From contig JAJYPP010000001.1 in the NCBI GenBank assembly GCA_021795235.1, positions 131,384-195,383 on the forward strand: a DNA stretch of 64,000 nucleotides. The letters run 5' to 3'. Shown here one piece after another: positions 1-64,000 of this stretch. The first letter of the stretch is position 1; each line of letters starts with the position of its first letter. The notes beneath the pieces are model-generated. The model was not told the origin of the DNA and made no database searches. It was given only the letters and a program-made list of their open reading frames with translations. The translations under genes and the position numbers were made by a program. Source of the stretch: a bacterium (GTDB taxonomy: Bacteria > Chloroflexota > Dormibacteria > Aeolococcales > Bog-877).

Positions 1-1
1 G

Positions 2-76
2 CCGCTCTTCCGCTACCAGCACAAGCTGGTGGGCACCACCCTGTACATCCGCAACGTGCTGACCGAGGGCAATTGA
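2..76 (+). CDS. C-terminal fragment of a CDS entering from upstream (ends ...LYIRNVLTEGN*). It may be another subunit (Rieske?) of the adjacent bc-type complex.
   Basis: Frame 2 is open from the window edge to TGA 74-76, 1 nt before the cytochrome b start. The fragment is too short for a family call. Confidence 0.3.
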   Translation, partial: PLFRYQHKLVGTTLYIRNVLTEGN

Positions 77-77
77 G

Positions 78-1292
78 GTGGCCCAGGGACTAGAGCGCAG
101 CCGAATGGCTGGGAAGCTGACCCGCCCGGTCTCCGGTCTCCTGGCGACCACCTACCGATGGGTGGACGAGCGCCTGGGGGTGACCGACCTGATGCACCAA
201 CTGCTCTACGAGGCCGTGCCCCGGCGGGGCGCGTGGGCATATTCCCTGGGCAGCGCCACCCTCATCATCATCATCCTGCAGATCGTCACCGGGATGTTCC
301 TGCTCTGGACCTACGTTCCCTCCACCACCGAGGCGTGGCAGAGCCTCAACTTCATCGAGCATCACGACGAGTTCGCCGCCATCGTGCGGGGAATGCATCT
401 CTGGGGCGCCTACATCCTCTTCATCGTGATCGGCCTGCACATGGTGCGCACCTTTGTCAGCGGCTCGTACAAGAAGCCGAGAGAGCTGAACTGGATCATC
501 GGAGTGGTGCTCTTCCTGCTGGTGCTCGGGCTCGGCATCACCGGGTCGATGCTGCCCTGGGACCAGGCCGCCTACTGGACGGCGACCGTGGTCACCCACG
601 TCGTCAGCTACCTCCCCCTCTTCGGCACTCCGATCGAGGAGATCCTGAGGGGTGGCCCCGACATGGGACCGGCCACCCTGACCCGTTTCTTCGCCATCCA
701 CATCTGGCTGTTGCCGGCGCTGCTGGTGCCGTTGATCGGCCTGCACCTAGTCCTGCTGCGCCGTCACGGCGAGCACGGCTCATGGGTCAACTATGAGGGG
801 GTGGAGGAGGAGACCGAGGCCGAGCGGGCCCGGCGGATGGCCGCCGCCGAGGCCCCCTACCCGGCGGTGCCCAGCGACCCGGGTTACGCGGTCCCAGTTG
901 ACCTGGACGAGTTCTTCCCATCCCAGGTGTTCAAGGACGCGGTGGTCAGCTTTGCCCTGGTGCTGATCATCTTTGTGATGGCGATCGTGGTGGGGGCCCC
1001 GCTGGAGCGAGCGGCCAACCCGGCCGCCCTCAACTACGTCCCGACCCCGGAGTGGTTCTTCCTGCCTCTGGACCAGCTGCTGGTCCAGTTCCCGCAGGCG
1101 TGGATGATCCCGGTCGGGGTCTTCGTGATCCCCGGAATCGGGACCACGCTGCTGATGCTGGTACCCTTCCTGGATCGGACCCCTGGCCGGGAGCCCTGGC
1201 GTAGGCCGGAGGTGATGGTTCCCGGTCTGTTCGCGGTGCTGTTCCTGATCTTCGAGGCCATGCTGGCCGTGGGCCGACTCTTCAATCTCTGA
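78..1292 (+). CDS. qcrB: Cytochrome b of a bc1/b6f-type quinol-cytochrome c reductase (b6-like N-terminal part plus subunit-IV-like C-terminal part)
   Basis: 404-aa multi-TM ORF with GTG start. Cytochrome b hallmarks are present: RGMHLWGAY, LPWDQAAYW, FFAIHIWLLP, C-terminal PEWFFLPLDQ. Confidence 0.9.
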   Translation: MAQGLERSRMAGKLTRPVSGLLATTYRWVDERLGVTDLMHQLLYEAVPRRGAWAYSLGSATLIIIILQIVTGMFLLWTYVPSTTEAWQSLNFIEHHDEFAAIVRGMHLWGAYILFIVIGLHMVRTFVSGSYKKPRELNWIIGVVLFLLVLGLGITGSMLPWDQAAYWTATVVTHVVSYLPLFGTPIEEILRGGPDMGPATLTRFFAIHIWLLPALLVPLIGLHLVLLRRHGEHGSWVNYEGVEEETEAERARRMAAAEAPYPAVPSDPGYAVPVDLDEFFPSQVFKDAVVSFALVLIIFVMAIVVGAPLERAANPAALNYVPTPEWFFLPLDQLLVQFPQAWMIPVGVFVIPGIGTTLLMLVPFLDRTPGREPWRRPEVMVPGLFAVLFLIFEAMLAVGRLFNL

Positions 1293-1293
1293 T

Positions 1294-2694
1294 ATGCCAC
1301 TGCTAGCAGCCGCCACGCCCCAGCTGACCCAGGTCCCCATATCCACGGGAGTCGCCACCGCGCTGGTAGCCCTGCTGATGCTGACACATGTTCAGTTCGC
1401 GGCCTGGCAGCAGGGCGGCTACATCATCCTGGCGGTCAGCGACTTCGTGGGTTGGAAGCGCAAGAGCGAGCGCTATGACCGCTTCTCCAAGGGGCTGGTG
1501 ACCGCGCTGGGAGCCACCTTCGCGGTCGGCGGTTCACTGGCGATCTTCGCGATCATGATCCTGTTCCTGGGCCTCTGGGGGCACTTCTGGGTCGACATCC
1601 AAAGAGTCCTGTTCTGGCCCTTCGTGGCGGAGGCCGCGGCTTTCGTGGGCGAGATCGCCTGCCTGTACCCCCTCTATGCCAGGTGGGAGAAGCTGGGCCG
1701 GGTCCGGGGCCTGCGGGTCGGGCTCGAGGTGCTCTTGTTCATAAACGCCGAGGTGCAGATGCTCCTGATCAACGTGGTCGCCTCCTACATGCTGACCCCC
1801 CGCAACGCGTTCGACCTGCCGGCGATCCTGATGAACCCGACCGAGATCCCTCTCGAGATCCACCGCTTGGTGGGCAACATCGCCTGGGCGGGGGCGATCA
1901 TCGCCATGACCGCCGGGATCCGGCTCTTGCTGCGCAGCGGGCGCCGCCCCGAACTGCGTCCCTACCTCGACTGGATGGGTCACTACGGCCTGATCTACGC
2001 CATCGGGTTCACCGTCGCCCAGCCCCTGGTGGGCTGGGAGTACGCCAAGGAGATCCAGCTGCACGCCTACGCCTCCTGGTACGACATGATGCTGGGCGGG
2101 CTCAGCGTCGCCTTCTTGTTCCAGGTGTTCCTGCTGGGGTCAATCTTCACGGTTGGGATCTTCTACCTGTGGCGGCGGGTCAGAGCCAGTGGCTTCCGCT
2201 CGCCGGCGTTGGCGGTCTGCACCGCGCTCTCATTCGGCGCTTGGATGCTCATCTCCACTCCCTCGTCGCTGGCCTGGAGCTACGAGAGCGTCTTCGCGGC
2301 CAACGCCGCCGCCCCGATCTGGCAGGGTGGCCTGCTGATCCCATGGGGGGCCATGATCCCCTGGAAGCTGACCGCCCTGGTCACCTTCACCGGGGTCGGC
2401 ATCGTGGCGCTCACCATCTACCTCAAGTACGCCAGTCGGGGCAAGCTGCGCTGGGGCGACGTGGGGCGGGCCCAGGCGTTCTCCCTGATCGCGGTCGGGG
2501 TGTCGGTCTCTTTGATCATGGCCCTGATGGGCTTCATCCGCGAGAACAGCCGGGGCCCCTTCCTGATCACCAACCACATGCTCATCAACCAGCAGCAGAA
2601 CTTCTCGCCGCCCACCAAGACCGGGCCCGCGCTCAACGGCCCGGCCAGCAACATAGGCTTCTCGGTCATCCTGCCCACCCAGACCCACCCGTGA
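1294..2694 (+). CDS. Polytopic membrane protein, cytochrome bd oxidase subunit I (CydA)-like
   Basis: 466-aa ORF whose ATG lies 2 nt after the cytochrome b stop. The N-terminal part parallels CydA: His in first helix (LTHVQF), AEAAAFVGE...ARWEKLG like AFFLES...GWDRLG, and a second His in EIHRLVGN. No cydB-like gene follows. Confidence 0.55.
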   Translation: MPLLAAATPQLTQVPISTGVATALVALLMLTHVQFAAWQQGGYIILAVSDFVGWKRKSERYDRFSKGLVTALGATFAVGGSLAIFAIMILFLGLWGHFWVDIQRVLFWPFVAEAAAFVGEIACLYPLYARWEKLGRVRGLRVGLEVLLFINAEVQMLLINVVASYMLTPRNAFDLPAILMNPTEIPLEIHRLVGNIAWAGAIIAMTAGIRLLLRSGRRPELRPYLDWMGHYGLIYAIGFTVAQPLVGWEYAKEIQLHAYASWYDMMLGGLSVAFLFQVFLLGSIFTVGIFYLWRRVRASGFRSPALAVCTALSFGAWMLISTPSSLAWSYESVFAANAAAPIWQGGLLIPWGAMIPWKLTALVTFTGVGIVALTIYLKYASRGKLRWGDVGRAQAFSLIAVGVSVSLIMALMGFIRENSRGPFLITNHMLINQQQNFSPPTKTGPALNGPASNIGFSVILPTQTHP

Positions 2695-3113
2695 AGCTGA
2701 TCTTCCGCCCCATCCGCAAACCGGCCGAGGAATTCGCCGAGGTGACCAAGGAGCCCATTTCCAGAGGCATGGAAACCTATCTGGAGATGCACTCCTTTGG
2801 CTTCCCAGATCGTCCGACTCCCGCCAACCTGCCGGTCTCGGTGCGGCTGGCAGCCACTGCCAAGGTGCTCCATGAGCGCATCGGAATCCTGAGCGACATC
2901 CTGCGGCGGCTGGAGAACATCGGCTGGGACGTCCACACCGAGGGTGACGTGGTGGTGGTCCAGAACCAGCTCTCTCTCGAGGATGGCTGGGATGTGCTGC
3001 GCAAGGAGGGGATCAGCGACCACGTCATGGGCCTGGCGGAGCGGGGATCCGACAAGCTGGCGGCCAAGGGCCCGGCCGGGGGCGGAGAGCGGCCGGAGCA
3101 GGGACTCTCGTAG
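2691..3113 (+). CDS. Hypothetical soluble protein (140 aa)
   Basis: GTG at 2691 overlaps the upstream TGA (GTGA coupling). Composition is coding-like. No family recognised. Confidence 0.5.
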   Translation: MKLIFRPIRKPAEEFAEVTKEPISRGMETYLEMHSFGFPDRPTPANLPVSVRLAATAKVLHERIGILSDILRRLENIGWDVHTEGDVVVVQNQLSLEDGWDVLRKEGISDHVMGLAERGSDKLAAKGPAGGGERPEQGLS

Positions 3114-3280
3114 GAGGGTGCCCCGGACGTCCGAGGAGAGGGTCGCCCTTGCTCGCGACCGTCCCCAGGACCAACTACCGGCCCGCGGGTATCGCCAACC
3201 GGGCAACCGGGAACGCGGCAAACTGGGGCCAGCGGGCGCGGCTCACGCGGGTCCAGGAACGCCCAGGAAGTCCGCGACTG

Positions 3281-3289
3281 TGGTATAAG
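3281..3289 (+). promoter_or_regulatory. Candidate extended -10 promoter element TGGTATAAG upstream of the acetate-channel gene
   Basis: TGnTAnAAn motif in an AT-richer patch about 90 nt upstream of the 3377 start. The same motif type recurs upstream of other genes in this window. Confidence 0.3.
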
Positions 3290-3376
3290 ACCTCTTCTAT
3301 TAGGGGCGCGGCAGTCTGGCCCCATGGCTTGGGGGGCTGCGCACTGGGTAGCCGCCCGCCGCTGAGAGGAGGATGC

Positions 3377-4006
3377 ATGGCAAGCACAGCACCGGGAACC
3401 GTCGGCACTGAGACGGCAGGAATAAACATGGTGGCCGACCCCGCCCCGGTCGCGGCGGGCGCGTTTGCGGGGGCCACCTTCGTGCTCAGCCTGATCAACG
3501 CGGGAGTGATCGCGGCGGCCGTGGAGCCGGTCGCCCTAACCCTGGCCCTGTTCTATGGGGGGATGCTGCAGCTGCTGGCCGGAATGTGGGAGTTCCGCAA
3601 CAATCGCAACACCTTTGGCGCGGTGGCGTTCACCGGCTACGGCGTCTTCTGGATATCGCTGTGGTACCTGGTCACCCAGGTGCTCAGCAAGGGCGCCATT
3701 CCGGCTGCGGACATACCGACGGCAGTCGGCGTGTTCCTGCTGGTGTGGACGATCTTCACGTTCTACCTCTGGGTCGCCACCTTCCGGACCAACGGCGTGC
3801 TGGTGGCGATCTTCTCCGCCCTGCTGCTGACCTTCATTCTGCTCACGCTCGGCAACTGGGGAGGCAATCCAGCCATCACCAAGATCGGAGGCTGGACCGG
3901 GATTGTGACGGCCATCTTCGCCTGGTACCTGGCGGCGGCCCTGGTCATCAATTTCACCTTCAAGCGGGCGGCGGTGCCCTTGTTCCCGTTCGCCGCGCGG
4001 AGTTAG
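3377..4006 (+). CDS. satP: GPR1/FUN34/YaaH (SatP) family acetate/succinate channel
   Basis: ATG at 3377 is preceded by GAGAGGAGG. Family motifs are present: NPAPV-like N-terminus, FYGGMLQLLAGMWEF..NNTFG..AF..YG.FW, six TM segments. Confidence 0.85.
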   Translation: MASTAPGTVGTETAGINMVADPAPVAAGAFAGATFVLSLINAGVIAAAVEPVALTLALFYGGMLQLLAGMWEFRNNRNTFGAVAFTGYGVFWISLWYLVTQVLSKGAIPAADIPTAVGVFLLVWTIFTFYLWVATFRTNGVLVAIFSALLLTFILLTLGNWGGNPAITKIGGWTGIVTAIFAWYLAAALVINFTFKRAAVPLFPFAARS

Positions 4007-4170
4007 ATGGTCGGTTCGGGGGCCACGCTCGTGAGTAGTTCGGCGCTGGCGACGCTTGGTCCGCCTGCTGCCGGGCGGTTGCGCATGAGTTTGACCACGG
4101 CCAGGCGGTGGGGTCCCGCAGGTCCCCCGGGGGGCCGCCGCCGAGCTCGGCCGGAGCCGAGGCAGATGGC

Positions 4171-5751
4171 GTGAAGGTACCACTGACCCCGTTGGAGTTC
4201 GCCCGGCGCTCCAGGAGCTTGTACGCAGATCGCGAGGCGGTGGTCGACCGGGACCTGCGACTGACCTATGCACAGTTCTTCGACCGCTGCGACCGGTGGT
4301 CGGGTGCGCTGCGGCGGCTCGGGGTGGGGCCCGGGGACAGGGTGGCCTACATAGCCCCCAACACCCATGGCCAGCTCGAGGGGTTCTACGCGGTGCCGCA
4401 ACTGGGCGCCGTGCTGGTTCCGATCAACTTCCGGCTCACCCCAGGTGACTTCGCCTATGTGGTGAACCATTCCGGCGCCAGCGTCGTCTGCGCCCACTCC
4501 GATCAGCTGGAGGCAGTTGAGGGCGTCCGCGCCCAGATGCCCGAGGTCCGGCACTTTGTGGCCCTGGAGGGAGCATATCGGAACTGGCTGGACTATGAGA
4601 GCACCTTGGCCGCCGAGACGCCCGAGACGCCGCGGAGAGAGTGGCCCACCGTGGATGAGGACGATCTGATCTCGATCAACTACACCAGCGGTACCACCGC
4701 CCGCCCCAAGGGAGTCATGATCACGCACCGGAACGCCGCCTTCAACGTGATCGGCACGCTCATCCACCTTCCTCTGCGTCCTGGGGATCGCTACCTCTGG
4801 ACGCTGCCAATGTTTCATGCCAATGGGTGGACCTACACGTGGACGGTGACTGCGGCGGGGGCCACCCACGTATGTCTGCCCAAAGTTGAGCCAGCGGCGG
4901 TATTCGGTCTTGTTCGCCGGGAGCGGATCGGGTGGATGTGCGCTGCCCCCACCGTGCTCATCGGGCTGGCCAACGCGCCTGCCGAGGCTCGAGGAGCCGT
5001 TCCCAGGGGGGTGCACGTGGTGACCGCCGGAGCCTCGCCCAGCGCCGCTACCATCGAGCGCCTGGAGGGCGACCTGGGCTGGGAGGTGACGCATGTCTAC
5101 GGCCTCACGGAGACATCTCCATTCATCACGGTCTGCGAGCCGCGGCCGGAACACCAGGGGCTATCCCCATCCGACCGGGCCCTGATCAAAGCCCGGCAGG
5201 GAGTGGAGATGATCACGTCCGGCGAGCTGCGGGTGGTCGACGACCAGGGGGCGGAGGTGCCCTGGGACGGAGAGACGTTGGGCGAGATCGTGGTGCGCGG
5301 CAATGTCGTGATGGATGGCTACTACCATGACCCCGACGCCACCGCGGAGGTGATGGGTGACGGATGGTTCCACAGCGGCGACGGGGCCGTGGTCCATGAG
5401 GACGGCTTCGTGGAGATTCGGGACCGCTTGAAGGACGTCATAATCAGCGGCGGCGAGAACATATCGTCCGTGGAGGTGGAGGGCAGTCTGCTCCGCCATC
5501 CGGCGGTGCAGGAGGTCGCCATTGTCGGGCTCCCCGACGAAAAGTGGGGCGAAGCTCCGCATGCGTTCGTGGTGTTGCGGGCGGGAGCTTCAGTCTCTCC
5601 CGAAGACCTCAAGTTGTTCGCTCGAGATCGGCTCGCCCACTTCAAGGTCCCGCAGACTGTGACCGTAGTCAGCGAGCTGCCCAAGACGGCGACGGGCAAG
5701 ATCCAGAAGTATGTCCTCCGAGCGGGAGCGGCCTCCATCGGCAAACAGTAG
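4171..5751 (+). CDS. AMP-dependent acyl-CoA synthetase/ligase (FadD / medium-chain type)
   Basis: AMP-binding motifs YTSGTTARPKGV, GYGLTE-like YGLTETS, WFHSGD, PKTATGKIQK. Start is uncertain: GTG 4171 is chosen so the N-terminus matches the usual ...PLTPLEF start, and the ORF is open from 4108. Confidence 0.85.
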   Translation: MKVPLTPLEFARRSRSLYADREAVVDRDLRLTYAQFFDRCDRWSGALRRLGVGPGDRVAYIAPNTHGQLEGFYAVPQLGAVLVPINFRLTPGDFAYVVNHSGASVVCAHSDQLEAVEGVRAQMPEVRHFVALEGAYRNWLDYESTLAAETPETPRREWPTVDEDDLISINYTSGTTARPKGVMITHRNAAFNVIGTLIHLPLRPGDRYLWTLPMFHANGWTYTWTVTAAGATHVCLPKVEPAAVFGLVRRERIGWMCAAPTVLIGLANAPAEARGAVPRGVHVVTAGASPSAATIERLEGDLGWEVTHVYGLTETSPFITVCEPRPEHQGLSPSDRALIKARQGVEMITSGELRVVDDQGAEVPWDGETLGEIVVRGNVVMDGYYHDPDATAEVMGDGWFHSGDGAVVHEDGFVEIRDRLKDVIISGGENISSVEVEGSLLRHPAVQEVAIVGLPDEKWGEAPHAFVVLRAGASVSPEDLKLFARDRLAHFKVPQTVTVVSELPKTATGKIQKYVLRAGAASIGKQ

Positions 5752-5822
5752 GCGAGGAGGCGAAACTCACGAGTCGAGGGGCCAGGCGAGCCGGCCAAAG
5801 CGCGTTGACGGGAGGAACCGAT

Positions 5823-7730
5823 GTGGGAGTCTTTGACGAGGCATACCGGCGCAGCATCGACGACCCGGTCGGCTTCTGGGGCGCCGCGTCCCAGCTCATC
5901 GACTGGACCAGCCCCCCCCGGCAGGTGCTGGACACCTCGGACCTGCCCTTCGTTCACTGGTTCCCCGACGGCGAGCTCAACACCTGCTTCAACGCCCTGG
6001 ACCGGCACGTCGAGGCCGGTCGGGGCGAGGTTGCGGCCCTGATCTACGACAGCCCGCTGACCCACACCGTTCGGAGCTACACCTACTCTGAGCTCCGTGA
6101 CCAGACCGCCCAACTGGCGGGGGCCCTGCGGGGACTCGGGGTCGAGAAGGGCGACACCGTCGTCATCTACATGCCCATGATCCCAGAGGCAGTGATGGCG
6201 ATGTTGGCCTGCGCCCGTCTCGGCGCGGTTCACTCCGTGGTATTCGGGGGCTTTGCCGCACCCGAGCTGGCGGCCAGGATCGACGATGCCAAGCCCAAGG
6301 TGGTGCTGACCGCTTCCTGCGGCATCGAGCCCACCCGTGTGGTGGGGTACAAGCCGTTGCTGGACGAGGCGGTGCGGCTGGCGGCGCACCATCCCGACTG
6401 CAGCGTGATCTTCCAGCGTCCCCAGGAAAGGGCGGCCCTGCATGGCACCGATCTGGACTGGGAGGAGACCGTGTCCGCCGCCAGCCCCGTCGACTGCGTC
6501 TCCGTCAGGTCCACCGACCCGCTGTACATCCTCTACACCTCGGGGACCACGGCCGGACCGAAGGGGGTGGTGCGGGACAATGGCGGACACGCGGTGGCGC
6601 TGGCTTGGAGCATGCCCAACGTCTACGACGTCCGACCCGGCGATGTCTACTGGGCGGCGTCCGATGTGGGCTGGGTGGTGGGGCACTCTTACATCGTCTA
6701 TGCGCCCCTGCTGGCGGGCGTCACCACCGTCCTCTACGAGGGCAAGCCGGTGGGCACTCCCGACCCGGGAGCCTTCTGGCGGGTGATCGCGGACCATCAG
6801 GTGAACACCCTGTTCTGCGCCCCCACAGCCTTGCGCGCGATCAAGAAGGAGGACCCCGAGGGGGAGTTCAAGCGCCGCTACGACACCAGTTGCCTGCGGG
6901 CCTTGTTCCTGGCCGGGGAGCGGCTCGACCCCCCGACGTACGAGTGGGCCCGCCACTTGCTGTCGGTGCCCGTTATCGACCACTGGTGGCAGACGGAGAC
7001 AGGCTGGCCAATCGCGGCCAATTGCCTGGGTATCGAGTCCAGGCCAGTCAAGCCGGGTTCGCCCACCCTGCCGGTGCCTGGTTACCAGGTGGCTGTTTTC
7101 GACGGAAGTGGCAACTCCGTGGCGCCCGGTGTCGACGGCGAGATCGTGATCCGACAGCCTCTTCCGCCAGGCACCCTGACCACCCTGTACAACGCCGATG
7201 AGCGGTTTGTCGAGGCGTACTTCTCCCGTTTTCCGGGCGTGTACCTCACCGGCGACGGTGGCCGTTTCGACGAGGACGGATATCTGTGGGTGATGGGCCG
7301 GGTCGACGACGTCATCAACGTCGCGGGCCACCGGCTCTCTACGGGAGCGATTGAGGAGGTCGTGGCTCGGCATCCAGCGGTGGCCGAGTGCGCGGTGATC
7401 GGAGTCCAGGACCCGCTCAAGGGGCAAGTGCCAATCGGCCTGGTGGTGCTCAAGGCGGGCGTCGACGTGGACCCGGAAGCGCTCCGCAACGACCTCACCC
7501 TGGCGGTCAGGGAGAGCGTCGGGGCCGTGGCTTCATTCCGCAGGGTGCAGGTGGTGACGCGGCTGCCCAAGACGCGGTCGGGGAAAATACTTCGCGCCAC
7601 GATGCGAGCCATTGCCGACGGCCGCGCGTACACCGTTCCCAGCACCATCGAAGACCCCACGGCGCTGGACGACGTCAGCCAGGTCATCTCTCCCGAGGCG
7701 CTGAGCGCGCCAGAGGGCCCGGGAACCTAG
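5823..7730 (+). CDS. prpE: Propionate-CoA ligase (acetyl/propionyl-CoA synthetase family)
   Basis: GTG 5823 is preceded by GGGAGGAA. Strong PrpE-like N-terminus (YRRSIDDPVGFWG...HWFPDGELN, VVFGGFAAPELAARIDDAKPK), plus YTSGTTAGPKG and LPKTRSGKILR. Confidence 0.85.
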   Translation: MGVFDEAYRRSIDDPVGFWGAASQLIDWTSPPRQVLDTSDLPFVHWFPDGELNTCFNALDRHVEAGRGEVAALIYDSPLTHTVRSYTYSELRDQTAQLAGALRGLGVEKGDTVVIYMPMIPEAVMAMLACARLGAVHSVVFGGFAAPELAARIDDAKPKVVLTASCGIEPTRVVGYKPLLDEAVRLAAHHPDCSVIFQRPQERAALHGTDLDWEETVSAASPVDCVSVRSTDPLYILYTSGTTAGPKGVVRDNGGHAVALAWSMPNVYDVRPGDVYWAASDVGWVVGHSYIVYAPLLAGVTTVLYEGKPVGTPDPGAFWRVIADHQVNTLFCAPTALRAIKKEDPEGEFKRRYDTSCLRALFLAGERLDPPTYEWARHLLSVPVIDHWWQTETGWPIAANCLGIESRPVKPGSPTLPVPGYQVAVFDGSGNSVAPGVDGEIVIRQPLPPGTLTTLYNADERFVEAYFSRFPGVYLTGDGGRFDEDGYLWVMGRVDDVINVAGHRLSTGAIEEVVARHPAVAECAVIGVQDPLKGQVPIGLVVLKAGVDVDPEALRNDLTLAVRESVGAVASFRRVQVVTRLPKTRSGKILRATMRAIADGRAYTVPSTIEDPTALDDVSQVISPEALSAPEGPGT

Positions 7731-7953
7731 GCCTCGGGGGGCGCCGCTGGAGCGGCCGCAGGGGACGCCCGCCACGACCGCGCCGTGCTCGCCAGCAGCG
7801 ACGGCCAGGACCCGGGGTAGTCCGGCGCCATGGGGGAGGGGAGCGTAAGACCAGAGCCAACGGCTCGGGCGGCCCCCTATGGAGCCAAGATCAGTGCGGG
7901 GGCTCTGCCAAGGGGCGCCCGGAGTGGGCTACCCGAGTTCACCGGGCGGCACA
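7722..7953 (+). ncRNA. Shortened, degenerate copy (E) of the ~300-nt structured repeat family
   Basis: Shares GCCAGCAGCGACGGCCAGGAC...CCGGCGCC.UGGG.GAGGGGAGCGTAAGACCAGAGCCAACGGCTCGGGCGGC...GAGTTCAC.CGGGCGGCA with copies A-D. Its 5' GGGAAC overlaps the prpE stop codon. It lacks the CUGGCCGGACAUAGCCAG hairpin. Confidence 0.5.
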
Positions 7954-8060
7954 CTGCTCGAGCGGTGCCCCCATCGGCCACAGCCGGCCTGGAGATCCCA
8001 GGGCCCGCCGACTTGCCCTGGGCCGCGTCGGTCGGGCCTGCGCCCTGGTCCGAGCTGGCG

Positions 8061-8495
8061 CTATTCGAAGCGGTGGACCGCTGCGGCTCCTGCCGTCGCG
8101 AAGGGTGCGTTCACCAGCCAGTCCCCGGCGTTGCCAGACTCCACCATCTGCACCTGGACGTCGGCGGTGCGCCGGCCCGGCGAGGAGACGGCGACGGTGG
8201 CCTCGGCATCCGCGGCGTTGACCATCCGGATGGAGACGATCTTGAAGGTAGCTCGGTTCGACTTCACCCAGTTGAAGAATGGGATGAATGGGGTCCTGGC
8301 CTCAGCCGTGTTGGTCAGCAGGGTGTATGCGTAGACCACCGAGTGAGCGTGCACGTCCACCAGGAAGTCCTGCAGGGCAGCGCGAGGGGCGGCGGTTGGG
8401 ACCGCGCAAGCGGTCATCAGGCTGCCACCCAGCAGCAGGGCGGCAGCCAAGGGCGGCAGCCTGCGCCGAAGGCGCCTAACCGGTAACGACCACAC
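8061..8495 (-). CDS. Hypothetical secreted lipoprotein
   Basis: 144-aa ORF with an Arg-rich N-terminus, a hydrophobic core and a lipobox-like LMTAC. It overlaps the 3' end of the upstream cupredoxin gene by 20 nt (operon). Confidence 0.55.
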   Translation of the reverse strand: MWSLPVRRLRRRLPPLAAALLLGGSLMTACAVPTAAPRAALQDFLVDVHAHSVVYAYTLLTNTAEARTPFIPFFNWVKSNRATFKIVSIRMVNAADAEATVAVSSPGRRTADVQVQMVESGNAGDWLVNAPFATAGAAAVHRFE

Positions 8496-8970
8496 GCCCG
8501 AGCATCCCCGGATGCAGAGTGCAATAGTAGTCGTAGACCCCCGGGGCTTTGAACTTGACCGCCCACTTGAACCCGGAGCCCTCAGTGGGCGAGTTGATCA
8601 GCTCCTGATCCACCCACCAGACATTGTGCTGGTCGTACTGATCGGTCCAGATCCACTCCACAGTCGAACCCACCGGAACGGTCAGGCTCTCGGGGACGAA
8701 CTCCCCCACGGTGTTGACGTTGTGGTAGATGATCACCTTGTAGTCGGGATGGGCCGGAAGCTTGGGCAGCACCGCCAGGGAGAGCGTGCTGTTGCGCTGC
8801 CGGATCTGGGTGCCCGGGGCGGTGAGAATGTGGGCGTCGGTTGGCTGGCCGACGTCGCCGAAGGCCCCGCAGCCAGCCACAATGAAGGTGACGAGTACAG
8901 CCAGCAGCCCCAGTGCCCACCGCGATCCACGGGCGCGCTCGCTGGCAGCTGGGAGGGGGAGGAGCGACAT
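8476..8970 (-). CDS. Cupredoxin (plastocyanin/amicyanin-like blue copper protein), lipoprotein
   Basis: Signal peptide plus lipobox IVAGC. Type-1 copper ligand motif YYCTLHPGM at the C-terminus, with an upstream His. Confidence 0.8.
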   Translation of the reverse strand: MSLLPLPAASERARGSRWALGLLAVLVTFIVAGCGAFGDVGQPTDAHILTAPGTQIRQRNSTLSLAVLPKLPAHPDYKVIIYHNVNTVGEFVPESLTVPVGSTVEWIWTDQYDQHNVWWVDQELINSPTEGSGFKWAVKFKAPGVYDYYCTLHPGMLGRVVVTG

Positions 8971-9027
8971 GCTGCCAGGATACCGGGCTCACCAACGGAG
9001 CTGCCGGTCGCAAGCTCGCCCGGGGGA

Positions 9028-9711
9028 ATGTCGGCGATGAGCAGCTCTGCGGTGAGCCGGCCCCGAACTCCCAGGCAGAGGGCACGAGCGGCGGTCGTGG
9101 CTCTGCAGCTGCAGTACCCGGCCCACTGTGCGCTCCACCACCAAAGTCCTCTGGAGCTACTGGTGGCCACCATCCTCTCGGCGCAGACCACTGACCAGCG
9201 CGTGAACCTGGTGACCCCACCGCTCTTCCAGCGCTTCCGGTCTGCGGCCGACTATGCGAGCGCCGACCCCTCGGAGCTGGAGGCACTGATCCACTCCACC
9301 GGCTTCTTCCGGGCTAAGGCCAGATCCCTGATCGGAATGGGTCGGGCCCTGAGGGAGGACTTCTCAGGAGAGGTTCCAACTTCAATGGAAGGGCTAACCC
9401 GCCTGCCTGGGGTGGGCCGTAAGACCGCCAACGTGATCCTGGGAGTTGGCTTTGGGATACCGGGGTTCCCCGTCGACACCCACGTCGCCAGGGTCACCAA
9501 CCGGTTGGGGATCGTCGCGACCAGGGACCCGGTCCGGATCGAGAGCGAGGTCGGTCGCATGGTCCCGGCCTCGGAGTGGACCGATTTCAGTCTCCGCCTG
9601 ATCGCCCATGGCAGGTCGGTATGCGGGGCCCGGCGTCCGCGATGCCAGGAGTGCCCGATGCGGGCCTGGTGCCCGTCGTCCGAGTGTCCGGCTGCGGTCA
9701 CTCTTGGCTAA
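9028..9711 (+). CDS. nth: Endonuclease III (DNA-(apurinic or apyrimidinic site) lyase)
   Basis: HhH-GPD motifs LPGVGRKTANVIL and DTHV.RV, plus the C-terminal 4Fe-4S cluster C-x6-C-x2-C-x5-C (CGARRPRCQECPMRAWC). Confidence 0.9.
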   Translation: MSAMSSSAVSRPRTPRQRARAAVVALQLQYPAHCALHHQSPLELLVATILSAQTTDQRVNLVTPPLFQRFRSAADYASADPSELEALIHSTGFFRAKARSLIGMGRALREDFSGEVPTSMEGLTRLPGVGRKTANVILGVGFGIPGFPVDTHVARVTNRLGIVATRDPVRIESEVGRMVPASEWTDFSLRLIAHGRSVCGARRPRCQECPMRAWCPSSECPAAVTLG

Positions 9712-10520
9712 CGGTCCTTGAAGTTCGGCTCCCGGTGCTCCCGGAAGGCCAGCCAGCCCTCTCCGGCATCCTCGGTGCCCATGGACTCCCCCTGAGCGGC
9801 AGTCTCGAAGGCCAGGGTCGCCTCGAAGGTGGCTCCCGACTCCGCCAGGTCGAGGGTCCGCTTGAGGTCGCGCACCACCGGCCCCGGCATCGCGCCGATC
9901 TCCCTGGCCCAGCGCAGCGCCTCCTCCTGAAGGTCTGGGGCCGGAACCACTGCGCTGGCGAGCCCGATCTCGAGAGCGCGCTGCGCTGACACCGGGCGCC
10001 CCCGCAACAGCATCTCCCGAGCGCTGGCGGTGCCGGCGATTCGGGTCAGCAGCCAAGTACAGCCCCCGCCAGGGTGGATCCCCAATCGCAGGAACGGGGC
10101 GGCGAGCCTGGCCCCCTCAGCCACCAGGCGCAGGTCGCAGCTGAGGGCCAGGTTGAGGCCGGCCCCGACCGCGGGTCCGTTGATGGCGGCGATGGTGGGG
10201 ACGGCAAGGTCGCGCAGGTCCAGGAACGCTCGGTAGTACTCCGCCAGCAGGGCGCGTCTGCGCGCCGGAGTGTCTGCTCCCTTGGTCAGGGCGCCCAGGT
10301 CGGCTCCGGCGCAGAACGCCGGTCCGTTCCCGGTCACGATCACCACCCGCACCGCCGGGTCAGAGCTCGCGCGGGCGATGTGGGACCGCAGTTCCAGAGC
10401 CAACTCGCGGGTCAGCGCGTTGCGCTGGTCGGGCCGGTCTAGGGTGAGCCGCAGAATTCCAGGCTCCAGGAGTTCAGCGAGGACTCCTGGATTGTCAGGC
10501 GGCTGACTCTGCGTCACCAT
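9708..10520 (-). CDS. Enoyl-CoA hydratase/isomerase (crotonase) family protein
   Basis: Crotonase signatures LDRPDQRNAL and VIVTGNGPAFCAGADL. ATG at 10520 is chosen (the ORF is open to 10622). Its stop overlaps the nth stop convergently. Confidence 0.8.
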   Translation of the reverse strand: MVTQSQPPDNPGVLAELLEPGILRLTLDRPDQRNALTRELALELRSHIARASSDPAVRVVIVTGNGPAFCAGADLGALTKGADTPARRRALLAEYYRAFLDLRDLAVPTIAAINGPAVGAGLNLALSCDLRLVAEGARLAAPFLRLGIHPGGGCTWLLTRIAGTASAREMLLRGRPVSAQRALEIGLASAVVPAPDLQEEALRWAREIGAMPGPVVRDLKRTLDLAESGATFEATLAFETAAQGESMGTEDAGEGWLAFREHREPNFKDR

Positions 10521-10679
10521 CTGAGAATAACCGGGGGGCCCTGGTGACTGCTTCCGGGGGGGCGCGCCGCCGGGCGTCCGGGCGAGTTCCACGGTGGCGA
10601 TCGCCGGGCCGCCGTCATACAATCGAGGTCAGGGTCAGTCGCGGACGGGTGGCCATCGGCGCCACCAGAGGATGAAGTT

Positions 10680-10847
10680 GTGAACCAACCAGCTCCGTAC
10701 TTGCACTGGGCCTTCATCCTCATCTCGCTGCCCAACCTGGGCGTGATCCTGTTCATGATCCTGCTCTTCGTGCTGGCCATCTTCGTGCCCTTCCCGGGCC
10801 GGTCCCAGCGCCGCCAAAGTTACCGCGAACGAGACCGTGAGCGCTGA
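10680..10847 (+). CDS. Possible 55-aa single-TM membrane peptide upstream of the second cytochrome b
   Basis: GTG 10680 is preceded by AGAGGA. It translates to NQPAPYLHWAFILISLPNLGVILFMILLFVLAIFVPFPGRSQRRQSYRERDRER. It overlaps the next start by 11 nt and is below the ORF-track size cutoff. Confidence 0.3.
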   Translation: MNQPAPYLHWAFILISLPNLGVILFMILLFVLAIFVPFPGRSQRRQSYRERDRER

Positions 10848-11481
10848 TCCAAGCCGGGCCCCAGACCACGGCGAGGAGGAGGCTTCTCGAAGCTGGACGG
10901 TGTTCGTGCGCCGGCGCATCGAGCGCGAGCTACCGATAGAGCACCTCCTGCCGGACAGCGAACCAGCCTACGTGGGCTCCTGGGTGTACATCTTCGGCGT
11001 GGTCTCGATCGCGGCCCTGATCCTGGTGATAGCGAGCGGGGTGATCCTGGCCTTCTTCGGGCCCCAGTGGTGGCACGTGTCCCCGCAGGGCCTCTTCGTG
11101 AACAGCATCCACTTCTGGTCGGTGCAGATGTTCTTCATCTTCATGGTCCTGCACCTGTGGGCCCAGTACTTCGGCCAGGGGTGGAGGGACGGCAGGGCCG
11201 CCACCTGGATGGTGGGGGTGGTGATCTTCCTCACCGCCATCGTGACCGCCTTCACCGGGTACGTGTCGCAGCAGAACTTCGACGCCCAGTGGATCGCGGT
11301 CAACGCCAAGGATGCCATCAATGCGACCGGGGCCGGTGCCTTCTTCAATGTGCTGAACTTCGGCCAGATGTACGGCCTCCACATCGTCTTGTTCCCGGTC
11401 CTGGTGGCAGCGCTGGTGGGCTTCCACGTCGTCTTGGTCAGGCTCCGGGGTGTGGTCAAGCCTCCCGAGGACCCGGCGTAG
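10837..11481 (+). CDS. Cytochrome b6-like protein (cytochrome b N-terminal domain only)
   Basis: 214 aa with four TM helices. His-containing motifs SIHFWSVQMFFIFMVLHLW and MYGLHIVLFPVLV are typical of the cytochrome b/b6 N-terminal domain. Confidence 0.8.
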   Translation: MSADPSRAPDHGEEEASRSWTVFVRRRIERELPIEHLLPDSEPAYVGSWVYIFGVVSIAALILVIASGVILAFFGPQWWHVSPQGLFVNSIHFWSVQMFFIFMVLHLWAQYFGQGWRDGRAATWMVGVVIFLTAIVTAFTGYVSQQNFDAQWIAVNAKDAINATGAGAFFNVLNFGQMYGLHIVLFPVLVAALVGFHVVLVRLRGVVKPPEDPA

Positions 11482-12485
11482 TGCCCAGGCGAGGACAGGT
11501 GTCCCAGGCCGATTACTACCGCGGGGTCCCGACCTCCCCCTACGACCTGGTCAAGGAGATCTCGGTCGTCCTGGCGGTCATGCTGGTGGTGGTGATGGTC
11601 CTGGCGCTGGTGCTCTCCTCCCCCGATGAGCCGCCGGTCACGGTCCGGAGCTGGGCGCACGCGCAGCCCCTGGACTTCATGCAGACGGCAACCGGGGAGC
11701 TCCAGGGCACCACCATAAGTGCGGACTACGGGCCCCCGTACAACGTCGATGCGGACGGTAAGGATGCCGGTGACGTCATCGGCTCGGTCCAGACCCTGGG
11801 GCCCCTGGCACCGCAGGAGTGGGCCGGGGTGCACCAGCCCGTGGATCCGTCCCAGGCGTACGTCCTGGGGCCGCTGTCACTGGCCAGCGTGGGCCGGCCC
11901 CGACTGGCACATGCCCTCGCCGCCTATCGGGGGGCGTCTTCCGCGCAGCGCCGCAGTTGGCTCAACGCCTACGCCGCGGCGCTGGGACGCGCTCGGGTCA
12001 GCGGCCCGACGGTCGAGGTGCCCGCCGGCAATTACGGTCCTCTGAACGTGCTCATGCAGGCGCTCCTGGAGGATGCCCGGGGCGGCGCGCTGGACTCGCT
12101 GCTGGTGCGGAGCGGCCACTTCTACGACACCAACTACACCGGCCCGCTGCTGTTCCTGGGAGACGGGAACTACTTTCCGGGCCTGGCCGCCGCTCAGCAC
12201 CTGGCCAGCTCCCAGTGGGGGATGACCAACGAGACCGGCCGGTACCCCGGCCAGTCGTGGCTGTGGCTATTCACCTTCTGGTATCAGATCCCGCCCTTCT
12301 CCTCCGCCCAGAACGCCGATCTCATGGTGGTCCTCATCATGGGCTTGCTGTCGACCCTGCTGGTCCTGGTTCCCTTCATCCCGGGCGTGCGCGACCTGCC
12401 GCGCTGGCTGGGCCTACCGCGTCTCATCTGGAGGGAGCACTATCGGCTCCTGCGGGAGACCAGGCCCCCCGATCGCGGGCCCTGA
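11481..12485 (+). CDS. Membrane protein with a large extracytoplasmic domain and a cytochrome b C-terminal/subunit-IV-like tail
   Basis: GTG 11481 overlaps the upstream TAG (alternative start GTG 11499). It has an N-terminal TM, a ~230-aa soluble region, then WLWLFTFWYQIPPF...LLVLVPFIPG resembling PEWYF...LPF of subunit IV. Confidence 0.55.
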   Translation: MPRRGQVSQADYYRGVPTSPYDLVKEISVVLAVMLVVVMVLALVLSSPDEPPVTVRSWAHAQPLDFMQTATGELQGTTISADYGPPYNVDADGKDAGDVIGSVQTLGPLAPQEWAGVHQPVDPSQAYVLGPLSLASVGRPRLAHALAAYRGASSAQRRSWLNAYAAALGRARVSGPTVEVPAGNYGPLNVLMQALLEDARGGALDSLLVRSGHFYDTNYTGPLLFLGDGNYFPGLAAAQHLASSQWGMTNETGRYPGQSWLWLFTFWYQIPPFSSAQNADLMVVLIMGLLSTLLVLVPFIPGVRDLPRWLGLPRLIWREHYRLLRETRPPDRGP

Positions 12486-12512
12486 GTTCAGGGGCTGGCG
12501 GCAAGCGCTCGT

Positions 12513-12521
12513 TGGTATACT
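12513..12521 (+). promoter_or_regulatory. Candidate extended -10 element TGGTATACT upstream of glmU
   Basis: TGnTATAnT motif 45 nt upstream of the glmU GTG. Confidence 0.35.
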
Positions 12522-12565
12522 CGCCATCCGAGCCGGGGTGAGCGCGGCCGACCGCGAGGTGGAGA

Positions 12566-13969
12566 GTGGCTGACAGCACTTTGGTGCGCGCGGTGATTCT
12601 GGCGGCCGGCCGGGGGACGCGGATGGTGTCCTCTCGGTCCAAGCCTCTCCACGAGGTGGGGGGGCTGCCCATGATCCAGCATGTGCTGAGATCGGTGTCG
12701 GAGGTCGTGCCGGAGCCGCCGGTCGTAGTGGTCGCGCCTGGCGACCGCGATCTTGTGGCTCAGCTCGGAGATCGGGCGGTGGCTGTGACTCAGGCCACCG
12801 GCTCCGGGACCGGAGCGGCCGTCCTGGCGGCGCGCGCGGCCCTGGGCTCAGCCGGCGCGGCACTGGTCCTGCCCGCGGACATGCCGCTCCTGTCTCCCTT
12901 GAGCCTGCGCTCACTCCTGGCCACGCTGCAGTCCACCTCGGCGGGAGCGGCCGTGCTGGTAGCCGAGGTAGAGGACGCCGTGTCCTATGGGCGGATCGAG
13001 CGGGATCCCGCAGGCGGCCTGCTGCGCATCGTGGAGGCGGCTGATGAGCCCGCACGGCGCGGAGGCGCCGAGGTGAATTGCGGGGCCTACGTGTTTCGCC
13101 TGCCGCAGCTCTGGGATGCCCTGGCGGATCTGGGCAGTGACAACGCTCAATCGGAGCTCTATCTGAGCTGGGCGCCCGCTCGGATCGCCGGCGGCTGCGC
13201 CCTGGTTTCGTTGCCCGACCCGACCGAGGCCCTGCAGATCAACGACCGGATCCAGCTGGCCAGGGCGGAGGCGGCCCTGAGGCGCCGCACCCTCCGGCGC
13301 CTGATGCTGGAGGGGGTGACGGTGGTTGACCCGGAGTCGACCTGGGTCGACTGCGACGTTCGGGTGGGCTCGGACTCGGTGGTCCATCCCGGCACGGTGC
13401 TGAGGGGTGCGACCGTGGTGGGGCGGCACTGCGAGCTCGGGCCGTTCGCGGAGCTGGATTCCTGCGAGGTCGCCGACGGCTGCCGGGTGGGACGCAGCTC
13501 CCTGCACGGCTGCAAGTTGGAGGAGGGCGCCGACATCGGGCCCTTCAACCGCGTTCGTCCCGGGACCGTGCTCGGGCCCCGCAGCCACCTGGGGACCTTC
13601 ACCGAGGTGGTGCGCAGCCGGGTGGGCGCCGGCAGTCAGGTGCCCCATCTGAGCTACGTGGGGGACGCTGAGCTGGGCGACGACGTCAATGTGGGTGCCG
13701 GCACCATCACGGCCAATTGGGATGGGATCGCCAAGCGGCGCACCGTGGTTGAAGATGGCGTGCGGCTGGGCAGCGACACCATCCTGGTGGCCCCGATCCG
13801 GGTTGGCAAGATGGCTTACACCGCTGCCGGATCGGTCCTGACTGCCGATGTGCCGCCTGGCTCCCTGGCGGTCGCCAGGGTTCCCCAACGCAATCTTGAG
13901 GGTTGGGTCGCGCGCCGTCGCCCTCACGGCAGGCCGGTCGCCGAGGTGGCGGTGGAGGAGGACGGTTGA
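12566..13969 (+). CDS. glmU: Bifunctional UDP-N-acetylglucosamine pyrophosphorylase / glucosamine-1-phosphate N-acetyltransferase
   Basis: N-terminal LAAGRGTRM nucleotidyltransferase motif and C-terminal left-handed beta-helix hexapeptide repeats. 467 aa. Confidence 0.9.
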   Translation: MADSTLVRAVILAAGRGTRMVSSRSKPLHEVGGLPMIQHVLRSVSEVVPEPPVVVVAPGDRDLVAQLGDRAVAVTQATGSGTGAAVLAARAALGSAGAALVLPADMPLLSPLSLRSLLATLQSTSAGAAVLVAEVEDAVSYGRIERDPAGGLLRIVEAADEPARRGGAEVNCGAYVFRLPQLWDALADLGSDNAQSELYLSWAPARIAGGCALVSLPDPTEALQINDRIQLARAEAALRRRTLRRLMLEGVTVVDPESTWVDCDVRVGSDSVVHPGTVLRGATVVGRHCELGPFAELDSCEVADGCRVGRSSLHGCKLEEGADIGPFNRVRPGTVLGPRSHLGTFTEVVRSRVGAGSQVPHLSYVGDAELGDDVNVGAGTITANWDGIAKRRTVVEDGVRLGSDTILVAPIRVGKMAYTAAGSVLTADVPPGSLAVARVPQRNLEGWVARRRPHGRPVAEVAVEEDG

Positions 13970-14919
13970 GGGGAGCCGACGGGCCGCTGATGCTGCTGTG
14001 CGGGACCGCCCACCCCGAGCTGGGGCGCCGGATCTCGGAAGAGGTGGGGGTCTCCCTGACCCCGATGGAGATCACTAGATTCGCGGATGGGGAGTTCGAC
14101 GTCCGGATCGGTGAGTCGGTGCGTGGGCATGACGTCTTCGTGATCCAGCCGACCTGTCCTCCGGTCAACGACAACTACATGGAGCTGTTCGTGATCCTGG
14201 ACGCCCTGCGTCGGGCCAGCGCGGCGCGGATAAACGCGGTGCTGCCCTACTACGGATACCAGCGCAAGGAGAAGAAGACCAGAGCCAGGGATCCCATCTC
14301 GGCCAAGCTCATGGCCAACTTCCTGCAGGTGGCGGGGGCGGAGCGCATGATCGTGCTCGACCTTCACGCAGAGGCAATCCAGGGCTTCTTCGACATCCCC
14401 GTGGACGCGCTGACCGCGAGCAAGATTCTGGCCGGACACATCAGGTCGCGCCACGGCCGTCAGCCCATCGTGGTGGTCTCTCCGGATGTCGGCGGGACCG
14501 CCCGGGCGCGAGCCATCGCCCGCCTTCTGGAGTGTCCTCTCGCCATCATCGACAAGCGGCGCCCGCGCGATGACGACATCGAGGTCCTCAATGTCATCGG
14601 TGACGTCCAGGACAGCACCTGCGTGGTGGTCGACGACCTCATCTCCACCGCCTCCACCCTGGTCGGGGCCGCCCACGCGTTGCGGCAGGGAGGGGCCTCG
14701 TCGGTCGATGTCCTGGCTACCCATGGGGTGCTGAGCGCGGGCTCCCTCGAACGTCTGACCGAAGCCTTCGTGGATGAGGTTGTGGTCACCGACACCATCC
14801 CCCTCTCGGTGGAGGCCGCTCGCAATCCCAAGGTCACCCAGGTGTCGGTGGCTCCCTTGATCGCCGAGGCGATCGTGCGGGTGCATGAGGGGCGATCGGT
14901 GTCAGCTCTGTTTCGATGA
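13966..14919 (+). CDS. prs: Ribose-phosphate pyrophosphokinase
   Basis: Motifs: RFADGE, VVIQ-like VFVIQPTCPP, YYGYQRKEKK, PRPP-binding VVDDLISTASTL. TTG 13966 overlaps the glmU TGA (alternative start ATG 13990). Confidence 0.9.
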   Translation: MRGADGPLMLLCGTAHPELGRRISEEVGVSLTPMEITRFADGEFDVRIGESVRGHDVFVIQPTCPPVNDNYMELFVILDALRRASAARINAVLPYYGYQRKEKKTRARDPISAKLMANFLQVAGAERMIVLDLHAEAIQGFFDIPVDALTASKILAGHIRSRHGRQPIVVVSPDVGGTARARAIARLLECPLAIIDKRRPRDDDIEVLNVIGDVQDSTCVVVDDLISTASTLVGAAHALRQGGASSVDVLATHGVLSAGSLERLTEAFVDEVVVTDTIPLSVEAARNPKVTQVSVAPLIAEAIVRVHEGRSVSALFR

Positions 14920-14930
14920 GCGGGTCCGGC

Positions 14931-14939
14931 TGCTAAACT
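14931..14939 (+). promoter_or_regulatory. Candidate extended -10 element TGCTAAACT
   Basis: TGnTAAACT motif in the intergenic region between prs and the CNNM/CorC gene. Confidence 0.25.
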
Positions 14940-15101
14940 CGGGCCGAAGATGGGCTCTGGCTCACCCGCAGGTCGAACACGCAGGCGCCTCACCTGCGCC
15001 CTGAGTCACGTTGGATGGGACCCGTCCGCCGCTGCGGCGGACGCAGCCCGCCAGTCTGGGTGTCCGGGCATCCTGAAACCGTGGCGGCCCGAGGCCCGCC
15101 G

Positions 15102-16427
15102 ATGACCGTCTGGCTGGTAGTCGTGCTGGTGGTGGCCCTGATCCTGGCCGCGCTTTCGGCTACGGCGGAGACCGCGCTCACCTCGGTGAGCCGGATTCGA
15201 GTTCGAGCCCGGGCGGACGAGGGGGACTTCCGGGCGGCGCAGATCGAGCGCCTGCACGGCAATCCCGGCGGCTACCTGGGCGCGATTCTGGTGACCAACA
15301 CCCTTGCCCTCATGCTCGCCTCGTCGTCAGCCACTCTGCTCGCCGCCCGCCGCTTCGGTACCGGGGCGGGCTTCTGGTCGGCGGTCGTGTTGGCTGTCCT
15401 GGTCATGCTCTTCTGCGAAATTGGGCCCAAGGCGTACGCCCTCCAGCACAACGAGCGGGTGGCGAGGCTGGTGGCGCCGTCGGTAACGGCAGCCACCCGG
15501 GTGCTGGGGCCGTTGGTTGCGGTGTTGAGCTGGGTCACCTCGGGAATCACCAGGCTGCTGCCCGGTGACGGGGGGCGCGGGATTCCCTTCCTGACCGAGG
15601 ACGAGCTGAAGGCGCTGGTCGCGGCCAGCTCGGTGGAGGGCATCGTGGAGGAGGAGGAACGCGAGATGATCCACGGCGTCCTGGAGATGACCGACAAGCC
15701 GGTCCGGGAGGTGATGGTGCCCAGGGTGCAGATGGTTGCCCTGCCCAGCGATGCCTCGCTGGAGGAGGCGGTCCAGGTCGTGCTCGAGCACGGCCACAGC
15801 CGGATCCCGGTCTACGAGGAGACCATCGACAACATCGTAGGGGTGGTCTACGCCAAGGATCTTCTGCGAGCCCGGGCGGGGTCGGGCCCGGCTCCCGTGG
15901 GAGTGCAGGCTCTGGCTCGGGCGGCCACCTTCGTGCCGGAGGCAAAGCATCTCGGGGAGCTGCTGCAGGAGATGCAGCTCGCCAAGGTGCACCTGGTCCT
16001 GGTGGTCGACGAGTACGGCGGCACCGCCGGCCTGGTGACCATCGAGGATGTCCTGGAGGAGATCGTGGGTCCGATCCGCGACGAGTACGACCTGGCGGAG
16101 CAGGAGGAGATCCAGCTGGTCAGTCCCAACGAGGCACTGCTGTCCGCCTCGGCGAGCCTGGACGATGTCAATGAGCTGCTCCAGCTGCATCTGGAGGGCG
16201 AGGACTTCGACTCCGTCGGCGGCCTGGTGTACTCGCTGCTGGGGCGGATTCCCCGGGTGGGAGAGAAGGTGGACGCCGGCCCGGGGCTCACAATCACAGT
16301 CGAGTCGATAGATCGGCAGGCCATTCAGACGGTCCGGCTCAGCCGGGTCACCCCTTTCGAGGTGGAGCATGAAGCGGCCGCGCCACCGGCCGATGGAGCC
16401 GGCCCCCCTGCCAACGGCTCCGCCTGA
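15102..16427 (+). CDS. CNNM/DUF21-CBS-CorC_HlyC family transporter (hemolysin-like / Mg-Co efflux type)
   Basis: N-terminal DUF21 TM domain (AETALTSVSRIR), a CBS pair (VMVPR..., GHSRIPVY) and a CorC_HlyC C-terminal domain. ATG 15102 is chosen. Confidence 0.85.
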   Translation: MTVWLVVVLVVALILAALSATAETALTSVSRIRVRARADEGDFRAAQIERLHGNPGGYLGAILVTNTLALMLASSSATLLAARRFGTGAGFWSAVVLAVLVMLFCEIGPKAYALQHNERVARLVAPSVTAATRVLGPLVAVLSWVTSGITRLLPGDGGRGIPFLTEDELKALVAASSVEGIVEEEEREMIHGVLEMTDKPVREVMVPRVQMVALPSDASLEEAVQVVLEHGHSRIPVYEETIDNIVGVVYAKDLLRARAGSGPAPVGVQALARAATFVPEAKHLGELLQEMQLAKVHLVLVVDEYGGTAGLVTIEDVLEEIVGPIRDEYDLAEQEEIQLVSPNEALLSASASLDDVNELLQLHLEGEDFDSVGGLVYSLLGRIPRVGEKVDAGPGLTITVESIDRQAIQTVRLSRVTPFEVEHEAAAPPADGAGPPANGSA

Positions 16428-16432
16428 TCCAC

Positions 16433-17179
16433 TTGGCCTCACCGTTCTCCGACGAGGGGATCGTCCTCCGCCGCCGCGCCTATGGAGACGCCGACCGGAT
16501 CCTGGTGATCCTGACCAGAGACCATGGCAAGCTGAGCGTGATGGCCAAGGGGCTGCGGCGTCCCCGGGCGCGCAACGCGGCCGGGATGGACCTCCTGGCC
16601 CGCTCCCAGCTCCTGCTCGTCCCCGGGCGGAGCATGGCGGTGCTGGCGCAAGCCCGGCCGATCGGACCCAGCCCCGGTCCTCCCGACCCGGTCGGGCTGG
16701 CGTGCGCCGGGGTGCTGGCGGAGCTGGTGGACGCCACCGTGGAGGAGGGGCATCCTGAGCCCAGGGTCTATGAGATCCTGGCCGAGGCCTCGGCCAGGAT
16801 CGGCTCGGCGGATGCTGATCCCCGCCTCTGGCTGGCGCTGGCCGCCTTCGCACTCGCCGCCGTGGGGGGCTACCAGCCGGAGCTGAGGGTCTGCGTTGCC
16901 TGCGGCCGTGAGTTGGAAAACCGGGAGGGCCGGTTCGTCAGCGCCCTGGGGGGAGTGGTCCAGGGTGACTGCCAGGCCGGAGCCGCGGCGCTGCCGTGCA
17001 GCGCGGCCACCCTGCGCGTGCTGCGCCGGATGGCGCTGGCTGATGAGCGCACGGTGCTCAGGCTGCGCTGGAACGCGGTCCTCAAGGACGAAGTGGAAGC
17101 AATCCTTATCGCGCATCTGGAGCATCATCTGGACCGCCCCATCAAGGCGGCCCGGGTGCTGGTGGAGTTGCGACCGTGA
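16433..17179 (+). CDS. recO: DNA repair protein RecO
   Basis: OB-fold N-terminus (EGIVLRRRAYGDADRILVILTRDHGKLSVMAKG) and zinc motif CVACG...C. TTG start. Confidence 0.85.
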   Translation: MASPFSDEGIVLRRRAYGDADRILVILTRDHGKLSVMAKGLRRPRARNAAGMDLLARSQLLLVPGRSMAVLAQARPIGPSPGPPDPVGLACAGVLAELVDATVEEGHPEPRVYEILAEASARIGSADADPRLWLALAAFALAAVGGYQPELRVCVACGRELENREGRFVSALGGVVQGDCQAGAAALPCSAATLRVLRRMALADERTVLRLRWNAVLKDEVEAILIAHLEHHLDRPIKAARVLVELRP

Positions 17180-19348
17180 TCAGCCGGCTTGGGCAGCCGG
17201 CGCGCTCGCCAGGAGCAGGTCCTGGCGGTGGTGCCAGTGGTCGTAGAAGCGGCGGAAGTTGAGGCGGCTGAGCCGCTCGCGCTCATCCGGGTCGGTGTCC
17301 TCCCAGCCTCGATGAGTGTGCATCACGGCCGGCAGCTCGGGGAGCCGGCGCTGGGTGAGGCCCCGGGAGCGCAGGTTAAGGCACAGGTCGAAGTCCAGCA
17401 TGCGGTAGAACCGGAACCGCTCGTCGAGCAGGCCCAGTTCCCCAAAACGGCTGCGGCGCAGGGCCAGGCAGTAGCCGTCGATGGCATCCACCTCCTGCTC
17501 CTCGGAGTCGAAGAACTCGCGCAGGTCCAGGGTGCGAGCCCCCCACCTCCCCACCGCGCCGACCTCAGGACTGGCCAGCGCTTCCGCGATGGGGCCGAAG
17601 GCGTCCCCAACCAGTTCCACGCCTGTATCCAGGATCAGCAGCACCCGGCCCCGGGCGGCCCTCACCGTGATGTTGCGGGCGGCCGCCTCCCCCAGGCGGT
17701 GGTCCGCGTGGAATGTGGTGAGGTTGAGTCCGCCGCTCGCCGCCCGCGCCAGAACCGGGCCGCAGTCGGGGGAGGCGTCGTTGTCGACCACCAGGACCTC
17801 CACCGAATGACCGTGGCGGTGGTCGCGGATGCTGGCCAGGCAGCGCCAGAGGTCCTCCGGGTACCCCTGGGTCACGATGCTGACTGAGACCTCGACGCGA
17901 TCTGGTTGACGGCGCTGGTCCACCACCTCCAGAGGGGATGAGATGAGCGCGCGGCGCAGGTCCATGGTGGTCGCTGACCGGTAGTCGGTTCCCTGGGGGC
18001 GATCCTCGGGAACAACCCGCATGCCGATCAGCGCCAGCCGGGCGGCGTCGGCCCTGGCGAAGTCCCGGGCGGCCCGCAGGTGCTCTCTGGTGGCGGCGAC
18101 TGACGTCCAGCTGCCAAAGGCGGGCCGTCCAACCGGCACTCGCTCCACCGCCAGGCCCAAGAACTCATCTGCCCGCCTCAGGCCGAGGGAGCGGGTGGCG
18201 GGTGAGAGGCCCCCATCCCGAGCAAAGCGGAACACCTCCGCCACCGCCTCCGGCAGGTCCAGGTCGTCCTCGAGAGCGGTCCGTACCTTCCCCTGCAGCC
18301 GTTGGGCCGTCACCTCGTCGCCGCCCTGCGGATCGGCGGCTGCGATTCTCCGCAGCCGTTGCAGCCCTCGTTCCGCCGCGGCCAGCGAGGCCAGGGTGAA
18401 ATTGAGCCGGGTGCGGTAGCGCACGGTGGCGCAGAGCAGGCGGAAGGACAGGGGGTCGAACCCGCGCTCCACCAGGTCGTCCACGGTGTAGACGTTGCCG
18501 GAGGACTTGGCCATCTTGATGCCGTCGGCCAGCAGGTGCTGGCCGTGCACCCAGAGCTGGACGAACTGCTCACCGGTCGCGGCCTGGCTCTGGGCGCGCT
18601 CGTCCTCATGGTGGGGGAAGATGTTGTCCACCCCACCGGTGTGGATGTCGATCCGCTCGCCCAGGTAGGCCATCGACATGGCCGAGCACTCGATGTGCCA
18701 GCCGGGAAAGCCGGGCCCGTAGGGGCTATCCCAGACCATCAGCTGGCGGCCCGGTTCGGCCTCTCGCCAGAGCGTGAAGTCTGCGGGATGGTGTTTGTCG
18801 GGATCGGGCTCGGCGCCGCCGCCGACTTGGAGCTGTTCCATGGAGTTGCCGGAGAGCCGCCCGTAGTCGGGATGGCTCTTGGTGTCGAAATACACTGTGC
18901 CGCCCACCCTATAGGCGAACCCGCGCTCCAGCAGCCGAGCGATGAGGTCCAGCATCTGGGGAACGTGGTCCGTGGCGCGGGGAAAGCGGTCGGCGGGCTC
19001 GATACCCATCTGAGCCTCGGCGCGGTGGAATTCATCCTCGAACTGTCTGGCGATCTCTGCGGGAGTGCGTCCGGCCGCCAGGGCTGCCGCGATCACCTTG
19101 TCGCCTCCGCGCTCCGCCATCTCCTGGCGCATGTGGCCGACGTCGGTGATGTTCTTCACGTGGAGCACCTGCCAGCCCTGCGCGCGGGCGGTGCGCTTGA
19201 TCCAATCCGCCATCAGATAGGTGCGCAGATTGCCGACATGGACGGATCGGTATACGGTGGGACCGCAGCTGTACATGGTGAGCCGGTCCGCCGTCAGCGG
19301 TCGCACCGGACGCAGCTCACGGGTGAAGGTGTCATAGAGCCGGAACAC
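17180..19348 (-). CDS. cysS: Cysteine-tRNA ligase fused to a C-terminal family-2 glycosyltransferase domain
   Basis: 722 aa. The N-terminal ~470 aa carry class-I aaRS motifs (CGPTVY..VHVGNLRTY, KMAKSSGN) and a CysRS-type C-terminal tail (ARDFARADAAR...PQGTDY). The last ~240 aa look like GT2 (VSIVT..., VVDNDASPD, ILDTGVEL). Confidence 0.8.
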   Translation of the reverse strand: MFRLYDTFTRELRPVRPLTADRLTMYSCGPTVYRSVHVGNLRTYLMADWIKRTARAQGWQVLHVKNITDVGHMRQEMAERGGDKVIAAALAAGRTPAEIARQFEDEFHRAEAQMGIEPADRFPRATDHVPQMLDLIARLLERGFAYRVGGTVYFDTKSHPDYGRLSGNSMEQLQVGGGAEPDPDKHHPADFTLWREAEPGRQLMVWDSPYGPGFPGWHIECSAMSMAYLGERIDIHTGGVDNIFPHHEDERAQSQAATGEQFVQLWVHGQHLLADGIKMAKSSGNVYTVDDLVERGFDPLSFRLLCATVRYRTRLNFTLASLAAAERGLQRLRRIAAADPQGGDEVTAQRLQGKVRTALEDDLDLPEAVAEVFRFARDGGLSPATRSLGLRRADEFLGLAVERVPVGRPAFGSWTSVAATREHLRAARDFARADAARLALIGMRVVPEDRPQGTDYRSATTMDLRRALISSPLEVVDQRRQPDRVEVSVSIVTQGYPEDLWRCLASIRDHRHGHSVEVLVVDNDASPDCGPVLARAASGGLNLTTFHADHRLGEAAARNITVRAARGRVLLILDTGVELVGDAFGPIAEALASPEVGAVGRWGARTLDLREFFDSEEQEVDAIDGYCLALRRSRFGELGLLDERFRFYRMLDFDLCLNLRSRGLTQRRLPELPAVMHTHRGWEDTDPDERERLSRLNFRRFYDHWHHRQDLLLASAPAAQAG

Positions 19349-19659
19349 GGATCGATGCTATCAGTGCCCTCCTGGGCCACAGACTTGGCGAGCCGGGGCC
19401 AGCGGCACTGGTGAGCAGCTCCAGAGTTCCACTGCAACACCGAGGGCGAGGAGTGGGCCCGCCGCGCCCGCACGCTGACATCTGAGTTCGAGGTCATCGC
19501 GGTCGTGGAGATGACCGCCGCCTGGTGGGACGGCTCGGCCGGGGAGACGGTGGGACCGGGCTCGCGGCGGGGGCGGCGCCCTCGGCACCGATAGAATGAC
19601 CTGATTCGCCTGAGTTCAGGTTCCCGCGGCCCACGGCCTGGGAGCCGCTGGAGGTCTTG

Positions 19660-20970
19660 ATGGCTGAGCTGGTCCAAAACCGGCTGGAGACTTTGGTCTC
19701 CTTGTGCAAGCGGCGGGGCTTTGTCTTCCCCAGCAGCGAGATCTACGGCGGCATCAACGCCGTCTACGACTTCGGCCCCCTGGGGGTTCGGCTCCGGCGG
19801 CGGATCCGTGATCTCTGGTGGCGAGAGATGGTCGAGCTGCGCGACGACATCGAGGGGGTGGAAGCCGCCATCCTCATGAACCCGATGGTCTGGCAGGCCT
19901 CCGGCCACATATCCAATTTCAGCGACCCTCTGGTGGACTGTCTGGGCGAGTGCCATCAGCGCTGGCGGGCGGATCACCTGGAGGGCGACCGCTGCCCCAA
20001 CTGTGGCGGCCCGCTCAGCAGCCCCAGGCAGTTCAACCTCATGTTCAAGACCTTCATCGGCCCGGTGGAGGAAGAGGGCTCGGTGGTGTACCTGCGCCCC
20101 GAGACCGCCCAGGGCATGTTCGTCAACTTCAAGAACATCCTGGGCACATCGCGGCAGCGGATCCCCTTCGGGATCGCCCAGATCGGGCGGAGCTTCCGCA
20201 ACGAGATTTCGACTGGGAATTTCATCTTCCGGCTGCGGGAGCTGGAGATGATGGAGATGGAGTGGTTCACCGAGCCCGGCGACGACGCCCGCTGGTTCGA
20301 GTACTGGTGCGAGCAGAGAATGGCCTGGCACCAGGGCCTCGGCATCCGCGCCGACAACCTCCGCCTGCGCCCCCACGGCGAGGATGAGAAGGCGCATTAC
20401 GCGCTCGCATCCTCGGACATCGAGTACCGATATCCCTGGGGCTGGGGGGAATTGGAGGGCATAGCCCGGCGGGGCGATTACGACCTCAGCCGTCACCAGG
20501 AGGTGAGCGGGAAGGACCTGCAGTACACGGACCCTGCCAGTGGGCGGCGATTCCTGCCCTTCGTGGTGGAGCCCGCCCTGGGCGTCGACCGGACCTTCCT
20601 GGCGCTGCTGCTGGACGCCTACTCCGAGGAGGTGGTGAAGGGGGAGACCAGGGTGGTCCTCCACCTCAACGCCAGGGTGGCCCCCTACCAGGTCGCGGTG
20701 CTGCCGCTCTCCAAGAAGCCGGAGTTGGCGGCTGTGGCCCGGCCGCTGGAACACGAGCTACGGGCTCGGTTCGCCACCGACTACGACGACACGGGATCGA
20801 TTGGCAAGCGCTACCGCCGCCAGGACGAGATCGGGACCCCGCTGGCGATCACTGTTGACTTCGAAACCCTGGACGACCATGCGGCCACGGTGCGCGACCG
20901 GGACACCATGGAGCAGGTGAGGGTCCCCTTGTCCAGGTTGGCGGAAGTCTGTGAGGAGCGTCTGGGTTGA
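19660..20970 (+). CDS. glyQS: Glycine-tRNA ligase (dimeric class II GlyQS type)
   Basis: LCKRRGFVFPSSEIYGG, FRNEISTGNFIFRLREFEMMEME-like motif, and a C-terminal anticodon-binding domain. ATG 19660 follows GGAGG. Confidence 0.9.
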   Translation: MAELVQNRLETLVSLCKRRGFVFPSSEIYGGINAVYDFGPLGVRLRRRIRDLWWREMVELRDDIEGVEAAILMNPMVWQASGHISNFSDPLVDCLGECHQRWRADHLEGDRCPNCGGPLSSPRQFNLMFKTFIGPVEEEGSVVYLRPETAQGMFVNFKNILGTSRQRIPFGIAQIGRSFRNEISTGNFIFRLRELEMMEMEWFTEPGDDARWFEYWCEQRMAWHQGLGIRADNLRLRPHGEDEKAHYALASSDIEYRYPWGWGELEGIARRGDYDLSRHQEVSGKDLQYTDPASGRRFLPFVVEPALGVDRTFLALLLDAYSEEVVKGETRVVLHLNARVAPYQVAVLPLSKKPELAAVARPLEHELRARFATDYDDTGSIGKRYRRQDEIGTPLAITVDFETLDDHAATVRDRDTMEQVRVPLSRLAEVCEERLG

Positions 20971-21036
20971 CCAGCCAGGGCGCGGGATCGGGCGCAACCC
21001 GCCGGTGGCGGCAGCGCCCTCTGAGGGGGATTGGCG

Positions 21037-21786
21037 ATGGCAAGTAGGGGAGTACTGGTGACTGGCGCCTCGCGTGGGATCGGGCGGGCCACGGCGCTGG
21101 CCTTCGCCCGAGCCGGCGACCGGGTGGCCGTCCACCACCGCGATTCCGAGCAGCTGGCCGAGCAGCTCCTGAGCGAGCTGCCCGGGTCCGGCCATGGGCT
21201 GGTGCAGGGGGACCTGGCGGATCCGGGCCAGGCGCGCCAGGTGGTTGAGGGGGCGGTCTCCCTGCTGGGGGGCCTTCAGGTGCTGGTCAACAACGCCGGG
21301 GTCAGCCTGCTCCATGACCTGACGAACATGGATTTCGAGGAATGGAGGGCGGCCTTCGACAGGACCGTGGCAGTCAATCTCAGCGGGGCCGCCTATGTCA
21401 CCTATTTCGCGGCGCGGCAGATGCTGGAGCGCGGCGGCGCGATCGTCAACGTCTCCTCTAGGGGCGCCTTCCGGGGTGAGCCCGGCCAGCCGGGATACGG
21501 CGCCAGCAAGGCGGGGCTCAACGCCTTCGGCCAATCCCTGGCGGTCGCGCTCGCGCCCCACGGGATCTCGGTTGCCACGGTGGCCCCGGGCTGGGTGGCG
21601 ACCGACATGTCCAACGAGGAGCTGAAGCGCCCTCGGGGAGCCGAGATCCTGGCCCAAAGCCCATTCCACCGGATCGCGGAACCAGAGGAGGTGGCGGCCG
21701 CGATCCTCTTCCTGGCCTCTGACGAGGCCAAGTTCGCCAGCGGCTCAGTCCTCGACGTGAACGGCGCCTCCTACCTCAGGACCTGA
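21037..21786 (+). CDS. Short-chain dehydrogenase/reductase (FabG-like)
   Basis: TGASRGIG Rossmann motif, NNAG, and the catalytic YGASK. Confidence 0.85.
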   Translation: MASRGVLVTGASRGIGRATALAFARAGDRVAVHHRDSEQLAEQLLSELPGSGHGLVQGDLADPGQARQVVEGAVSLLGGLQVLVNNAGVSLLHDLTNMDFEEWRAAFDRTVAVNLSGAAYVTYFAARQMLERGGAIVNVSSRGAFRGEPGQPGYGASKAGLNAFGQSLAVALAPHGISVATVAPGWVATDMSNEELKRPRGAEILAQSPFHRIAEPEEVAAAILFLASDEAKFASGSVLDVNGASYLRT

Positions 21787-21840
21787 GGCGACGGTCTGGC
21801 CCTTGGACCGCGGTACCGGCACTCCGCTCTCGGGTCCAGA

Positions 21841-23115
21841 TCAGTGCGACAGCCATCGAGCGAGCTGGGTGCGCACGTCAGAGGTCGGGGAGGGCCCGTC
21901 CAGGGTCCGGCTGGTCTCGGCGATGTAGTCGGTGTCCTTCAGCTGATTGCCGGTCAGGATCGCCACCACCTCGGACGAGGTGGGGATCTCCCCTGCCTGC
22001 CGCAGCTGCCGGACGCCGGCCACCGCCGCCGCGGAGGCAGGCTCGCAGCCGATTCCCTCGCTGGCGAGTTGGCGCTTGGCCTCCGCGATCTCCTCCTCGG
22101 AGACCGCCGCCGTGAGCCCGTTGGTCATCTCCAGGACGCGCCGCGCCCGCCGCCAGTTGGCCGGACTGCCGATCCTGATGGCCGTCGCCCTGGTAGCGGG
22201 CTTCTCCTCCGGGGTCAGCTCGGTGGCGCCGCTGCGCCACATTTGGTGGAAGGGACTGGCTCCCTTGGCCTGGGTCACCAGGATCCGGGGCATCCGGTCC
22301 AGCCACCCCAGTTCTCGCAGCTCGCGCAGACCCTTGCCCAGGGCGGAGCAGTTGCCCAGGTTGCCTCCCGGCAGAGCGAGAAAGTCAGGAGCCCGCCACC
22401 CCCGTTGCTCCAGGATCTCCAAGACGGCGGTCTTCTGTCCCTCGATCCGCAGCGGGTTGATCGAGTTGACCAGGTAGAGCCCGAACTCGGGCGCGAGATC
22501 GCGCAGGGCCTGGAAGGCTTGGTCGAAGGTCTCGCCTGCCTCCAGGATCAGTGACCCGAAGTCTGCTGCCTGCGCCAGCTTGGCCCGGGACACGGCTCCC
22601 TTGGGGACGAGCACCACCGAGCGCAGCCCGGCTCTGGCGGCGTAGGCCGCCATGGAAGAGGAGGTGTTGCCGGTGGAGGCGCAGGCCACGACCGGCCTTC
22701 CCAGGCGGGCCGCCTCGGAGATGGCGACCGTCATCCCCAGGTCCTTGAAGGAGCCCGTGGGGTTGCCGCCAAGGTGCTTGGTCGTCAGCCGGGCCACCCC
22801 TGCCCAGGCGGCGGTTGAAGGGGCCTCCGGCATTGGCGTGCCGCCCTCTCCGAGCGTGATCGGTGGCGCTTCGCCGAATTCGGGCAGCAGCTCTCGAAAC
22901 CTCCATACCCCGCTTCGATCCGAGGGCGCCGCCGAACCAAGCCGGGATCTCCAGAGCTCCCTCCATCTGGAGCTGGCGGTGGCCTCCAGCTCGTAGGCGA
23001 ACTCGAGCAGACCTCCGCAGGAATCGCACCGGGTCAGAGCGGAGTCGCGGTCGGCCACGGCCTTGCACCCCGGTTCGGCGCAGACCAGCCGGCAGGCGCT
23101 CACCGACGACCCCAC
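21841..23115 (-). CDS. Threonine synthase family PLP enzyme (stand-alone paralog)
   Basis: N-terminal Cys-rich ribbon (C..C...C..C), PLP-lysine motif PTGSFKDLG, and a tryptophan-synthase-beta-like fold. Confidence 0.75.
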   Translation of the reverse strand: MGSSVSACRLVCAEPGCKAVADRDSALTRCDSCGGLLEFAYELEATASSRWRELWRSRLGSAAPSDRSGVWRFRELLPEFGEAPPITLGEGGTPMPEAPSTAAWAGVARLTTKHLGGNPTGSFKDLGMTVAISEAARLGRPVVACASTGNTSSSMAAYAARAGLRSVVLVPKGAVSRAKLAQAADFGSLILEAGETFDQAFQALRDLAPEFGLYLVNSINPLRIEGQKTAVLEILEQRGWRAPDFLALPGGNLGNCSALGKGLRELRELGWLDRMPRILVTQAKGASPFHQMWRSGATELTPEEKPATRATAIRIGSPANWRRARRVLEMTNGLTAAVSEEEIAEAKRQLASEGIGCEPASAAAVAGVRQLRQAGEIPTSSEVVAILTGNQLKDTDYIAETSRTLDGPSPTSDVRTQLARWLSH

Positions 23116-23452
23116 TTGGCGAGATCGGCCGTGGCCCCACTGGCGGATGTGAGCGACGGTGGTTGGGCAGAAGACCTCGGCGCGCTCTGCACGGTGATCA
23201 AGGGCGCGGAACCACGGTAAGCCACCTGGAAAGACTACTCACTTGGCGCCCAGCTTCGAGAAAACTGCGATCCGACCCGGGCGGACAGTCATTGATCGAG
23301 CCCGGCGACGGGAAAGATTGGGGTGGTGGGCCGACCGCGACACCCACGGCCGCACGCCTCTTGTCCAAGCGGGCCGGGAGCGGGCCCGGGCGTCCGAGAA
23401 AGCGTTGCTTTCGAGTGGCACTCAATGTCGGCCTGCCCCGCACAGGGATGAG

Positions 23453-23460
23453 TGTATAAT
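23453..23460 (+). promoter_or_regulatory. Candidate extended -10 promoter TGTATAAT
   Basis: Perfect TGnTATAAT in a locally AT-rich patch, ~270 nt upstream of the icd start. Confidence 0.4.
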
Positions 23461-23733
23461 GAAATGGTATTCGTGAGTTCGGGAGCGTAGAACCTCCGTG
23501 GTTGATCAACCTGCGTCCGCCACCAACATGGCGAATTCGGCCGCATCGGCGCTGGGCTGCCGAGTCGCCGTCCGGCTCGATGCCGGGGCGGGGTCCTCAG
23601 AGGCCGGCCAAGGATTGGTGGTCCGGCCCCTATTGATGAGCTGGAACCTGGTTCGGCCGGCAGCTTGGTTGCGCTGTCCGGTGGCGCTCAAGCCGGGCGG
23701 CATCGCGGCCTTGCTCGGGATCCCTGCGCTGTG

Positions 23734-25239
23734 ATGACCAGCGTTGGTGCCGTTACCGGGGCTCCCAGCAAGGAGCTGAAGGTGACTGCTGACGCGGCGC
23801 TCGCGGTTCCCATCACCGTCGCCTACGGCGACGGCATCGGTCCCGAGATCATGGAGGCCACCCTGCGGATCATCACCGCTGGAGGCGCCAACCTGGCGCT
23901 GGAGGAGGTCTCGATCGGGGAGACGGTCTACCAGCAGGGCATCACGGCCGGGATCGAGCCGGCGGCGTGGAACTCCTTGCGGCGGACCAAGGTGTTCCTG
24001 AAAGCCCCGATCACCACCCCCCAGGGGGGCGGGTTCAAGAGTCTGAACGTCACGGTCCGCAAGACGCTCGGGCTCTTCGCCAACGTCCGGCCCTGCCCGT
24101 CGTACGCGCCCTTCGTGGCGACCAAGCACCCTGGCATGGATGTCGTGATCGTTCGCGAGAACGAGGAGGACCTGTACGGCGGGATCGAGCACCGCCAAAC
24201 CGAGGATGTGACCCAGTGCCTGAAGCTGATCACGCGGCCAGGGAGCGAGCGACTGATCCGGTACGCGTTCGAGTACGCCCGCCGATACGGTCGTTCCAAG
24301 GTGAGCTGCTTCACCAAGGACAACATCATGAAGTTGACCGATGGGCTGTTCCACCGGGTATTCGATGAGGTCGCCGCAGAGTACCCGGAGCTGGAATCCG
24401 AGCATCTTATCGTCGACATCGGGGCCGCCAGACTGGCGGATACTCCTGACGCCTTTGACGTCATCGTGCTGCCGAACCTCTATGGGGACATCATCTCCGA
24501 CGTAGCTGCGCAGATCGCGGGTTCGGTCGGGATGGCCGGCAGCGCCAACGTCGGCACCGGCATCGCGATGTTCGAGGCGATCCACGGTTCCGCTCCCCGT
24601 CTGGCCGGATACCACCTGGCCAATCCTTCCGGCCTGCTGCTGGGGGCGGTGCAGATGCTGGTCCACATCGGCCAGGGTGAGGCGGGGTCACGGGTGCACA
24701 ACGCGTGGCTGCGAACGATCGAGGACGGGATCCACACCCCTGACATCTACGACTCGTCCGTGTCCACGGCCGAGGTCGGCACCACCGACTTCGCCGACGC
24801 GGTCATCGCCCGCTTGGGGGCGGTGCCCAACACCCTGCGGGCTGTCAACTACCCGTCTCACTCCGAACCGATTGCCGTCCAGGTCCGGTCCCGCCCCCCG
24901 GCGCGGAAGGAGTTGGTGGGGATGGATGTGTTCCTCGAGTCGCGTGCTCCGGTCGCGGAGCTGGCGAAGGACCTCGAAGCGAACGCGGGACCAGACCTCA
25001 AGCTGGTGATGATCAGCAACCGCGGTCAGAAGGTCTACCCGGACGGGGTGCCAGAAACCTTCTGCGTCGATCACTGGCGATGCCGCTTCCAGGCCGTCCA
25101 GCCGGGTGGGTCGGTCACCCACACCCAGGTCATTGACCTGCTGAGCCGGCTTGCCGGCGGCGGCCTGCAGTTCATCAAGGCCGAGGGCCTGTTCACCTTC
25201 GATGGCCATGCCGGCTTCTCCCTCGGCCAGGGACAGTGA
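23734..25239 (+). CDS. icd: Isocitrate dehydrogenase (isocitrate/isopropylmalate dehydrogenase family) with a C-terminal extension
   Basis: YGDGIGPEI, SLNVTVRK..LFANVRP, VIVRENEEDLY, NLYGDIISD, EAIHGSAP. ATG 23734 is chosen. Confidence 0.8.
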   Translation: MTSVGAVTGAPSKELKVTADAALAVPITVAYGDGIGPEIMEATLRIITAGGANLALEEVSIGETVYQQGITAGIEPAAWNSLRRTKVFLKAPITTPQGGGFKSLNVTVRKTLGLFANVRPCPSYAPFVATKHPGMDVVIVRENEEDLYGGIEHRQTEDVTQCLKLITRPGSERLIRYAFEYARRYGRSKVSCFTKDNIMKLTDGLFHRVFDEVAAEYPELESEHLIVDIGAARLADTPDAFDVIVLPNLYGDIISDVAAQIAGSVGMAGSANVGTGIAMFEAIHGSAPRLAGYHLANPSGLLLGAVQMLVHIGQGEAGSRVHNAWLRTIEDGIHTPDIYDSSVSTAEVGTTDFADAVIARLGAVPNTLRAVNYPSHSEPIAVQVRSRPPARKELVGMDVFLESRAPVAELAKDLEANAGPDLKLVMISNRGQKVYPDGVPETFCVDHWRCRFQAVQPGGSVTHTQVIDLLSRLAGGGLQFIKAEGLFTFDGHAGFSLGQGQ

Positions 25240-25498
25240 GCTTGGGCCCGACCGGGAGCGTCGCGCGCCTACCTCAGCAGACGGAGTGCCGGCCCGGCAT
25301 CCCAGAGCGGCAGGCCCGGGACCCGGTTGCGAAGACCGAGGGCCCAGGCAGCGATCGTGAACTGCGGGCAGCGTGGCCGGCCCGCCCGATCAGGCTCCGG
25401 CGACCTCGGCATCAGCCTCATGGTGTTGGCCGATTTCTCCACCACCGGTTCCGGGCCGCCCGCAGTTCGTCCAGTGCGGGCCGGGGCCCGGCCCGGAT

Positions 25499-25807
25499 TC
25501 ATCCAGTCTTCTTTGATGGACGACCAGGCTCGGTCAACACCCGGAGTAGCTCCCCGACGTGATGGGTCTGCTCGAGCGGGTGGCGGAGAGGGAGGCTGCC
25601 GTTCAACTCGTAGCGGTTCCGGCGGCCCTCCCGAGACCTGGTGACGTACCCCGCCGCCACCAGGTCCGCGATGAGGCTCTGCGCGGCCCGCTCCGTGATG
25701 CCAACCTGGGCAGCGATGTCCCGGCCCCGCATCTGGGGATCACGCGCGATGCACAGCAGCACATGCCCGTGGTTGGTCAGAAAGGTCCATGTCGCTTCGC
25801 CAGTCAT
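25499..25807 (-). CDS. Winged helix-turn-helix transcriptional regulator (ArsR/MarR-like)
   Basis: 102 aa. HTH segment RDIAAQVGITERAAQSLIADLVAAGYV. Confidence 0.6.
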   Translation of the reverse strand: MTGEATWTFLTNHGHVLLCIARDPQMRGRDIAAQVGITERAAQSLIADLVAAGYVTRSREGRRNRYELNGSLPLRHPLEQTHHVGELLRVLTEPGRPSKKTG

Positions 25808-26392
25808 CAGGTTGTCAGGATTCTAATTCACGAAAGCACGAGCGGGTACGATTCGGCACCCAGCGGCAGGACCGCTCAGAGAAGTGAATCCCGCCCAGGC
25901 GGGCGGAGTGCACCTTGGAGTGCGCCGGGGGCGGGGGAGGGTCGGGCCGACGGTCGCCGGGGCGGAACTCCCGGATACTTCACCCGGGACCCCGGCTTAC
26001 GAACCCAATTTCGTGAGAGGTGGCGCACATGTTGATGATGTGTGAAGCGGGAGGGCCGATCGGCCGGTCCCACGACCGCGCACCTGCATCCACGAGGCTG
26101 GCTGCCTGGGCCCGGGTTCCCATTTCCGTCGCCCGGGATCCGGGCGTGCGGCACTGGGATTCCGCCGCTGCGGGCGGTGGCCGGGGATTGGACAGCCCAG
26201 CCGACAAGTCGCAGATTGAGCGGCACCCAAGGTGTCGTGGTCCCCGACCGGTCGACGAACGAAGGGCCCCTGGTCCTACCCGCGCCCGCTCGCCACGTGG
26301 GCCAGAGGTCCCCACCCCTGCTTGAGGATCAACATGACCAAATGCGAGCGCAAGCCCCTGGCTTCAGACATGGGGTCGAGGGAGCCACGAAG

Positions 26393-26401
26393 TGGTACAA
26401 T
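26393..26401 (+). promoter_or_regulatory. Candidate extended -10 promoter TGGTACAAT
   Basis: TGnTAnAAT motif inside a long non-coding interval, followed by a hairpin-rich leader. Confidence 0.35.
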
Positions 26402-26570
26402 GAAAGCCTCGACATGGAGCGCGGCTCCACCTCCAGGGCTTCGGGGGTTGCCGGTGTCGAGGCTGCCAGAGAACCCACGAGTCAGCTGCTATGCGGCGGT
26501 ACCGGAAGCGGGGCTTCCGGACAGAGTGGGTCGGCTAAAGCCAGTACAACCCCGGCCTACGGCGGGGACG

Positions 26571-27542
26571 GTGAAAGCCGTCCACGAGACAGTCGGGGCG
26601 AGACTGGAATCCCCCGGATTTATCCGTGGGGAGGAAGTCAAAGACGACGCTCCCAGCGTCCACGATGAGCCCAAGAGGATCCGGTGGCCCAGCGAGCGTC
26701 ACCCCTACGCCGGCCAGAGTGCCGTGCTCGCGACCAAACACGCCAAGCTGCCGCTCATAGCCCCCCCGCTGGCTCGCGCCGTGGGGCTCAGCATCGATGC
26801 CGTCGCCGTCGACACCGACACCCTGGGGACCTTCAGCGGCGAGATACCCAGGACCGGCCCGCCGCTCGAGACCGCGATCCGCAAGGCTCGCCTGGGGATG
26901 CAGGCTGCCGGACTAGGACTCGGTCTCGCCTCCGAAGGCAGCATCGGTCCCGACCCGGCGATGCCCTTTCTGACCTCCGACCGCGAACTGGTGGTGCTCG
27001 TGGACGATAACGCCGGCATCGTGATTTGGGACGCCTACACCAGCTACGACATAGTGGCGGCCACGACGACCGCCCGTCCCGGTGACGACCTCGGCCAGTT
27101 CATCGCTGAGGCCGACTTCCCTGTCCACCGTCTCGTGGTGCGACCGAACCAGGGGCCCGTGCAGCCCCTCCACAAGGGCGTCGACAGCCGCGCGGCGCTG
27201 GATACCGCCATCGCCCAGGCGGCGGCCGCCGCGACCGACGGCTGCGCCCGCATCGAGACCGACCTTCGAGCGCACGCCTGCCCCTCCCGCCAACCGGTCA
27301 TCGCCGGGGCCGCCGAACGGCTTGCGCAGCGCGTCGCGGTGCGCTGCCCATCCTGCTCCGCGCCCGGGTGGGGATGCGTCGACATCCTCATGGGAGTCCC
27401 TTGCGACTGGTGCGGCACCGAGGTCGACCAGCCTCGAGCAGAGATCGACGGCTGCCCTGCCTGCGATCACCAGGAGGTCCGGGCGCTAGTGGGTACCGAC
27501 GCAACCGGCGACCCCGGCACCTGCCCCGTGTGCAACCCTTGA
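26571..27542 (+). CDS. Uncharacterised protein (DUF-type) with a C-terminal double zinc ribbon
   Basis: High-GC3 coding signal begins around 26650. In-frame starts are GTG 26571 or GTG 26724, so the start is uncertain. The C-terminus has four CxxC pairs (CPSC, CDWC, CPAC, CPVC). Confidence 0.55.
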   Translation: MKAVHETVGARLESPGFIRGEEVKDDAPSVHDEPKRIRWPSERHPYAGQSAVLATKHAKLPLIAPPLARAVGLSIDAVAVDTDTLGTFSGEIPRTGPPLETAIRKARLGMQAAGLGLGLASEGSIGPDPAMPFLTSDRELVVLVDDNAGIVIWDAYTSYDIVAATTTARPGDDLGQFIAEADFPVHRLVVRPNQGPVQPLHKGVDSRAALDTAIAQAAAAATDGCARIETDLRAHACPSRQPVIAGAAERLAQRVAVRCPSCSAPGWGCVDILMGVPCDWCGTEVDQPRAEIDGCPACDHQEVRALVGTDATGDPGTCPVCNP

Positions 27543-27558
27543 TGCCGGGACTCGGGGG

Positions 27559-27576
27559 CCGGGCCGAAAGGCCCGG
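27559..27576 (+). terminator. Possible terminator hairpin CCGGGCC-GAAA-GGCCCGG
   Basis: 7-bp GC stem with a GAAA tetraloop 17 nt after the stop at 27542. There is no U-tract. Confidence 0.25.
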
Positions 27577-27768
27577 ATGGATGGTTGCGCCCGCAACACG
27601 GATCTTCCCATCGGGCGCCATCCGCTTCGTGTGGGGGGATCGCCACCGTGCCGCAGCCCGTGGCTTGGGATTTCGACCACTCACGCGAGCTGCGCCCGGC
27701 TCTGCCCGGCGCAGGCCGGCGGCTCACGCTGGGGTTGGGCGCTCTCGTGAACGTGGAGCGGTGAAAGG

Positions 27769-29397
27769 ATGAGCCCGCCCCTCTGGCAGGCGGTGGCCTG
27801 CGCCCTGTTGGCGGCGGTTGCCGCCAGCCGCCAGTTTCAGGGTTGGATGTACTTTTTTCAGTTCGACGAGTACCTCCCCTCTCGGCTCTGGCCGACTGCC
27901 CGCCGCCGTCTCGCGGCCCACTGGCCCTGGCAGCTGGGGCTGCTGCTGGCCGGCCTGGTCCTGGCGGCAACAACCGTAGCCGTCGGGGAGCGCTGGCAAA
28001 CGCTCCCCCTGCTGGCGTCCGGTCTCCTGCCGCTGGCGTTCTTCCGTCCCTTTGCGACTCGTTCCCACCTGAAGTGGACCGGTCGAGTGCGCCGGCTGGT
28101 GTCGATTTCGGGCCTGCTCTGCTTCACCGCCCTGGTGGTGGCGTTCTGGAGCGGGCCGGCCGGGGCTGTGCTGATGGGCCTGATCGACATTCTGGTGGTG
28201 GCGGCGCTGAGTTTGGCCGCCCTGATCGCCAGGCCGTACGAGAGCCGGCGGCGGCGGCACTTCATGAGTCGGGCGGAGGCACGGCTCACGGCTGCGGGGC
28301 CGCTGGTGGTGGGGATCACCGGGAGCTACGGAAAGACCACTACCAAGGTGCTGCTGGCGCAGCTGCTTAATGAGCCGGACAAGCCCAGCTTCGCCACCCC
28401 TGAGAGCTACAACACCACCTTGGGGGTCTGCCGCGCGATCAACGAGGGATCGCTGCCCGAGCGCGGTGTGGCGATCGTGGAGATGGGCGCCTACCGTCCG
28501 GGTGAGATAGCCGAGATCTGCTCCTTCTCCCGTCCCCGAGTCGGGATCGTGACCGCGGTCGGGTTGATGCATCTGGAGCGCTTCGGCAGCCGCCAAAGGA
28601 TCGCCCAGGCCAAGTCGGAGCTGCTGGCGGCCCTGCCGCGCGACGGATTCGCGGTGGTCCCGTCCAACATCGCTGAGCGGGACACCCTGCTCCGCAACCT
28701 GCGGGCGAGGTTGGTCTCGGTGGGCGCCCCCGGTGACCGCTGGTGGGTGGATCGGGAGGAGCTCACCGCCGCCGGCACCGCGTTCCATCTGCGCGGGAGT
28801 TCCGGCGAGGATGTGAGGTTCCAGGTCGCTCTCTACGGCCCTCACCTGGTGGCCGACCTGCTCTACGCGTTGGCGGCGGCGGCAGAGCTGGGGCGTCCCC
28901 TGGAGGTGCTCGCAGAGCGGGCGGCTCAGCTGCACGGAGCGCCGCACCGGCTTGAGGTGTCCCAGCACGGTGGGATCACGATTATTGACGACGCCTACAA
29001 TTCGAATCCGGCCGGGGCCGCCGCGGCCCTGCGGCTGCTGGCCGCTCTGCCTGGGGGGCGGCGGGTGCTGGTCACTCCCGGATTCATTGAGCTGGGCCCG
29101 GAGCAGGAGCAGCGTATGCGTGAGCTGGGGCGGCGGGCGGCCGCCGTCTGCACCCACGTGATCTTGGTGGGACCCAGGCACTCGGCGGCTGTCGCCCAGG
29201 GGCTGGCGGGGGCCGGATATCCATCTGACCAGGTGAGCGTGGTGGTCGATCTCGCCGAGGCGCAGCTACGGCTGCCCGAGGTCGCGGGGGCCGGCAGTGT
29301 GGTCCTCTTCGAGAACGACCTGCCAGACTCGTACCTGGAGCCGAGGGGAGTGCCGCGGCCCGGCGGAGGCGACCGCGACCACAGGCGGATTCAGTGA
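27769..29397 (+). CDS. Mur ligase family protein (MurF-like) with an N-terminal membrane domain
   Basis: ~170-aa N-terminal region with 4-5 hydrophobic helices, then the Mur ligase P-loop ITGSYGKTTTK, HRLE and DDAYNSNP motifs. Confidence 0.75.
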   Translation: MSPPLWQAVACALLAAVAASRQFQGWMYFFQFDEYLPSRLWPTARRRLAAHWPWQLGLLLAGLVLAATTVAVGERWQTLPLLASGLLPLAFFRPFATRSHLKWTGRVRRLVSISGLLCFTALVVAFWSGPAGAVLMGLIDILVVAALSLAALIARPYESRRRRHFMSRAEARLTAAGPLVVGITGSYGKTTTKVLLAQLLNEPDKPSFATPESYNTTLGVCRAINEGSLPERGVAIVEMGAYRPGEIAEICSFSRPRVGIVTAVGLMHLERFGSRQRIAQAKSELLAALPRDGFAVVPSNIAERDTLLRNLRARLVSVGAPGDRWWVDREELTAAGTAFHLRGSSGEDVRFQVALYGPHLVADLLYALAAAAELGRPLEVLAERAAQLHGAPHRLEVSQHGGITIIDDAYNSNPAGAAAALRLLAALPGGRRVLVTPGFIELGPEQEQRMRELGRRAAAVCTHVILVGPRHSAAVAQGLAGAGYPSDQVSVVVDLAEAQLRLPEVAGAGSVVLFENDLPDSYLEPRGVPRPGGGDRDHRRIQ

Positions 29398-29538
29398 TGG
29401 GCTGGGTCTCCTGCACTCACCTGGAGACCTGGAAGCGGCGATCGGCGTCAGCGCGGGTATCCCCATCGGCTCTCGGACCCCGATTGGTCTTGCGGTGCTG
29501 CCGCGGGCTCCAAGCCAGCTGCGATGGGCTGGCCGCCG

Positions 29539-30951
29539 TCAGCCAGCCCCCAATTCGAAGGCGTCATGGATGGCGTTGACCGCAGCGGCCACGTCCTCGG
29601 CCCGGACCGCAGCGGAGACGCTGAGCTCCGAGGACCCCTGCGAGATCGCCACCACATTGATGTTCCGCTCCGCCAGCGCTCCGAACAACTTGGCCGCGAT
29701 TCCGGGTGTTCCGCGCATGGAATCGCCGACCGCGACCACGATCCCGGCCTTGGACGTCACCTCGATCTCCCCTAGCACCCCGGTATCGTCGCGAAGTTTG
29801 CGCAAGATCTCGCGCACCCGCTTCCCGTGCTCGCCGCTGACGGCGAAACAGATCACGTTGTCAGCTGACGACTGGGTGACGATGAGGGTCGGTATCCCCT
29901 CCGCCTCGAGCCCGCCCAGGACCGCGGTCCCGACCCTGGTGAAGGCCACGCCATCCACCCCTCCGACGGTGAAGAGACGGGCGTCCCGGGTGTCGACGAC
30001 CGCTCTCACCCCGGGCCGGGACTTGACCTTGGGCCCGATCACAGTACCCTGGCTGACGGGTTCGAAGCTGCTCAGTATCCGAACTCTGACGTCGTGGTGC
30101 CGGGGCAGGTCCATGGAGTTCGGGTGCAGGACCCGGGCGCCGAAGAAGGCGAGCTCAAGGGCCTCGCGGTACGAGAGGAAGGGGATGACCTTGGCGCTGG
30201 GCACCAGTCGCGGGTCGGCAGTCATCACCCCGGCGACGTCGGTGTAGATCCACACCTCGTCCGCCGGCAGCAGGGCTCCGATGATCGTCGCGGTGGAGTC
30301 GGATCCACCCCGGCCCAGAGTCGTGCAGCTGCCTTCGGCGGTCGCCCCGCGGAAGCCGGTCACAACCGGTATGACCCTATCCGCGAGCAGCGGCGAGAGC
30401 CTGCCCCTGATCAGGTGCTCGCTGGCTTGGGCAGCCACCATCGCTCTGCCAAAGCGCCCGTCGGTCTGGATGATCTGTTTGGCATCGACGGCACAGGCGG
30501 CCAGGCCAAGCTTGTTCAGTGTGTCCGCCGTGATGGCCGCGGAGAGCAGCTCGCCGGTGCTGGAGATCTCATCGAGCTGGGTGCCGGAGAGCCCCCGCTC
30601 GGCTCCCGCCACCTGGCACAGCTCGCGGACAGCTCGCAGATGGGATAGAATCGCGGCCGCGGGCTCCTCGGCGCCCGGGCTGAAGTCAGCCAGGTCAGAG
30701 CAGACTTCCAGGTGCTCGCGCTCCAGTGAGTCGATCAGCTCCCGCCAGGTCTCCTGCTCTCCCAGTTGGGCAGCGTTGGCGGCTCTGACCAGGGAGTCGG
30801 TGGTGGAACCCATCGCGGAGACCACGACCACCGGGACCGTCTCTGCGACCTGGCCCGCGATCAGCTGGGCCGCGGATCTGATCCGATCGGCGGACCCCAA
30901 GGAGGTGCCGCCGAACTTGAGGACGCGCTTGGTCGCGGAAGGGGGTCTCAA
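29539..30951 (-). CDS. lysC: Aspartate kinase
   Basis: KFGGTSLG, VVVVSAMG.TTD, and C-terminal tandem ACT domains. TTG start. Confidence 0.9.
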   Translation of the reverse strand: MRPPSATKRVLKFGGTSLGSADRIRSAAQLIAGQVAETVPVVVVSAMGSTTDSLVRAANAAQLGEQETWRELIDSLEREHLEVCSDLADFSPGAEEPAAAILSHLRAVRELCQVAGAERGLSGTQLDEISSTGELLSAAITADTLNKLGLAACAVDAKQIIQTDGRFGRAMVAAQASEHLIRGRLSPLLADRVIPVVTGFRGATAEGSCTTLGRGGSDSTATIIGALLPADEVWIYTDVAGVMTADPRLVPSAKVIPFLSYREALELAFFGARVLHPNSMDLPRHHDVRVRILSSFEPVSQGTVIGPKVKSRPGVRAVVDTRDARLFTVGGVDGVAFTRVGTAVLGGLEAEGIPTLIVTQSSADNVICFAVSGEHGKRVREILRKLRDDTGVLGEIEVTSKAGIVVAVGDSMRGTPGIAAKLFGALAERNINVVAISQGSSELSVSAAVRAEDVAAAVNAIHDAFELGAG

Positions 30952-30957
30952 CTCATC

Positions 30958-31917
30958 TCACCTATCAAGGAACCCGCGGAACACTCCGTCATTGTCGGCG
31001 GGCAGCGAGAGGGTCCGGGTATCGACCCCAGCGCTCGCGAAGGCTCCCCGCAGCAGCTCCTCAGCCAGCTCGGTGTGGCCGCGGGAGATCGCCAGGACCG
31101 CTGACCCGCTGCCGCTCAGGCACACCCCCAGCAGCCTGGGATCGCGCAGGGCCAGGCATTCCGCGGCGCCCGGTATCAGCTGGGCGCGCTGGCGCTGGTG
31201 CCAGCGGTCGTCGAAGAGGTCGGGCTGGAAATCGAACCTGCCCGAGAAGGCGGCCGCCACCAGCAGGGCGGTCCGCTGCAGGTTGTGCACCGCATCCTCC
31301 CGGCTGTAACTGGTGGGCAGGGTCGCTCGAGCGGCGTGGGTGGCAACCGTCTGGTCAGGTATCGCCAGGGTGAAGTCGATGTCCGCGGGGACATCGGTGC
31401 GAGCTGTGAGCAGCCGATCGTCCGGCCCGGTGCGGGCCGCCACCACGAATCCTCCTAGGTAGGCGGCGGCGACGTTGTCAGGGTGACCGTCCAGCTCGGC
31501 CGCCGATGCCAGCAGCACCTCATCCGAGGGCCGCGCCGGCGCCAGGGCGGCGGCGACGCCGAGCCCGGCCACGATGGCGGCGGCACTCGAGCCCAGGCCG
31601 ACGCCGATGGGAATGTCGCTGCGCACATGAATCCCGAGGTGAGGCTCGGATCCTCCGAACCGCCTGACGCCCTCCTCCAGCGCCTGGACCAGCAGGTTGT
31701 CAGACCCGGTCCCCACCAGTTCCGGTCGAGAACCTCGGTAGGTCAGCTCGACACCCGGTTCATGGCGGGGACTGGCTATGACCTCCAGATGGAGGCGCAG
31801 GGCGACGGCGGCGCAATCAAACGCCGTGCCCAGATTGGCCGAGGTGGCCGGCACGGTGAAGCGGATAGATGGGCCCTCGCCCCAGGCGTCGACCGCGGCC
31901 CCGGAAAGCTGGCTCAC
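30958..31917 (-). CDS. thrB: Homoserine kinase
   Basis: GHMP kinase motifs PATSANLG and PIGVGLGSSAA. GTG start overlaps the thrC stop (GTGA). Confidence 0.9.
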   Translation of the reverse strand: MSQLSGAAVDAWGEGPSIRFTVPATSANLGTAFDCAAVALRLHLEVIASPRHEPGVELTYRGSRPELVGTGSDNLLVQALEEGVRRFGGSEPHLGIHVRSDIPIGVGLGSSAAAIVAGLGVAAALAPARPSDEVLLASAAELDGHPDNVAAAYLGGFVVAARTGPDDRLLTARTDVPADIDFTLAIPDQTVATHAARATLPTSYSREDAVHNLQRTALLVAAAFSGRFDFQPDLFDDRWHQRQRAQLIPGAAECLALRDPRLLGVCLSGSGSAVLAISRGHTELAEELLRGAFASAGVDTRTLSLPADNDGVFRGFLDR

Positions 31918-33155
31918 ACGGCGACCGCCTGTTCTTCCAGAAGCGCCTCGAACTCGGCAATCCGGGGCCGCACGGTCGGCCCCAGGGAGAGTCTTCCCGC
32001 CAGCGCGTCAGTGGTCTTGAGGCCATTCCCGGTGACGCACAGCACGGTGGTCTGCTGGGGAGCGATCCGTCCCTGGGCGAGCAGCTTGGCCGCACCGGCG
32101 ACCGTGACCCCGGCCGCGGTCTCCCCGAATATGCCCTCCGTCTCTGCCAGCAGGCGCATCCCCTGGATGATCTCATCATCGGTAGCCGACTCGGCTGAGC
32201 CTCCGGAGTCCCGCATCACCCGCAGCGCCCGGTAGCCGTCGGCTGGGTCCCCGATGGCGAGGGAGTGGCACAGGGTGCGCGGCTGCTCGGGGACGATCTC
32301 GGATCGCCCCTGCTGGGCGGCCGCGGCGATGGGGGAGCACCCCGCTGCCTGAGCCCCGAAGAGGCGGACCGGGTGGTCTGCCACCAGGCCCAGGGCGACC
32401 AGCTCCCGGAAGCCCTTGGCGATCCGGCTTATCTGGGCGCCACCCGCCATCGGGACCACGACGTTGTCGGGCAGCCGCCACCCCAGTTGCTCGGCGATTT
32501 CAAAGGCGACCGTCTTGGAGCCTTCGGCGTAGTAGGCGCGCAGGTTGACGTTGACGAAGCCCCAGCGGTGCCGCTCGGCGATCTCGGCGCAAAGTCGGTT
32601 GACCTGATCGTAGTTGCCCTCGACTCTGACCAGCTTGGCTCCGTAGACCGCGGTCGCCAGGAGTTTGGCGGGCTCCAGGTCGCGCGGCACCAAGATCCAT
32701 GCCTCGAGGCCCAGCCGCGCCGCCTGAGCCGCCACGGCGTTGGCGAGGTTGCCGGTGGATGCGCACCCTACCACTGTGAAGCCGAATGAGCGGGCGGCGG
32801 CGAGCGCCACCGCCACCACCCGGTCCTTGAAGGACAGAGTGGGAAAGCAGGCGGAGTCATTCTTCAGGAGCAGGTGCTGAGATCCCAACTGGCGGCCGAG
32901 GGATGGGGCCGCCAATAGCGGGGTGAAGCCCACCGGCAACTCGGTTTGGGCATCCGCCGGCACCGGCAGCAGCTCGCGGTACCTCCAGATGTCGAGAGGA
33001 CGACTCTCGATGACCGAGCGGGTCATCTCCTCTCGCACCCTGGGCAGATCGTAGGCCACCTCCAGAGGGGTGAAGCAGTCGTCGCAGAAGATGGTCGTGC
33101 CGTCGCCGTGGGCATGACGGCAACTCGGACATTCGAGTTGAAACAGACTGGACAT
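31914..33155 (-). CDS. thrC: Threonine synthase
   Basis: N-terminal CxxC...CxxC ribbon and PLP-lysine motif PTLSFKDR. It is the first gene of thrC-thrB-lysC. Confidence 0.85.
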   Translation of the reverse strand: MSSLFQLECPSCRHAHGDGTTIFCDDCFTPLEVAYDLPRVREEMTRSVIESRPLDIWRYRELLPVPADAQTELPVGFTPLLAAPSLGRQLGSQHLLLKNDSACFPTLSFKDRVVAVALAAARSFGFTVVGCASTGNLANAVAAQAARLGLEAWILVPRDLEPAKLLATAVYGAKLVRVEGNYDQVNRLCAEIAERHRWGFVNVNLRAYYAEGSKTVAFEIAEQLGWRLPDNVVVPMAGGAQISRIAKGFRELVALGLVADHPVRLFGAQAAGCSPIAAAAQQGRSEIVPEQPRTLCHSLAIGDPADGYRALRVMRDSGGSAESATDDEIIQGMRLLAETEGIFGETAAGVTVAGAAKLLAQGRIAPQQTTVLCVTGNGLKTTDALAGRLSLGPTVRPRIAEFEALLEEQAVAV

Positions 33156-33481
33156 GACTTGGTGATGCTCCTGACAACAGGGAGTGCGGACAGCTGCGGC
33201 ACTGGGCTCGGGCTAGCCCGCGGGTTAGCCTGAGCTGGGTCGGGGGAGCATCAGCGCGTAGGCGCTAGAGCTTGGTTCGCGTGTCCCCCGCGCCACGCCG
33301 ACGCATTCGCGTGGCTGGGCGCAGATCCGCGTGGGGCATCAAGGGAACCGTGTGCGGGCGGGAGCTCACGTCGTCGCCGCGTTGGTTGATCCTGGCACCC
33401 CTGGTCAGCATGCCCATACTCTAGCGCTTTGGCGCCAACCTCGCCAGCCTCGCGGGGCAGCCGCCTGCGAAACTATCTCCC

Positions 33482-34534
33482 ATGGAGTCCGGACGATATC
33501 GGGTGGGAGTGCTGGGGGCGACTGGTGCCGTGGGGCAGCACCTGGTCTCGCGATTGGCAGACCACCCCTGGTTCACCCTCGCGGAGGTGGTGGCGTCGGA
33601 GCGGTCCGCGGGCAGGTCGTACGGCGAGGCGGTGCGCTGGCGACTGGACGTTCCCATGCCCGTTGGTGCCGGCAGCCTCATGGTCAAGGATCTGCAGTCG
33701 GATCTTGAGTGCGACCTTCTCCTGTCGGCTCTGGATGCCGGTGCAGCGGCGGCGGAGGAGGGGTTCGCCAGGGCGGGCTTCCCGGTTGTGAGCAACAGTA
33801 GCCGGCACCGCATGGACGTGGACGTGCCCCTGATCATCCCGGAGGTGAACCCGGGCCATCTGCGGGCCATCTCGTCGCAGCGGGCCCGGCGCGGCCTCAC
33901 CAGGGGGCTGATCGTGACCAATCCCAACTGCTCCACTGTGGGCTTGGCGATGGCGCTCAAGCCGCTCCACGACGCCTTCGGCATAGCGGCTGTCCAGGTG
34001 GTGACCATGCAGGCCATTTCCGGAGCCGGGCTGGACGGGGTGTCGGGATTCGCGATCCAGGACAACGTCATTCCCCACATCGGCGGCGAGGAGGAGAAGC
34101 TGGAGGCCGAGACCGTCAAGATCCTGGGCGGCTTTGGGGACGGCGGATTCTCGCCCGCGGACGTTGCGATCAGCGCCCAGTGCAACCGGGTCGCCGTGCT
34201 CGACGGTCACACCGAGTCGATCTCCGTGCGCCTCTCGACCCCGGCGACGGCGGAGGAGGTGCGAACTGCGCTCTCCGCATTCCCGGGGGAGGTGGCGGAC
34301 CTGGGCCTGCCGTCCTCACCTCACGGGCCCATCCTGGTGCGGGACGAGCCGGACCGGCCGCAGCCGCGGCTGGACCGCTACCAGGGTGGGGGAATGACGG
34401 TGGTGGTGGGGCGGCTCCGCCCCTGTCCGGTCATGGACTGGAAGTTCACCGCCCTGGTGCACAACATGATCAGGGGTGCCGCGGGAGCCGCACTTCTGAA
34501 CGCCGAGCTGCTGGTCGCGCAGGGCTTGCTCTAA
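33482..34534 (+). CDS. asd: Aspartate-semialdehyde dehydrogenase
   Basis: GATGAVG Rossmann motif, the active-site NPNCST, and 350 aa. It is divergent from thrC. Confidence 0.9.
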   Translation: MESGRYRVGVLGATGAVGQHLVSRLADHPWFTLAEVVASERSAGRSYGEAVRWRLDVPMPVGAGSLMVKDLQSDLECDLLLSALDAGAAAAEEGFARAGFPVVSNSSRHRMDVDVPLIIPEVNPGHLRAISSQRARRGLTRGLIVTNPNCSTVGLAMALKPLHDAFGIAAVQVVTMQAISGAGLDGVSGFAIQDNVIPHIGGEEEKLEAETVKILGGFGDGGFSPADVAISAQCNRVAVLDGHTESISVRLSTPATAEEVRTALSAFPGEVADLGLPSSPHGPILVRDEPDRPQPRLDRYQGGGMTVVVGRLRPCPVMDWKFTALVHNMIRGAAGAALLNAELLVAQGLL

Positions 34535-35331
34535 ACGGCTGGTGCGCCGCCCGCTGGGCTGGTCCAGGAAACCTCGGCCACCAGCGGCGCGTGGTCGCTG
34601 GGCCGCTGCCCAGAGCGCTCCTCCCGGTCCACGAAGACTCTGTCCAGGCACCCGGCCACCCCCGCACTGCCCAGGAGCAGGTCGATGCGCATTCCCAGGC
34701 CCCGGCGGAAGAATCCCTGGCGGTAGTCCCAGTAGGTGAAGCCGGCCGGTTCCCCGGTGGCCAGCGCCAGGTCCACCAGCCCCTGATTCAGCACCGCCTG
34801 CAGTGCTGATCTCTCCCGCTCGGTCACATGGGTCGCCCCCAGGAATGCCTGGGGATCGAAGACATCCTGATCCGTCGGGGCCACGTTGAAGTCGCCGCCC
34901 AGCACCAGCTCGCCTCGGCTGAGGTCCGCCTGGACGAACTGGCTGAGCTGCTGGAGCCAGGCCAGTTTGTAGTGGAAGAAAGGGTGGTCCACCTCGCGGC
35001 CGTTGGGCACATAGACGCTCGCCACTCGTAATCCGCCGCAGTTGGCGGCCAGGTAGCGGGGCTCGGCAGCGCCCGTGGGCGCTGCGGTGGCCAGGCCTCT
35101 GGTCACCCCGGAGAGTCCGACTCGGGAGAGGACCGCGACCCCATTCCAGCGTCCGTCCCCGTGGTGGGCGCTGTCGTAGCCGAGTTCCTCGAAGGCCGCT
35201 GACGGGAAGGCTGGGTCCGCCAACTTGGTCTCCTGGAGCAGCAGGACCTCGGGGCGGTTGCGTTCCAGCCAGGCCACAACCCGGGGGAGCCGGGCGGTCA
35301 GCGAGTTCACGTTCCAGGTTGCGATCAGCAT
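34531..35331 (-). CDS. xthA: Exodeoxyribonuclease III
   Basis: ATWNVNS, LQETK, and the C-terminal SDHAP motif. ATG 35331 is preceded by AGGAGA (the ORF is open to GTG 35364). Confidence 0.9.
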   Translation of the reverse strand: MLIATWNVNSLTARLPRVVAWLERNRPEVLLLQETKLADPAFPSAAFEELGYDSAHHGDGRWNGVAVLSRVGLSGVTRGLATAAPTGAAEPRYLAANCGGLRVASVYVPNGREVDHPFFHYKLAWLQQLSQFVQADLSRGELVLGGDFNVAPTDQDVFDPQAFLGATHVTERERSALQAVLNQGLVDLALATGEPAGFTYWDYRQGFFRRGLGMRIDLLLGSAGVAGCLDRVFVDREERSGQRPSDHAPLVAEVSWTSPAGGAPAV

Positions 35332-35366
35332 CGAGGGGATCTCCTGGCGGTTGGCATCGGCCACGG

Positions 35367-37217
35367 TCAGCTGGCGGCGGCCACTCGCTCACTCGCGAAC
35401 TGCTCAAGGTAGAGCTTGGCGTACGCCCCATTCTGGGCCAGCAGCTGGCTGTGGGTGCCGCGCTCGATGATCCGCCCGTGATCCAGCATCAGGATCTGGT
35501 CGGCCGCCAGGATGGTGGACAGGCGGTGCGCGATCGCGATGGTGGTGCGGCCGTACATCAGCTGCTCGAGCGCGCCCTGGATCTCCCTCTCGCTGTGGGT
35601 GTCCAGGGCGCTGGTCGCCTCATCGAGGATGAGGATCCGGGGATCCTTCAGAATGGCCCGGGCCAGCGCCACCCGCTGCTTCTCGCCTCCGCTGAGCCGG
35701 TATCCCCGCTCGCCGGACAGGGTGTCGTAGCCCTCGGGCAGCTCCATGATCCGCGCATGTATCGAAGCCGCCCGAGCCGCTGCCTGCAGCTCCGAGTCGG
35801 TGGCGTCGTGCTTGCCCACCAGCAGGTTCTCGCGGATGGTGCCGTGGAACAGGAATGTCTCCTGAGTCACCACCGCGATGGAATCCCGGATCGTCTCTTG
35901 GGTGAGGTTCCGGAGGTCGTGCCCGTCGAGCAGCACCCGGCCCTGGTCCACGTCGTACAGGCGGGCCGCCAGGTAGGTGAGGGTGCTCTTGCCCGCCCCG
36001 CTGTGGCCGACCAGGGCGACCAGCTGACCGGGATCGGCTCTGAAACTGACCCCATCCACCGCCGGGGCGGGGGTCCCGGGCTCGTAGCGGAAGCCGACGT
36101 CCTCGAACTCCATGGCGCCTCGGATCCGATCAGAGGGGATGCTGAGGGCGCCGGGGCGGTCCTCGATCTCCACCTTCTCGTCCAGGTACTGGAAGATGCG
36201 GTCGAAGAGCGCCAGGGCCCCCTGCAGCTCCACTTGGATGTTCAGCAGCTGACCGATGGGGAAGAAGAGTTGGGACTGGAAGGTGGTGAAGGCGACCAGG
36301 GTGCCGATCGAGACCCCGCCGCTGCGACCGGCGTGGAGGAAGAGGCCCGCCACCAGGTAGACCAAGGCCGGCAGGATGGAGAAGAAGGTGGAGATGAATC
36401 CGAAGAACCAGCGTCCCACCATCTGCTGGCGGATCATGAGGTCGGTGAGCCGGCCGGTCTCATCCACGTAGCGCTGGTGGGTGACCTTCTCTCGGCCGTA
36501 GACCTTGCTGAGCAGGATCCCGCTCACCGACAGCGTCTCCTCGGCGATGGCGGAGAGGTCGGCCAGGGTTGCCTGGGTATCCGAGCTGACCTTGCGCCGG
36601 ACCTGGCCGACCCTGGTGGTGACCAGCAGGAAGACCGGCATCATCACCACCGAGATCAGGGTCAGCTGCCAGCTGAGGACGGCCATACCGGTCAGGGTGG
36701 CTGCGGTTCTGGTGAGATTGGAGACGATGCTGGTGGCGGTGTTGGTGATCACCGAGTCCACCCCGCCCACATCGTTGGTGAGCCGGGACTGAATCTCCCC
36801 GGTCCTGGTCCCCGTGAAGAATCGCAGGGGCAGGCTCTGGAGGTGGGAGTAGAGGGCGACCCTGAGGTCCTGCATCATCCGCTGCCCGACCACCGCGTTC
36901 AGGTAGGTCTGCCAGACCCCCAGACCAGTGCTGATCATCGGGGTGATGACCATGATGCCCGCGAATATCAGCAGCATCTTGGTCTTGTGCTGCAGGATCC
37001 CCTGGTCGATGATCAGCTTCAACATCACCGGGTTGACGATCCCGAGACCGGCCACCACCACCAGGATGCAGAGCACTCCGAAGACCTTCCGGCGGTAGGG
37101 GCGGAAGAGCTTCAGCACTCGGAGCAGGGTGCTGCGGTTGATGGGGGGTGGTGGATCCTGGCCCTGGTAGGCGGGTGTCAGCCGGCCCGCTCCCCCGCCC
37201 CCCATGTGCATGCCCAT
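35367..37217 (-). CDS. ABC exporter, fused permease/ATPase (MsbA/MdlB type)
   Basis: Six-TM domain, Walker A GHSGAGKST, signature LSGGEKQR, Walker B ILILDEATS. The start is chosen at the MGMHM cluster and is uncertain. Confidence 0.85.
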   Translation of the reverse strand: MGMHMGGGGAGRLTPAYQGQDPPPPINRSTLLRVLKLFRPYRRKVFGVLCILVVVAGLGIVNPVMLKLIIDQGILQHKTKMLLIFAGIMVITPMISTGLGVWQTYLNAVVGQRMMQDLRVALYSHLQSLPLRFFTGTRTGEIQSRLTNDVGGVDSVITNTATSIVSNLTRTAATLTGMAVLSWQLTLISVVMMPVFLLVTTRVGQVRRKVSSDTQATLADLSAIAEETLSVSGILLSKVYGREKVTHQRYVDETGRLTDLMIRQQMVGRWFFGFISTFFSILPALVYLVAGLFLHAGRSGGVSIGTLVAFTTFQSQLFFPIGQLLNIQVELQGALALFDRIFQYLDEKVEIEDRPGALSIPSDRIRGAMEFEDVGFRYEPGTPAPAVDGVSFRADPGQLVALVGHSGAGKSTLTYLAARLYDVDQGRVLLDGHDLRNLTQETIRDSIAVVTQETFLFHGTIRENLLVGKHDATDSELQAAARAASIHARIMELPEGYDTLSGERGYRLSGGEKQRVALARAILKDPRILILDEATSALDTHSEREIQGALEQLMYGRTTIAIAHRLSTILAADQILMLDHGRIIERGTHSQLLAQNGAYAKLYLEQFASERVAAAS

Positions 37218-37380
37218 TGGGCAGATGGTTCCCTGGTTACTGGGTGGATGAATCCAGGCTCGGCAGGGCGCCGCCGCGCTCGGCCCTGGACATGGCTCCG
37301 ATCTTAATTCAAGCTGTCCCCCCAACCAATCGCGGACTCGTACACTCGGTTCAGCTATTCAGGGCAGGAGGAGTCAATTG

Positions 37381-40083
37381 ATGGCGAAGACCCCCGTGAG
37401 AACCCACCCCAGCTCCGAGCGCAAGCCGGCTCCCAAGCTCGTCTACGACTTCGAAGAGGGGAGTGCTTCGATGCGTGATCGCCTGGGTGGCAAGGGTGCC
37501 GGTGTGGCCGAGATGACCAGAGCCGGGCTGCCCGTTCCTCCGGGATTCACCATCACCACCGATGCCTGCCTCGCCTATCTGGGCGCCAAGGGCAGATTCC
37601 CGGATGGCCTGCTGGACGAGGTGCGCGAGCACCTGGCGGGCCTGGAGCGGCGCAGCGGCAAGCGGCTGGGAGACCAGGAGAACCCGCTGCTGGTCTCCGT
37701 CCGTTCCGGGGCCGCCTTCTCGATGCCCGGCATGATGGACACAGTGCTCAACCTGGGCCTGAACCAGCAGAGCCTGGAGGGCCTGGCCCGGCGCACTGGG
37801 GACCGGCGTTTCGCGCTGGACGCCTACCGTCGCTTCATCCAGATGTACGGGCGGATCGTGCTGGGGGTGGAGGCGGAGCTGTTCGACGTGGAGCTTGAGA
37901 GGGCCAAGAAGAGCGCGCACGCCGGTAGCGACGCCGAGCTCAAGCCGGCGGCCCTGGAGAAGCTGGCGGCCAAGTTCCGCCAGATCGTGGAGACGCATAC
38001 CCGCGAGGCTTTCCCGGAGGATCCATGGGACCAGCTGACCGGGGCGGTGGCCGCCGTCTTCGACTCCTGGAACGGCCGACGCGCGATCGCCTACCGCGAG
38101 TTCAACCACATCCCGCACACCCTGGGCACGGCGGTCAACGTCCAAGCCATGGTGTTCGGCAACATGGGTGAGGACTCCGGGACGGGGGTGGCGTTCACGC
38201 GGGACCCGGCGACGGGGGAGCGCCGGATCTTCGGCGAATACCTGCTCAACGCCCAGGGCGAGGACGTGGTGGCCGGGATCCGCACCCCCCAGCCGATCGA
38301 CACCTTGGAGAGGGCACTGCCGGCGGTCTACGCCGAGTTCGCCAAGATCGCGGAGCGGCTGGAGCATCACTACCGGGACGTGCAGGACATGGAGTTCACG
38401 ATCGAGAAGGGGCAGCTCTACATGCTCCAGACCAGGACCGCCAAGCGCACCGCCGCCGCCGCGGTGAAGATCGCAGTCGACATGGTTGCCGAGAAGCTCA
38501 TCACCAGGGACGAGGCGCTGCGCCGGGTGGACTCCGAGCAGGTGGACCACCTGCTCCACCGGGCGATCGACCCCAAGGCCAAGATCAAGGTGATCGCGAC
38601 CGGACTGGCCGCATCACCAGGTGCCGCCACCGGGGCCGCGGTCTTCGATGCCGACCGCGCCGAGCAGATTGCCAAGCAGGGCAGGCAGGTGATCCTGGTC
38701 CGGATTGAGACCAATCCCGATGACGTGCACGGCATGATCGCGGCGGAGGGGGTGCTCACCTCCCGAGGCGGACGCACCTCCCACGCCGCCGTGGTTGCCC
38801 GGGGAATGGGCAAGCCCTGCGTGGCTGGGACCGAGGACCTGAAGGTGGATCTGGTCAAGAGGAGGTTCGAGGCCGGCGGAGTGGTGGTGAGGGAGGGCGA
38901 CATCTTCACCATCGACGGCACCACCGGGCGGGTCATCGAGGGAGCCGTCCCCACGGTCGAGGCCGGGGTATCCGGCGACCTTGAGCAGCTGCTGCAGATG
39001 GCGGACAAGGTGCGTCGCTTGAAGATCTACGCCAACGCCGATACCCCAGAGGACGCCCGCCGGGCCCGCGAATTCGGCGCCCAGGGAATCGGCCTGTGTC
39101 GCACCGAGCACATGTTCATGCAGCAGGACCGCCTGCCCCATGTGCAGCGGATGATCCTGGCCCAGGAGACGAAGGATCGCGAGGCGGCTCTCGCCGAGCT
39201 CTTGCCCTTCCAGCGCGACGACTTCGTGGGCATCCTGGAGGCGATGCAGGGCCTGCCGGTGATCATCCGCCTGATCGATCCCCCGCTGCACGAATTCCTG
39301 CCCAGCCACGACGAGCTGCTGGTCGAGGTCACCCACCTGCGCGACGCCAAGAAGGCGGGCAGGAAGCTGGAACGGGCGGAGCACATGCTGCGGGCGGTGG
39401 AGGAGCTGCGGGAGCAGAACCCCATGCTCGGGTTGCGGGGTTGCCGCCTCGGCCTGCTCTTCCCGGAGATCATCGAAATGCAGGTGCGGGCGATTGCGGA
39501 GGCGGCCTCCGAGCTGCGCCGACGGCGGGTCAAGCCTGTCCCCGAGATCATGGTCCCGCTGGTCGGGCACGCGGAGGAGCTGCGTCGGTCCCGGCAGACC
39601 ATCGAGGCAACCCTCAAGCAGGTTGCCAAGGAGCAGGGGGTGCGGTTCGACATCAAGGTGGGTACCATGATCGAGGTGCCCCGGGCCGCGCTCACCGCCG
39701 GTCAGATCGCCGAGCATGCTCAGTTCTTCTCGTTTGGCACCAACGACATGACCCAGATGACCTACGGGGTCTCCCGCGACGACGCCGAGGGCAAGTTCCT
39801 TGGCCGCTACGTCACAGATGGGATCCTGCCTGCGAATCCGTTCGAGCACCTGGACCCAGACGGGGTCGGCCGGCTCATGGGTTACGCGGTCACCGAGGGA
39901 CGCGCAACGCGACCGGCCCTGGAGGTCGGGATCTGCGGGGAGCACGGTGGGGATGCCCAGTCGATCGCCATCTGCGAGAGGCTGGGATTGGACTACGTCT
40001 CCTGCTCACCGTTCCGGGTGCCCGGGGCCCGCCTGGCCGCCGCCCAGGCCCGCTTGGCGCAGACCCAGAACCAGGACGTCTGA
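37381..40083 (+). CDS. ppdK: Pyruvate, phosphate dikinase
   Basis: 900 aa. LGGKGAG, phosphohistidine motif GGRTSHAAVVARG, and a PEP-utilising C-terminal domain (GTNDMTQ). ATG follows AGGAGGAG. Confidence 0.95.
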   Translation: MAKTPVRTHPSSERKPAPKLVYDFEEGSASMRDRLGGKGAGVAEMTRAGLPVPPGFTITTDACLAYLGAKGRFPDGLLDEVREHLAGLERRSGKRLGDQENPLLVSVRSGAAFSMPGMMDTVLNLGLNQQSLEGLARRTGDRRFALDAYRRFIQMYGRIVLGVEAELFDVELERAKKSAHAGSDAELKPAALEKLAAKFRQIVETHTREAFPEDPWDQLTGAVAAVFDSWNGRRAIAYREFNHIPHTLGTAVNVQAMVFGNMGEDSGTGVAFTRDPATGERRIFGEYLLNAQGEDVVAGIRTPQPIDTLERALPAVYAEFAKIAERLEHHYRDVQDMEFTIEKGQLYMLQTRTAKRTAAAAVKIAVDMVAEKLITRDEALRRVDSEQVDHLLHRAIDPKAKIKVIATGLAASPGAATGAAVFDADRAEQIAKQGRQVILVRIETNPDDVHGMIAAEGVLTSRGGRTSHAAVVARGMGKPCVAGTEDLKVDLVKRRFEAGGVVVREGDIFTIDGTTGRVIEGAVPTVEAGVSGDLEQLLQMADKVRRLKIYANADTPEDARRAREFGAQGIGLCRTEHMFMQQDRLPHVQRMILAQETKDREAALAELLPFQRDDFVGILEAMQGLPVIIRLIDPPLHEFLPSHDELLVEVTHLRDAKKAGRKLERAEHMLRAVEELREQNPMLGLRGCRLGLLFPEIIEMQVRAIAEAASELRRRRVKPVPEIMVPLVGHAEELRRSRQTIEATLKQVAKEQGVRFDIKVGTMIEVPRAALTAGQIAEHAQFFSFGTNDMTQMTYGVSRDDAEGKFLGRYVTDGILPANPFEHLDPDGVGRLMGYAVTEGRATRPALEVGICGEHGGDAQSIAICERLGLDYVSCSPFRVPGARLAAAQARLAQTQNQDV

Positions 40084-40120
40084 CCGGAGTTGGGTTGATC
40101 CGGCGGGATCGCTCCGGCGC

Positions 40121-40609
40121 TCAGTCGGGATGGGTGGGAGCGGGCATCACCACGACGGGGCATGCGACCCTGGAGGTCAGGCGCAGGACTCTGCGCCCGC
40201 TGACCAGGCCTGATGAGCGGTTCGGATGCGGCGGCCCCAACACCAAGAGTTGGGCGCCGGCCGCGGCCTGGGTCAGGACGCTCGTGGTCCCGCCTCTTAT
40301 CGCCTGCGTGCTTACGCCGGGGACGGTGCCGATGGCGTCCTGAACCAGTCGCCGCAGCTGCTCGTCGGCCTGCTGATGCACCTCCTCGGCCGAGGACGGT
40401 GCGAAGGAGGGGCGAGGCGCGGGGCCGGGACTCGGCAGCGCCGGCTGCCAGGCGGTCACCGCCAGCAGCGGCACCTTGCGCAGTCGCGCCTCCTTCCAAG
40501 CCCAGATAAGGGCGCTGGTGGACCCGGTCTCGCGGCTGATGCCCACCACCACCGGGCGTCTGTCGCTGGCCCGAGTTCCGCTCGGGGTGCCGCTGCTGGT
40601 TGTTGTCAT
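40121..40609 (-). CDS. Universal stress protein family
   Basis: PVVVGI...S..AL.WA N-terminus and a C-terminal G-x2-G...(S/T) ATP-binding-like motif followed by CPVVVMP. Confidence 0.75.
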   Translation of the reverse strand: MTTTSSGTPSGTRASDRRPVVVGISRETGSTSALIWAWKEARLRKVPLLAVTAWQPALPSPGPAPRPSFAPSSAEEVHQQADEQLRRLVQDAIGTVPGVSTQAIRGGTTSVLTQAAAGAQLLVLGPPHPNRSSGLVSGRRVLRLTSRVACPVVVMPAPTHPD

Positions 40610-40661
40610 CGCCTCCAGCCTCCAATCCCGCGACCGCGATCACTGACGTGCGGTTGCCCAA

Positions 40662-42158
40662 TCATGCGCGCGCTCCCTGGTGCGCGGGATCGCCTGGCGG
40701 TCGGTCAACGACCGAAAGTGGCCGGGCCACGCTCTCCAGCGGCTGGCGCTCCGCGTTGACCCCTATGAACCAGGCGATGATCCCGCCCGCGAACATCACC
40801 GAAGCACCCACGTAGTAGCCGATCGTCAGCGGCCCGGGGTTGTGCCCGGTGCCGACCAGAGCGGCGAACAGGACGGGAGCGCCCACCCCCCCGACCAGCT
40901 GCGAGATTGCGAAGAAGAAGGAGATGGCCTGCGCACGGAGCTCCAGCGGGAATATCTCGCTCACGGTGAGATACGCGGACGACGCTCCCGCCGAGGCGAA
41001 GAAGAAGGTGACGCACCAGAAGATCGTCTGGGTGACGGCGTTGAGGACGCCGGCGTCGAAGAGGGCGCCAGAGATGGCCAGGATCACCCCCGAGATGCAG
41101 TAGGTGAACATGATCATGCGGCGCCTCCCGACGGTGTCGAAGAAGCGTCCCAGGAGCAGCGGGCCAGCCAGGTTGCCGAGCGCGAAGGGGATGAAGAAGT
41201 AGGCGGTATGGTCTGCGGTGATCTTGTAGAAGTGGGTGAGCACCAGCGCGTAGGAGAAGAAGATGGCGTTGTACAGGAAGGACTGGGTCACCATCATCGA
41301 GAATCCCAGCGCGGAGCGGCTTGGGTAATCCCTAAACATCGTCCTGGCGATCTGTAGGTAAGAGACCTGGCCGCGGTAGGCCACCTCGATCGCCTGGTCC
41401 TCAGAGACCGGCTCCAGCTTCACACCATGGCTCTTGAGGTCCGCCTCAATTTCATCCACCGTCCGTTCCGCCTCGGCCTGGCGTCCGTGGGTCATCAACC
41501 ACCTCGGGCTCTCGGGGATGTGGCGGCGGATGTAGATGATGATCAGGCCGAGCACAGGACCGATGAAGAACCCGATCCGCCAGCCCAGGTTGATGGGCAG
41601 GAGATGGGGGTTGAGCAGGAACAGAGTTCCCACCGACCCGATCAGAGCCCCCGCCCAGTAGGTGCCGTTGATGGCGATGTCGGCGCGGCCCCGGTAGCGC
41701 GACGGGATCAGCTCGTCGATGGCGGAGTTGATCGCCGTGTACTCACCGCCGATTCCGGTTCCGGCGATGAAGCGGAAGAGCAGGAGGAACCACAGGGTGG
41801 GAGACAGCCCGGAGATACCGCTGGCGATGAGGTAGATTCCCAAGGTCCAGATGAACAGCCGCTTCCGGCCCAGCCAGTCGGTGAGCCGCCCGAACACCAG
41901 CGCTCCGACCACCTCTCCGCCCAGGTAGACGCTCCCGATGAGCCCGGCTTCTGCGGTGCTCAGGCCGAGGGTCGAGTGGTGCTGGAGCACCGGGCTGACG
42001 CTGGATGCTATCTGGATCTCGAGGCCGTCGAGGATCCAGGAGACCCCGAGTCCGACCACGATCAGCCAGTGAAAGCGGGTCCAGGGCAATCGGTCCATCC
42101 GCGCCGGCACCAGGGTCCGTACAGCGTCGCGGCTGGTGCTGTCTTTCCGAGGGCTCAT
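40662..42158 (-). CDS. MFS transporter (sugar porter / metabolite:H+ symporter-like)
   Basis: 498 aa, 12 TM segments. MFS loop motifs GRLTDWLGRKR and PESPRWL. Confidence 0.85.
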   Translation of the reverse strand: MSPRKDSTSRDAVRTLVPARMDRLPWTRFHWLIVVGLGVSWILDGLEIQIASSVSPVLQHHSTLGLSTAEAGLIGSVYLGGEVVGALVFGRLTDWLGRKRLFIWTLGIYLIASGISGLSPTLWFLLLFRFIAGTGIGGEYTAINSAIDELIPSRYRGRADIAINGTYWAGALIGSVGTLFLLNPHLLPINLGWRIGFFIGPVLGLIIIYIRRHIPESPRWLMTHGRQAEAERTVDEIEADLKSHGVKLEPVSEDQAIEVAYRGQVSYLQIARTMFRDYPSRSALGFSMMVTQSFLYNAIFFSYALVLTHFYKITADHTAYFFIPFALGNLAGPLLLGRFFDTVGRRRMIMFTYCISGVILAISGALFDAGVLNAVTQTIFWCVTFFFASAGASSAYLTVSEIFPLELRAQAISFFFAISQLVGGVGAPVLFAALVGTGHNPGPLTIGYYVGASVMFAGGIIAWFIGVNAERQPLESVARPLSVVDRPPGDPAHQGARA

Positions 42159-42342
42159 CCGGTCGCATCTCCGGTTGTTTACGGGGCTCCGCTCGATGTT
42201 GCCACAGCTCTCCGCCAGAGGATGTCTCTCGCGCCGTGGAATTTGGTCTGTGGCCCTGTGCGGATGATACGCGTGGGCACGCTGGTTCTGCCGGAACCGG
42301 GACGTGGTGGGGAACGCCGTCGCGGAACCTGGTTGGGGTTGC

Positions 42343-42645
42343 GAACAGTTGCACGTACGATGCGCTATAACGAGAGGAGATGAACTTCAAGGAGTGGTAG
42401 CCACTGCCCAAGACCTCTGTCACTGGCCGGACATAGCCAGCCAAAGCGGTGTAGTTGACGCTGCGGCCCCGTTCGCCAGCGAGAGCAGCGACGGCCAGGA
42501 CGCTGGATCATCCGGCGCCGTGGGAGGGAGCGTAAGACCAGAGCCAACGGCTCGGGCGGCACCCGATGAGGCCAAGACCCGTAAGGGAACCCCGAGCAGG
42601 GGTGCCGCAGGAGTGCGCTTCCTATAGTTCACTCGTCGGCAACGG
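42343..42645 (+). ncRNA. Copy A (archetype) of a ~300-nt structured repeat; candidate novel ncRNA or RNA-bearing mobile element
   Basis: 303 nt, intergenic. Nearly collinear with copy C and alignable to B, D and E. Has nested helices, a CCC-GUAA-GGG hairpin and a 9-bp helix 42556-64/42600-08. Overlapping ORFs are not frame-conserved between copies. Confidence 0.65.
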
Positions 42646-42767
42646 GCCGGCAGTCAGCGGGCCAGTCCCCGCACCGGGAACGCCTCGAGCGCGCTCCGCT
42701 GGAATCTGGAAGCGTGGATCGACCGGCGGCAGCCGGTCTCCGCGGCCCACTGGGCCGGCGGAAGAAC

Positions 42768-43238
42768 TCAGTCGAGCGGAGGCGTGGTGGGCACCCGCCG
42801 GCCCCCCAGGACGGCATCCGCGCCAAGTACGTGCAGTCGCACCGTGGATCTGGCGATGGGCCGGCCCGCGGGTTGGTTGGCCTCGGTCGCCTCGTGGATC
42901 AGCACCTCCCAGACCTGGCTCGTCCTGCCAGGATGCACGGGAGTGGCGACGGCCACCACCTCGCCGTCGCGGACCGCGCGCAGGAAACTGGTGTGGTTCT
43001 CGAGCCCCACCACCGGGCGACCACTGTTCAGAGCTGCCCCGATCGAGGCGGCGGTCTCAGCCAGGGTGGCCCAGACTCCGCCGTGGATGACGCCGTAAGG
43101 TTGGCGGTGCTCGGGCCCAAGCCGCAAGCGCAGCCGCACCTCCTGCCCGGAAGCGTCCACGATCTCGGTACCGAGGCGGCCGTCGAAGCCGGTCTCGAGC
43201 GCGCCCGAGTGCTCCGACATCATGCTGGGTGCGCTCAC
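42768..43238 (-). CDS. PaaI/hotdog-fold acyl-CoA thioesterase
   Basis: 156 aa. HGGVWATLAETA motif of the PaaI/DUF4442-type thioesterases. The start overlaps the upstream stop (GTGA). Confidence 0.75.
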   Translation of the reverse strand: MSAPSMMSEHSGALETGFDGRLGTEIVDASGQEVRLRLRLGPEHRQPYGVIHGGVWATLAETAASIGAALNSGRPVVGLENHTSFLRAVRDGEVVAVATPVHPGRTSQVWEVLIHEATEANQPAGRPIARSTVRLHVLGADAVLGGRRVPTTPPLD

Positions 43239-44683
43239 AGTTGCAGGGACTTCGGCATCAGGAATTCCTCCATCCCGAAGCGACCAAACTCCCGCCCATG
43301 GCCGGATTGCTTGAGCCCACCAAAGGGTGCGGAGGTGCTGAACGCGCCCCCGTTGACCTCGACGGTGCCGGCGCGCAACCTGCGTGCGAAGTTGATGGCG
43401 CGGGCGCGGTCCGCAGACCAGACCGCCGCCGCCAGACCATAGGGGGTTCCGTTGGCTATCTCCACCGCCTGGTCCTCGTCGGAGTAGGTGATGATCGAGA
43501 GCACCGGCCCGAAGATCTCTTCCTGGGCGATCACCATCTCCGGCAGCACCTGGTCGAAGATGGTGGGCTGCACGAAGTAGCCTTGCTCCAGGCCATCCGG
43601 AGGCTCCGCTCCTCCCAGCACCAAGCGTGCCCCCTCGGCGACGCCTCGGGCGATGTAACTCCGCACCCGGTCCAGTTGGGCCTGGGAGGCCAGCGGGCCC
43701 AGCCTGGTGGATTCGTCCAGGGGGTCGCCCAGGACCAGCTTACGAGCGGTCGCCACCGCCACCTCGACCGCCGCCGCCGCCATCCGCTCCGGCACCAGCA
43801 GGCGGGTGAGCGCGGTGCAGGTCTGGCCCGAATTGAGAAATGCGTTGTAGACCGCGAACTTGGCGGCGGTGGCGATGTCGGCATCCTCCAGCACCAGGCT
43901 GGCTGACTTTCCGCCCAGCTCCAGGGTCACCGGCTTCACGGTTGCCGCCGCCAGCTCTGAGATGCGCCGACCGGCCTTGGTGGAGCCGGTGAAGGAGACC
44001 TGGTCGACCCCGTGGTGGGTGACCAGCGCCTCACCGGCCACGGCTCCGCGCCCCACCAGGACGTTCATCACTCCCGGTGGCAGCCCCTGAGCCTGGGCGA
44101 TCTCACCGAGCATGAGCGCGGTCAGAGGCGCCACCTCGCTAGCCTTGAGGACCACGGTGGCACCCGCCGCCAGCGCGGCCGCTACCTTGGCCATCACCTG
44201 TTGCAGGGGATAGTTCCAGGGCGTGATCGCTGCCACCACCCCCACTGGCTCTCTGACCACCAGGCAGTTGCCGATCTCCTCCTCGAAGGGGTAGTCGCGC
44301 AGGATCTCCGCGATGTGGGCGGTGATGGCGATGGGGTTGCCCAGCTGAACCGCCCGTGACTGACGGATCGGAGTCCCCACCTCCTGCGAGATGGTCCGAG
44401 CCAATTCTTCGGTTCTGCCCTTGATGCCCTCGGCCAGCATGGCCAGGTGGTCGGCTCTCTGCACGGGTGGGGTCGCAGCCCATCCGGGGAGGGCTCGCCG
44501 GGCGGCCGAGACGGCTTGGTCCACATCCTCGCCTTCGGCGTCGGCCACCTCCGCCAGGGTTGCTCCGCTGGCGGCTTCGGTGACCGTCAGCCGCCCTGGC
44601 GATCGCGGGTCTGTGAATTCTCCGCCTATGAAGAACTGGCCCTGATGCTTCGGGTCAGTGCCGCCGTCTGCGCCCGCGGTCAA
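43235..44683 (-). CDS. NAD(P)-dependent aldehyde dehydrogenase
   Basis: ALDH motifs FTGST, ELGGKS, and the catalytic Cys region GQTCTA. 482 aa. Confidence 0.9.
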   Translation of the reverse strand: MTAGADGGTDPKHQGQFFIGGEFTDPRSPGRLTVTEAASGATLAEVADAEGEDVDQAVSAARRALPGWAATPPVQRADHLAMLAEGIKGRTEELARTISQEVGTPIRQSRAVQLGNPIAITAHIAEILRDYPFEEEIGNCLVVREPVGVVAAITPWNYPLQQVMAKVAAALAAGATVVLKASEVAPLTALMLGEIAQAQGLPPGVMNVLVGRGAVAGEALVTHHGVDQVSFTGSTKAGRRISELAAATVKPVTLELGGKSASLVLEDADIATAAKFAVYNAFLNSGQTCTALTRLLVPERMAAAAVEVAVATARKLVLGDPLDESTRLGPLASQAQLDRVRSYIARGVAEGARLVLGGAEPPDGLEQGYFVQPTIFDQVLPEMVIAQEEIFGPVLSIITYSDEDQAVEIANGTPYGLAAAVWSADRARAINFARRLRAGTVEVNGGAFSTSAPFGGLKQSGHGREFGRFGMEEFLMPKSLQL

Positions 44684-45243
44684 GTCGGCACCGTCTGCGG
44701 CAGAGGGTGGCGTGACCTGCGCAAGGCTGCCAGTAGCGACTCCACGGTGGGATGGTCTCCGAGGCTGGTGCCGATGTGTGACAGGAGCACAGTGGCGGGA
44801 GGATCGACGACCAGCGTCGCGCCCAGCTGGAGCACGTCACCCTGAAGCCCCTCGGGTCGGATGCCCATCCGTAGGGCCGCCAGCCAGCCCCTGAGCGTTC
44901 CCCGCCCGAGCAGGCTAAAGGGGGATCGGCGGGCGCCCATCGCCCTGTAGCTGCCCCGGTCAGGGTCGGTCACCACGGTGGCGCCACGGGCCTTCATCTG
45001 CCGGAACCTGAGCGCCTGCTCCGGGCTGCCGTTGCCGATTAGCAGGAGCTGGCCTCCGCACTCCTCGATGGAAGGCAGCGCCGCGGTCAGGGTCGCCACC
45101 TGCTGCAGGCAGTACTGGCATCCAAAATGGCGCAGCCAGACCGCGATGGTGGGGCCCGCCGCCCACAGTTGTTTCAGGGCGAGGCGATCCCCTTCGGGAC
45201 TGAGGACTTGGATTTCGCCCAGTTCTGTGATCGTGCTTCTCAT
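44680..45243 (-). CDS. AhpC/TSA-like thioredoxin-fold protein (peroxiredoxin-like family)
   Basis: 187 aa. The FGCQYC motif resembles the peroxiredoxin-like redox-active site. It is first in a three-gene operon with overlapping stops and starts. Confidence 0.65.
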   Translation of the reverse strand: MRSTITELGEIQVLSPEGDRLALKQLWAAGPTIAVWLRHFGCQYCLQQVATLTAALPSIEECGGQLLLIGNGSPEQALRFRQMKARGATVVTDPDRGSYRAMGARRSPFSLLGRGTLRGWLAALRMGIRPEGLQGDVLQLGATLVVDPPATVLLSHIGTSLGDHPTVESLLAALRRSRHPLPQTVPT

Positions 45244-45386
45244 GCCGGCATCCTACCAAGCAGGTCTCGACGGGAAGGGTCCGGCGCGACATAATGGCCC
45301 CACCACAGGGGAGGTGAGGTGACAGCAGCCCTGGAAACACCGGCGACCGCGCGCATCGCATCGCCCGGCGGGAGGGTCCGCTCGCA

Positions 45387-46112
45387 ATGAGCCCGGATCG
45401 GCAACCGGCGCCCTGGCTGCCACCGGCAACGATCCAGAAGCTGGGCCGGCGGGCTTCGCAGGAGCCGTCGCGGCCACTACCCCCGAGCTCCAGAAGGCTG
45501 CCGTGGGCTGAGCGGCGTGCCCAGCTCCTGGAGGCGTGCCTGGCGGCGTTTATCGCTCGCGGCCTGGAGATGACCACCATGGACACCATCGCCGCGCAGG
45601 CTGGTGTCAGCAAGCCACTGGTGTACCGGCACTTCCACAATCGTTCCGAGGCGCTCCTAGCGGTCGTCGATCAGCAGTCCGAGCGGCTGCTGGAGGCGCT
45701 GGCCCTGCCGGCTGACTCCTTGGACAGTCCCGACTTCGAGGCCATAGTCACCGGCTTCCTCAGCTTCGCGGCTGATCATCCCCGGTCGTTCCGCTTGCTC
45801 TTTCAGCTTGTGGACGGTAGCTCCGGGCCGCCAAAGAGGCGGCTCGATCGGTTGCGCGGCGATCTCAGTCAGGCGCTGTCCCAGGCGGTGCTGACACGAG
45901 CCAACCACCGTGAGGAGGTCGCTCTGGCGATCTCCGATTCCAGAATTGGCCAGCTCATGGTCTCGATTCTGGAGGGGGTGGCCGGTGGCCTGGTGCACGG
46001 CGAGGATCCGCGATCGGTGGCTCGAACCCTGCATCGCCTGCTGCGCCCGGATCGGGTGGTGGCCGCCCTCATGCCGGATCAGGATTCGACCGCTGCGCTG
46101 GACAGTTGGTGA
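45387..46112 (+). CDS. TetR family transcriptional regulator
   Basis: HTH segment TTMDTIAAQAGVSKPLVYRHFHNRSEAL. The N-terminal ~45 aa are low complexity, so the start is uncertain. Confidence 0.8.
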   Translation: MSPDRQPAPWLPPATIQKLGRRASQEPSRPLPPSSRRLPWAERRAQLLEACLAAFIARGLEMTTMDTIAAQAGVSKPLVYRHFHNRSEALLAVVDQQSERLLEALALPADSLDSPDFEAIVTGFLSFAADHPRSFRLLFQLVDGSSGPPKRRLDRLRGDLSQALSQAVLTRANHREEVALAISDSRIGQLMVSILEGVAGGLVHGEDPRSVARTLHRLLRPDRVVAALMPDQDSTAALDSW

Positions 46113-46204
46113 GGTGCCCACCTGGCTTGCGCTCCCAGCCGCCCGCCCCTTGCCCGCCCCGACTGGTGAGGCAGCCGCCGCAATCAGGGAACTCGCCAAG
46201 GTTG

Positions 46205-46492
46205 GAACAGGTGCTCGTGGGAGCTGCGGTTCGCGCTGATGAACTTGAAGGAGTGGCAGCCACCGCAGGAAATCTCCGTGACCGGCCGGACATGGCCAGC
46301 GCCAGCGGGGTGGCCGCCTCTCCGCCTGCCAGCAGCGACGGCCAGGACGCTGGATGATCCGGCGCCGTGGGAGGGAGCGTAAGACCAGAGCCAACGGCTC
46401 GGGCGGCACCCGGTGAGGCCAAGACCCGTAAGGGAACCCCGAGAAGGGGTGCCGCAGGAGTTCGCTCACTATGGTTCACTCGGCGGCAACGG
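46205..46492 (+). ncRNA. Copy B of the ~300-nt structured repeat
   Basis: 288 nt between tetR and the helicase-nuclease operon. It shares the conserved blocks, with a ~15-nt shorter central arm. Its 3' terminal motif GTTCACTCGG is repeated again at 46516-46526. Confidence 0.6.
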
Positions 46493-46720
46493 GGACGGCC
46501 CATTCCGGTCACCAGAGTTCACTCGGATGCCCGGCAGAGCCGGCCGGGCGGAGCCAGGAGGAGCTGAGGCCGCCCCGGGGGGCGGGGACTGCGTCGGCCT
46601 GGCCCCCTGCCGTACGCTCGTGCGCGGTGCGGTGCGCGGAGCGGCGGCGTCCACTTCAGCGACTGGAGGTCTGATCTGAGGGATTCGGTAGACCGTCTCT
46701 GGGTTGTCGGACCCACCCGG

Positions 46721-49700
46721 GTGACCGGAGGGCCGCGATCGGGCAAGACCGGGCTCCTGGCCCGGCTCGCCGCTGACTGGCTGGAGGGTGGTGGCAAAGC
46801 TGGTCGGCTGGTTGTGGTGACCCGCAGCCACTCGGGCTTGCGGGAGATGGAGGCGCGCATCGCGGCCCTGCTGCCAGACTGCCATACCCCCCCCTTGCTG
46901 CTCACCCAGGAGGAGCTGGCCCGGAAGGTCCTGGACGAGGCCGGGGAGCCACCGACCAAGAGCGCGGGGCTGAGCCGTCTCGGTGAGTGGATGGCGATGC
47001 GGGAGGCGCTGGAGCGCGCGCGCCCACTACTCAAGCGGCTCAGCGCCCTGGTTGATGACCCAGGGTGCATCGAGGATCTCTTGGAATTCGCCGCTCTGGT
47101 CAAGCAGGCCCTGATCGGACCCGGGCTACTGGCCGCGCGCCTGCATTACGAGGGTGGACTGCTGGCCGAGTTGGCACTGATCACGGCCGGCTACCAGGAC
47201 GCCCTAAGGCGGATGGAAGCGCGCGACACCCGCGATCTGACGGTGGATGCCGTGGCCCTCATGGAGGAGGAGGGATCGTTACTGGACGGTTGGGCGGATC
47301 TCATGCTGGTGGACGAGGCGGAGGACCTCAGCCCTTCTCAGGGGCGCCTGCTCAGCTTGCTGGGGCGGCGTCTGACCGAGCCCTTCCGGATGGTCCTGGC
47401 CGGGGACCGCCGGGTATCGCTGCCCTCGTTCCGGGGACCCACCGCCAGCTTCTTCGACGAGGCGTACCCCAGGGAGTTTCACCCTGGCGAGTGGGCGCTC
47501 GGTGAGGGAGTCGCCGGTTGGGTTCAGACGGTCTCCGAAGACCTGGGGGTGGGAGGAGCGGAGCCGTCCGACGCCCGCTCTGGTGCCGGGCCCGGCGCAG
47601 CGGCTGGAGCATCTCCGACTTCGGCAGTCATCTGGGAGGCGGCTGACGAGGCGGATGAGGCCCTGGCGATTGCGCGGGAGATCCAGAGGGCTCACCTCAC
47701 CGAGAAGCTCGCCTTTGAGGAGGTGGCGATCCTGCTGTGGGACCCCGCCCGGCAGCTGGGTCCGATGGTGGGGGCGATGTCAGAGGTGGGGGTGCCGACC
47801 CTAATCGAGCAGCGCCGGTGGGCCGACAGCGCAGCCGTGAGAGTTGTGCTGGCGTGGCTCGGGGCCCTGGCCGACCCCGACGACGAGTCTCGTCTGATCG
47901 AATGTCTGCGTCTCGGGCCCCGGGCCTGCGATCCGTCGGCGCTCTGGCGGCTGCGTCAGGAGGCGGCTCGGGATCAGATCCGGCTCGCCACGGCGCTGGT
48001 GCGTCGCGCCTCGGCGGCGGATGACGAGGGGCCGGGCACCCTCTCGGTGCTGGCGCGGCTGTGGGCCAGGATGAAGGGTGGGGTGCCGGGGCTCGCAGCC
48101 CAGACCATGTCTGGGGTCCAGTTCGCCGCCCTGGTGGCAGAGGTCGAGATGGGCACGGGCCTTGCCAGCCTGGCCCTGCGGGAGGCCCAGACCGCCGCGG
48201 CGATGAGCCAGCTGGCCAGGGTGGCGAGTGAGGCCGCGGCGACCGGTGGGGGGCAGGCGCCTGCGCTCAGACGCTTCGAGGACTGGGTAGACCTGCTACG
48301 GACAGGGGTGCGCCGAGCCGGCACCGAGCAACGGGGGGGGCGAGTCCAGTCGGAAGCTGGGGTTGCGGTGATGTCCGTCCAACATGCCAAGGGGAGAAGC
48401 TGGCGGCGGGTCTTTCTGCCGGGAATGGTGGATGGTCTCATCCCTGGTTCTCGGCTGGAGGCCGGGGTGCTGAGCTCGGCGGAGACGCAGCGCCTGGTGG
48501 AGCTGGTGCCTGAGCTGGAAGAGGTCATGGGTGATCCCGGCCACCGAGCCGAGGCGGAACGGCGGCTGTTGCTGGTCGCGCTCAGCCGCGGATGGGAGCG
48601 GGTGGTGCTGTCCTGGAGCCGACGGGGCGCGGGCCAGGAAAACCAGAGATCTCCCTTTCTCCAGGCAATTGAGGAAGCCGGGATCGGGGAGTTCCCGGCA
48701 CCTCAGGCTTTCCCGGTCGCCTGGACGGACCTGGCGGTCGAGCTGGCGGTCGCCAGCCGCCAGGGCCGGGCCGTGGCAGAGACGAGGGAGTCGCCGGCGC
48801 TGGCCGATGAGGCCGCCAGAATCGCAGCCTGGATGGCGCCCTGGGATCCGACCAGGGGAGACCCGGTGGCCGCCTCCTCTGCGCTCAGTGCCACCTCGCT
48901 AAGCGGGTGGCTGAGCTGCCCGCGGCTCCACTTCTACTCGGCTCTCCACCTGCGCCGCAGGGACACCGTCGCGACCGTGCTGGGGGTGGCCGCGCACCGC
49001 CTGCTGGAGACGATCCATCGAGAAGGCCAGATCCAAGATCAGGTGCGGTTCAGGGCCATGGCCACCAGGGTGGTGCGCCGGGTGCTGATGCCGGAGGTGC
49101 GTGAGCGGCTGGTCGATCCGCTGGGAGCGCTCTATGTGGAGCTGTGGCTGACCAGGCTGGTGGAGCGCTGGGCAGGCGCGGTCATCGCCACCGGTGACAT
49201 GGGGCAGGCATTGGCCAGCGAGGTGCCATTCCACTTGGATCGGCCCGGGTACTCGCTGCAGGGCAAGGTTGATGCTCTTTGGCGACGGCGGGATGGGACT
49301 TTGGAGATCGTGGATTACAAGACCTCCGAGGCGGAGTTGCCGGCGGTTCCCGAGATCCGCCGCCAGCTCTTCGGGGATCCCGCCAAAGGGCACGGACCAT
49401 CCAGTTGGCAGCTGCCCATATACGTGCTGGCGGCCAGGGATGGAGCCTTCGACGCCGTGGCGGGGATGGGCCCGATCGAGGCGGCGCGCAACTGGTATCT
49501 GGGCGCTGAGGACGACCGGCAAGAGGGTGTCCCGACCAGGGGCTTTCGCCTTGGACAAGGTGGCGAGAGGGTGTCTCGCAGAGAGTCGCTGGTCACCTGG
49601 GAGGAGCTCGACAGGATTGAGGCGGAGATAGCGCGCCAGGCGGCCCTCATCCTGGCGGGACGGCATCCCGCCGCCCCTCGGCACGACCAGTACACCTGTC

Positions 49701-49789
49701 GCGGGTACCTCGGCTGTGAGATGGGGTTCTGCTGCGACGGCGAGGGCAGCGTGGGCAGCGACTTCGTAATTCCCGTGCCGCAGCCTTGA
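46721..49789 (+). CDS. AddB/AdnA-like helicase-nuclease subunit (UvrD-like P-loop domain plus C-terminal PD-(D/E)XK nuclease with a Cys cluster)
   Basis: Walker A GGPRSGKT, DEAED-like LMLVDEAEDL, nuclease motif GKVDALW...LEIVDYKT, and terminal Cys residues C..C....CC. Confidence 0.75.
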   Translation: MTGGPRSGKTGLLARLAADWLEGGGKAGRLVVVTRSHSGLREMEARIAALLPDCHTPPLLLTQEELARKVLDEAGEPPTKSAGLSRLGEWMAMREALERARPLLKRLSALVDDPGCIEDLLEFAALVKQALIGPGLLAARLHYEGGLLAELALITAGYQDALRRMEARDTRDLTVDAVALMEEEGSLLDGWADLMLVDEAEDLSPSQGRLLSLLGRRLTEPFRMVLAGDRRVSLPSFRGPTASFFDEAYPREFHPGEWALGEGVAGWVQTVSEDLGVGGAEPSDARSGAGPGAAAGASPTSAVIWEAADEADEALAIAREIQRAHLTEKLAFEEVAILLWDPARQLGPMVGAMSEVGVPTLIEQRRWADSAAVRVVLAWLGALADPDDESRLIECLRLGPRACDPSALWRLRQEAARDQIRLATALVRRASAADDEGPGTLSVLARLWARMKGGVPGLAAQTMSGVQFAALVAEVEMGTGLASLALREAQTAAAMSQLARVASEAAATGGGQAPALRRFEDWVDLLRTGVRRAGTEQRGGRVQSEAGVAVMSVQHAKGRSWRRVFLPGMVDGLIPGSRLEAGVLSSAETQRLVELVPELEEVMGDPGHRAEAERRLLLVALSRGWERVVLSWSRRGAGQENQRSPFLQAIEEAGIGEFPAPQAFPVAWTDLAVELAVASRQGRAVAETRESPALADEAARIAAWMAPWDPTRGDPVAASSALSATSLSGWLSCPRLHFYSALHLRRRDTVATVLGVAAHRLLETIHREGQIQDQVRFRAMATRVVRRVLMPEVRERLVDPLGALYVELWLTRLVERWAGAVIATGDMGQALASEVPFHLDRPGYSLQGKVDALWRRRDGTLEIVDYKTSEAELPAVPEIRRQLFGDPAKGHGPSSWQLPIYVLAARDGAFDAVAGMGPIEAARNWYLGAEDDRQEGVPTRGFRLGQGGERVSRRESLVTWEELDRIEAEIARQAALILAGRHPAAPRHDQYTCRGYLGCEMGFCCDGEGSVGSDFVIPVPQP

Positions 49790-52700
49790 GTCACGGGGAC
49801 GCCCTGCTGGCATGGTTGACCGAGGAGCAGCGCGCGATCGTGGAGCAGCTGGGCCAGGGCCCTGTGAAGGTGTCCGCCGCCGCCGGTAGCGGCAAGACCA
49901 CGACCATGGCGGCGCTCTACACCCGCGCCCTCCAGGCGGGGGTTCTTCCCTCCCGGATTCTCGCTGTGACATTCACCGAACGAGCCGCCTCGGAGTTGCG
50001 CGAGCGCATCATCACCACGCTGCCCAGGGTGGGCCTCCAGAGCGAGAGCCGCTTCGAGAGGCAGCTGCCGGGGGCCTGGATTGGGACCTTTCACCACGTG
50101 GCGCGGCGCCTGCTAGCGGAGATGGCATATCGGGCGGAGGTGCCGATGGGCCTGCGGACCCTGGACGAGGTGGAGGCCAGGTTGGAGCTGGAGGCGGCCG
50201 CCTCAGTGGTCAGGGACTCCCTGGCCGGGCAGGAGGCGCTTCGCGATCTGCAGGAGTTCGAGCTGCCGCCGAAGACCCTCCTGGAGCTGGTGGCTGGCGC
50301 CACCGACGCGGTCACGAGATTGCGCTCCACCGATCTGACCGGGGAGGAGTGCCGCCGCAACTCGGAGGCCGCGTACCACCGTTTCATGGCCCTGGGAGAT
50401 CCGGATGCGGAGGTGGCCTGGCACCGGCTGGCGCTGGACGTCACGCTGGCCATCTGGGAGCGGTACGAGGCCCGGCTCGAGGCCCTGCGAAGCCTCGACT
50501 TCGACGGGCTGCTGCGGATGGCCCTGGATCGTCTGCGACGATCCTCCGCGCTCTCGTCGTGGTGCCACGACAACTTCCAATTGGTCATCGTGGACGAGTT
50601 CCAGGACACGAGCCAGGTACAGAGCGCGCTTCTGGATCAGCTGGTGGGCGAGGATCGCCGCAAGCTCTTCGTGGTCGGTGACGCCAGACAGTCGATCTTC
50701 GCCTTCCGGGACGCCAAACCAGGGATCATGGCGGGCTCGCCGGGGCGCTCCTTCCGGCTCTTCCGCAACCACCGGTCGTTGCCGCCCATCCTCGCGGCCG
50801 CGGACCATGTCATCCGCGCCGATCTGCAGTTCGCAGCGGATGACCCCATGGAGGTGGGTCGGCAGCACCCCGTCGCTCCACCGGTGCTGCTGGGTCTGGC
50901 CGCCACGCCCGAGGAGGAGGCGGAGGGGATCGCCGCCTTCATCGAGGCCGTGCATCTGCAGGGGATTCCTCACGGCGGCGAGCACCACCAGGTGGGATAC
51001 GGGGATTTCGCGGTGCTCGCCTATACATTCGGCAGGCTGGGGAGGCCACTTGAGGACGCCCTGCGGCGACGAGGCATTCCCTTCCAGACCGCGACCGGGG
51101 GATTGTTGGAGCGGCCCGAGGTCAAGGACCTGCTCGCCCTGCTGCGGGCGGTGGTCGACCCCGATGACGACGAGGCCTGGGTCCGGATTCTGCAGTCGCC
51201 CTGGGTTAGGGTCTCCGACCAGCAGCTCGTGGAGCTGGTCGGGGCCCGGGATGGCCGAAACCACTCGATCGCGGAGCGGGTCAGCGGGGCTGTCGGTGCC
51301 GGCGGCCTACCGCCTCAGGTCGAGGCCAGGGTTGCCGGCATCCTCTCCGCGGTGGCGGATCTCCGGGTGCTGGCCTCGCATCGATCCGCCGGCGAGGTGG
51401 TGGGAGCGGCGCTGGCGAACAGCCGCCTGCTGGCCTACCACCAGGCCCTGCAGGGGCTGGTGGTGGGCCAGGGAGAGCGGTCACTGGCTGCGGTTCGAGA
51501 CCTTCAGAGGATGGCCGTAGCCGCCCAGTCGTCCAGCCGGTGGCTGGGCGTGGGTGAGTTCCTGGAGCGGATCGAGACCCTCGGCAATCTCCGGGGGCAG
51601 GCTGAGCCGGCGCCCAGGGAGCAGAGATCCCTGGTGACTCTGAGTACGATTCACCGGGCCAAGGGGCTCGAGTGGCCGGTGGTGATCCTGGCGGACTGTC
51701 GTCCCCATCATCAGAGGGGACGGGAGCGGGTGGTTTGGGATCGCGAGCAGCTGGCGGTGGTGATGCCTCTCCTGGCGCACCAGGAGACGGGTGCCGGCAA
51801 GCGCTTCAAGGGTTCCCGGGACTCCCGGGTGCCGGCCGAGGAGCACCGCCGGTTGATCTACGTCGCCATGACCAGGGCCAGGGATCTGCTCGCGGTGACC
51901 ACTACCAGGGCGGGCACCAGGACCTCGGCCAAAGCCATCGAGGAGGTGGTGGCCGCGGTCCGGGGCGGCGACTCTGGCAAGGGCGAGTACGCGGAGCTGT
52001 TGCGAGTCGTCGCCGACGGCGGGCAGGGCTGGGTAGGGCTCCTGCCCGGCTTCCCCGGCGCGATCCAACTTCCGTGGGAGGTCGAGGTGGGGGCGGCTGT
52101 TGCGCCCCCGGGACCGCCGGCGGCGGTCCCGGGGGCCGACCTTTCGCGCGCCGCCCTGCGGCGGCTGGTGCAGGAGCCGAGCCCGAGAGTGGCCGAGGTC
52201 GCCTGCGTACCCCAACGACTCAGCTTCAGCGCTTTGCAGACGTTCGCGGCCTGCCCCCGCCAGTTCTGGTTCCGCTATGTGGTGGGCTTCCCGGATCCGC
52301 AGACGCAGGCAGACGGTGGGGTGGCAGAGGCCGAGATCGCCTCCGAGGTGGACGCCAGGGAACGTTCCCTGGGCATCGGATCCCTGGTGCATCGGGTGCT
52401 GGAACGGTGGCACCAGGGCAGCTTCCCGCCGCAGCCGGCGGACCTGGAGGTGTGGGTCGATCGCTTGGGCGTTGGGATGCCGACTGGCGACACGGATGAG
52501 GCCAGATCGATGCTGCGCGACTATGTTGCCCTGCCGGTGGCAGGGCTGCGCACCCAAGGGGTGGAGGTCCCGTTTGTGTGGCGGGGCTGGGGCGGACCGG
52601 GACTGCCGCCGTTGAGCGGGGTCATCGACCGGATCGCGGAAGCAGAGGACGGCTCTCGGCTGGTCGTCGACTACAAGACCAATGCGGCGCTCAGCGCGGC

Positions 52701-53010
52701 CCAGGCCGAGACGTATTCGCATCAGCTGCGCCTCTACTGCATGGCTCTGGAGGCGATGTCCGGCGGGACCGCTCCGATTGGCGCGGCGGCGATGGTGATG
52801 CTGCGGGATGGGCGGCTCCGCTTCGTCGATTGTGGGGAGCAGGCTCGAGGCGACACCCTGCGCTGGGCGCGGGCGCTGGCGCAGCGACTGGTGGGGGCTG
52901 GTGAACTTTCCGGGCTCCGACATCCAACCCGGCCCTGCCACTCCTGCCCATATCTGGCGGTGTGCCCCGAACGGCTGGAGATCCCGCCCCCGACCGCGGC
53001 CCTGTTCTGA
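49786..53010 (+). CDS. UvrD/AddA/AdnB-like helicase-nuclease subunit
   Basis: AAAGSGKTTT, VTFTERAA, IVDEFQDT, VGDARQSIFAFR, TIHRAKGLEW, YVAMTRAR, C-terminal RecB nuclease GVIDRI...VVDYKT plus Cys residues. TTG overlaps the upstream TGA. Confidence 0.85.
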   Translation: MSHGDALLAWLTEEQRAIVEQLGQGPVKVSAAAGSGKTTTMAALYTRALQAGVLPSRILAVTFTERAASELRERIITTLPRVGLQSESRFERQLPGAWIGTFHHVARRLLAEMAYRAEVPMGLRTLDEVEARLELEAAASVVRDSLAGQEALRDLQEFELPPKTLLELVAGATDAVTRLRSTDLTGEECRRNSEAAYHRFMALGDPDAEVAWHRLALDVTLAIWERYEARLEALRSLDFDGLLRMALDRLRRSSALSSWCHDNFQLVIVDEFQDTSQVQSALLDQLVGEDRRKLFVVGDARQSIFAFRDAKPGIMAGSPGRSFRLFRNHRSLPPILAAADHVIRADLQFAADDPMEVGRQHPVAPPVLLGLAATPEEEAEGIAAFIEAVHLQGIPHGGEHHQVGYGDFAVLAYTFGRLGRPLEDALRRRGIPFQTATGGLLERPEVKDLLALLRAVVDPDDDEAWVRILQSPWVRVSDQQLVELVGARDGRNHSIAERVSGAVGAGGLPPQVEARVAGILSAVADLRVLASHRSAGEVVGAALANSRLLAYHQALQGLVVGQGERSLAAVRDLQRMAVAAQSSSRWLGVGEFLERIETLGNLRGQAEPAPREQRSLVTLSTIHRAKGLEWPVVILADCRPHHQRGRERVVWDREQLAVVMPLLAHQETGAGKRFKGSRDSRVPAEEHRRLIYVAMTRARDLLAVTTTRAGTRTSAKAIEEVVAAVRGGDSGKGEYAELLRVVADGGQGWVGLLPGFPGAIQLPWEVEVGAAVAPPGPPAAVPGADLSRAALRRLVQEPSPRVAEVACVPQRLSFSALQTFAACPRQFWFRYVVGFPDPQTQADGGVAEAEIASEVDARERSLGIGSLVHRVLERWHQGSFPPQPADLEVWVDRLGVGMPTGDTDEARSMLRDYVALPVAGLRTQGVEVPFVWRGWGGPGLPPLSGVIDRIAEAEDGSRLVVDYKTNAALSAAQAETYSHQLRLYCMALEAMSGGTAPIGAAAMVMLRDGRLRFVDCGEQARGDTLRWARALAQRLVGAGELSGLRHPTRPCHSCPYLAVCPERLEIPPPTAALF

Positions 53011-53066
53011 CCTCCACGGGTTTCCCGGGCCGGGAAGGGCCGCGGCGGGTCGGGACGAGGTTCGGC

Positions 53067-53405
53067 TCAGGACCCCAGGCGAAACAGCTGCGGCAATTTC
53101 ATGGCCAGCCCCATGTCGCCCTTCACCTTGAGCTTGCCGGTCATGAACGCCATGGTGCCGTCGAGTCGCCCTGTGAGCAGTTTGACGAAGTTGTCGTCAG
53201 CGATAGTGATCGTGATGCTGGGTGACTCGGCGTCGCCCGGGTGGACCTGGCAGCTGTTGTCCTTGATCTCAACGTACCAGCGGCCGCCCTGGGACCCGGA
53301 GATGTCCCACTGGAACACGGCGGCCACGCCCTGGGCCTTCTCAGCCTGGAAGGCCGCGGGAATCTTGTCCATGATCTCCTGGGGGGTCATCTCGGCATCG
53401 GACAT
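53067..53405 (-). CDS. SCP2 sterol-carrier-like domain protein
   Basis: 112 aa. C-terminal FMTGKLKVKGDMGLAMKL motif. Confidence 0.75.
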   Translation of the reverse strand: MSDAEMTPQEIMDKIPAAFQAEKAQGVAAVFQWDISGSQGGRWYVEIKDNSCQVHPGDAESPSITITIADDNFVKLLTGRLDGTMAFMTGKLKVKGDMGLAMKLPQLFRLGS

Positions 53406-54441
53406 GGGTTCTCCTCAGACCCCGCCCGCGGCGGGGATGCTGCTGTTGCTTGGGCGGTGACGGAGGTCTGGCATCAGTCGCTGGCTGGAGGCTGCATCCG
53501 GGCTTTGCCCTCTCCAGCAGACTGAATGGCCAGCGCTTGGGACGGCGTAGGTAGCCGAGGTTGGGTCCGAGGCGCCGGGGCTCGAATCCGAACTGGGCCT
53601 GGATCGCGTTCTTGGCGGCGATGTTGGGCTTTGCCAGCATGTCCAGCTGCTGCGGTGTGACCAGGGGATTGCGCATCAGCTTATCCATGACCACAGCCCC
53701 CGGTCGGATCAGCCGGGGATCGAGATGCAGGGGCCGGCGCTTGGAGATTCCGAACCAGTCCTTGCCCGTGGCGTGGGCGATCGCCACTGTGATCTCCTCC
53801 AGCGTCAGCTGCTCCGGCCCCCCGATCTCGTAGATGTGACCGGGGCGGTCGGCGTCGTCAACTGCCGCACGCAGGCAGAGCGCCACGTCCTCGGCCGCGA
53901 TGGGTTGAAATATGGCGGTGCCGTCGCCGGGGATGACCAGAAAGGGCGCGGGCATGCTGATCGCCTTGGCCAGCAGGCTGAAGAAGCCGTCGCGCTCTCC
54001 GAATATGACCGAGGATCGCAGGACGACCCACTCCAGGCCACTGGCCTGGACCCACTGCTCCCCCTGCCACTTACTGAACAAGTAGGGGAACAGGGGGTCC
54101 GGGTCGGCTCCGATGGCGGAGAGCTGCACCAGGCGGCGCACCCCGGCCGACTGCGCCGCCTGGACCACGTTCTTGGTGCCCTTGGCGTTCACGCTGTCGA
54201 AGGTCTGGACCCCCTGGTTGCGGATCACCGCGACCAGGTTGACCACCACCTCGGCTCCCTCGAAGGCGGCCTCCAGGCCCTCACCGGTCACCACGTCGCC
54301 GAAGGTGGGTGAGAGGCCAGGGGGCAGGGTGGTCGAGCGCGCCCCGCGCCCGACCACCCTTATCTCATGCCCGGCCTCCAAGAGCAGGGGCACCAGATGT
54401 GAACCGACGAATCCGCTGCCGCCGGCGACCGCTACGCGCAT
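53341..54441 (-). CDS. NAD(P)H-binding epimerase/dehydratase-like protein (NDUFA9/NmrA-like)
   Basis: MRVAVAGGSGFVGSHL Rossmann N-terminus. The last ~60 aa are low complexity and overlap the SCP2 start by 65 nt. Confidence 0.75.
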   Translation of the reverse strand: MRVAVAGGSGFVGSHLVPLLLEAGHEIRVVGRGARSTTLPPGLSPTFGDVVTGEGLEAAFEGAEVVVNLVAVIRNQGVQTFDSVNAKGTKNVVQAAQSAGVRRLVQLSAIGADPDPLFPYLFSKWQGEQWVQASGLEWVVLRSSVIFGERDGFFSLLAKAISMPAPFLVIPGDGTAIFQPIAAEDVALCLRAAVDDADRPGHIYEIGGPEQLTLEEITVAIAHATGKDWFGISKRRPLHLDPRLIRPGAVVMDKLMRNPLVTPQQLDMLAKPNIAAKNAIQAQFGFEPRRLGPNLGYLRRPKRWPFSLLERAKPGCSLQPATDARPPSPPKQQQHPRRGRGLRRTHVRCRDDPPGDHGQDSRGLPG

Positions 54442-54458
54442 GGATTCCTCAGCCGAGG

Positions 54459-54797
54459 TTAGCGCTTGGCGGTGCGGCGCCGCGGTGCCGGCTTGCCGGC
54501 CACCGAGGTCTTGAGCGCTGCCGCTGGGTAGAAGCGCACCTTCTGGGTGGCCGGTACCTTGACCATCTCCTGGGTCTGGGGGTTGCGGCGCATCCCGGCT
54601 GCGGTCTCGCGGATCTTCCAGCGCCCGAAGCCGGCGATGGCTACCTCTTCGCCCTTCTCGAGCTGCTTGCCGATGAGGTCGAAGATCAGCTTGAGGGTGT
54701 CATCCGCGAAGCGGAAGTTGGGAAACACCGGGTCGTTGGGGTCGTTGTCGTAGAGGAGCGTGGATTGCAGGGTTTTGGCCAACTCGCGACGATTCAT
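54459..54797 (-). CDS. hup: HU/IHF family DNA-binding protein with a basic C-terminal tail
   Basis: MNRRELAK..., GFGRWKIRETAAGMRRNPQTQEMVKVPA beta-arm motif. ATG 54797 is preceded by GGGAGG. Confidence 0.8.
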   Translation of the reverse strand: MNRRELAKTLQSTLLYDNDPNDPVFPNFRFADDTLKLIFDLIGKQLEKGEEVAIAGFGRWKIRETAAGMRRNPQTQEMVKVPATQKVRFYPAAALKTSVAGKPAPRRRTAKR

Positions 54798-54960
54798 GGA
54801 CACGCCTCCCTTTCTACTGCGGACTTGAACGTTATCCGCTTCATGCAAGGGATTTTAGACAGATGCGTGGGGGCGTGGGGGAGGTTGATCTCGCTGCTGA
54901 CCCGCGCCCGGGCTGGCGCTCGGTCGGTCGGACCGGGGCTGAGAACGGTTTGACTAAGCC

Positions 54961-54979
54961 AAACGCCAGTTCGTATAAT
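54961..54979 (+). promoter_or_regulatory. Candidate promoter (TATAAT 54974-54979) overlapped by an SOS-box-like aAAC-N4-GTTC
   Basis: AAACGCCAGTTCGTATAAT lies 60 nt upstream of the imuA-like start. It matches the GAAC-N4-GTTC (Cheo-type LexA box) in 7 of 8 positions. Confidence 0.25.
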
Positions 54980-55037
54980 CAGCTGGGCTCGCCTCCTTCG
55001 AGATGGTTCTCTCCGGGCTGGGCCGAAGGACTTCTGG

Positions 55038-55796
55038 ATGGGACTGGATACGCCTCGGAGGTTGCCGGGTGAGCGTGACCGCCAGCTCCGACACCACGCC
55101 TTGCAGGGGGCGCTGGCAGGGATCAGGCGCCGTTACGGTCCCGGGGTGGTGCGCTTGGGTGGGGATGCTCAGAGTGGGGGGCTGAAGACTGGAGCCAGTT
55201 CCCTGGATGCGCTCTTCCCCGGCCTGGGTATCCCCCGAGGGCGGCTCAGCTGGCTCGAGGGCGGACCAGGAGAGGGTGCCTTCGACCTCGGGTTGGTGTT
55301 GCTGGCAGAGATGTCGAAGGAGCTGCCGGTGGCTCTGGTCGACTTTGGGCAGAGCGTGGATCCCGGTGATGTGGCGGATTACGGAGGTCGGCTGGAGAAC
55401 TGCTGGTGGGTGCGCCCCGCCCGGCCGGAGCAGGGCTGGGCGGCGGCGCGCGCCCTGGTGCTGGCCGGCGTTGACTTCTGCCTCTTGCTGGCGGGGAGAT
55501 GGTCCCCGGTGGACAGGGCGGTCCCCGCTGTGCTGCTGGCGGCATTGGAGGAGAGGGGCGCGGCGGCGCTCCTGGCCGGAGGGTCGGAGGTGCCGGCGGT
55601 TGTGGGAGGAAGGCTGGGGGTGCAGATCTCCTGCCGCCGGGAGGGCTGGGCCAATGTCCACGGGGATGTGGCCGGGATCCGGGTCCGGCTCGACGTGGTC
55701 CGCAGCCGGCTCGGTCCGCCGGGAGCGGCCTGCCGGCTCAAGATCGGCTTCCCTCGGCCCTATCCGAACCGGGCTGGGATTGTGGACCCGGGGTAG
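55038..55796 (+). CDS. imuA: RecA-fold ImuA-like protein (SOS mutagenesis cassette component)
   Basis: The N-terminus ALQGALAGIRRRYGPGVVRLGG mirrors the RecA N-terminus. LDALFPGLGIPRGRLSWLEG replaces the P-loop region. It sits immediately upstream of imuB. Confidence 0.6.
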   Translation: MGLDTPRRLPGERDRQLRHHALQGALAGIRRRYGPGVVRLGGDAQSGGLKTGASSLDALFPGLGIPRGRLSWLEGGPGEGAFDLGLVLLAEMSKELPVALVDFGQSVDPGDVADYGGRLENCWWVRPARPEQGWAAARALVLAGVDFCLLLAGRWSPVDRAVPAVLLAALEERGAAALLAGGSEVPAVVGGRLGVQISCRREGWANVHGDVAGIRVRLDVVRSRLGPPGAACRLKIGFPRPYPNRAGIVDPG

Positions 55797-55797
55797 G

Positions 55798-56100
55798 GAA
55801 CAGTTGCTCGTACGATGTGCTATAGTTGGTCCTGATGAGCTTCAAGGAGGGGTAGCCACTGCCCAAAACCTCCGTGACTGGCCGGACATAGCCAGCCCAA
55901 GCGGTGTAGTTGACGCCGCGGCCCCGCCCGCCAGCGAGAGCGGCGACGGCCAGGACGCTGGATCATCCGGCGCCGTGGGAGGGAGCGTAAGACCAGAGCC
56001 AACGGCTCGGGCGGCACCCGATGAGGCCAAAACCCGTAAGGGAACCCCGAGAAGGGGTGCCGCAGGAGTGCGCTTACTACAGTTCACTCGGCGGCAACGG
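55798..56100 (+). ncRNA. Copy C of the ~300-nt structured repeat, inserted between imuA-like and imuB
   Basis: 303 nt, starting 2 nt after the imuA-like TAG and ending 56 nt before the imuB TTG. It is collinear with copy A. Contains TGCTATAGT (55818-55826), an extended -10-like motif just upstream of the 5' strand of the closing helix. Confidence 0.65.
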
Positions 56101-56156
56101 CGACTGGAGGCCGGCGATGTCGACTCCGAGGAGATGCGGGCGGAGGCGGTGGGAGG

Positions 56157-57383
56157 TTGAGGGGGCTGCCCCGCCTGGGGTTTCTGGGATTTCCGCATCT
56201 GGCCCTCATCCTGGCCTGGCAGGCGCACCCCGAGCTGGTCTCCGCGGCACTGCTGGTGGGCTCCCCGGCCGCCTTTGGCCGGGAGGCCGTGCTGGCCGCC
56301 TCGGAGGCGGCTGCAGCCAGGGGTGTCCATCCTGGGCAGGACTTTCGCCAGGCGGAGCTGGCCTGTCCGGAAGCCGTCCGGTTGCGGGCCGACCAGGTCG
56401 CGCTCGCCAGATTGCGGGAGCAGCTGCTGATGGCGCTATACGACTGCAGCCCGCTGGTGGAGTTGAGCGATGACACCGGGGCATATGTGGACCTCGGCGG
56501 TCGGGATCCGCGCTGGCAGACCGAGGCTGCTCGGGCCTCGCATCTCGGCCGCGCGGTGCAGCAGCTCTTGGGGCCGGCTCCTGCGGTGGGGGTGGGGCAG
56601 TCACGCTTCGTGGCCCAGGCCGCGGCCGCTCGAGCCGGCTCGGGGAGAATCCGGCTGGTCCCTCCCGGCGCCGCGGCCGCATTCCTGGCCGACTGGCCGG
56701 TGACCCGACTGCCATTGCCACCACGGACGGTGGATCAACTGCTCGGTTTCGGTCTGCGCACCTGCGGTGACTGCTTGGCCATACCCCTGCCAGACCTGCA
56801 GCGCCAACTGGGCCCCGACGGCCTCATGCTGCACCGGCTCTGCCTCGGCCAGGACGCTGCCACCATCCATCCGCGGCGGGAGCTGCCGCCCTGCTCGGTG
56901 CGACGGGTGCTGGCGGGGGTGGTGGAGAACTCGGAGTCGCTGCGCTTCGGCGCTCCAGAACTGGCTGCTCTGCTCGCCTCCGAGCTGGCCCACCTCAATC
57001 TGGCCAGCGGCCGGCTGCGGCTGCTGTTGCTGGATGAGGATGCCGCTGAGGGCGTCGTCCGCTCGGACCAGCCGGGCGTCTGCTGCGCCGAGGTGACCAC
57101 CCCGTCGCTGGTAGCCACCGCCGAGGAACTGCTCCCACCCATCCTGGGCCTGCTCTCCCGAGCGCGCGGTAGGGCTCTGGTCGTCGAGCTCCATGCCCTT
57201 GACCTGGCTCCGCCCCCGGTTGCGCAGAGGCGCCTATGGGCGGTGGCAGAAGGCAGAGGCGAGGAGATAGGGCGGGCGGTGGCCAGGCTCCGGGAGCGGT
57301 TCGGCCCCGAGCTGGTCTGGAGGGTTGAACTCAGACCACTGCACCCAGGCGACATCCCCGAGGAGCGGCTGGTGTGGAGCTGA
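56157..57383 (+). CDS. imuB: ImuB-type Y-family DNA polymerase homolog (likely catalytically inactive)
   Basis: Y-family palm/fingers layout (FPHLAL..., CSPLVELSDDTGAYVDL, GVGQSRFVAQAAA) but without the N-terminal DxD catalytic motif. TTG follows GGTGGGAGG. Confidence 0.7.
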   Translation: MRGLPRLGFLGFPHLALILAWQAHPELVSAALLVGSPAAFGREAVLAASEAAAARGVHPGQDFRQAELACPEAVRLRADQVALARLREQLLMALYDCSPLVELSDDTGAYVDLGGRDPRWQTEAARASHLGRAVQQLLGPAPAVGVGQSRFVAQAAAARAGSGRIRLVPPGAAAAFLADWPVTRLPLPPRTVDQLLGFGLRTCGDCLAIPLPDLQRQLGPDGLMLHRLCLGQDAATIHPRRELPPCSVRRVLAGVVENSESLRFGAPELAALLASELAHLNLASGRLRLLLLDEDAAEGVVRSDQPGVCCAEVTTPSLVATAEELLPPILGLLSRARGRALVVELHALDLAPPPVAQRRLWAVAEGRGEEIGRAVARLRERFGPELVWRVELRPLHPGDIPEERLVWS

Positions 57384-57622
57384 GCCCGCTGGTGGTCGAT
57401 ACCGAAGGGTCGGTCCCGATCGCTCTTGGCTGCCACCCTGGCCGCTCCAGAGTGGAGAGACGAGTTGCCCACTGGGTGGTCGAGGTGGGCTGGTGGCGAA
57501 CCCCGCCCGCTCGTTGGGAGCGGCGTGACTGCTGGCGGTTGCTGTTCGAGGACGGTCGCTGCCTGGATCTGTACTGGGATGGGGCGGAGCGAGGCTGGCG
57601 CCTGGGCCGGGCTTGGGGATGA
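57374..57622 (+). CDS. Hypothetical Trp/Arg-rich 82-aa protein, translationally coupled to imuB
   Basis: GTG 57374 overlaps the imuB 3' end by 10 nt. No family recognised. Confidence 0.4.
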   Translation: MELSPLVVDTEGSVPIALGCHPGRSRVERRVAHWVVEVGWWRTPPARWERRDCWRLLFEDGRCLDLYWDGAERGWRLGRAWG

Positions 57623-57685
57623 GCACCTTATCTGATCCCCACCTCCCCTCAGGATTCTTTCAGCGGCATCTGCTACTTTGAGTTC

Positions 57686-59671
57686 ATGGCTCAGCACCAG
57701 TCGGGTTCCGGCCCCAATGGCCGTCCCGGCTCCGGCCCTCCCACCCGTCGGCCCGCCCAGTGGCGATCGATACAGTTCCTGCTGCCCCTGGGCATCTTCC
57801 TGGCCCTGAACGTCCTGTTTGCCAATGTCTTCTTTCCCCCCGCCCAGACCAAGAGCATCGCCATTCCCTACAACGTTTTCATATCCGATGTGAAGAGTGG
57901 CGACGTCGCCAGCATCACCAGCACCGGCAACACCATCCAGGGGACCTTCCGTCACCAGACCGGGGTGACCTCCAAGAGCAAGAACAAGGCGATGGCGTTC
58001 AGCACCCAACTACCCAGCTTCGCTGGCGGCCAGCTGGAGACGCTGCTGCAGCAGCACAACGTCACCCAGAATGCTGTCAACCCCAACCCTCCCGCCAACA
58101 TGTTGCTGGTGCTTCTGGAGAGCTTTGGCCCCACCCTGCTATTCGTGCTGATCTTCGTGTGGTTCATGCGCCGCAGCGCCGCCGCGGCCGGGGGCGGGCT
58201 GTTCAGCCTGGGGCGGTCACAGGCGCGTCTCTATGATCCCGAGCGCCCCGCCACCACCTTCGCCGATGTGGCCGGCATCGAGGAGGCCAAGGAGGAGCTG
58301 GAGGAGATAGTCGACTTTCTGCGCCAGCCGGCCAAGTACCAGCGCCTGGGTGGCACCGTGCCCAAGGGTGTCCTCCTGGTGGGGCTGCCGGGCACCGGCA
58401 AGACCCTGCTGGCGCGAGCGGTGGCCGGGGAGGCCGGGGTGCCTTTCTTCAGTATCTCCGCGTCTGAGTTCATAGAGATGGTAGTGGGGGTGGGGGCCTC
58501 GCGGGTGCGCGACCTCTTCTCCAAGGCCCGAGAGGCGGCTCCGGCCATCATCTTTGTTGATGAGCTCGATGCCATCGGCCGCAGCCGCAGCGCCGGACCC
58601 AGCTTCGGCGGCCACGACGAGCGCGAACAGACACTGAACCAGATCCTGACCGAGATGGACGGTTTCGACTCCCGCGAGGGCGTGATCGTCCTGGCGGCCA
58701 CCAATCGCGCCGATGTCCTGGACTCCGCCCTGCTGCGGCCGGGCCGGTTCGACCGGCGGGTGTCGGTGCTCCCCCCGGACCGGGTGGGGCGGGCCGCGAT
58801 CCTCAAGATCCACACCAGGGGGGTGCCGCTGGGGCCCGACATCGACCTCGACAACCTGGCCTCCCAGACGCCGGGGCTGGTGGGGGCCGAGCTGCGCAAC
58901 CTGGTCAACGAGGCGGCGCTCCTCGCGGCCCGCAAGGAGCGGCCGGCGGTCACCATGGACGACTTCACAGATGCCCTGGAGAAGGTCCTCCTGGGAGCCG
59001 CCCGCCGGATCGTGCTCTCCGAGGACGACCGCCAGCGCACCGCCTACCACGAGAGCGGGCACGCCCTGCTCGGGCTGCTGGTTCCCGCCGCCGACCCGGT
59101 TCGGCGGGTCTCGATCATCCCCCGAGGGCGGGCGCTGGGGGTGACCGTGCAGTCGCCGGTGGACGACCGCCAGAACTACCCCGAGACCTATCTGCGCGCG
59201 CGCATCGTCGGGGCCCTGGGCGGCCGGGCGGCGGAGAAACTGATCTACGACGTGGTCACCACCGGCGCTGAGAGCGACCTCCAGCAGGTGACTCAGATCG
59301 CCAGGCAGATGGTGATGCGCTGGGGCATGAGCCCCAAGGTGGGACCACTCAACCTCGCCGACGATGGTGATCAGTCCGCGATGATGATCTCCCAGCGCCC
59401 CTACAGCGACACCACCGCGGAGGTGATCGACTCGGAGGTGCGCCGGATAGTGGAGGAGTGCTTCGATGAGGCCCTGGGGCTGCTCAAGGACAACCGCGAG
59501 CGGCTGGACGCTCTGACCACGGCCCTGCTGCGTGAGGAGTCCTTGAATGAGGAGCAGATCCTCCAGGTGACCGGGCTGCCGGCCAAGCCAAAGGTCGTGT
59601 CCCGACCATCGACGGCTCGCCGGGCCCAGGCTGCGGCTGAGGAGAAGCCCGAGGTGCCGGCCGCGACCTGA
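57686..59671 (+). CDS. ftsH: ATP-dependent zinc metalloprotease FtsH
   Basis: Two N-terminal TM segments, AAA+ Walker [20 protein letters not shown] region, and the zinc motif HESGHAL. Confidence 0.95.
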
Positions 59672-59889
59672 GCCCCACCGTCTGGGGCGCTGCTCCTGGT
59701 GCTCGGCCCGGGGACAGGTCGGTAGGACGCCGCGCGATTCCTCGGGCGGATGCCGGTCACGAGACCGTCGGGCCTCTCGATCGATTCCCTGGGTAGGCGC
59801 CCCGCCCAGGACCAGGGCCGCCAAGGAACCTTCCCGGTGGCGCTGGACCAGGGCTCGCGGCGCATCGGCCCGGAACTGTTGGAAGGGGG

Positions 59890-60191
59890 GAGCGGTTGCC
59901 CCAAGAAGAGCTATGGGTGGCGCGGGTCAACTTGAAAGCGTGGTGGCCACTGCCCGAAATCTCGGTGGCTGGCCGGACACAGCCGGCACAAGCGGTGCGG
60001 CCGACGGCGCGCCCGCGCCCGCCCGCGGCGATGGCGGGCCGCTGGATCATCCGGCCCCATGGGAGGGGCGCAAGGCCAGAGCCGATGGTTCGGACAGAAC
60101 TGGACGAGGCCGGAACCCATGGGGGAAGCCCGAGAAGGCGTGCCCTATGACTGCGCCGAACGGAGTTCCCTTACAGTGACGCGGCTGCTGG
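59890..60191 (+). ncRNA. Copy D (most divergent full-length copy) of the ~300-nt structured repeat
   Basis: 302 nt between the convergent ftsH and surface-protein genes. It retains GCCACUGCCC, CUGGCCGGACA.AGCC.GC, GCUGGAUCAUCCGGC, UGGGAGGG.GCG.AAG.CCAGAGCC and CCCGAGAAGG.GUGCC. Substitutions keep several helices paired. Confidence 0.6.
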
Positions 60192-60329
60192 CACTGATTG
60201 GTCGCACCACCACCGTCAAGCGGATTGGGAGGGCGACCAGGGAGGGTAGCCGGGGGCCCTCGCCGTGCTTGGGCGAGGACCGCGTCAGGGGGAGCACCAT
60301 GTGGTGCTCCCCCTGAACTGGTCGCGAGG

Positions 60330-62570
60330 TCAGGCTTGGGTCTTGGCCCGACGTCGGGTCAGAAGCGCGAGCCCGAGGAGGCTGAGCCCTGCGAGAACCA
60401 GGATCAGGGTCAGCAGGAGATCGAGGTGAGCTCCTGTGCCGGGAGTTGATGCCCCCAGCACCGCACCGGCGGGCGCGGGAGTCTTCTTAGTGGTGCTGGC
60501 ACCCAGTACGGCCTGCTTGGGCGTGGGTGCCGTGGTGGTGACGGTGGCCGTGCAGGAGGCTGTTGTGGTGCATCCGCCGTCACCGGAGGTCGCCGTGACA
60601 GCGTTGGTGAGGCTGAAGAGGCCGTTCACGGCGGTGCTCAGGTTGCCCGGAGCCAGCATGGTGGCGCTGTAGGTCACCGTCGCTGTCTGCCCGACAGCCA
60701 GGCTGGCGTACTCCCAGGTGTAGGAACCCGGACCCGTCGATCCGAAGTTGATCGCCGCGGCGCCGCTGGGCGACGAGGAGAAGCTGAAGGAGTCCCGGGT
60801 GCCGTGGGTGCCATCGTTGACCTGGACGGCCGCGGTTCCGCTCATGACGTCGTTCATGACCACGTCCGTGGCCGCTGCGGTACCCGAGTTGGTCACGGTG
60901 ATGGTGTAGTTGAGAGTCTGACCGAGCGTGGTCGAGGTGGTGTCGACCGCCTTGGTGACAGTCAGGATCGGGGCGCCGCCAGAGGTCGGTGGCCCGGGGG
61001 TGATGACTGTCGACGAGCTGCTGGCGGAGGCCGTCTGATTGTGGGCTGCGACATCAACCGTCACTGTGTCGGTGAGGCTGCTGCCGGCCGCCGGCCCGTA
61101 GCCGGTGACGCTGAAGTAGCAGGTGACGGTGTCGCCAGGCTGTCCGGCCGGGGCCAGGGTGGTGGGAGCACTGACAAGAGAGCCACACTCGGAGTAGGAG
61201 TGGCCCGAGTAGCTGTCGGTGATCAAGGTGATGGTCTCCGAGACCCGGCTGGTGTTGGTGATCACCGCCCGGAAGGGAACGGTCTCCTTAGCGGTGCCGA
61301 ACTCGATCTTGCCGTAGCCGGCCAGGTTGGCGTCATTGGTCTTGTCGACGCTGACGCCGGGGGACCCAGGGGTAGGCGGGGTTACCCGTGGGGTGGTCAC
61401 CGTGGAGGAGCTGCTGCCGGAGGCGGTCTTGGTGCCGGCGGTGACACCAACTGTCACGGTGTCGGTCAGGCTGGTCCCTGCCGCTGGAGCGTAGCCGGTG
61501 ATCGAGAACGAGCAGGTGACGGTGTCGCCCGCCTGTCCGGCCGGGGCCAGGGTGGTTCCGATCAGCCCGCTGCACTCAGACGCCGGGGTGCCGTTGGCGA
61601 TACCGGGGTAGTTGTCGGTTATCGATTTGATCGTCTCCGAGACATCGCTGGTGTTGGTGATCACAGCCTGGAAGGGGACCGTCTCGCCGACGCCGGTGGC
61701 GGTCTCATTCTTGCCGTAGCCTTGGCCGCTGGCGTTGTTGGTCTTGTCGACGCTGACGCCAGGGGTCCCCGGAGGCGGAGGCGGAGTCGGCGCCGGGCAG
61801 TTCACCCAGAAGGTCTTGTGCTTCTGGGGGTCCTGGGAGAACTGGAGCTTGAAGTGGTAGCCCTGCCCGTTGATCGGCGCGTCGCCGTTGGCCTGGGCGT
61901 CGGCGATCAGGATTCCCACGTTGATGACACTCATGATCTGGTCGCCGCTCCCCGTGTAGCTCCAGAGCTGAGTGCCTGACGCGGGATAGGCCTGGTCCGA
62001 GAACCCGCTGCCGCTGGGCGACCAGCCATCGATGGTGTAGGTGCCGGCGGAGTCGGCCATGAAGTTGCCCCAGAGGTTGATGTTGGAGCACGCCAGGTGG
62101 GGGTCATGCTCGTGGCCGGGCCCGGCGGGTTGGCCCACGTTGTCGAGCCACACATCCCCGTGGTTGTTGTCGCCCGCGGAGGTCGAGCTGGAGCCGCTAT
62201 TGGTCCCGGGGGACGAGCTTCCGTTGGTGGTGGGAGGTGGCGGCCCGTAGTTGCCAGCGGAGTTGTTGGAGCCGGAAGGGCTCTGGCTGGAGGATGTCGA
62301 TGAGTTGGAGCCAGAGGAGTTTGAGGACGAATTGGACTGCTGGCTGGAGCCACTCGCTCCACTGGAGCTGGATGTAGAGGAGGACCCGGAGTGCCCCTGT
62401 CCATGGCTTCCCGAGTTGCCATGCTCAGCCGACGCGCCCGGGGAGCTGCTGTTGGGGCCGTGGCCACCACCCGAGTCCGCCAGCACCGAGGCGGGGGCTG
62501 CCAGAAGCAGCGCAGCCACTCCCAGGCTGGTGAGAATGAATGACCATCGACTCGAACCCTTGCGTATCAC
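60330..62570 (-). CDS. Large secreted cell-surface protein: Ser-rich linker, tandem ~125-aa Ig-like repeats, DUF11-type repeat, C-terminal sortase-like anchor
   Basis: GTG 62570 is preceded by AAGGAGAGG. Signal peptide MIRKGSSRWSFILTSLGVAALLLAAPASVLA. Two repeats begin PGVSVDKTN. ILTVTKAVD...YTITVTNSG matches the DUF11 type. The C-terminus is TPGTG plus a hydrophobic helix plus RRRAKTQA. Confidence 0.75.
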   Translation of the reverse strand: MIRKGSSRWSFILTSLGVAALLLAAPASVLADSGGGHGPNSSSPGASAEHGNSGSHGQGHSGSSSTSSSSGASGSSQQSNSSSNSSGSNSSTSSSQSPSGSNNSAGNYGPPPPTTNGSSSPGTNSGSSSTSAGDNNHGDVWLDNVGQPAGPGHEHDPHLACSNINLWGNFMADSAGTYTIDGWSPSGSGFSDQAYPASGTQLWSYTGSGDQIMSVINVGILIADAQANGDAPINGQGYHFKLQFSQDPQKHKTFWVNCPAPTPPPPPGTPGVSVDKTNNASGQGYGKNETATGVGETVPFQAVITNTSDVSETIKSITDNYPGIANGTPASECSGLIGTTLAPAGQAGDTVTCSFSITGYAPAAGTSLTDTVTVGVTAGTKTASGSSSSTVTTPRVTPPTPGSPGVSVDKTNDANLAGYGKIEFGTAKETVPFRAVITNTSRVSETITLITDSYSGHSYSECGSLVSAPTTLAPAGQPGDTVTCYFSVTGYGPAAGSSLTDTVTVDVAAHNQTASASSSSTVITPGPPTSGGAPILTVTKAVDTTSTTLGQTLNYTITVTNSGTAAATDVVMNDVMSGTAAVQVNDGTHGTRDSFSFSSSPSGAAAINFGSTGPGSYTWEYASLAVGQTATVTYSATMLAPGNLSTAVNGLFSLTNAVTATSGDGGCTTTASCTATVTTTAPTPKQAVLGASTTKKTPAPAGAVLGASTPGTGAHLDLLLTLILVLAGLSLLGLALLTRRRAKTQA

Positions 62571-63039
62571 TTGCCTCTCCTTGCGAAATGACTCTGACTG
62601 TCTTGCGAATCCGAAACTGTGCCGCTCCACCCCCAGCTGGCGTCTGGTGGTGGTTGCGATCTCTTGCCGGGGTCTCGACCCCGGCAAGAACAGAGGTGGT
62701 CCGGTCGACCTCCCTCCCTCGCGACTCGCGGAGGTCGCTGGCCTGGGGGCCGGGTGAGCCGGTGGCGTGGAATGCGGAGGGATTTCATGTTCGCGTTCCC
62801 GAGGACAGCCCCAGCGCGGGCCCCCCTCGACCTGGGCCCGGCACCGGGTATCCCGGATCCCGGGGCTGACGTCCGCGGGAAATGTGCGGACCCAAGTCCC
62901 CAACCATGGCTGCGGAACCACAGTCCCATTCCTTCCGACCGGGCAAGTCTCTCTCCTAAGAACGCCCCCTCCAGGGGGGAAGACCCTGGCACTGGCTACT
63001 CCCTTCTGCCAGAACCCTTGCGCGCTAAGCAACCGAGCT

Positions 63040-64000
63040 GCTGGTTACATTAACAACTTGAGATGCGGTGTGGCGGTCCAGTCACGCGGACTGAAGGCTT
63101 TGTTACATTGACTGACCCTTCTCTAATCGTGGATGACCGGGCCCAATAGCGCAGCGATCCGGCCCCTGGCTTGCCGTGCAGGAGTGGCGAGGTCGATACC
63201 GGGCCCGCCGCCCGGGGAGTTCGGTCGGGGTTCTTGCCAACACTTGTGGAAATTCCTTCCAGGAAGGCGAGTCAGTTGGGCAAGCGGCAGAGCCCTCCAA
63301 GGTGGGTGGTTGAGTTCGTTGCAGACGGCCGTCGACAAAGCGTTCGCCGGCGAGCAATAGGGTGAGCTGGTTACGTCCGTTGATGGGGTGCCACCTGGTG
63401 CCTAGCCGCAGGACCAGCTTGAAGACCAGGTAGAGCGCGTTCTCGCGCACGTGCATGCGCTTGGTGGCATCGGTCCGGAGCCGCACCCCAGCGAAGATCG
63501 ACCGGATGGGATTGGAGGTGCGGAGGTGGAGCCAGTGCTCCTCGGGGAAGTCGTAGAAGGTGACGAACTCGTCCCAGTCCCGCTCCAAGCAGTCGGCCGC
63601 ATCGCCCTGAGCCTGGGCGCGCAGCTGGGTGCAGTACTCAGCCCGCCGCCTACTGCACTCAGCCCTGGAGGGAGCCTGGTAGATCTCCTTGATCGCACCT
63701 CGCGCCGTGGCCTGTAGCCGCTTGGGGAGCTTGTCGATGACATTGAGGACCCGGTGGTTCCAACACCGTTGCTGGCGGGTCGTCGGGAACACCTCGTTGA
63801 GGGCCGCCCAGAACCCCAGTCCGCCATCGCCGATGGCCAGCAGAGGCGGCTCCGTGAGTCCCCGGGACTTCAGATCCCGAAGCAGCTCCCCCCAGGAGGC
63901 GGCGCTCTCCCGGTAGCCCTGCTGCATCGCCAGCAGCTCCTTGTGGCCGTCAGCTCTCACCCCCAGGACCACCAGCACGGCGGTCCTCTCCTTCTCCAAC
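63040..64000 (-). mobile_element. Partial IS256-family insertion sequence (inner boundary not determined)
   Basis: The transposase ORF runs off the window. The left IS end is expected within ~100 nt of the stop at 63103, but I could not identify the terminal inverted repeat without the other end. Confidence 0.5.
63103..63999 (-). CDS. IS256-family (Mutator-type) transposase; the N-terminus lies beyond the window edge
   Basis: Family-typical segments CWNHRVLNVIDKLPKR, FYDFPEEHW.HLRTSNPIRSIFA, RMHVRENALYLVFKL. Confidence 0.85.
   Translation of the reverse strand: MEKERTAVLVVLGVRADGHKELLAMQQGYRESAASWGELLRDLKSRGLTEPPLLAIGDGGLGFWAALNEVFPTTRQQRCWNHRVLNVIDKLPKRLQATARGAIKEIYQAPSRAECSRRRAEYCTQLRAQAQGDAADCLERDWDEFVTFYDFPEEHWLHLRTSNPIRSIFAGVRLRTDATKRMHVRENALYLVFKLVLRLGTRWHPINGRNQLTLLLAGERFVDGRLQRTQPPTLEGSAACPTDSPSWKEFPQVLARTPTELPGRRARYRPRHSCTASQGPDRCAIGPGHPRLEKGQSM

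What the first reader, a model, noticed from the sequence alone, without database searches (positions are those of the whole stretch)
42343..42645. Multi-copy ~300-nt structured, non-coding element family that I cannot place in any known RNA class (archetype copy A)
Five copies lie in 64 kb, all on the + strand and all intergenic regardless of neighbouring gene orientation: A 42343-42645, B 46205-46492, C 55798-56100, D 59890-60191, and a shortened E at 7722-7953. A, C and D are 302-303 nt. Conserved blocks are GCCACUGCCC, CUGGCCGGACAUAGCCAG, GCUGGAUCAUCCGGC, UGGGAGGGAGCGUAAGACCAGAGCC and CCCGUAAGGGAACCCCGAG.AGGGGUGCC. Several helices are supported by changes between copies. (1) Closing helix UGAACU 42381-86 / AGUUCA 42626-31 in A becomes UGAGCU/AGUUCA in C (G-U), UGAACU/GGUUCA in B (U-G) and GUCA(A)CU/AGUGAC in D (different sequence, still paired). 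(2) CGCUGC 42459-64 / GCAGCG 42485-90 in A becomes CGCCGC 55914-19 / GCGGCG 55940-45 in C, a double compensatory change. (3) Hairpin CUGGC/GCCAG becomes CUGGC/GCCGG in D. (4) Hairpin GAGCC/GGCUC becomes GAGCC/GGUUC in D. (5) An invariant 9-bp helix 42556-64/42600-08 encloses a CCC-GUAA-GGG hairpin. An outer pairing or terminal inverted repeat (CAGUUGC near the 5' end with GGCAACGG at the 3' end) is also present. ORFs over the copies are in different frames or interrupted, so conservation is at the RNA/DNA level. From memory it does not resemble RNase P, tmRNA, SRP, 6S, group II domain V or any riboswitch class I know. Possible identities are an orphan guide/scaffold RNA of a mobile element (HEARO/omega-RNA-like), an RNA-carrying MITE, or a new multi-copy ornate RNA.
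Basis: seen in the sequence. Interest (0 to 1): 0.85.

Follow-up and report, generated by a model that had tools for sequence, protein, structure and literature searches.

The report
Small mobile repeat with IS607-like ends
The five ~300-base repeats are real and match no described RNA family, but they are copies of a small gene-less jumping element in an uncultured soil bacterium (Dormibacterota), and the claimed RNA structure is only weakly supported.

Summary
There are five + strand copies: A 42339-42645, B 46202-46492, C 55794-56100, D 59887-60191, and a shorter E ~7742-7953. None matches Rfam 15, and substitutions show no codon periodicity.

The copies are mobile DNA. The window comes from a Candidatus Dormibacterota metagenome genome. 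Sister genomes with ~90% identity at third codon positions carry an empty site, ...GACCTGGGG^CGACTGG..., exactly where C sits. C is a 307-nt insertion in the 3' end of imuA with no target duplication. A is also absent there. B, D and E have positional counterparts that are decaying. More distant relatives have none.

Every copy follows ..GG and the non-E copies end in ..GG. There are no real terminal inverted repeats. This is the signature of IS607-family serine-recombinase transposons, whose right ends encode TnpB guide-RNA scaffolds. My best reading is therefore an ORF-less IS607-like mini-element whose conserved 3' ~155-nt module may be such a scaffold. No partner gene was found and RAGATH-18 does not match.

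Covariation is not significant with eight copies, and the "invariant" 9-bp helix is broken in three of them. I rate this a new member of a known kind, of moderate interest.

The parts
42339..42645 (+). Copy A, full-length (307 nt). The left flank ends GGGG (42335-42338) and the element ends CAACGG. It lies antisense between the aldehyde dehydrogenase/thioesterase genes and the MFS transporter gene.
   Evidence: It is absent from sister genomes L021/L022, where the intergenic stretch is 181 nt against 596 nt here.
46202..46492 (+). Copy B (291 nt, with 3+6+6-nt deletions relative to A). The left flank ends AAGG and the element ends CAACGG. It lies between tetR and adnA.
   Evidence: A positional counterpart exists in L016 at 392-702 at 72% identity. 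Its 3' half is 96-98% identical to A and C.
55794..56100 (+). Copy C (307 nt), inserted in the 3' end of imuA. It begins TAG, which creates a premature stop, and ends CAACGG.
   Evidence: Empty sites in L016/L018 read ...GTGGACCTGGGG^CGACTGGAGG.... Empty sites are also seen in L004-L008 and L012-L014. The blastn breakpoints overlap by 2 nt, the GG.
59887..60191 (+). Copy D (~305 nt, start +/-1), a decayed copy between ftsH and a DUF11/CLIPPER surface-protein gene. It ends GCTGCTGG.
   Evidence: A positional counterpart exists in L016 at 13713-14055 at 77% identity.
7742..7953 (+). Copy E, a short variant. Only the 3' module (from ~7783) is homologous to A-D, and the 5' part is unrelated. It follows a G-run directly after the acyl-CoA synthetase stop codon.
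   Evidence: A counterpart exists in L023 at 11925-12146 at 87% identity. The left boundary is not established.
42491..42645 (+). The 3' module of copy A (155 nt), shared by all copies. It is a candidate TnpB-type guide-RNA scaffold plus transposon right end. The predicted fold has a hairpin at 42491-42521. A long-range helix pairs GAGCGUA with UGCGCUU and closes two further stem-loops (42538-42555 and 42556-42608).
   Evidence: Model R1, searches and pair counts.
42493..42557 (+). The most conserved core (element positions 151-215): GGCCAGGACGCUGGAUCAUCCGGCGCCGUGGGAGGGAGCGUAAGACCAGAGCCAACGGCUCGGGC.
   Evidence: Identity is 98-100% among A, B and C, 89% to E, 95% to the old copy in L016 and 81% to D. 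Neighbouring segments are 22-76% identical.
55790..55793 (+). Target G-run (GGGG) abutting the left end of C. The last GG is the presumed crossover dinucleotide and matches the GG at 56099-56100.
   Evidence: All five left flanks end in GG, with background P(GG)=0.123.
56101..56160 (+). Detached tail of the ancestral imuA reading frame (CGA CTG GAG ... GGT TGA). It still overlaps the imuB start as in relatives, and precise removal of C would restore the frame.
   Evidence: Read directly from the sequence against L016, L012 and L014.

Best explanation
The copies belong to a lineage-restricted family of ORF-less, non-autonomous transposable elements. They are about 305 nt long, with a shorter variant of about 210 nt. 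They most likely derive from an IS607-family transposon and are moved in trans by its enzymes.

Shown:
- They insert and are polymorphic between near-identical genomes.
- Insertion is at a (G)GG, leaves no target duplication, and the element itself ends in GG. An empty site therefore has one GG and a filled site has GG on both sides.
- There are no real terminal inverted repeats.
- The family has been active for a long time. B, D and E predate the split from the sister genome, and A and C postdate it.

Inferred:
- A serine-recombinase transposase (TnpA) encoded elsewhere in the genome excises the element as a circle and integrates it by exchange across the GG.
- The conserved 3' ~155-180 nt is the transposon right end. 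As in IS607 and TnpB systems, it would be transcribed into a guide-RNA (omega/reRNA) scaffold.
- The guide would be the DNA just past ...CAACGG. A TnpB nuclease could then cut the emptied site (G-rich motif plus flank) and have the element copied back.
- The variable 5' ~125 nt is the left end.
- Old copies that are no longer mobilised decay.
For: Mobility:
- Exact empty sites for C are present in L016/L018 and in eight more distant relatives.
- A is absent from L021/L022.
- No copies occur in syntenic loci of genomes with 68-81% ImuB identity, by nhmmer or by covariance model.
- The other assembly (ERZ27237159) breaks inside C: contig L003/L020 begins within it.

Junctions:
- Left flanks read TGGGG|, CAAGG|, CGGGG| and GAAGG|. 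In the counterparts they read CAGGG| and ACGGG|.
- Right ends read ..ACGG|..ACGG|..ACGG| and ..CTGG|. In the counterparts they read ..TCGG| and ..GCGG|.
- GG before all five copies has P about 3e-5.

Literature:
- The IS607 family has no TIR and makes no TSD. It terminates in GG and integrates strictly at GG, with (G)GG or TGGG preferred (PMC6188088; bioRxiv 10.1101/2023.11.20.567912; PMC13565253).
- The Cbo omega-RNA scaffold ends ...UCGG next to a TGGG motif. This is the same nGGG versus nCGG contrast as GGGG versus ACGG here.
- The IS607 TnpB reRNA scaffold is 187 nt, lies outside the coding sequence, and uses G-rich TAMs (PMC11061315).
- ORF-less IS607-type derivatives exist in nature, for example the 482-nt BcISt1 (PMC4227781).

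Modularity and conservation:
- E shares only the 3' module.
- The core at positions 151-215 is far better conserved than the rest.
- Wobble pairs favour the + strand, with 20 G-U against 6 A-C.
Against: - No tnpA or tnpB partner with matching ends was found.
- The window holds only an IS256-family transposase.
- The one TnpB family seen in sister genomes (L021, L025, L026) has a right end ...GAGACGCT. That is not GG, and it shows no similarity to this element.
- RAGATH-18 and all other Rfam models fail to match.
- The 'three stem-loops plus pseudoknot' architecture described for omega RNAs could not be demonstrated.
- Covariation is not significant.
- All five copies share one orientation. IS607 does not predict this, although the chance probability is 1/16.
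- All five left flanks carry GGA(A)C 4-14 nt upstream of the junction GG (a GGAAC/GGAC within the 25 nt upstream), against P about 0.015 per site. Reported IS607 targets show no preference beyond (G)GG.
Confidence: 0.4

Rival explanations
1. It is a plain MITE-like mobile element of some other or unknown transposon family, with no RNA function. The conserved core is a transposase-binding or recombination site in DNA. The apparent folding is what a 68% G+C sequence gives anyway.
For: - Insertion polymorphism is shown.
- Covariation is not significant with 8 copies.
- The fold z-score is only -2.4 on the + strand against -1.4 on the - strand.
- Old copies lose the main helix without compensation.
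- No partner gene is identified.
Against: - It lacks the terminal inverted repeats and target duplications of DDE-type MITEs.
- The best-conserved part is internal rather than terminal.
- There is a G-U over A-C bias on the + strand.
- A few double changes occur in the long-range helix, with AU in 4 copies and GC in 3 at one pair.
Confidence: 0.25
2. It is a non-autonomous derivative of an IS200/IS605 element (a PATE). It would be moved as single-stranded DNA by a Y1 TnpA on the lagging-strand template, and would carry a TnpB or IscB guide-RNA scaffold.
For: - All five copies are in one orientation on the strand with positive GC skew.
- There is no TSD and no TIR.
- TnpB-only IS605-like elements do exist in sister genomes.
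- The hairpin-rich sequence folds best on the + strand.
Against: - GG at both the target and the right end is the IS607 signature, not that of IS200/IS605. IS200/IS605 elements insert after AT-rich 4-5-mers (PMC13565253).
- There is no strong subterminal hairpin at the left end.
- There is no similarity to the lineage's own TnpB element ends.
- HEARO and IS605-orfB Rfam models do not match.
Confidence: 0.1
3. It is a family of chromosomal small-RNA genes or cis-regulatory leaders tied to DNA-repair genes (adnAB, imuA/imuB, a glycosylase). It would have been duplicated rather than transposed.
For: - B lies upstream of adnAB, C lies between imuA and imuB, and E is about 1.2 kb from an HhH-GPD gene.
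- The core sequence is conserved even in old copies.
Against: - Relatives with the same gene order lack the copies.
- C truncates imuA rather than serving it.
- A is antisense to both of its neighbours, and D and E sit between convergent genes.
- Gene calls show that E is followed by a - strand gene, not by the glycosylase.
- D and its counterpart evolve at about the neutral rate.
Confidence: 0.07
4. It is an intron-like element, such as an ORF-less IStron or small group I intron, that splices out of host transcripts. That would make the imuA insertion harmless.
For: - Removing exactly 55794-56100 restores the imuA frame, and the detached tail is still open.
- IS607-type IStrons, including ORF-less ones, are known (PMC4227781; 10.1101/2023.11.20.567912).
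Against: - There is no hit to the Rfam group I or group II models even at E<=10 with lax filters on three copies.
- The upstream exon ends in G, not U.
- Four of the five copies are not in genes.
- At 305 nt the element has little room for both ends and a ribozyme.
- Scarless excision at GG explains the frame restoration at the DNA level.
Confidence: 0.04

Closest known systems
IS607-family transposons and their ORF-less or mini derivatives (e.g. IS607, IS1535, CboIStron mini-IS, the 482-nt ORF-less BcISt1)
   Same: - Integration is at (G)GG and the element ends in GG.
- There is no target duplication and no real inverted repeats.
- The flank is G-rich (nGGG) while the right end reads nCGG.
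- A non-coding right-end module of about 155-190 nt is the conserved part.
- Gene-less derivatives exist in nature.
   Different: - No serine recombinase or TnpB with matching ends has been seen.
- There is no group I intron.
- It is far smaller than any autonomous member.
- It occurs in Dormibacterota.
- It has an extra GGA(A)C motif upstream of the target.
- All five copies are in one orientation.
TnpB omega/reRNA scaffolds (RAGATH-18-derived reRNA of IS607 TnpB; ISDra2 reRNA)
   Same: - It sits at the 3' end of the element and runs up to the transposon boundary.
- The length is comparable (155-187 nt).
- It has several consecutive stem-loops.
- It lies outside any coding sequence.
   Different: - There is no sequence or structure match to RAGATH-18 or any Rfam model.
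- The nexus/3'-end pseudoknot could not be shown.
- There is no adjacent TnpB.
PATEs and MITEs of IS200/IS605 (palindrome-associated transposable elements)
   Same: - They are short, gene-less, structured and strand-biased.
- They make no target duplication and are mobilised in trans.
   Different: - The target and end motif here is GG, not an AT-rich 4-5-mer.
- There is no strong left subterminal hairpin.
- It is unrelated to the TnpB-only elements of the same lineage.
HEARO / IscB omega RNA
   Same: It is a large (~300 nt) structured RNA associated with a mobile element, and orphan copies of such RNAs are known.
   Different: - The Rfam HEARO model does not match.
- The IscB guide lies 5' of the scaffold, and those elements are IS200/IS605-type.

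Membership tests
IS607-family transposon (non-autonomous derivative) | Integrates at a GG dinucleotide, with (G)GG preferred | tested here: met
   The empty site in L016/L018 reads CTGGGG^CGAC. All five left flanks end in GG, and most end in GGG or GGGG. Background P(GG) is 0.123.
IS607-family transposon (non-autonomous derivative) | Element terminates in GG | tested here: met
   The ends read ACGG in A, B and C, CTGG in D, TCGG in the L016 counterpart of B and GCGG in the L016 counterpart of D. E ends ..CACA and does not fit, but it is a degenerate copy.
IS607-family transposon (non-autonomous derivative) | No target-site duplication | tested here: met
   The filled and empty sites for C differ by exactly the element. 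Only the GG is shared, and the blastn breakpoints overlap by 2 nt.
IS607-family transposon (non-autonomous derivative) | No terminal inverted repeats; short subterminal repeat motifs bound by TnpA | tested here: inconclusive
   Only a 5-bp GTTGC/GCAAC match exists at the ends, and it is imperfect in B, C and D. GAAC/GTTC and CACT motifs recur near both ends, but no helically phased array was shown (read from the sequence).
IS607-family transposon (non-autonomous derivative) | A serine-recombinase TnpA (with or without TnpB) with the same ends is present in the genome | not testable with these tools
   Only about 80 kb of this genome and about 60 kb of the sister genomes could be read, and none was found there.
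TnpB omega/reRNA (incl. RAGATH-18) | Match to the family's covariance model | tested here: not met
   Rfam 15 gives no hit at gathering threshold or at E<=10 on A, D or E.
TnpB omega/reRNA (incl. RAGATH-18) | Consecutive stem-loops upstream of the guide, with a pseudoknot between the first stem-loop and the scaffold 3' end | tested here: inconclusive
   Stem-loops are predicted, but no conserved or covarying loop-to-3'-end pairing was found. Several alternative pairings exist in this G+C-rich sequence.
TnpB omega/reRNA (incl. RAGATH-18) | Encoded directly downstream of, or overlapping, a tnpB gene, or bound by TnpB | tested here: not met
   No tnpB lies next to any of the eight copies. The TnpB loci of the lineage (L021, L025, L026) have unrelated 3' regions. 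Binding in trans is untestable here.
Group I intron / IStron | Group I ribozyme core (P3-P9) detectable, and a U at the 5' splice site | tested here: not met
   There is no Intron_gpI hit at E<=10, and the upstream flank ends in G.
Conserved structured RNA (any new class) | Statistically supported covariation across copies | tested here: not met
   On 8 copies, 68/500, 15/500 and 54/500 shuffles reach the observed values. For the full structure on 5 copies the figures are 63/500, 35/500 and 109/500. The sample is too small for a firm negative.
DDE-type MITE | Terminal inverted repeats flanked by a target-site duplication | tested here: not met
   Neither is present.

The most novel reading that the evidence does not exclude
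The 3' module, and above all its 65-nt core, may be a previously undescribed guide or scaffold RNA class. It would ride on gene-less mini-transposons and work in trans with a nuclease or recombinase encoded elsewhere. It would be kept under selection at individual loci even after the copy can no longer move, making it a dispersed library of orphan guide RNAs in an uncultured phylum.
Probability: 0.15. Interest if true: 0.7.

Novelty: new member of a known kind. Interest (0 to 1): 0.42.

Why it matters
If the IS607-like reading is right, this is a compact natural example of a transposon reduced to its two ends plus a possible guide-RNA scaffold, in the uncultured phylum Dormibacterota.

- The dated insertions (old B, D, E and young A, C) and the exact empty sites make it a clean system for asking how gene-less elements persist.
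- A cognate TnpB might be a G-rich-TAM nuclease from a high-G+C organism.
- The imuA insertion separates imuA from imuB in the mutagenic-polymerase cassette, which may alter damage-induced mutagenesis in this strain.

If it is only a MITE, it is a routine annotation item that should be masked so that gene callers do not create spurious ORFs over it.

Tried and rejected
Searches for more copies:
- Exact-pattern scans for the conserved block found 0 hits in genome contigs, one chance hit L001 in metagenome contigs and 0 in viral contigs.
- blastn of A against plasmids and phages gave no match.
- A six-frame 'spurious ORF' protein search for copies miscalled as genes found nothing.
- I used the window's IS256 transposase as a portal to other contigs of the same genome.

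Tests of specific ideas:
- A DNA-repair riboswitch or leader was rejected once the empty sites appeared.
- An ECF-type promoter (GGAAC...GTT) spanning the left junction was rejected because the spacing is 13-19 nt and inconsistent.
- A LexA/Cheo box at GAACAGTTGC has only one good half-site.
- A guide-like pairing between flanks and internal loops, as in IS110 bridge RNA or intron EBS/IBS, showed no consistent or covarying pairing.
- The TnpB fragment in sister genome L021 was tested as the partner. Its right end and 3' RNA region are unrelated.
- The mini-ORF MNFKEW* in A (MSFKEG* in C) is not conserved in B or D.
- The nucleotide-level empty site for A could not be fixed because the intergenic DNA is too diverged.

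Full report
OBSERVATION. The repeats are real. The repeat finder, MAFFT, an nhmmer profile and a covariance model all recover exactly five copies, all on the + strand. No further copies were found in the window, in 8.7 kb to its left (L015), or in about 5.6 kb to its right (L002). Identity to A is 91% for C, 84% for B, 70% for D and 63% for E. Conservation is mosaic. Element positions 151-215 are 98-100% identical among A, B and C and 89% to E, whereas the first 50 nt are 22-76% identical. E shares only the 3' module. Rfam 15 gives nothing at gathering threshold and only noise at E<=10 on A, D and E. Substitutions show no codon periodicity and the reading frames carry stops or shifts, so the family is non-coding.

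WHERE THE WINDOW COMES FROM. Exact-protein look-ups place the window on ENA metagenome contigs (ERZ27236955 k141_791205) and on a 224-kb NCBI MAG contig. The nearest genomes are Candidatus Dormibacterota/Dormibacteria MAGs. The window is ordinary chromosome: respiration, amino-acid and cell-wall genes, tRNA synthetases, RecO, PPDK, AdnAB, imuA-imuB, FtsH. Its only transposase is an IS256-family gene at 63103 to the window end.

THE COPIES ARE INSERTIONS. Gene order tetR-adnA-adnB-...-HU-imuA-imuB-ftsH is conserved in eight relatives with 68-81% ImuB identity. In all of them imuA runs into imuB and there is no element.

- The decisive comparison is with sister genomes L016, L017 and L018. These are GCA_054609635.1, GCA_054608095.1 and a Logan assembly, with ImuB >=90% identical and third-codon identity to the window of 89-90%.
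- Their sequence reads ...GGGATTGTGGACCTGGGG^CGACTGGAGGTTGGCGATG....
- The window reads ...GGGATTGTGGACCCGGGG|TAGGGAACAG...GGCGGCAACGG|CGACTGGAGGCCGGCGATG....
- The blastn breakpoints overlap by two bases, the GG.
- C is therefore a 307-nt insertion (55794-56100) with no target duplication. It puts a TAG stop into imuA, shortening it from 271 to 252 aa, and moves imuB 361 nt away.
- A is also missing from the sister genomes. The aldehyde-dehydrogenase/thioesterase to MFS spacer is 181 nt there against 596 nt here, and no profile hit occurs. The exact junction could not be aligned.
- B, D and E have positional counterparts in the sister genomes, at 72%, 77% and 87% identity.

The family has thus been active both before and after the split of these two genomes. 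In the other assembly a contig begins inside C, as expected for a repeat.

JUNCTION ANATOMY. Anchored on the verified C junction, every copy is preceded by GG.

- Left flanks: A TTGGGG|, B CCAAGG|, C CCGGGG|, D GGAAGG|, E a run of six G.
- Left flanks in the sister-genome counterparts: CAGGG| and ACGGG|.
- Right ends of the non-E copies: CAACGG| three times, GCTGCTGG|, GCTCGG| and GCAGCGG|.
- GG occurs before a random position with P=0.123, so five of five has P about 3e-5.
- The ends share only a 5-bp GTTGC/GCAAC match.

This is the published signature of IS607-family elements. They have no inverted repeats, make no target duplication, terminate in GG and integrate strictly at GG, with (G)GG or TGGG preferred, by serine-recombinase exchange over the 2-bp core (PMC6188088; bioRxiv 10.1101/2023.11.20.567912; PMC13565253). 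In the Clostridium botulinum element the flank motif is TGGG and the guide-RNA scaffold, which is the right end, finishes ...UCGG. Here the corresponding pair is GGGG and ...ACGG, and one counterpart has ...TCGG. IS607 TnpB guide RNAs have a 187-nt scaffold that lies wholly outside the coding sequence and use G-rich TAMs (PMC11061315). Gene-less IS607-type derivatives occur naturally (PMC4227781). The module shared by all copies here, including E, is the 3' ~155-180 nt running up to the right boundary. That is where such a scaffold would be.

STRUCTURE. The + strand of A folds to -125.5 kcal/mol with z=-2.4. The - strand gives z=-1.4.

- A hand-built model of 60 pairs is 91% paired over five copies, against 31-46% when the partners are slid. 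Shuffles reach the observed covariation often: 35/500, 63/500 and 109/500.
- On five copies that model looks better (2/500), but it was derived from the same alignment.
- After adding the three sister-genome copies the support fades to 68/500, 15/500 and 54/500. The 9-bp helix is only 69% paired and is broken without compensation in three copies.
- Points in favour of an RNA on the + strand are 20 G-U against 6 A-C cells in pairs and one pair with AU in four copies and GC in three.

My reading is that a fold is plausible for the young copies but is not demonstrated. Old copies are decaying. D and its counterpart differ about as much as unconstrained DNA does (77% identity against 81-93% for nearby intergenic DNA). 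The 65-nt core is conspicuously retained, at 95% between the old L016 copy of B and copy A while its neighbouring segments are 49-72%. Selection, or gene conversion among copies, could both explain this. B's 3' half is 96-98% identical to A and C while its 5' half is about 70%, which points to conversion.

SEARCH FOR A PARTNER. None was found.

- Sister genome L021 has a TnpB fragment (PF07282, E 9e-13) inserted at the PPDK/Usp junction, where the window is empty.
- Full-length members of that TnpB cluster (L025, L026) show a right end ...GAGTTGCAGAGACGCT followed by unrelated flanks. The element does not end in GG.
- The RNA region of that element has no similarity to this family.
- RNA-guided transposon nucleases therefore exist in this lineage, but this one is not the cognate.

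UNEXPLAINED. All five left flanks contain GGAAC (GGAC in C) 4-14 nt upstream of the junction GG. The background frequency of GG plus this motif within 25 nt is about 0.015 per site. In C the motif is native imuA sequence, conserved in relatives, so it is a property of the target and not part of the element. It is lost in the L016 flank of B. IS607 is not reported to have such a preference. The shared orientation of all five copies on the G-rich strand is also unexplained, although with five copies chance is 1/16.

VERDICT. This is a real, previously uncatalogued repeat family, and it is mobile DNA rather than a conserved chromosomal RNA gene.

- Mobility is near certain.
- An IS607-like mechanism is the best-supported specific model, at about 0.4.
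- An omega-RNA-type function for the 3' module is a reasonable inference, at about 0.3, but is untested.
- The claim of a new ornate RNA class supported by covariation is not upheld.

I file it as a new member of a known kind: gene-less derivatives of IS607- and TnpB-type transposons. Interest is moderate.

Noticed in passing
window 55038-57383 with L002 17470-20700: The imuA-imuB-dnaE2 mutagenesis cassette is split up in this genome. Element C lies between imuA and imuB. Then ftsH, element D, a DUF11/CLIPPER surface-protein gene and an IS256-family transposase come before dnaE2. In relative L013, dnaE2 follows ftsH with only a DUF429 gene between them.
   Followed up: partly
L021 14218-14984 (-); L025 485-1921; L026 311-2089; window 40084-40120 is the empty site: A TnpB-only element is inserted at the 3' end of the PPDK gene in sister genomes. 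Its right end reads ...CGCTTAGAGTCGCTTAGAGTTGCAGAGACGCT. Contigs break in it repeatedly, so it is multi-copy. The called ORF runs about 140 aa past the RuvC-III motif, probably through its guide-RNA region.
   Followed up: partly
window 42283-42338, 59830-59886, 46185-46201, 7716-7741: GGAAC motifs recur upstream of the insertion sites: three times before A, and GGAAC/GGACC/GGAAC before D. GAAC/GTTC also recurs inside the element (positions 1-6, 39-44, 284-289). This may be a recombinase-binding or target-preference motif.
   Followed up: partly
window 63103-64000 (-): An IS256-family (Mutator-type) transposase gene runs off the window end. In L002 it is called as 478 aa, about 60 aa longer than its 419-aa homologues. 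Its best homologue is 95% identical and comes from another Dormibacteria MAG.
   Followed up: partly
window 60997-61781: Diverged tandem repeats of about 400 nt (76-82% identity) lie inside the DUF11/CLIPPER surface-protein gene. The gene length differs between strains (746, 766 and 597 aa in L002, L003 and L016).
   Followed up: no
window 17180-19348 (-): A 722-aa protein combines a class-I cysteinyl-tRNA-synthetase-type catalytic domain with a C-terminal family-2 glycosyltransferase domain. The fusion is also present in the sister genome (L023 21633 onward).
   Followed up: no
window 46516-46530: Thirty-five nt downstream of B, the flank repeats the element's own 3' motif AGTTCACTCGG. The corresponding sequence in relative L012 is only loosely similar, so it may be chance or a trace of an older end.
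   Followed up: partly
window 42373-42400 and 55828-55855: A Shine-Dalgarno-like GAGGAG is followed by a 6-codon mini-ORF (MNFKEW* in A, MSFKEG* in C) in the 5' part of the element. It is not conserved in B or D. It could be a remnant of a transposase start region.
   Followed up: no
window 42646-43234: About 590 nt between copy A and the next supported gene have no convincing coding signal. About 100 nt of it have no counterpart in the sister genome. The 242-aa ORF at 42714-43442 has no Pfam hit and overlaps the aldehyde dehydrogenase gene.
   Followed up: no

What the first reader, a model, noticed from the sequence alone, without database searches (positions are those of the whole stretch)
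55798..56100. Repeat copy C sits exactly between imuA-like and imuB and carries its own promoter-like motif
The element starts 2 nt after the imuA-like stop (TAG 55794-96) and ends 56 nt before the imuB start, splitting a cassette that is normally contiguous and SOS-regulated. Inside the conserved 5' leader, copy C has TGCTATAGT (55818-55826), an extended -10 match. It is placed so that transcription would begin just before the 5' strand of the closing helix (55836-41). Copy A has cGCTATAAC at the same position. The element may therefore be expressed autonomously, may act as an internal promoter, terminator or processing site for imuB, or may simply tolerate insertion there.
Basis: partly seen in the sequence, partly recalled or inferred. 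Interest (0 to 1): 0.65.

Follow-up and report, generated by a model that had tools for sequence, protein, structure and literature searches.

The report
Gene-less mini IS607 with guide RNA
The 300-base repeat between imuA-like and imuB is a recently inserted, gene-less miniature of an IS607 transposon that keeps only the transposon ends, the transposase promoter and the guide-RNA (omega RNA) gene. It is a selfish mobile element of a known kind, not a dedicated regulator of the DNA-damage operon.

Summary
The repeat is real: four full copies and one fragment lie in the window, all on the + strand. Copy C is a 307-bp insertion (55794-56100). A close relative (ImuB 95% identical, L046) has the empty site, where imuA-like overlaps imuB by 4 nt. 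One GG in that empty site appears at both ends of copy C, and there is no target duplication. This is the IS607 serine-recombinase signature.

The element is a deletion derivative of an IS607-family insertion sequence. Its parts, in order, are:
- the left end
- a -10-like box
- the tnpA start codon plus six codons
- the last ~70 codons of tnpB, fused directly to the above; this stretch is the omega-RNA scaffold (22 of 52 pairs covary across 11 homologues)
- a right end finishing in ...GCAACGG

The left flank reads GGGG and the right end reads CGG, matching the published TAM and self-avoidance logic for IS607 TnpB.

It is poorly conserved among copies and its function is untested. The imuA-like stop codon lies inside the element, not 2 nt before it. 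Older copies (B, D, E) are decaying neutrally.

This is a new member of a known kind and of moderate interest.

The parts
54950..54979 (+). Native promoter of the imuA-like/imuB operon: TTGACT-18-TATAAT. A Cheo-type LexA-box-like site, CAAACGCCAGTTCG, lies at 54960-54973.
   Evidence: The promoter scan scores 11 of 12. The motif is conserved in L028 and L029, and L029 has a perfect CGAACAAAAGTTCG. Pattern search.
55038..55796 (+). imuA-like (RecA-fold) CDS, truncated by the insertion. Its last conserved residue is G252, and its stop codon TAG 55794-96 is supplied by the element.
   Evidence: Pfam RecA hit, E 9e-8. Alignment with the L028 and L029 orthologues. Empty site in L046.
55790..55793 (+). 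Left flank GGGG. This is the TAM-like motif, and its last GG (55792-93) is the crossover dinucleotide.
   Evidence: One GG in L046 (9943-44) aligns to both 55792-93 and 56099-100. Left flanks of the other copies and relatives read GGGG, AGGG or AAGG. Published IS607 target and TAM are GGG/TGGG.
55794..55834 (+). Left end of the mini IS607. It holds GTTGC-type repeats (the first is degenerate, GGTAGG; the second is 55803-07) and the -10-like TGCTATAGT at 55818-26.
   Evidence: Aligns to the left ends of full-length Dormibacteria elements L035 and L032 and of the autonomous IS607 L044.
55835..55855 (+). Remnant of the tnpA (serine recombinase) start: ATG plus 5 codons, then TAG (MSFKEG*). Copy A reads MNFKEW*.
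   Evidence: L044 TnpA begins MNLREW and has a Pfam Resolvase domain. The L035 remnant reads MNFKERGW. Mini-ORFs of the copies.
55853..56058 (+). Remnant of the last ~70 codons of tnpB, from the RuvC-III NAAxNLRDWPD motif onward. This is the 5' and central part of the omega-RNA scaffold. The stop-equivalent position is 56056-58, which reads GGA here.
   Evidence: Six-frame search hit TnpB P0034. Amino-acid identity to the TnpB tail is 73-78%. tblastn. DNA identity is 78-81% to L030, L042 and L040.
55872..56100 (+). Conserved structured RNA (omega/reRNA scaffold). It includes a long-range helix joining CCG (about 55875-77) to the terminal CGG (56098-100).
   Evidence: RNAalifold predicts 52 pairs, 22 with compensatory changes. 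95.1% of cells are paired against 86.5% in shuffles, and slid controls give 2-6 covarying pairs.
56059..56100 (+). Right end, finishing ...CACTCGGCGGCAACGG. The terminal CGG is the self-avoidance variant of the GGG TAM, and GG 56099-100 is the crossover dinucleotide.
   Evidence: All full-length relatives end at GCAACGG and then diverge. Published IS607 scaffolds end in CGG/UCGG.
56101..56120 (+). Predicted guide segment of copy C's omega RNA: CGACTGGAGGCCGGCGATGT. It is also the first codons of the displaced imuA-like tail.
   Evidence: The L046 empty site reads GGGG|CGACTGGAGGTTGGCG, matching 14 of 16 positions. The published guide is about 16-17 nt immediately 3' of the right end. That this stretch acts as a guide is inferred.
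56101..56160 (+). Displaced native C-terminal codons of imuA-like (RLEAGDVDSEEMRAEAVGG*). The original TGA overlaps the imuB TTG.
   Evidence: Translation. Collinear with L046 and L028.
56157..57383 (+). imuB (Y-family polymerase-like), intact.
   Evidence: Pfam IMS. Homologues are 81-95% identical at full length.
42339..42645 (+). Copy A, 307 bp and 91% identical to C. Its omega-RNA pairs are intact. It lies antisense between a thioesterase gene and an MFS transporter gene.
46202..46492 (+). Copy B, between the TetR gene and the AddB-like gene. About 5 omega-RNA pairs are broken. An orthologous decayed copy is present in L046.
59889..60191 (+). Copy D, downstream of ftsH. It is 74% identical to C. 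The tnpA ATG is lost, about 8 pairs are broken and the right end is altered. An orthologous copy is present in L046.
7775..7956 (+). Copy E, a 5'-truncated fragment holding only the 3' half of the omega region. It has no left end and a degenerate right end.

Best explanation
Copy C is a 307-bp non-autonomous deletion derivative of an IS607-family insertion sequence (serine-recombinase TnpA plus the RNA-guided nuclease TnpB). A single internal deletion removed tnpA after codon 6 and tnpB up to its RuvC-III motif.

What remains is:
- the left end with its TnpA-site-like GTTGC repeats
- the tnpA promoter region and start codon
- the complete omega-RNA scaffold, which is encoded by the 3' end of tnpB
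- the right end

Shown here: the element inserted, recently and only in this lineage, at a GG inside GGGG. The insertion point is exactly after the last conserved codon of imuA-like. It supplied a new stop codon and pushed imuB 360 nt away from its former translationally coupled partner.

Inferred:
- The family spread by TnpA_S supplied in trans, through excision as a dsDNA circle and GG-to-GG recombination.
- Copy C can be transcribed from the left-end -10-like box (start at about 55833, essentially at the old tnpA ATG), by read-through from the LexA-type imuA promoter, or both.
- Either route would give an omega RNA whose 3' guide is the flank CGACTGGAGGCCGGCG.
- With a TnpB made elsewhere, that RNA would cut the vacated site (GGGG + the same sequence) and so favour retention of the element. 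This is the published homing logic for IS605/IS607.
- For the host the insertion is a tolerated lesion, not a purpose-built regulator. No terminator is present, so imuB is probably still co-transcribed but has lost translational coupling.
For: Homology:
- A six-frame search of the element hit only a TnpB (P0034; Pfam PF01385 + PF07282).
- The + frame of copies A-C is 73-78% identical to the TnpB C-terminal tail.
- Related TnpBs are named 'IS607 family element RNA-guided endonuclease TnpB', several from Candidatus Dormibacteria.
- DNA from 55859-56100 matches the last ~205 nt of tnpB plus the 35-42 nt right end in L030, L042 and L040 at 78-81%.

Left end:
- 55792-55853 aligns to the left ends of full-length Dormibacteria elements L035 and L032.
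- L035 still carries a frameshifted IS607-type tnpA.
- L044 is an intact Resolvase + TnpB IS607 whose tnpA begins MNLREW, preceded by CATAGT.

Boundaries and mechanism:
- The close relative L046 has the empty site GGGG|CGACTGG.
- Its single GG is present at both ends of copy C, and there is no target duplication.
- More distant relatives L028 and L029 are also empty.
- A strict GG core, a GGG/TGGG target and TAM, and a scaffold ending in CGG are the published properties of IS607 TnpA_S and TnpB.

RNA:
- 22 of 52 pairs covary across 11 homologues, far above shuffled and slid controls.
- Copies C and A keep every pair.

Precedent:
- A synthetic mini-IS607 (left and right ends only) is excised by TnpA_S in trans and guides TnpB in trans.
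- Natural gene-less IS605-type PATEs often encode omega RNAs.
Against: - No tnpA or full tnpB lies in the 64-kb window or the 66-kb contig.
- No TnpB with a tail more than 78% identical to the mini copies was found. The trans partners are therefore unseen.
- The -10-like box is strong only in copy C (and in L044). It has no -35 partner and is only marginally unexpected by chance.
- Among the mini copies there are no compensatory changes. B, D and E are decaying, and paired columns (11 of 102 variable) differ no more slowly than unpaired ones (17 of 119). There is thus no sign of selection on the RNA after insertion.
- No expression data exist.
- Five copies on one strand, and the GGAAC motif upstream of A, B and D, are unexplained.
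Confidence: 0.9

Rival explanations
1. Dead relic. Copy C is an inert scar of an IS607 mini-element. It is no longer mobile, is not transcribed on its own and yields no functional guide RNA. Its only effect is the disruption it causes: a truncated imuA-like tail and lost imuA-imuB coupling.
For: - No tnpA or tnpB in the window or contig, and no near-identical TnpB tail in the databases.
- Copies B, D and E decay with broken pairs and no compensatory changes.
- The orthologous B and D copies in L046 are even more degraded.
- The promoter motif is not conserved.
Against: - Copy C is absent from a genome at about 92% DNA identity, so it moved recently.
- C and A retain every omega-RNA pair, an intact right end, and the highest model scores of 240 and 231 bits.
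- Only 66 kb of the genome has been seen, so trans factors cannot be excluded.
Confidence: 0.4
2. The element is, or has become, a cis-regulatory module of the mutasome operon. It would act as an internal, LexA-independent promoter for imuB, or as a processing or attenuation site that uncouples imuB from imuA-like.
For: - TGCTATAGT is the only extended -10 match in 64 kb, and it points towards imuB.
- No terminator lies between it and imuB.
- The native operon promoter carries a LexA-box-like site that the internal start would bypass.
- imuB is intact.
Against: - Close relatives run the operon without the element.
- The same element sits in unrelated and even antisense contexts.
- The motif is the inherited tnpA promoter position, not something evolved at this site.
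- Any effect on imuB would be a by-product. There is no -35 box.
Confidence: 0.15
3. A free-standing structured non-coding RNA gene family, or a riboswitch-like leader of DNA-repair genes, unrelated to transposons.
For: - The structure is conserved and covarying.
- Two copies sit upstream of repair genes: the AddB-like gene and imuB.
Against: - Rfam gives no match.
- The sequence is collinear with tnpB 3' ends and IS607 right ends, and its 5' part with IS607 left ends and the tnpA start.
- Presence/absence at a GG with no duplication.
- Other copies lie after acs and ftsH and antisense to a transporter operon.
Confidence: 0.02
4. A small protein-coding gene. The long open + frame through the element, or the mini-ORF MSFKEG, would be the functional product.
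For: The + frame is open across all of copy C and runs into the displaced imuA tail.
Against: - Copy B has an in-frame stop and copy D a frameshift.
- The mini-ORF differs in length or is lost among the copies.
- No gene caller annotated it in the full-length copies of the source contig; the only call is a cut ORF at the start of L022.
- The open frame is the inherited tnpB tail in 68% G+C DNA.
Confidence: 0.02

Closest known systems
IS607-family insertion sequences (H. pylori IS607, Xylella ISXfa1, Clostridium botulinum CboIStron/IS607): serine-recombinase TnpA_S plus TnpB with a 3' omega/reRNA
   Same: - GG crossover dinucleotide at both junctions, and no target-site duplication.
- GGG-type motif on the left flank, and a right end/scaffold ending in CGG.
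- Omega RNA encoded across the tnpB 3' end and right end, with the guide taken from the right flank.
- Long-range pairing next to the guide.
- tnpA start codon (MN[FL]KEW) about 40 nt inside the left end.

   Different: - Both genes are deleted: only 6 tnpA codons and about 70 tnpB codons remain, so the element cannot move or cut by itself.
- The conserved structured region (about 230 nt) is longer than the 144-nt ISXfa1 scaffold.
- The host is the uncultured phylum Dormibacterota.
PATE-like gene-less derivatives of IS200/IS605 that encode omega RNAs (Geobacillus stearothermophilus; Meers et al., PMC10055086)
   Same: - Protein-less miniature element made of the transposon ends plus an omega RNA.
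- Multiple copies per genome.
- Presumed to depend on TnpA and TnpB supplied in trans.
   Different: - Those are Y1-transposase, single-strand 'peel-and-paste' elements with palindromic ends and a TTGAT-type TAM.
- This one derives from a serine-recombinase IS607 with GG junctions, and it keeps the tnpA promoter and start fused to the omega RNA.
Synthetic mini-IS of the CboIStron (left + right end only; Zedaveinyte et al., bioRxiv 10.1101/2023.11.20.567912)
   Same: The architecture is the same: left end, right end with omega RNA, no genes. That construct is excised by TnpA_S in trans and serves as a guide for TnpB in trans.
   Different: - That construct is man-made, carries 581 + 221 bp of ends and contains a group I intron.
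- Here a natural 307-bp version has only about 60 bp of left end. Whether that is enough for TnpA_S is untested.
Bacterial MITEs in general
   Same: - Short, non-autonomous and multi-copy.
- Intergenic or at gene ends.
- Break metagenome assemblies.
   Different: - No long terminal inverted repeats (only GTTGC/GCAAC) and no target-site duplication.
- Carries a functional-looking guide-RNA gene.

Membership tests
IS607 family (derivative) | Encodes, or descends from an element encoding, a serine-recombinase TnpA | tested here: met
   The copy keeps the tnpA ATG plus 5-6 codons (MSFKEG / MNFKEW). The homologous left end in L035 is followed by a frameshifted IS607-type tnpA. L044 has an intact Pfam Resolvase gene starting MNLREW. 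The mini element itself has no functional tnpA.
IS607 family (derivative) | Encodes, or descends from an element encoding, TnpB (OrfB_IS605 plus zinc ribbon) | tested here: met
   55853-56058 is the remnant of the last ~70 tnpB codons. It is 73-78% identical at amino-acid level to P0034-type TnpBs (PF01385 + PF07282), which NCBI names IS607-family TnpB.
IS607 family (derivative) | Matching GG core dinucleotide at both junctions, and insertion at a GG without target-site duplication | tested here: met
   The single GG in L046 (9943-44) aligns to both 55792-93 and 56099-100. The insert is 307 bp with nothing else duplicated. Published requirement.
IS607 family (derivative) | GGG-type target/TAM on the left flank, and CGG at the right-end terminus | tested here: met
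   Left flanks read GGGG (A, C, D, L035), AGGG (L032) and AAGG (B). Right ends read ...AACGG in A, B, C and all seven full-length relatives. Published. Recognition of the TAM by a protein was not tested.
IS607 family (derivative) | Mobilised by TnpA_S through a circular dsDNA intermediate | not testable with these tools
   Only indirect support: a presence/absence polymorphism against L046. No TnpA_S gene was seen in the 66-kb contig.
TnpB omega RNA (reRNA) | Conserved structured RNA overlapping the tnpB 3' end and ending at the transposon right boundary | tested here: met
   52 pairs, 22 with compensatory change. 95.1% paired against 86.5% in shuffles, with slid controls at 2-6. The boundary is at GCAACGG.
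TnpB omega RNA (reRNA) | Transcribed, bound by TnpB, and carrying a 3' guide of about 16-20 nt from the flank that directs cleavage next to the TAM | not testable with these tools
   The empty site in L046 equals GGGG plus a 14-of-16 match to the predicted guide. There are no expression or cleavage data.
Rfam-curated RNA families | Match to a curated covariance model | tested here: not met
   No hits at gathering score in the whole window. Only a chance miRNA hit (E 0.29) appeared in 55700-56200.
PATE (IS200/IS605 palindrome-associated element) | Ends with subterminal imperfect palindromes recognised by a Y1 HUH transposase, and insertion 3' of a tetra- or pentanucleotide | tested here: not met
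   The ends and the ancestral transposase are of serine-recombinase IS607 type with GG junctions. The element works like a PATE but is not a member of that family.
   An extended -10, TGCTATAGT, is present in C. There is no -35 box. One match against 0.15 expected, with 14% of shuffles reaching one. L044 has CATAGT at the same position, but A has TATAAC, B has TGCGGT, D has TATGGG and L035/L032 have TGTGGT.

The most novel reading that the evidence does not exclude
The mini copies could be working, self-promoted guide-RNA genes. The deletion fused the leaderless tnpA promoter directly onto a complete omega RNA. Each intact copy (A, C) would then be a one-guide cassette serviced by a single TnpB elsewhere in the genome.

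This would be a dispersed, transposon-borne guide set, a natural halfway form between one-gene-one-guide transposons and guide arrays. At copy C it would have three consequences:
- a TnpB-bound, processed RNA embedded in the imuA-imuB transcript
- a LexA-independent start upstream of imuB
- RNA-guided cutting of any revertant empty site, locking the insertion into the mutasome operon
Probability: 0.15. Interest if true: 0.65.

Novelty: new member of a known kind. Interest (0 to 1): 0.35.

Why it matters
The finding explains an unannotated, Rfam-negative, structured 300-nt repeat family in an uncultured phylum (Candidatus Dormibacterota). It is the guide-RNA module of an IS607 transposon that has lost both of its genes.

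It offers a natural counterpart to the synthetic mini-IS607 used in the laboratory, and to the IS605-type PATEs. The filled/empty site pair is clean and shows the GG-crossover signature base by base.

For annotation, it warns that the imuA-like gene here is truncated by a mobile element and that the imuA-imuB spacer is not a regulatory region.

If the copies prove to be expressed and used by a TnpB in trans, they would be a compact natural promoter + omega-RNA cassette of interest for TnpB biology. As it stands, the element is an ordinary selfish insertion.

Tried and rejected
- **Rfam:** no family matched, either over the whole window at gathering score or over the locus at E up to 10.
- **DNA pattern scans:** the conserved core AAGRCCAGAGCCNANGGNTCGG was searched in genome contigs, metagenome contigs and viral contigs. 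Only chance 22-24-nt matches came back.
- **blastn against plasmids and phages:** no match.
- **tRNA/tmRNA:** none found.
- **IS200/IS605 PATE idea,** prompted by all copies sharing one strand: rejected once the ancestral transposase proved to be a serine recombinase.
- **Protein-coding reading:** rejected because of a stop in B and a frameshift in D.
- **Trans targets for the predicted guides of A, B and C:** none in the window within 3 mismatches and with a G-rich TAM.
- **Search for the cognate full-length TnpB:** the best tails are only 74-78% identical. Cluster look-ups gave no sample accessions.
- **The search for related loci in viral contigs:** only one useful relative, L036.
- **A second 'AGTTCACTCGG' after copy B** looked like a duplicated right end. 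It aligns to native sequence in L028 and is coincidental.
- **A LexA-box reading of the left end** (GAACAGTTGCTCG) was considered. It is not conserved in full-length relatives and was dropped.
Full report
**1. Observation**

The window has 68% G+C. blastn with the locus against the window finds a repeat family, entirely on the + strand:

| Copy | Match coordinates | Identity to copy C |
|---|---|---|
| A | 42335-42645 | 91% |
| B | 46204-46496 | 83% |
| C | the locus itself | - |
| D | 59888-60156 | 74% |
| E | 7794-7951 (3' half only) | 77% |

Profile HMM searches find no further copies. They show that A-D carry the 5' leader and E does not. Scores for the 3' part are C 240, A 231, B 193, D 139 and E 56 bits.

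All copies lie between or at the ends of genes:
- E lies after an acetyl-CoA synthetase gene.
- A lies antisense between a thioesterase gene and an MFS transporter gene.
- B lies between a TetR gene and an AddB-like helicase-nuclease gene.
- C lies between the imuA-like gene (55038-55796, weak RecA Pfam hit) and imuB (56157-57383, IMS).
- D lies after ftsH.

Rfam has nothing here.

**2. It is an insertion**

imuB homologues place the contig in Candidatus Dormibacterota. In relatives with 81% and 70% identical ImuB (L028, L029), imuA-like ends with TGA overlapping the imuB start by 4 nt, and no element is present.

The decisive case is L046. This Dormibacteria MAG has ImuB identical at 389 of 408 positions and about 92% DNA identity over 10 kb. 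It reads ...GTGGACCTGGGG|CGACTGGAGGTTGGCGATG...GGTTGA. The window reads ...GTGGACCCGGGG[TAGGGAAC...GGCAACGG]CGACTGGAGGCCGGCGATG...GGTTGA.

The two BLAST segments meet so that the single GG of L046 (9943-44) aligns with both 55792-93 and 56099-100. Copy C is therefore a 307-bp insertion with no target duplication beyond the shared GG.

It entered directly after the last conserved residue of imuA-like, G252. The TAG stop is element sequence: the consensus left end is GGTTGC, and copy C has GGTAGG. The native 19 C-terminal codons (RLEAGDVDSEEMRAEAVGG*) are displaced to 56101-56160.

L046 also carries more decayed copies at the B and D sites. B and D are therefore old, shared insertions, and C is recent and lineage-specific.

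**3. What it is**

Pattern scans of the large DNA collections found nothing. I then concatenated the six reading frames of copy C and searched them as one protein. The only hit was P0034, a 478-aa TnpB with PF01385 and PF07282.

The + frame of copies A-C is 73-78% identical to the C-terminal tail of that TnpB, from the RuvC-III motif NAAxNLRDWPD onward. At DNA level, 55859-56100 matches the last ~205 nt of tnpB plus the downstream 35-42 nt in L030, L042 and L040 at 78-81%.

A profile search returned more than 2,000 relatives. The named ones are called 'IS607 family element RNA-guided endonuclease TnpB', including several from Candidatus Dormibacteria.

The first ~60 nt of the element align to the sequence upstream of those genes in Dormibacteria loci L035 and L032:
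- In L035 this left end is followed by a frameshifted IS607-type serine-recombinase gene (MNFKERGW..., WFRDGKLPV...LILVD...LTSLCARLYGRRAAKNRA) and then tnpB.
- L044 is an intact IS607 with a Pfam Resolvase gene beginning MNLREW, followed by tnpB.

Copy C reads ATG AGC TTC AAG GAG GGG TAG at 55835-55855, and copy A reads MNFKEW*. These are the tnpA start and six codons, joined at about 55852/53 to the tnpB tail.

The element is therefore left end + tnpA promoter/start :: omega-RNA region + right end. It is a gene-less deletion derivative of an IS607.

**4. The RNA**

Eleven homologous 3' regions were aligned: C, A, B, D and seven full-length elements. All the full-length ones end at ...GCAACGG and then diverge.

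RNAalifold predicts 52 pairs, 22 of them with compensatory changes. Counting on that structure gives:
- 95.1% of cells paired against 86.5% in shuffles (0 of 500 shuffles reach it)
- 22 covarying pairs against 10.5 in shuffles
- 2-6 covarying pairs when partners are slid by 1-3 columns

One long-range helix joins CCG near the 5' end of the conserved region to the terminal CGG. This resembles the pseudoknot next to the guide reported for the ISXfa1 reRNA.

The structure begins right at the deletion junction, so the mini element retains the whole omega-RNA scaffold and little else.

**5. Fit to published IS607 rules**

Zedaveinyte et al. show the following:
- TnpA_S needs a GG core dinucleotide, prefers TGGG and makes no duplication.
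- CboTnpB uses a TGGG TAM.
- The scaffold ends ...UCGG, so the element's own right end escapes cleavage.
- A synthetic gene-less mini-IS is excised by TnpA_S and guides TnpB, both supplied in trans.

The ISXfa1 study reports a GGG TAM, no cutting at CGG, and a guide of about 17 nt beyond the right end.

In this family the left flanks read GGGG (A, C, D, L035), AGGG (L032) or AAGG (B), and right ends read ...AACGG. The L046 empty site is GGGG followed by a 14-of-16 match to copy C's predicted guide.

Meers et al. describe natural gene-less PATE-like IS605 elements that 'often encode omega RNAs' to be used by TnpB in trans. The kind is therefore known. I found no report of a natural IS607-derived version in three literature searches. 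That is not proof that none exists.

**6. The promoter-like motif**

TGCTATAGT is the only TGNTATART in 64 kb. With 0.15 expected, 14 of 100 shuffles still produce one. No -35 box lies at 16-18 nt.

The -10 hexamer ends 8 nt before the tnpA ATG, so a start there would give an essentially leaderless tnpA message. The autonomous IS607 L044 has CATAGT at the same position. The other copies read TATAAC (A), TGCGGT (B), TATGGG (D) and TGTGGT (L035, L032).

This organism does use canonical promoters. The imuA-like operon has TTGACT-18-TATAAT (11 of 12) with a Cheo-type LexA-box-like site in the spacer, conserved in relatives.

My reading is that the motif is the inherited tnpA promoter position and happens to be at its best in copy C. 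Its activity is plausible but unproven.

No intrinsic terminator lies between imuA-like and imuB. Read-through from the SOS-type promoter is therefore expected, while the translational coupling seen in relatives is lost.

**7. Selection**

Among the mini copies, 19 of 52 pairs vary. Seven are kept by one-sided G-U changes, twelve are broken, and none is compensated.
- A and C keep every pair.
- B breaks about five pairs and D about eight.
- E is a fragment.

Among A, B and C, paired columns vary about as much as unpaired ones (11 of 102 against 17 of 119). The covariation therefore comes from the full-length lineages, and inserted mini copies decay neutrally. This argues for a selfish element that the host tolerates, not a host regulatory RNA.

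**8. Gaps**

- No tnpA or full tnpB is present in the window or its 66-kb contig.
- The closest TnpB tails are 74-78% identical.
- The left end and first 70 nt of the omega region are closest to L035 (97% over 68 nt), while the rest is collinear with L042, L040 and L030. The master copy is thus unsampled or mosaic.
- All five copies being on one strand has two-sided p = 0.06.
- A GGAAC motif 7-10 nt upstream of copies A, B and D remains unexplained.

**9. Verdict**

However, the object is a mini IS607 carrying an omega-RNA gene, a new member of a known kind and of moderate interest.

Noticed in passing
window 54950-54979 (LexA-like box 54960-54973): The imuA-like/imuB operon has a near-consensus promoter, TTGACT-18-TATAAT, with a Cheo-type LexA-box-like site (CAAACGCCAGTTCG) in the spacer. 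The site is conserved in relatives, and L029 has a perfect CGAACAAAAGTTCG. This suggests Gram-positive-type SOS control in Dormibacterota.
   Followed up: partly
window 57686-64000; L021 15418-20700; L046 13516-20868: dnaE2 is not adjacent to imuB in this lineage. ftsH and a DUF11/CLIPPER surface-protein gene lie between them. In the window's genome only, there is also an IS256-family transposase (Transposase_mut, from window 63103 onward, - strand).
   Followed up: partly
window about 42324, 46188 and 59872 (upstream of copies A, B, D): GGAAC[CT] lies 8, 7 and 10 nt upstream of the left GG junction of copies A, B and D. It is absent from copy C and from the full-length relatives. It may be an extra target preference or a longer left end in a sub-family.
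   Followed up: no
L022/L027 position 1 = window 55888; L025 position 1 = window about 46432: Contigs from other assemblies of the same organism begin inside copies C and B. These are repeat-induced assembly breaks and imply more copies elsewhere in the genome.
   Followed up: partly
L035 5795-7912; L032 7570-11486: Two full-length Dormibacteria relatives of the element were seen. One has a frameshifted tnpA and interrupts an ornithine cyclodeaminase gene. The other has an IS110-family element nested between its left end and tnpB.
   Followed up: partly
L046 367-662 and 13704-14035: Orthologous, more degraded copies of B and D exist in a genome at about 92% DNA identity. The copies differ far more (72-77% identity) than the flanking genes do, as expected for neutrally decaying insertions.
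   Followed up: partly
L030 2179-12156: The closest database TnpB (P0034) sits next to WhiB, HTH_17 and NlpC/P60 genes and many small ORFs. This looks like an actinobacterial prophage or phage region, which hints at phage-borne spread of this IS607 lineage.
   Followed up: no
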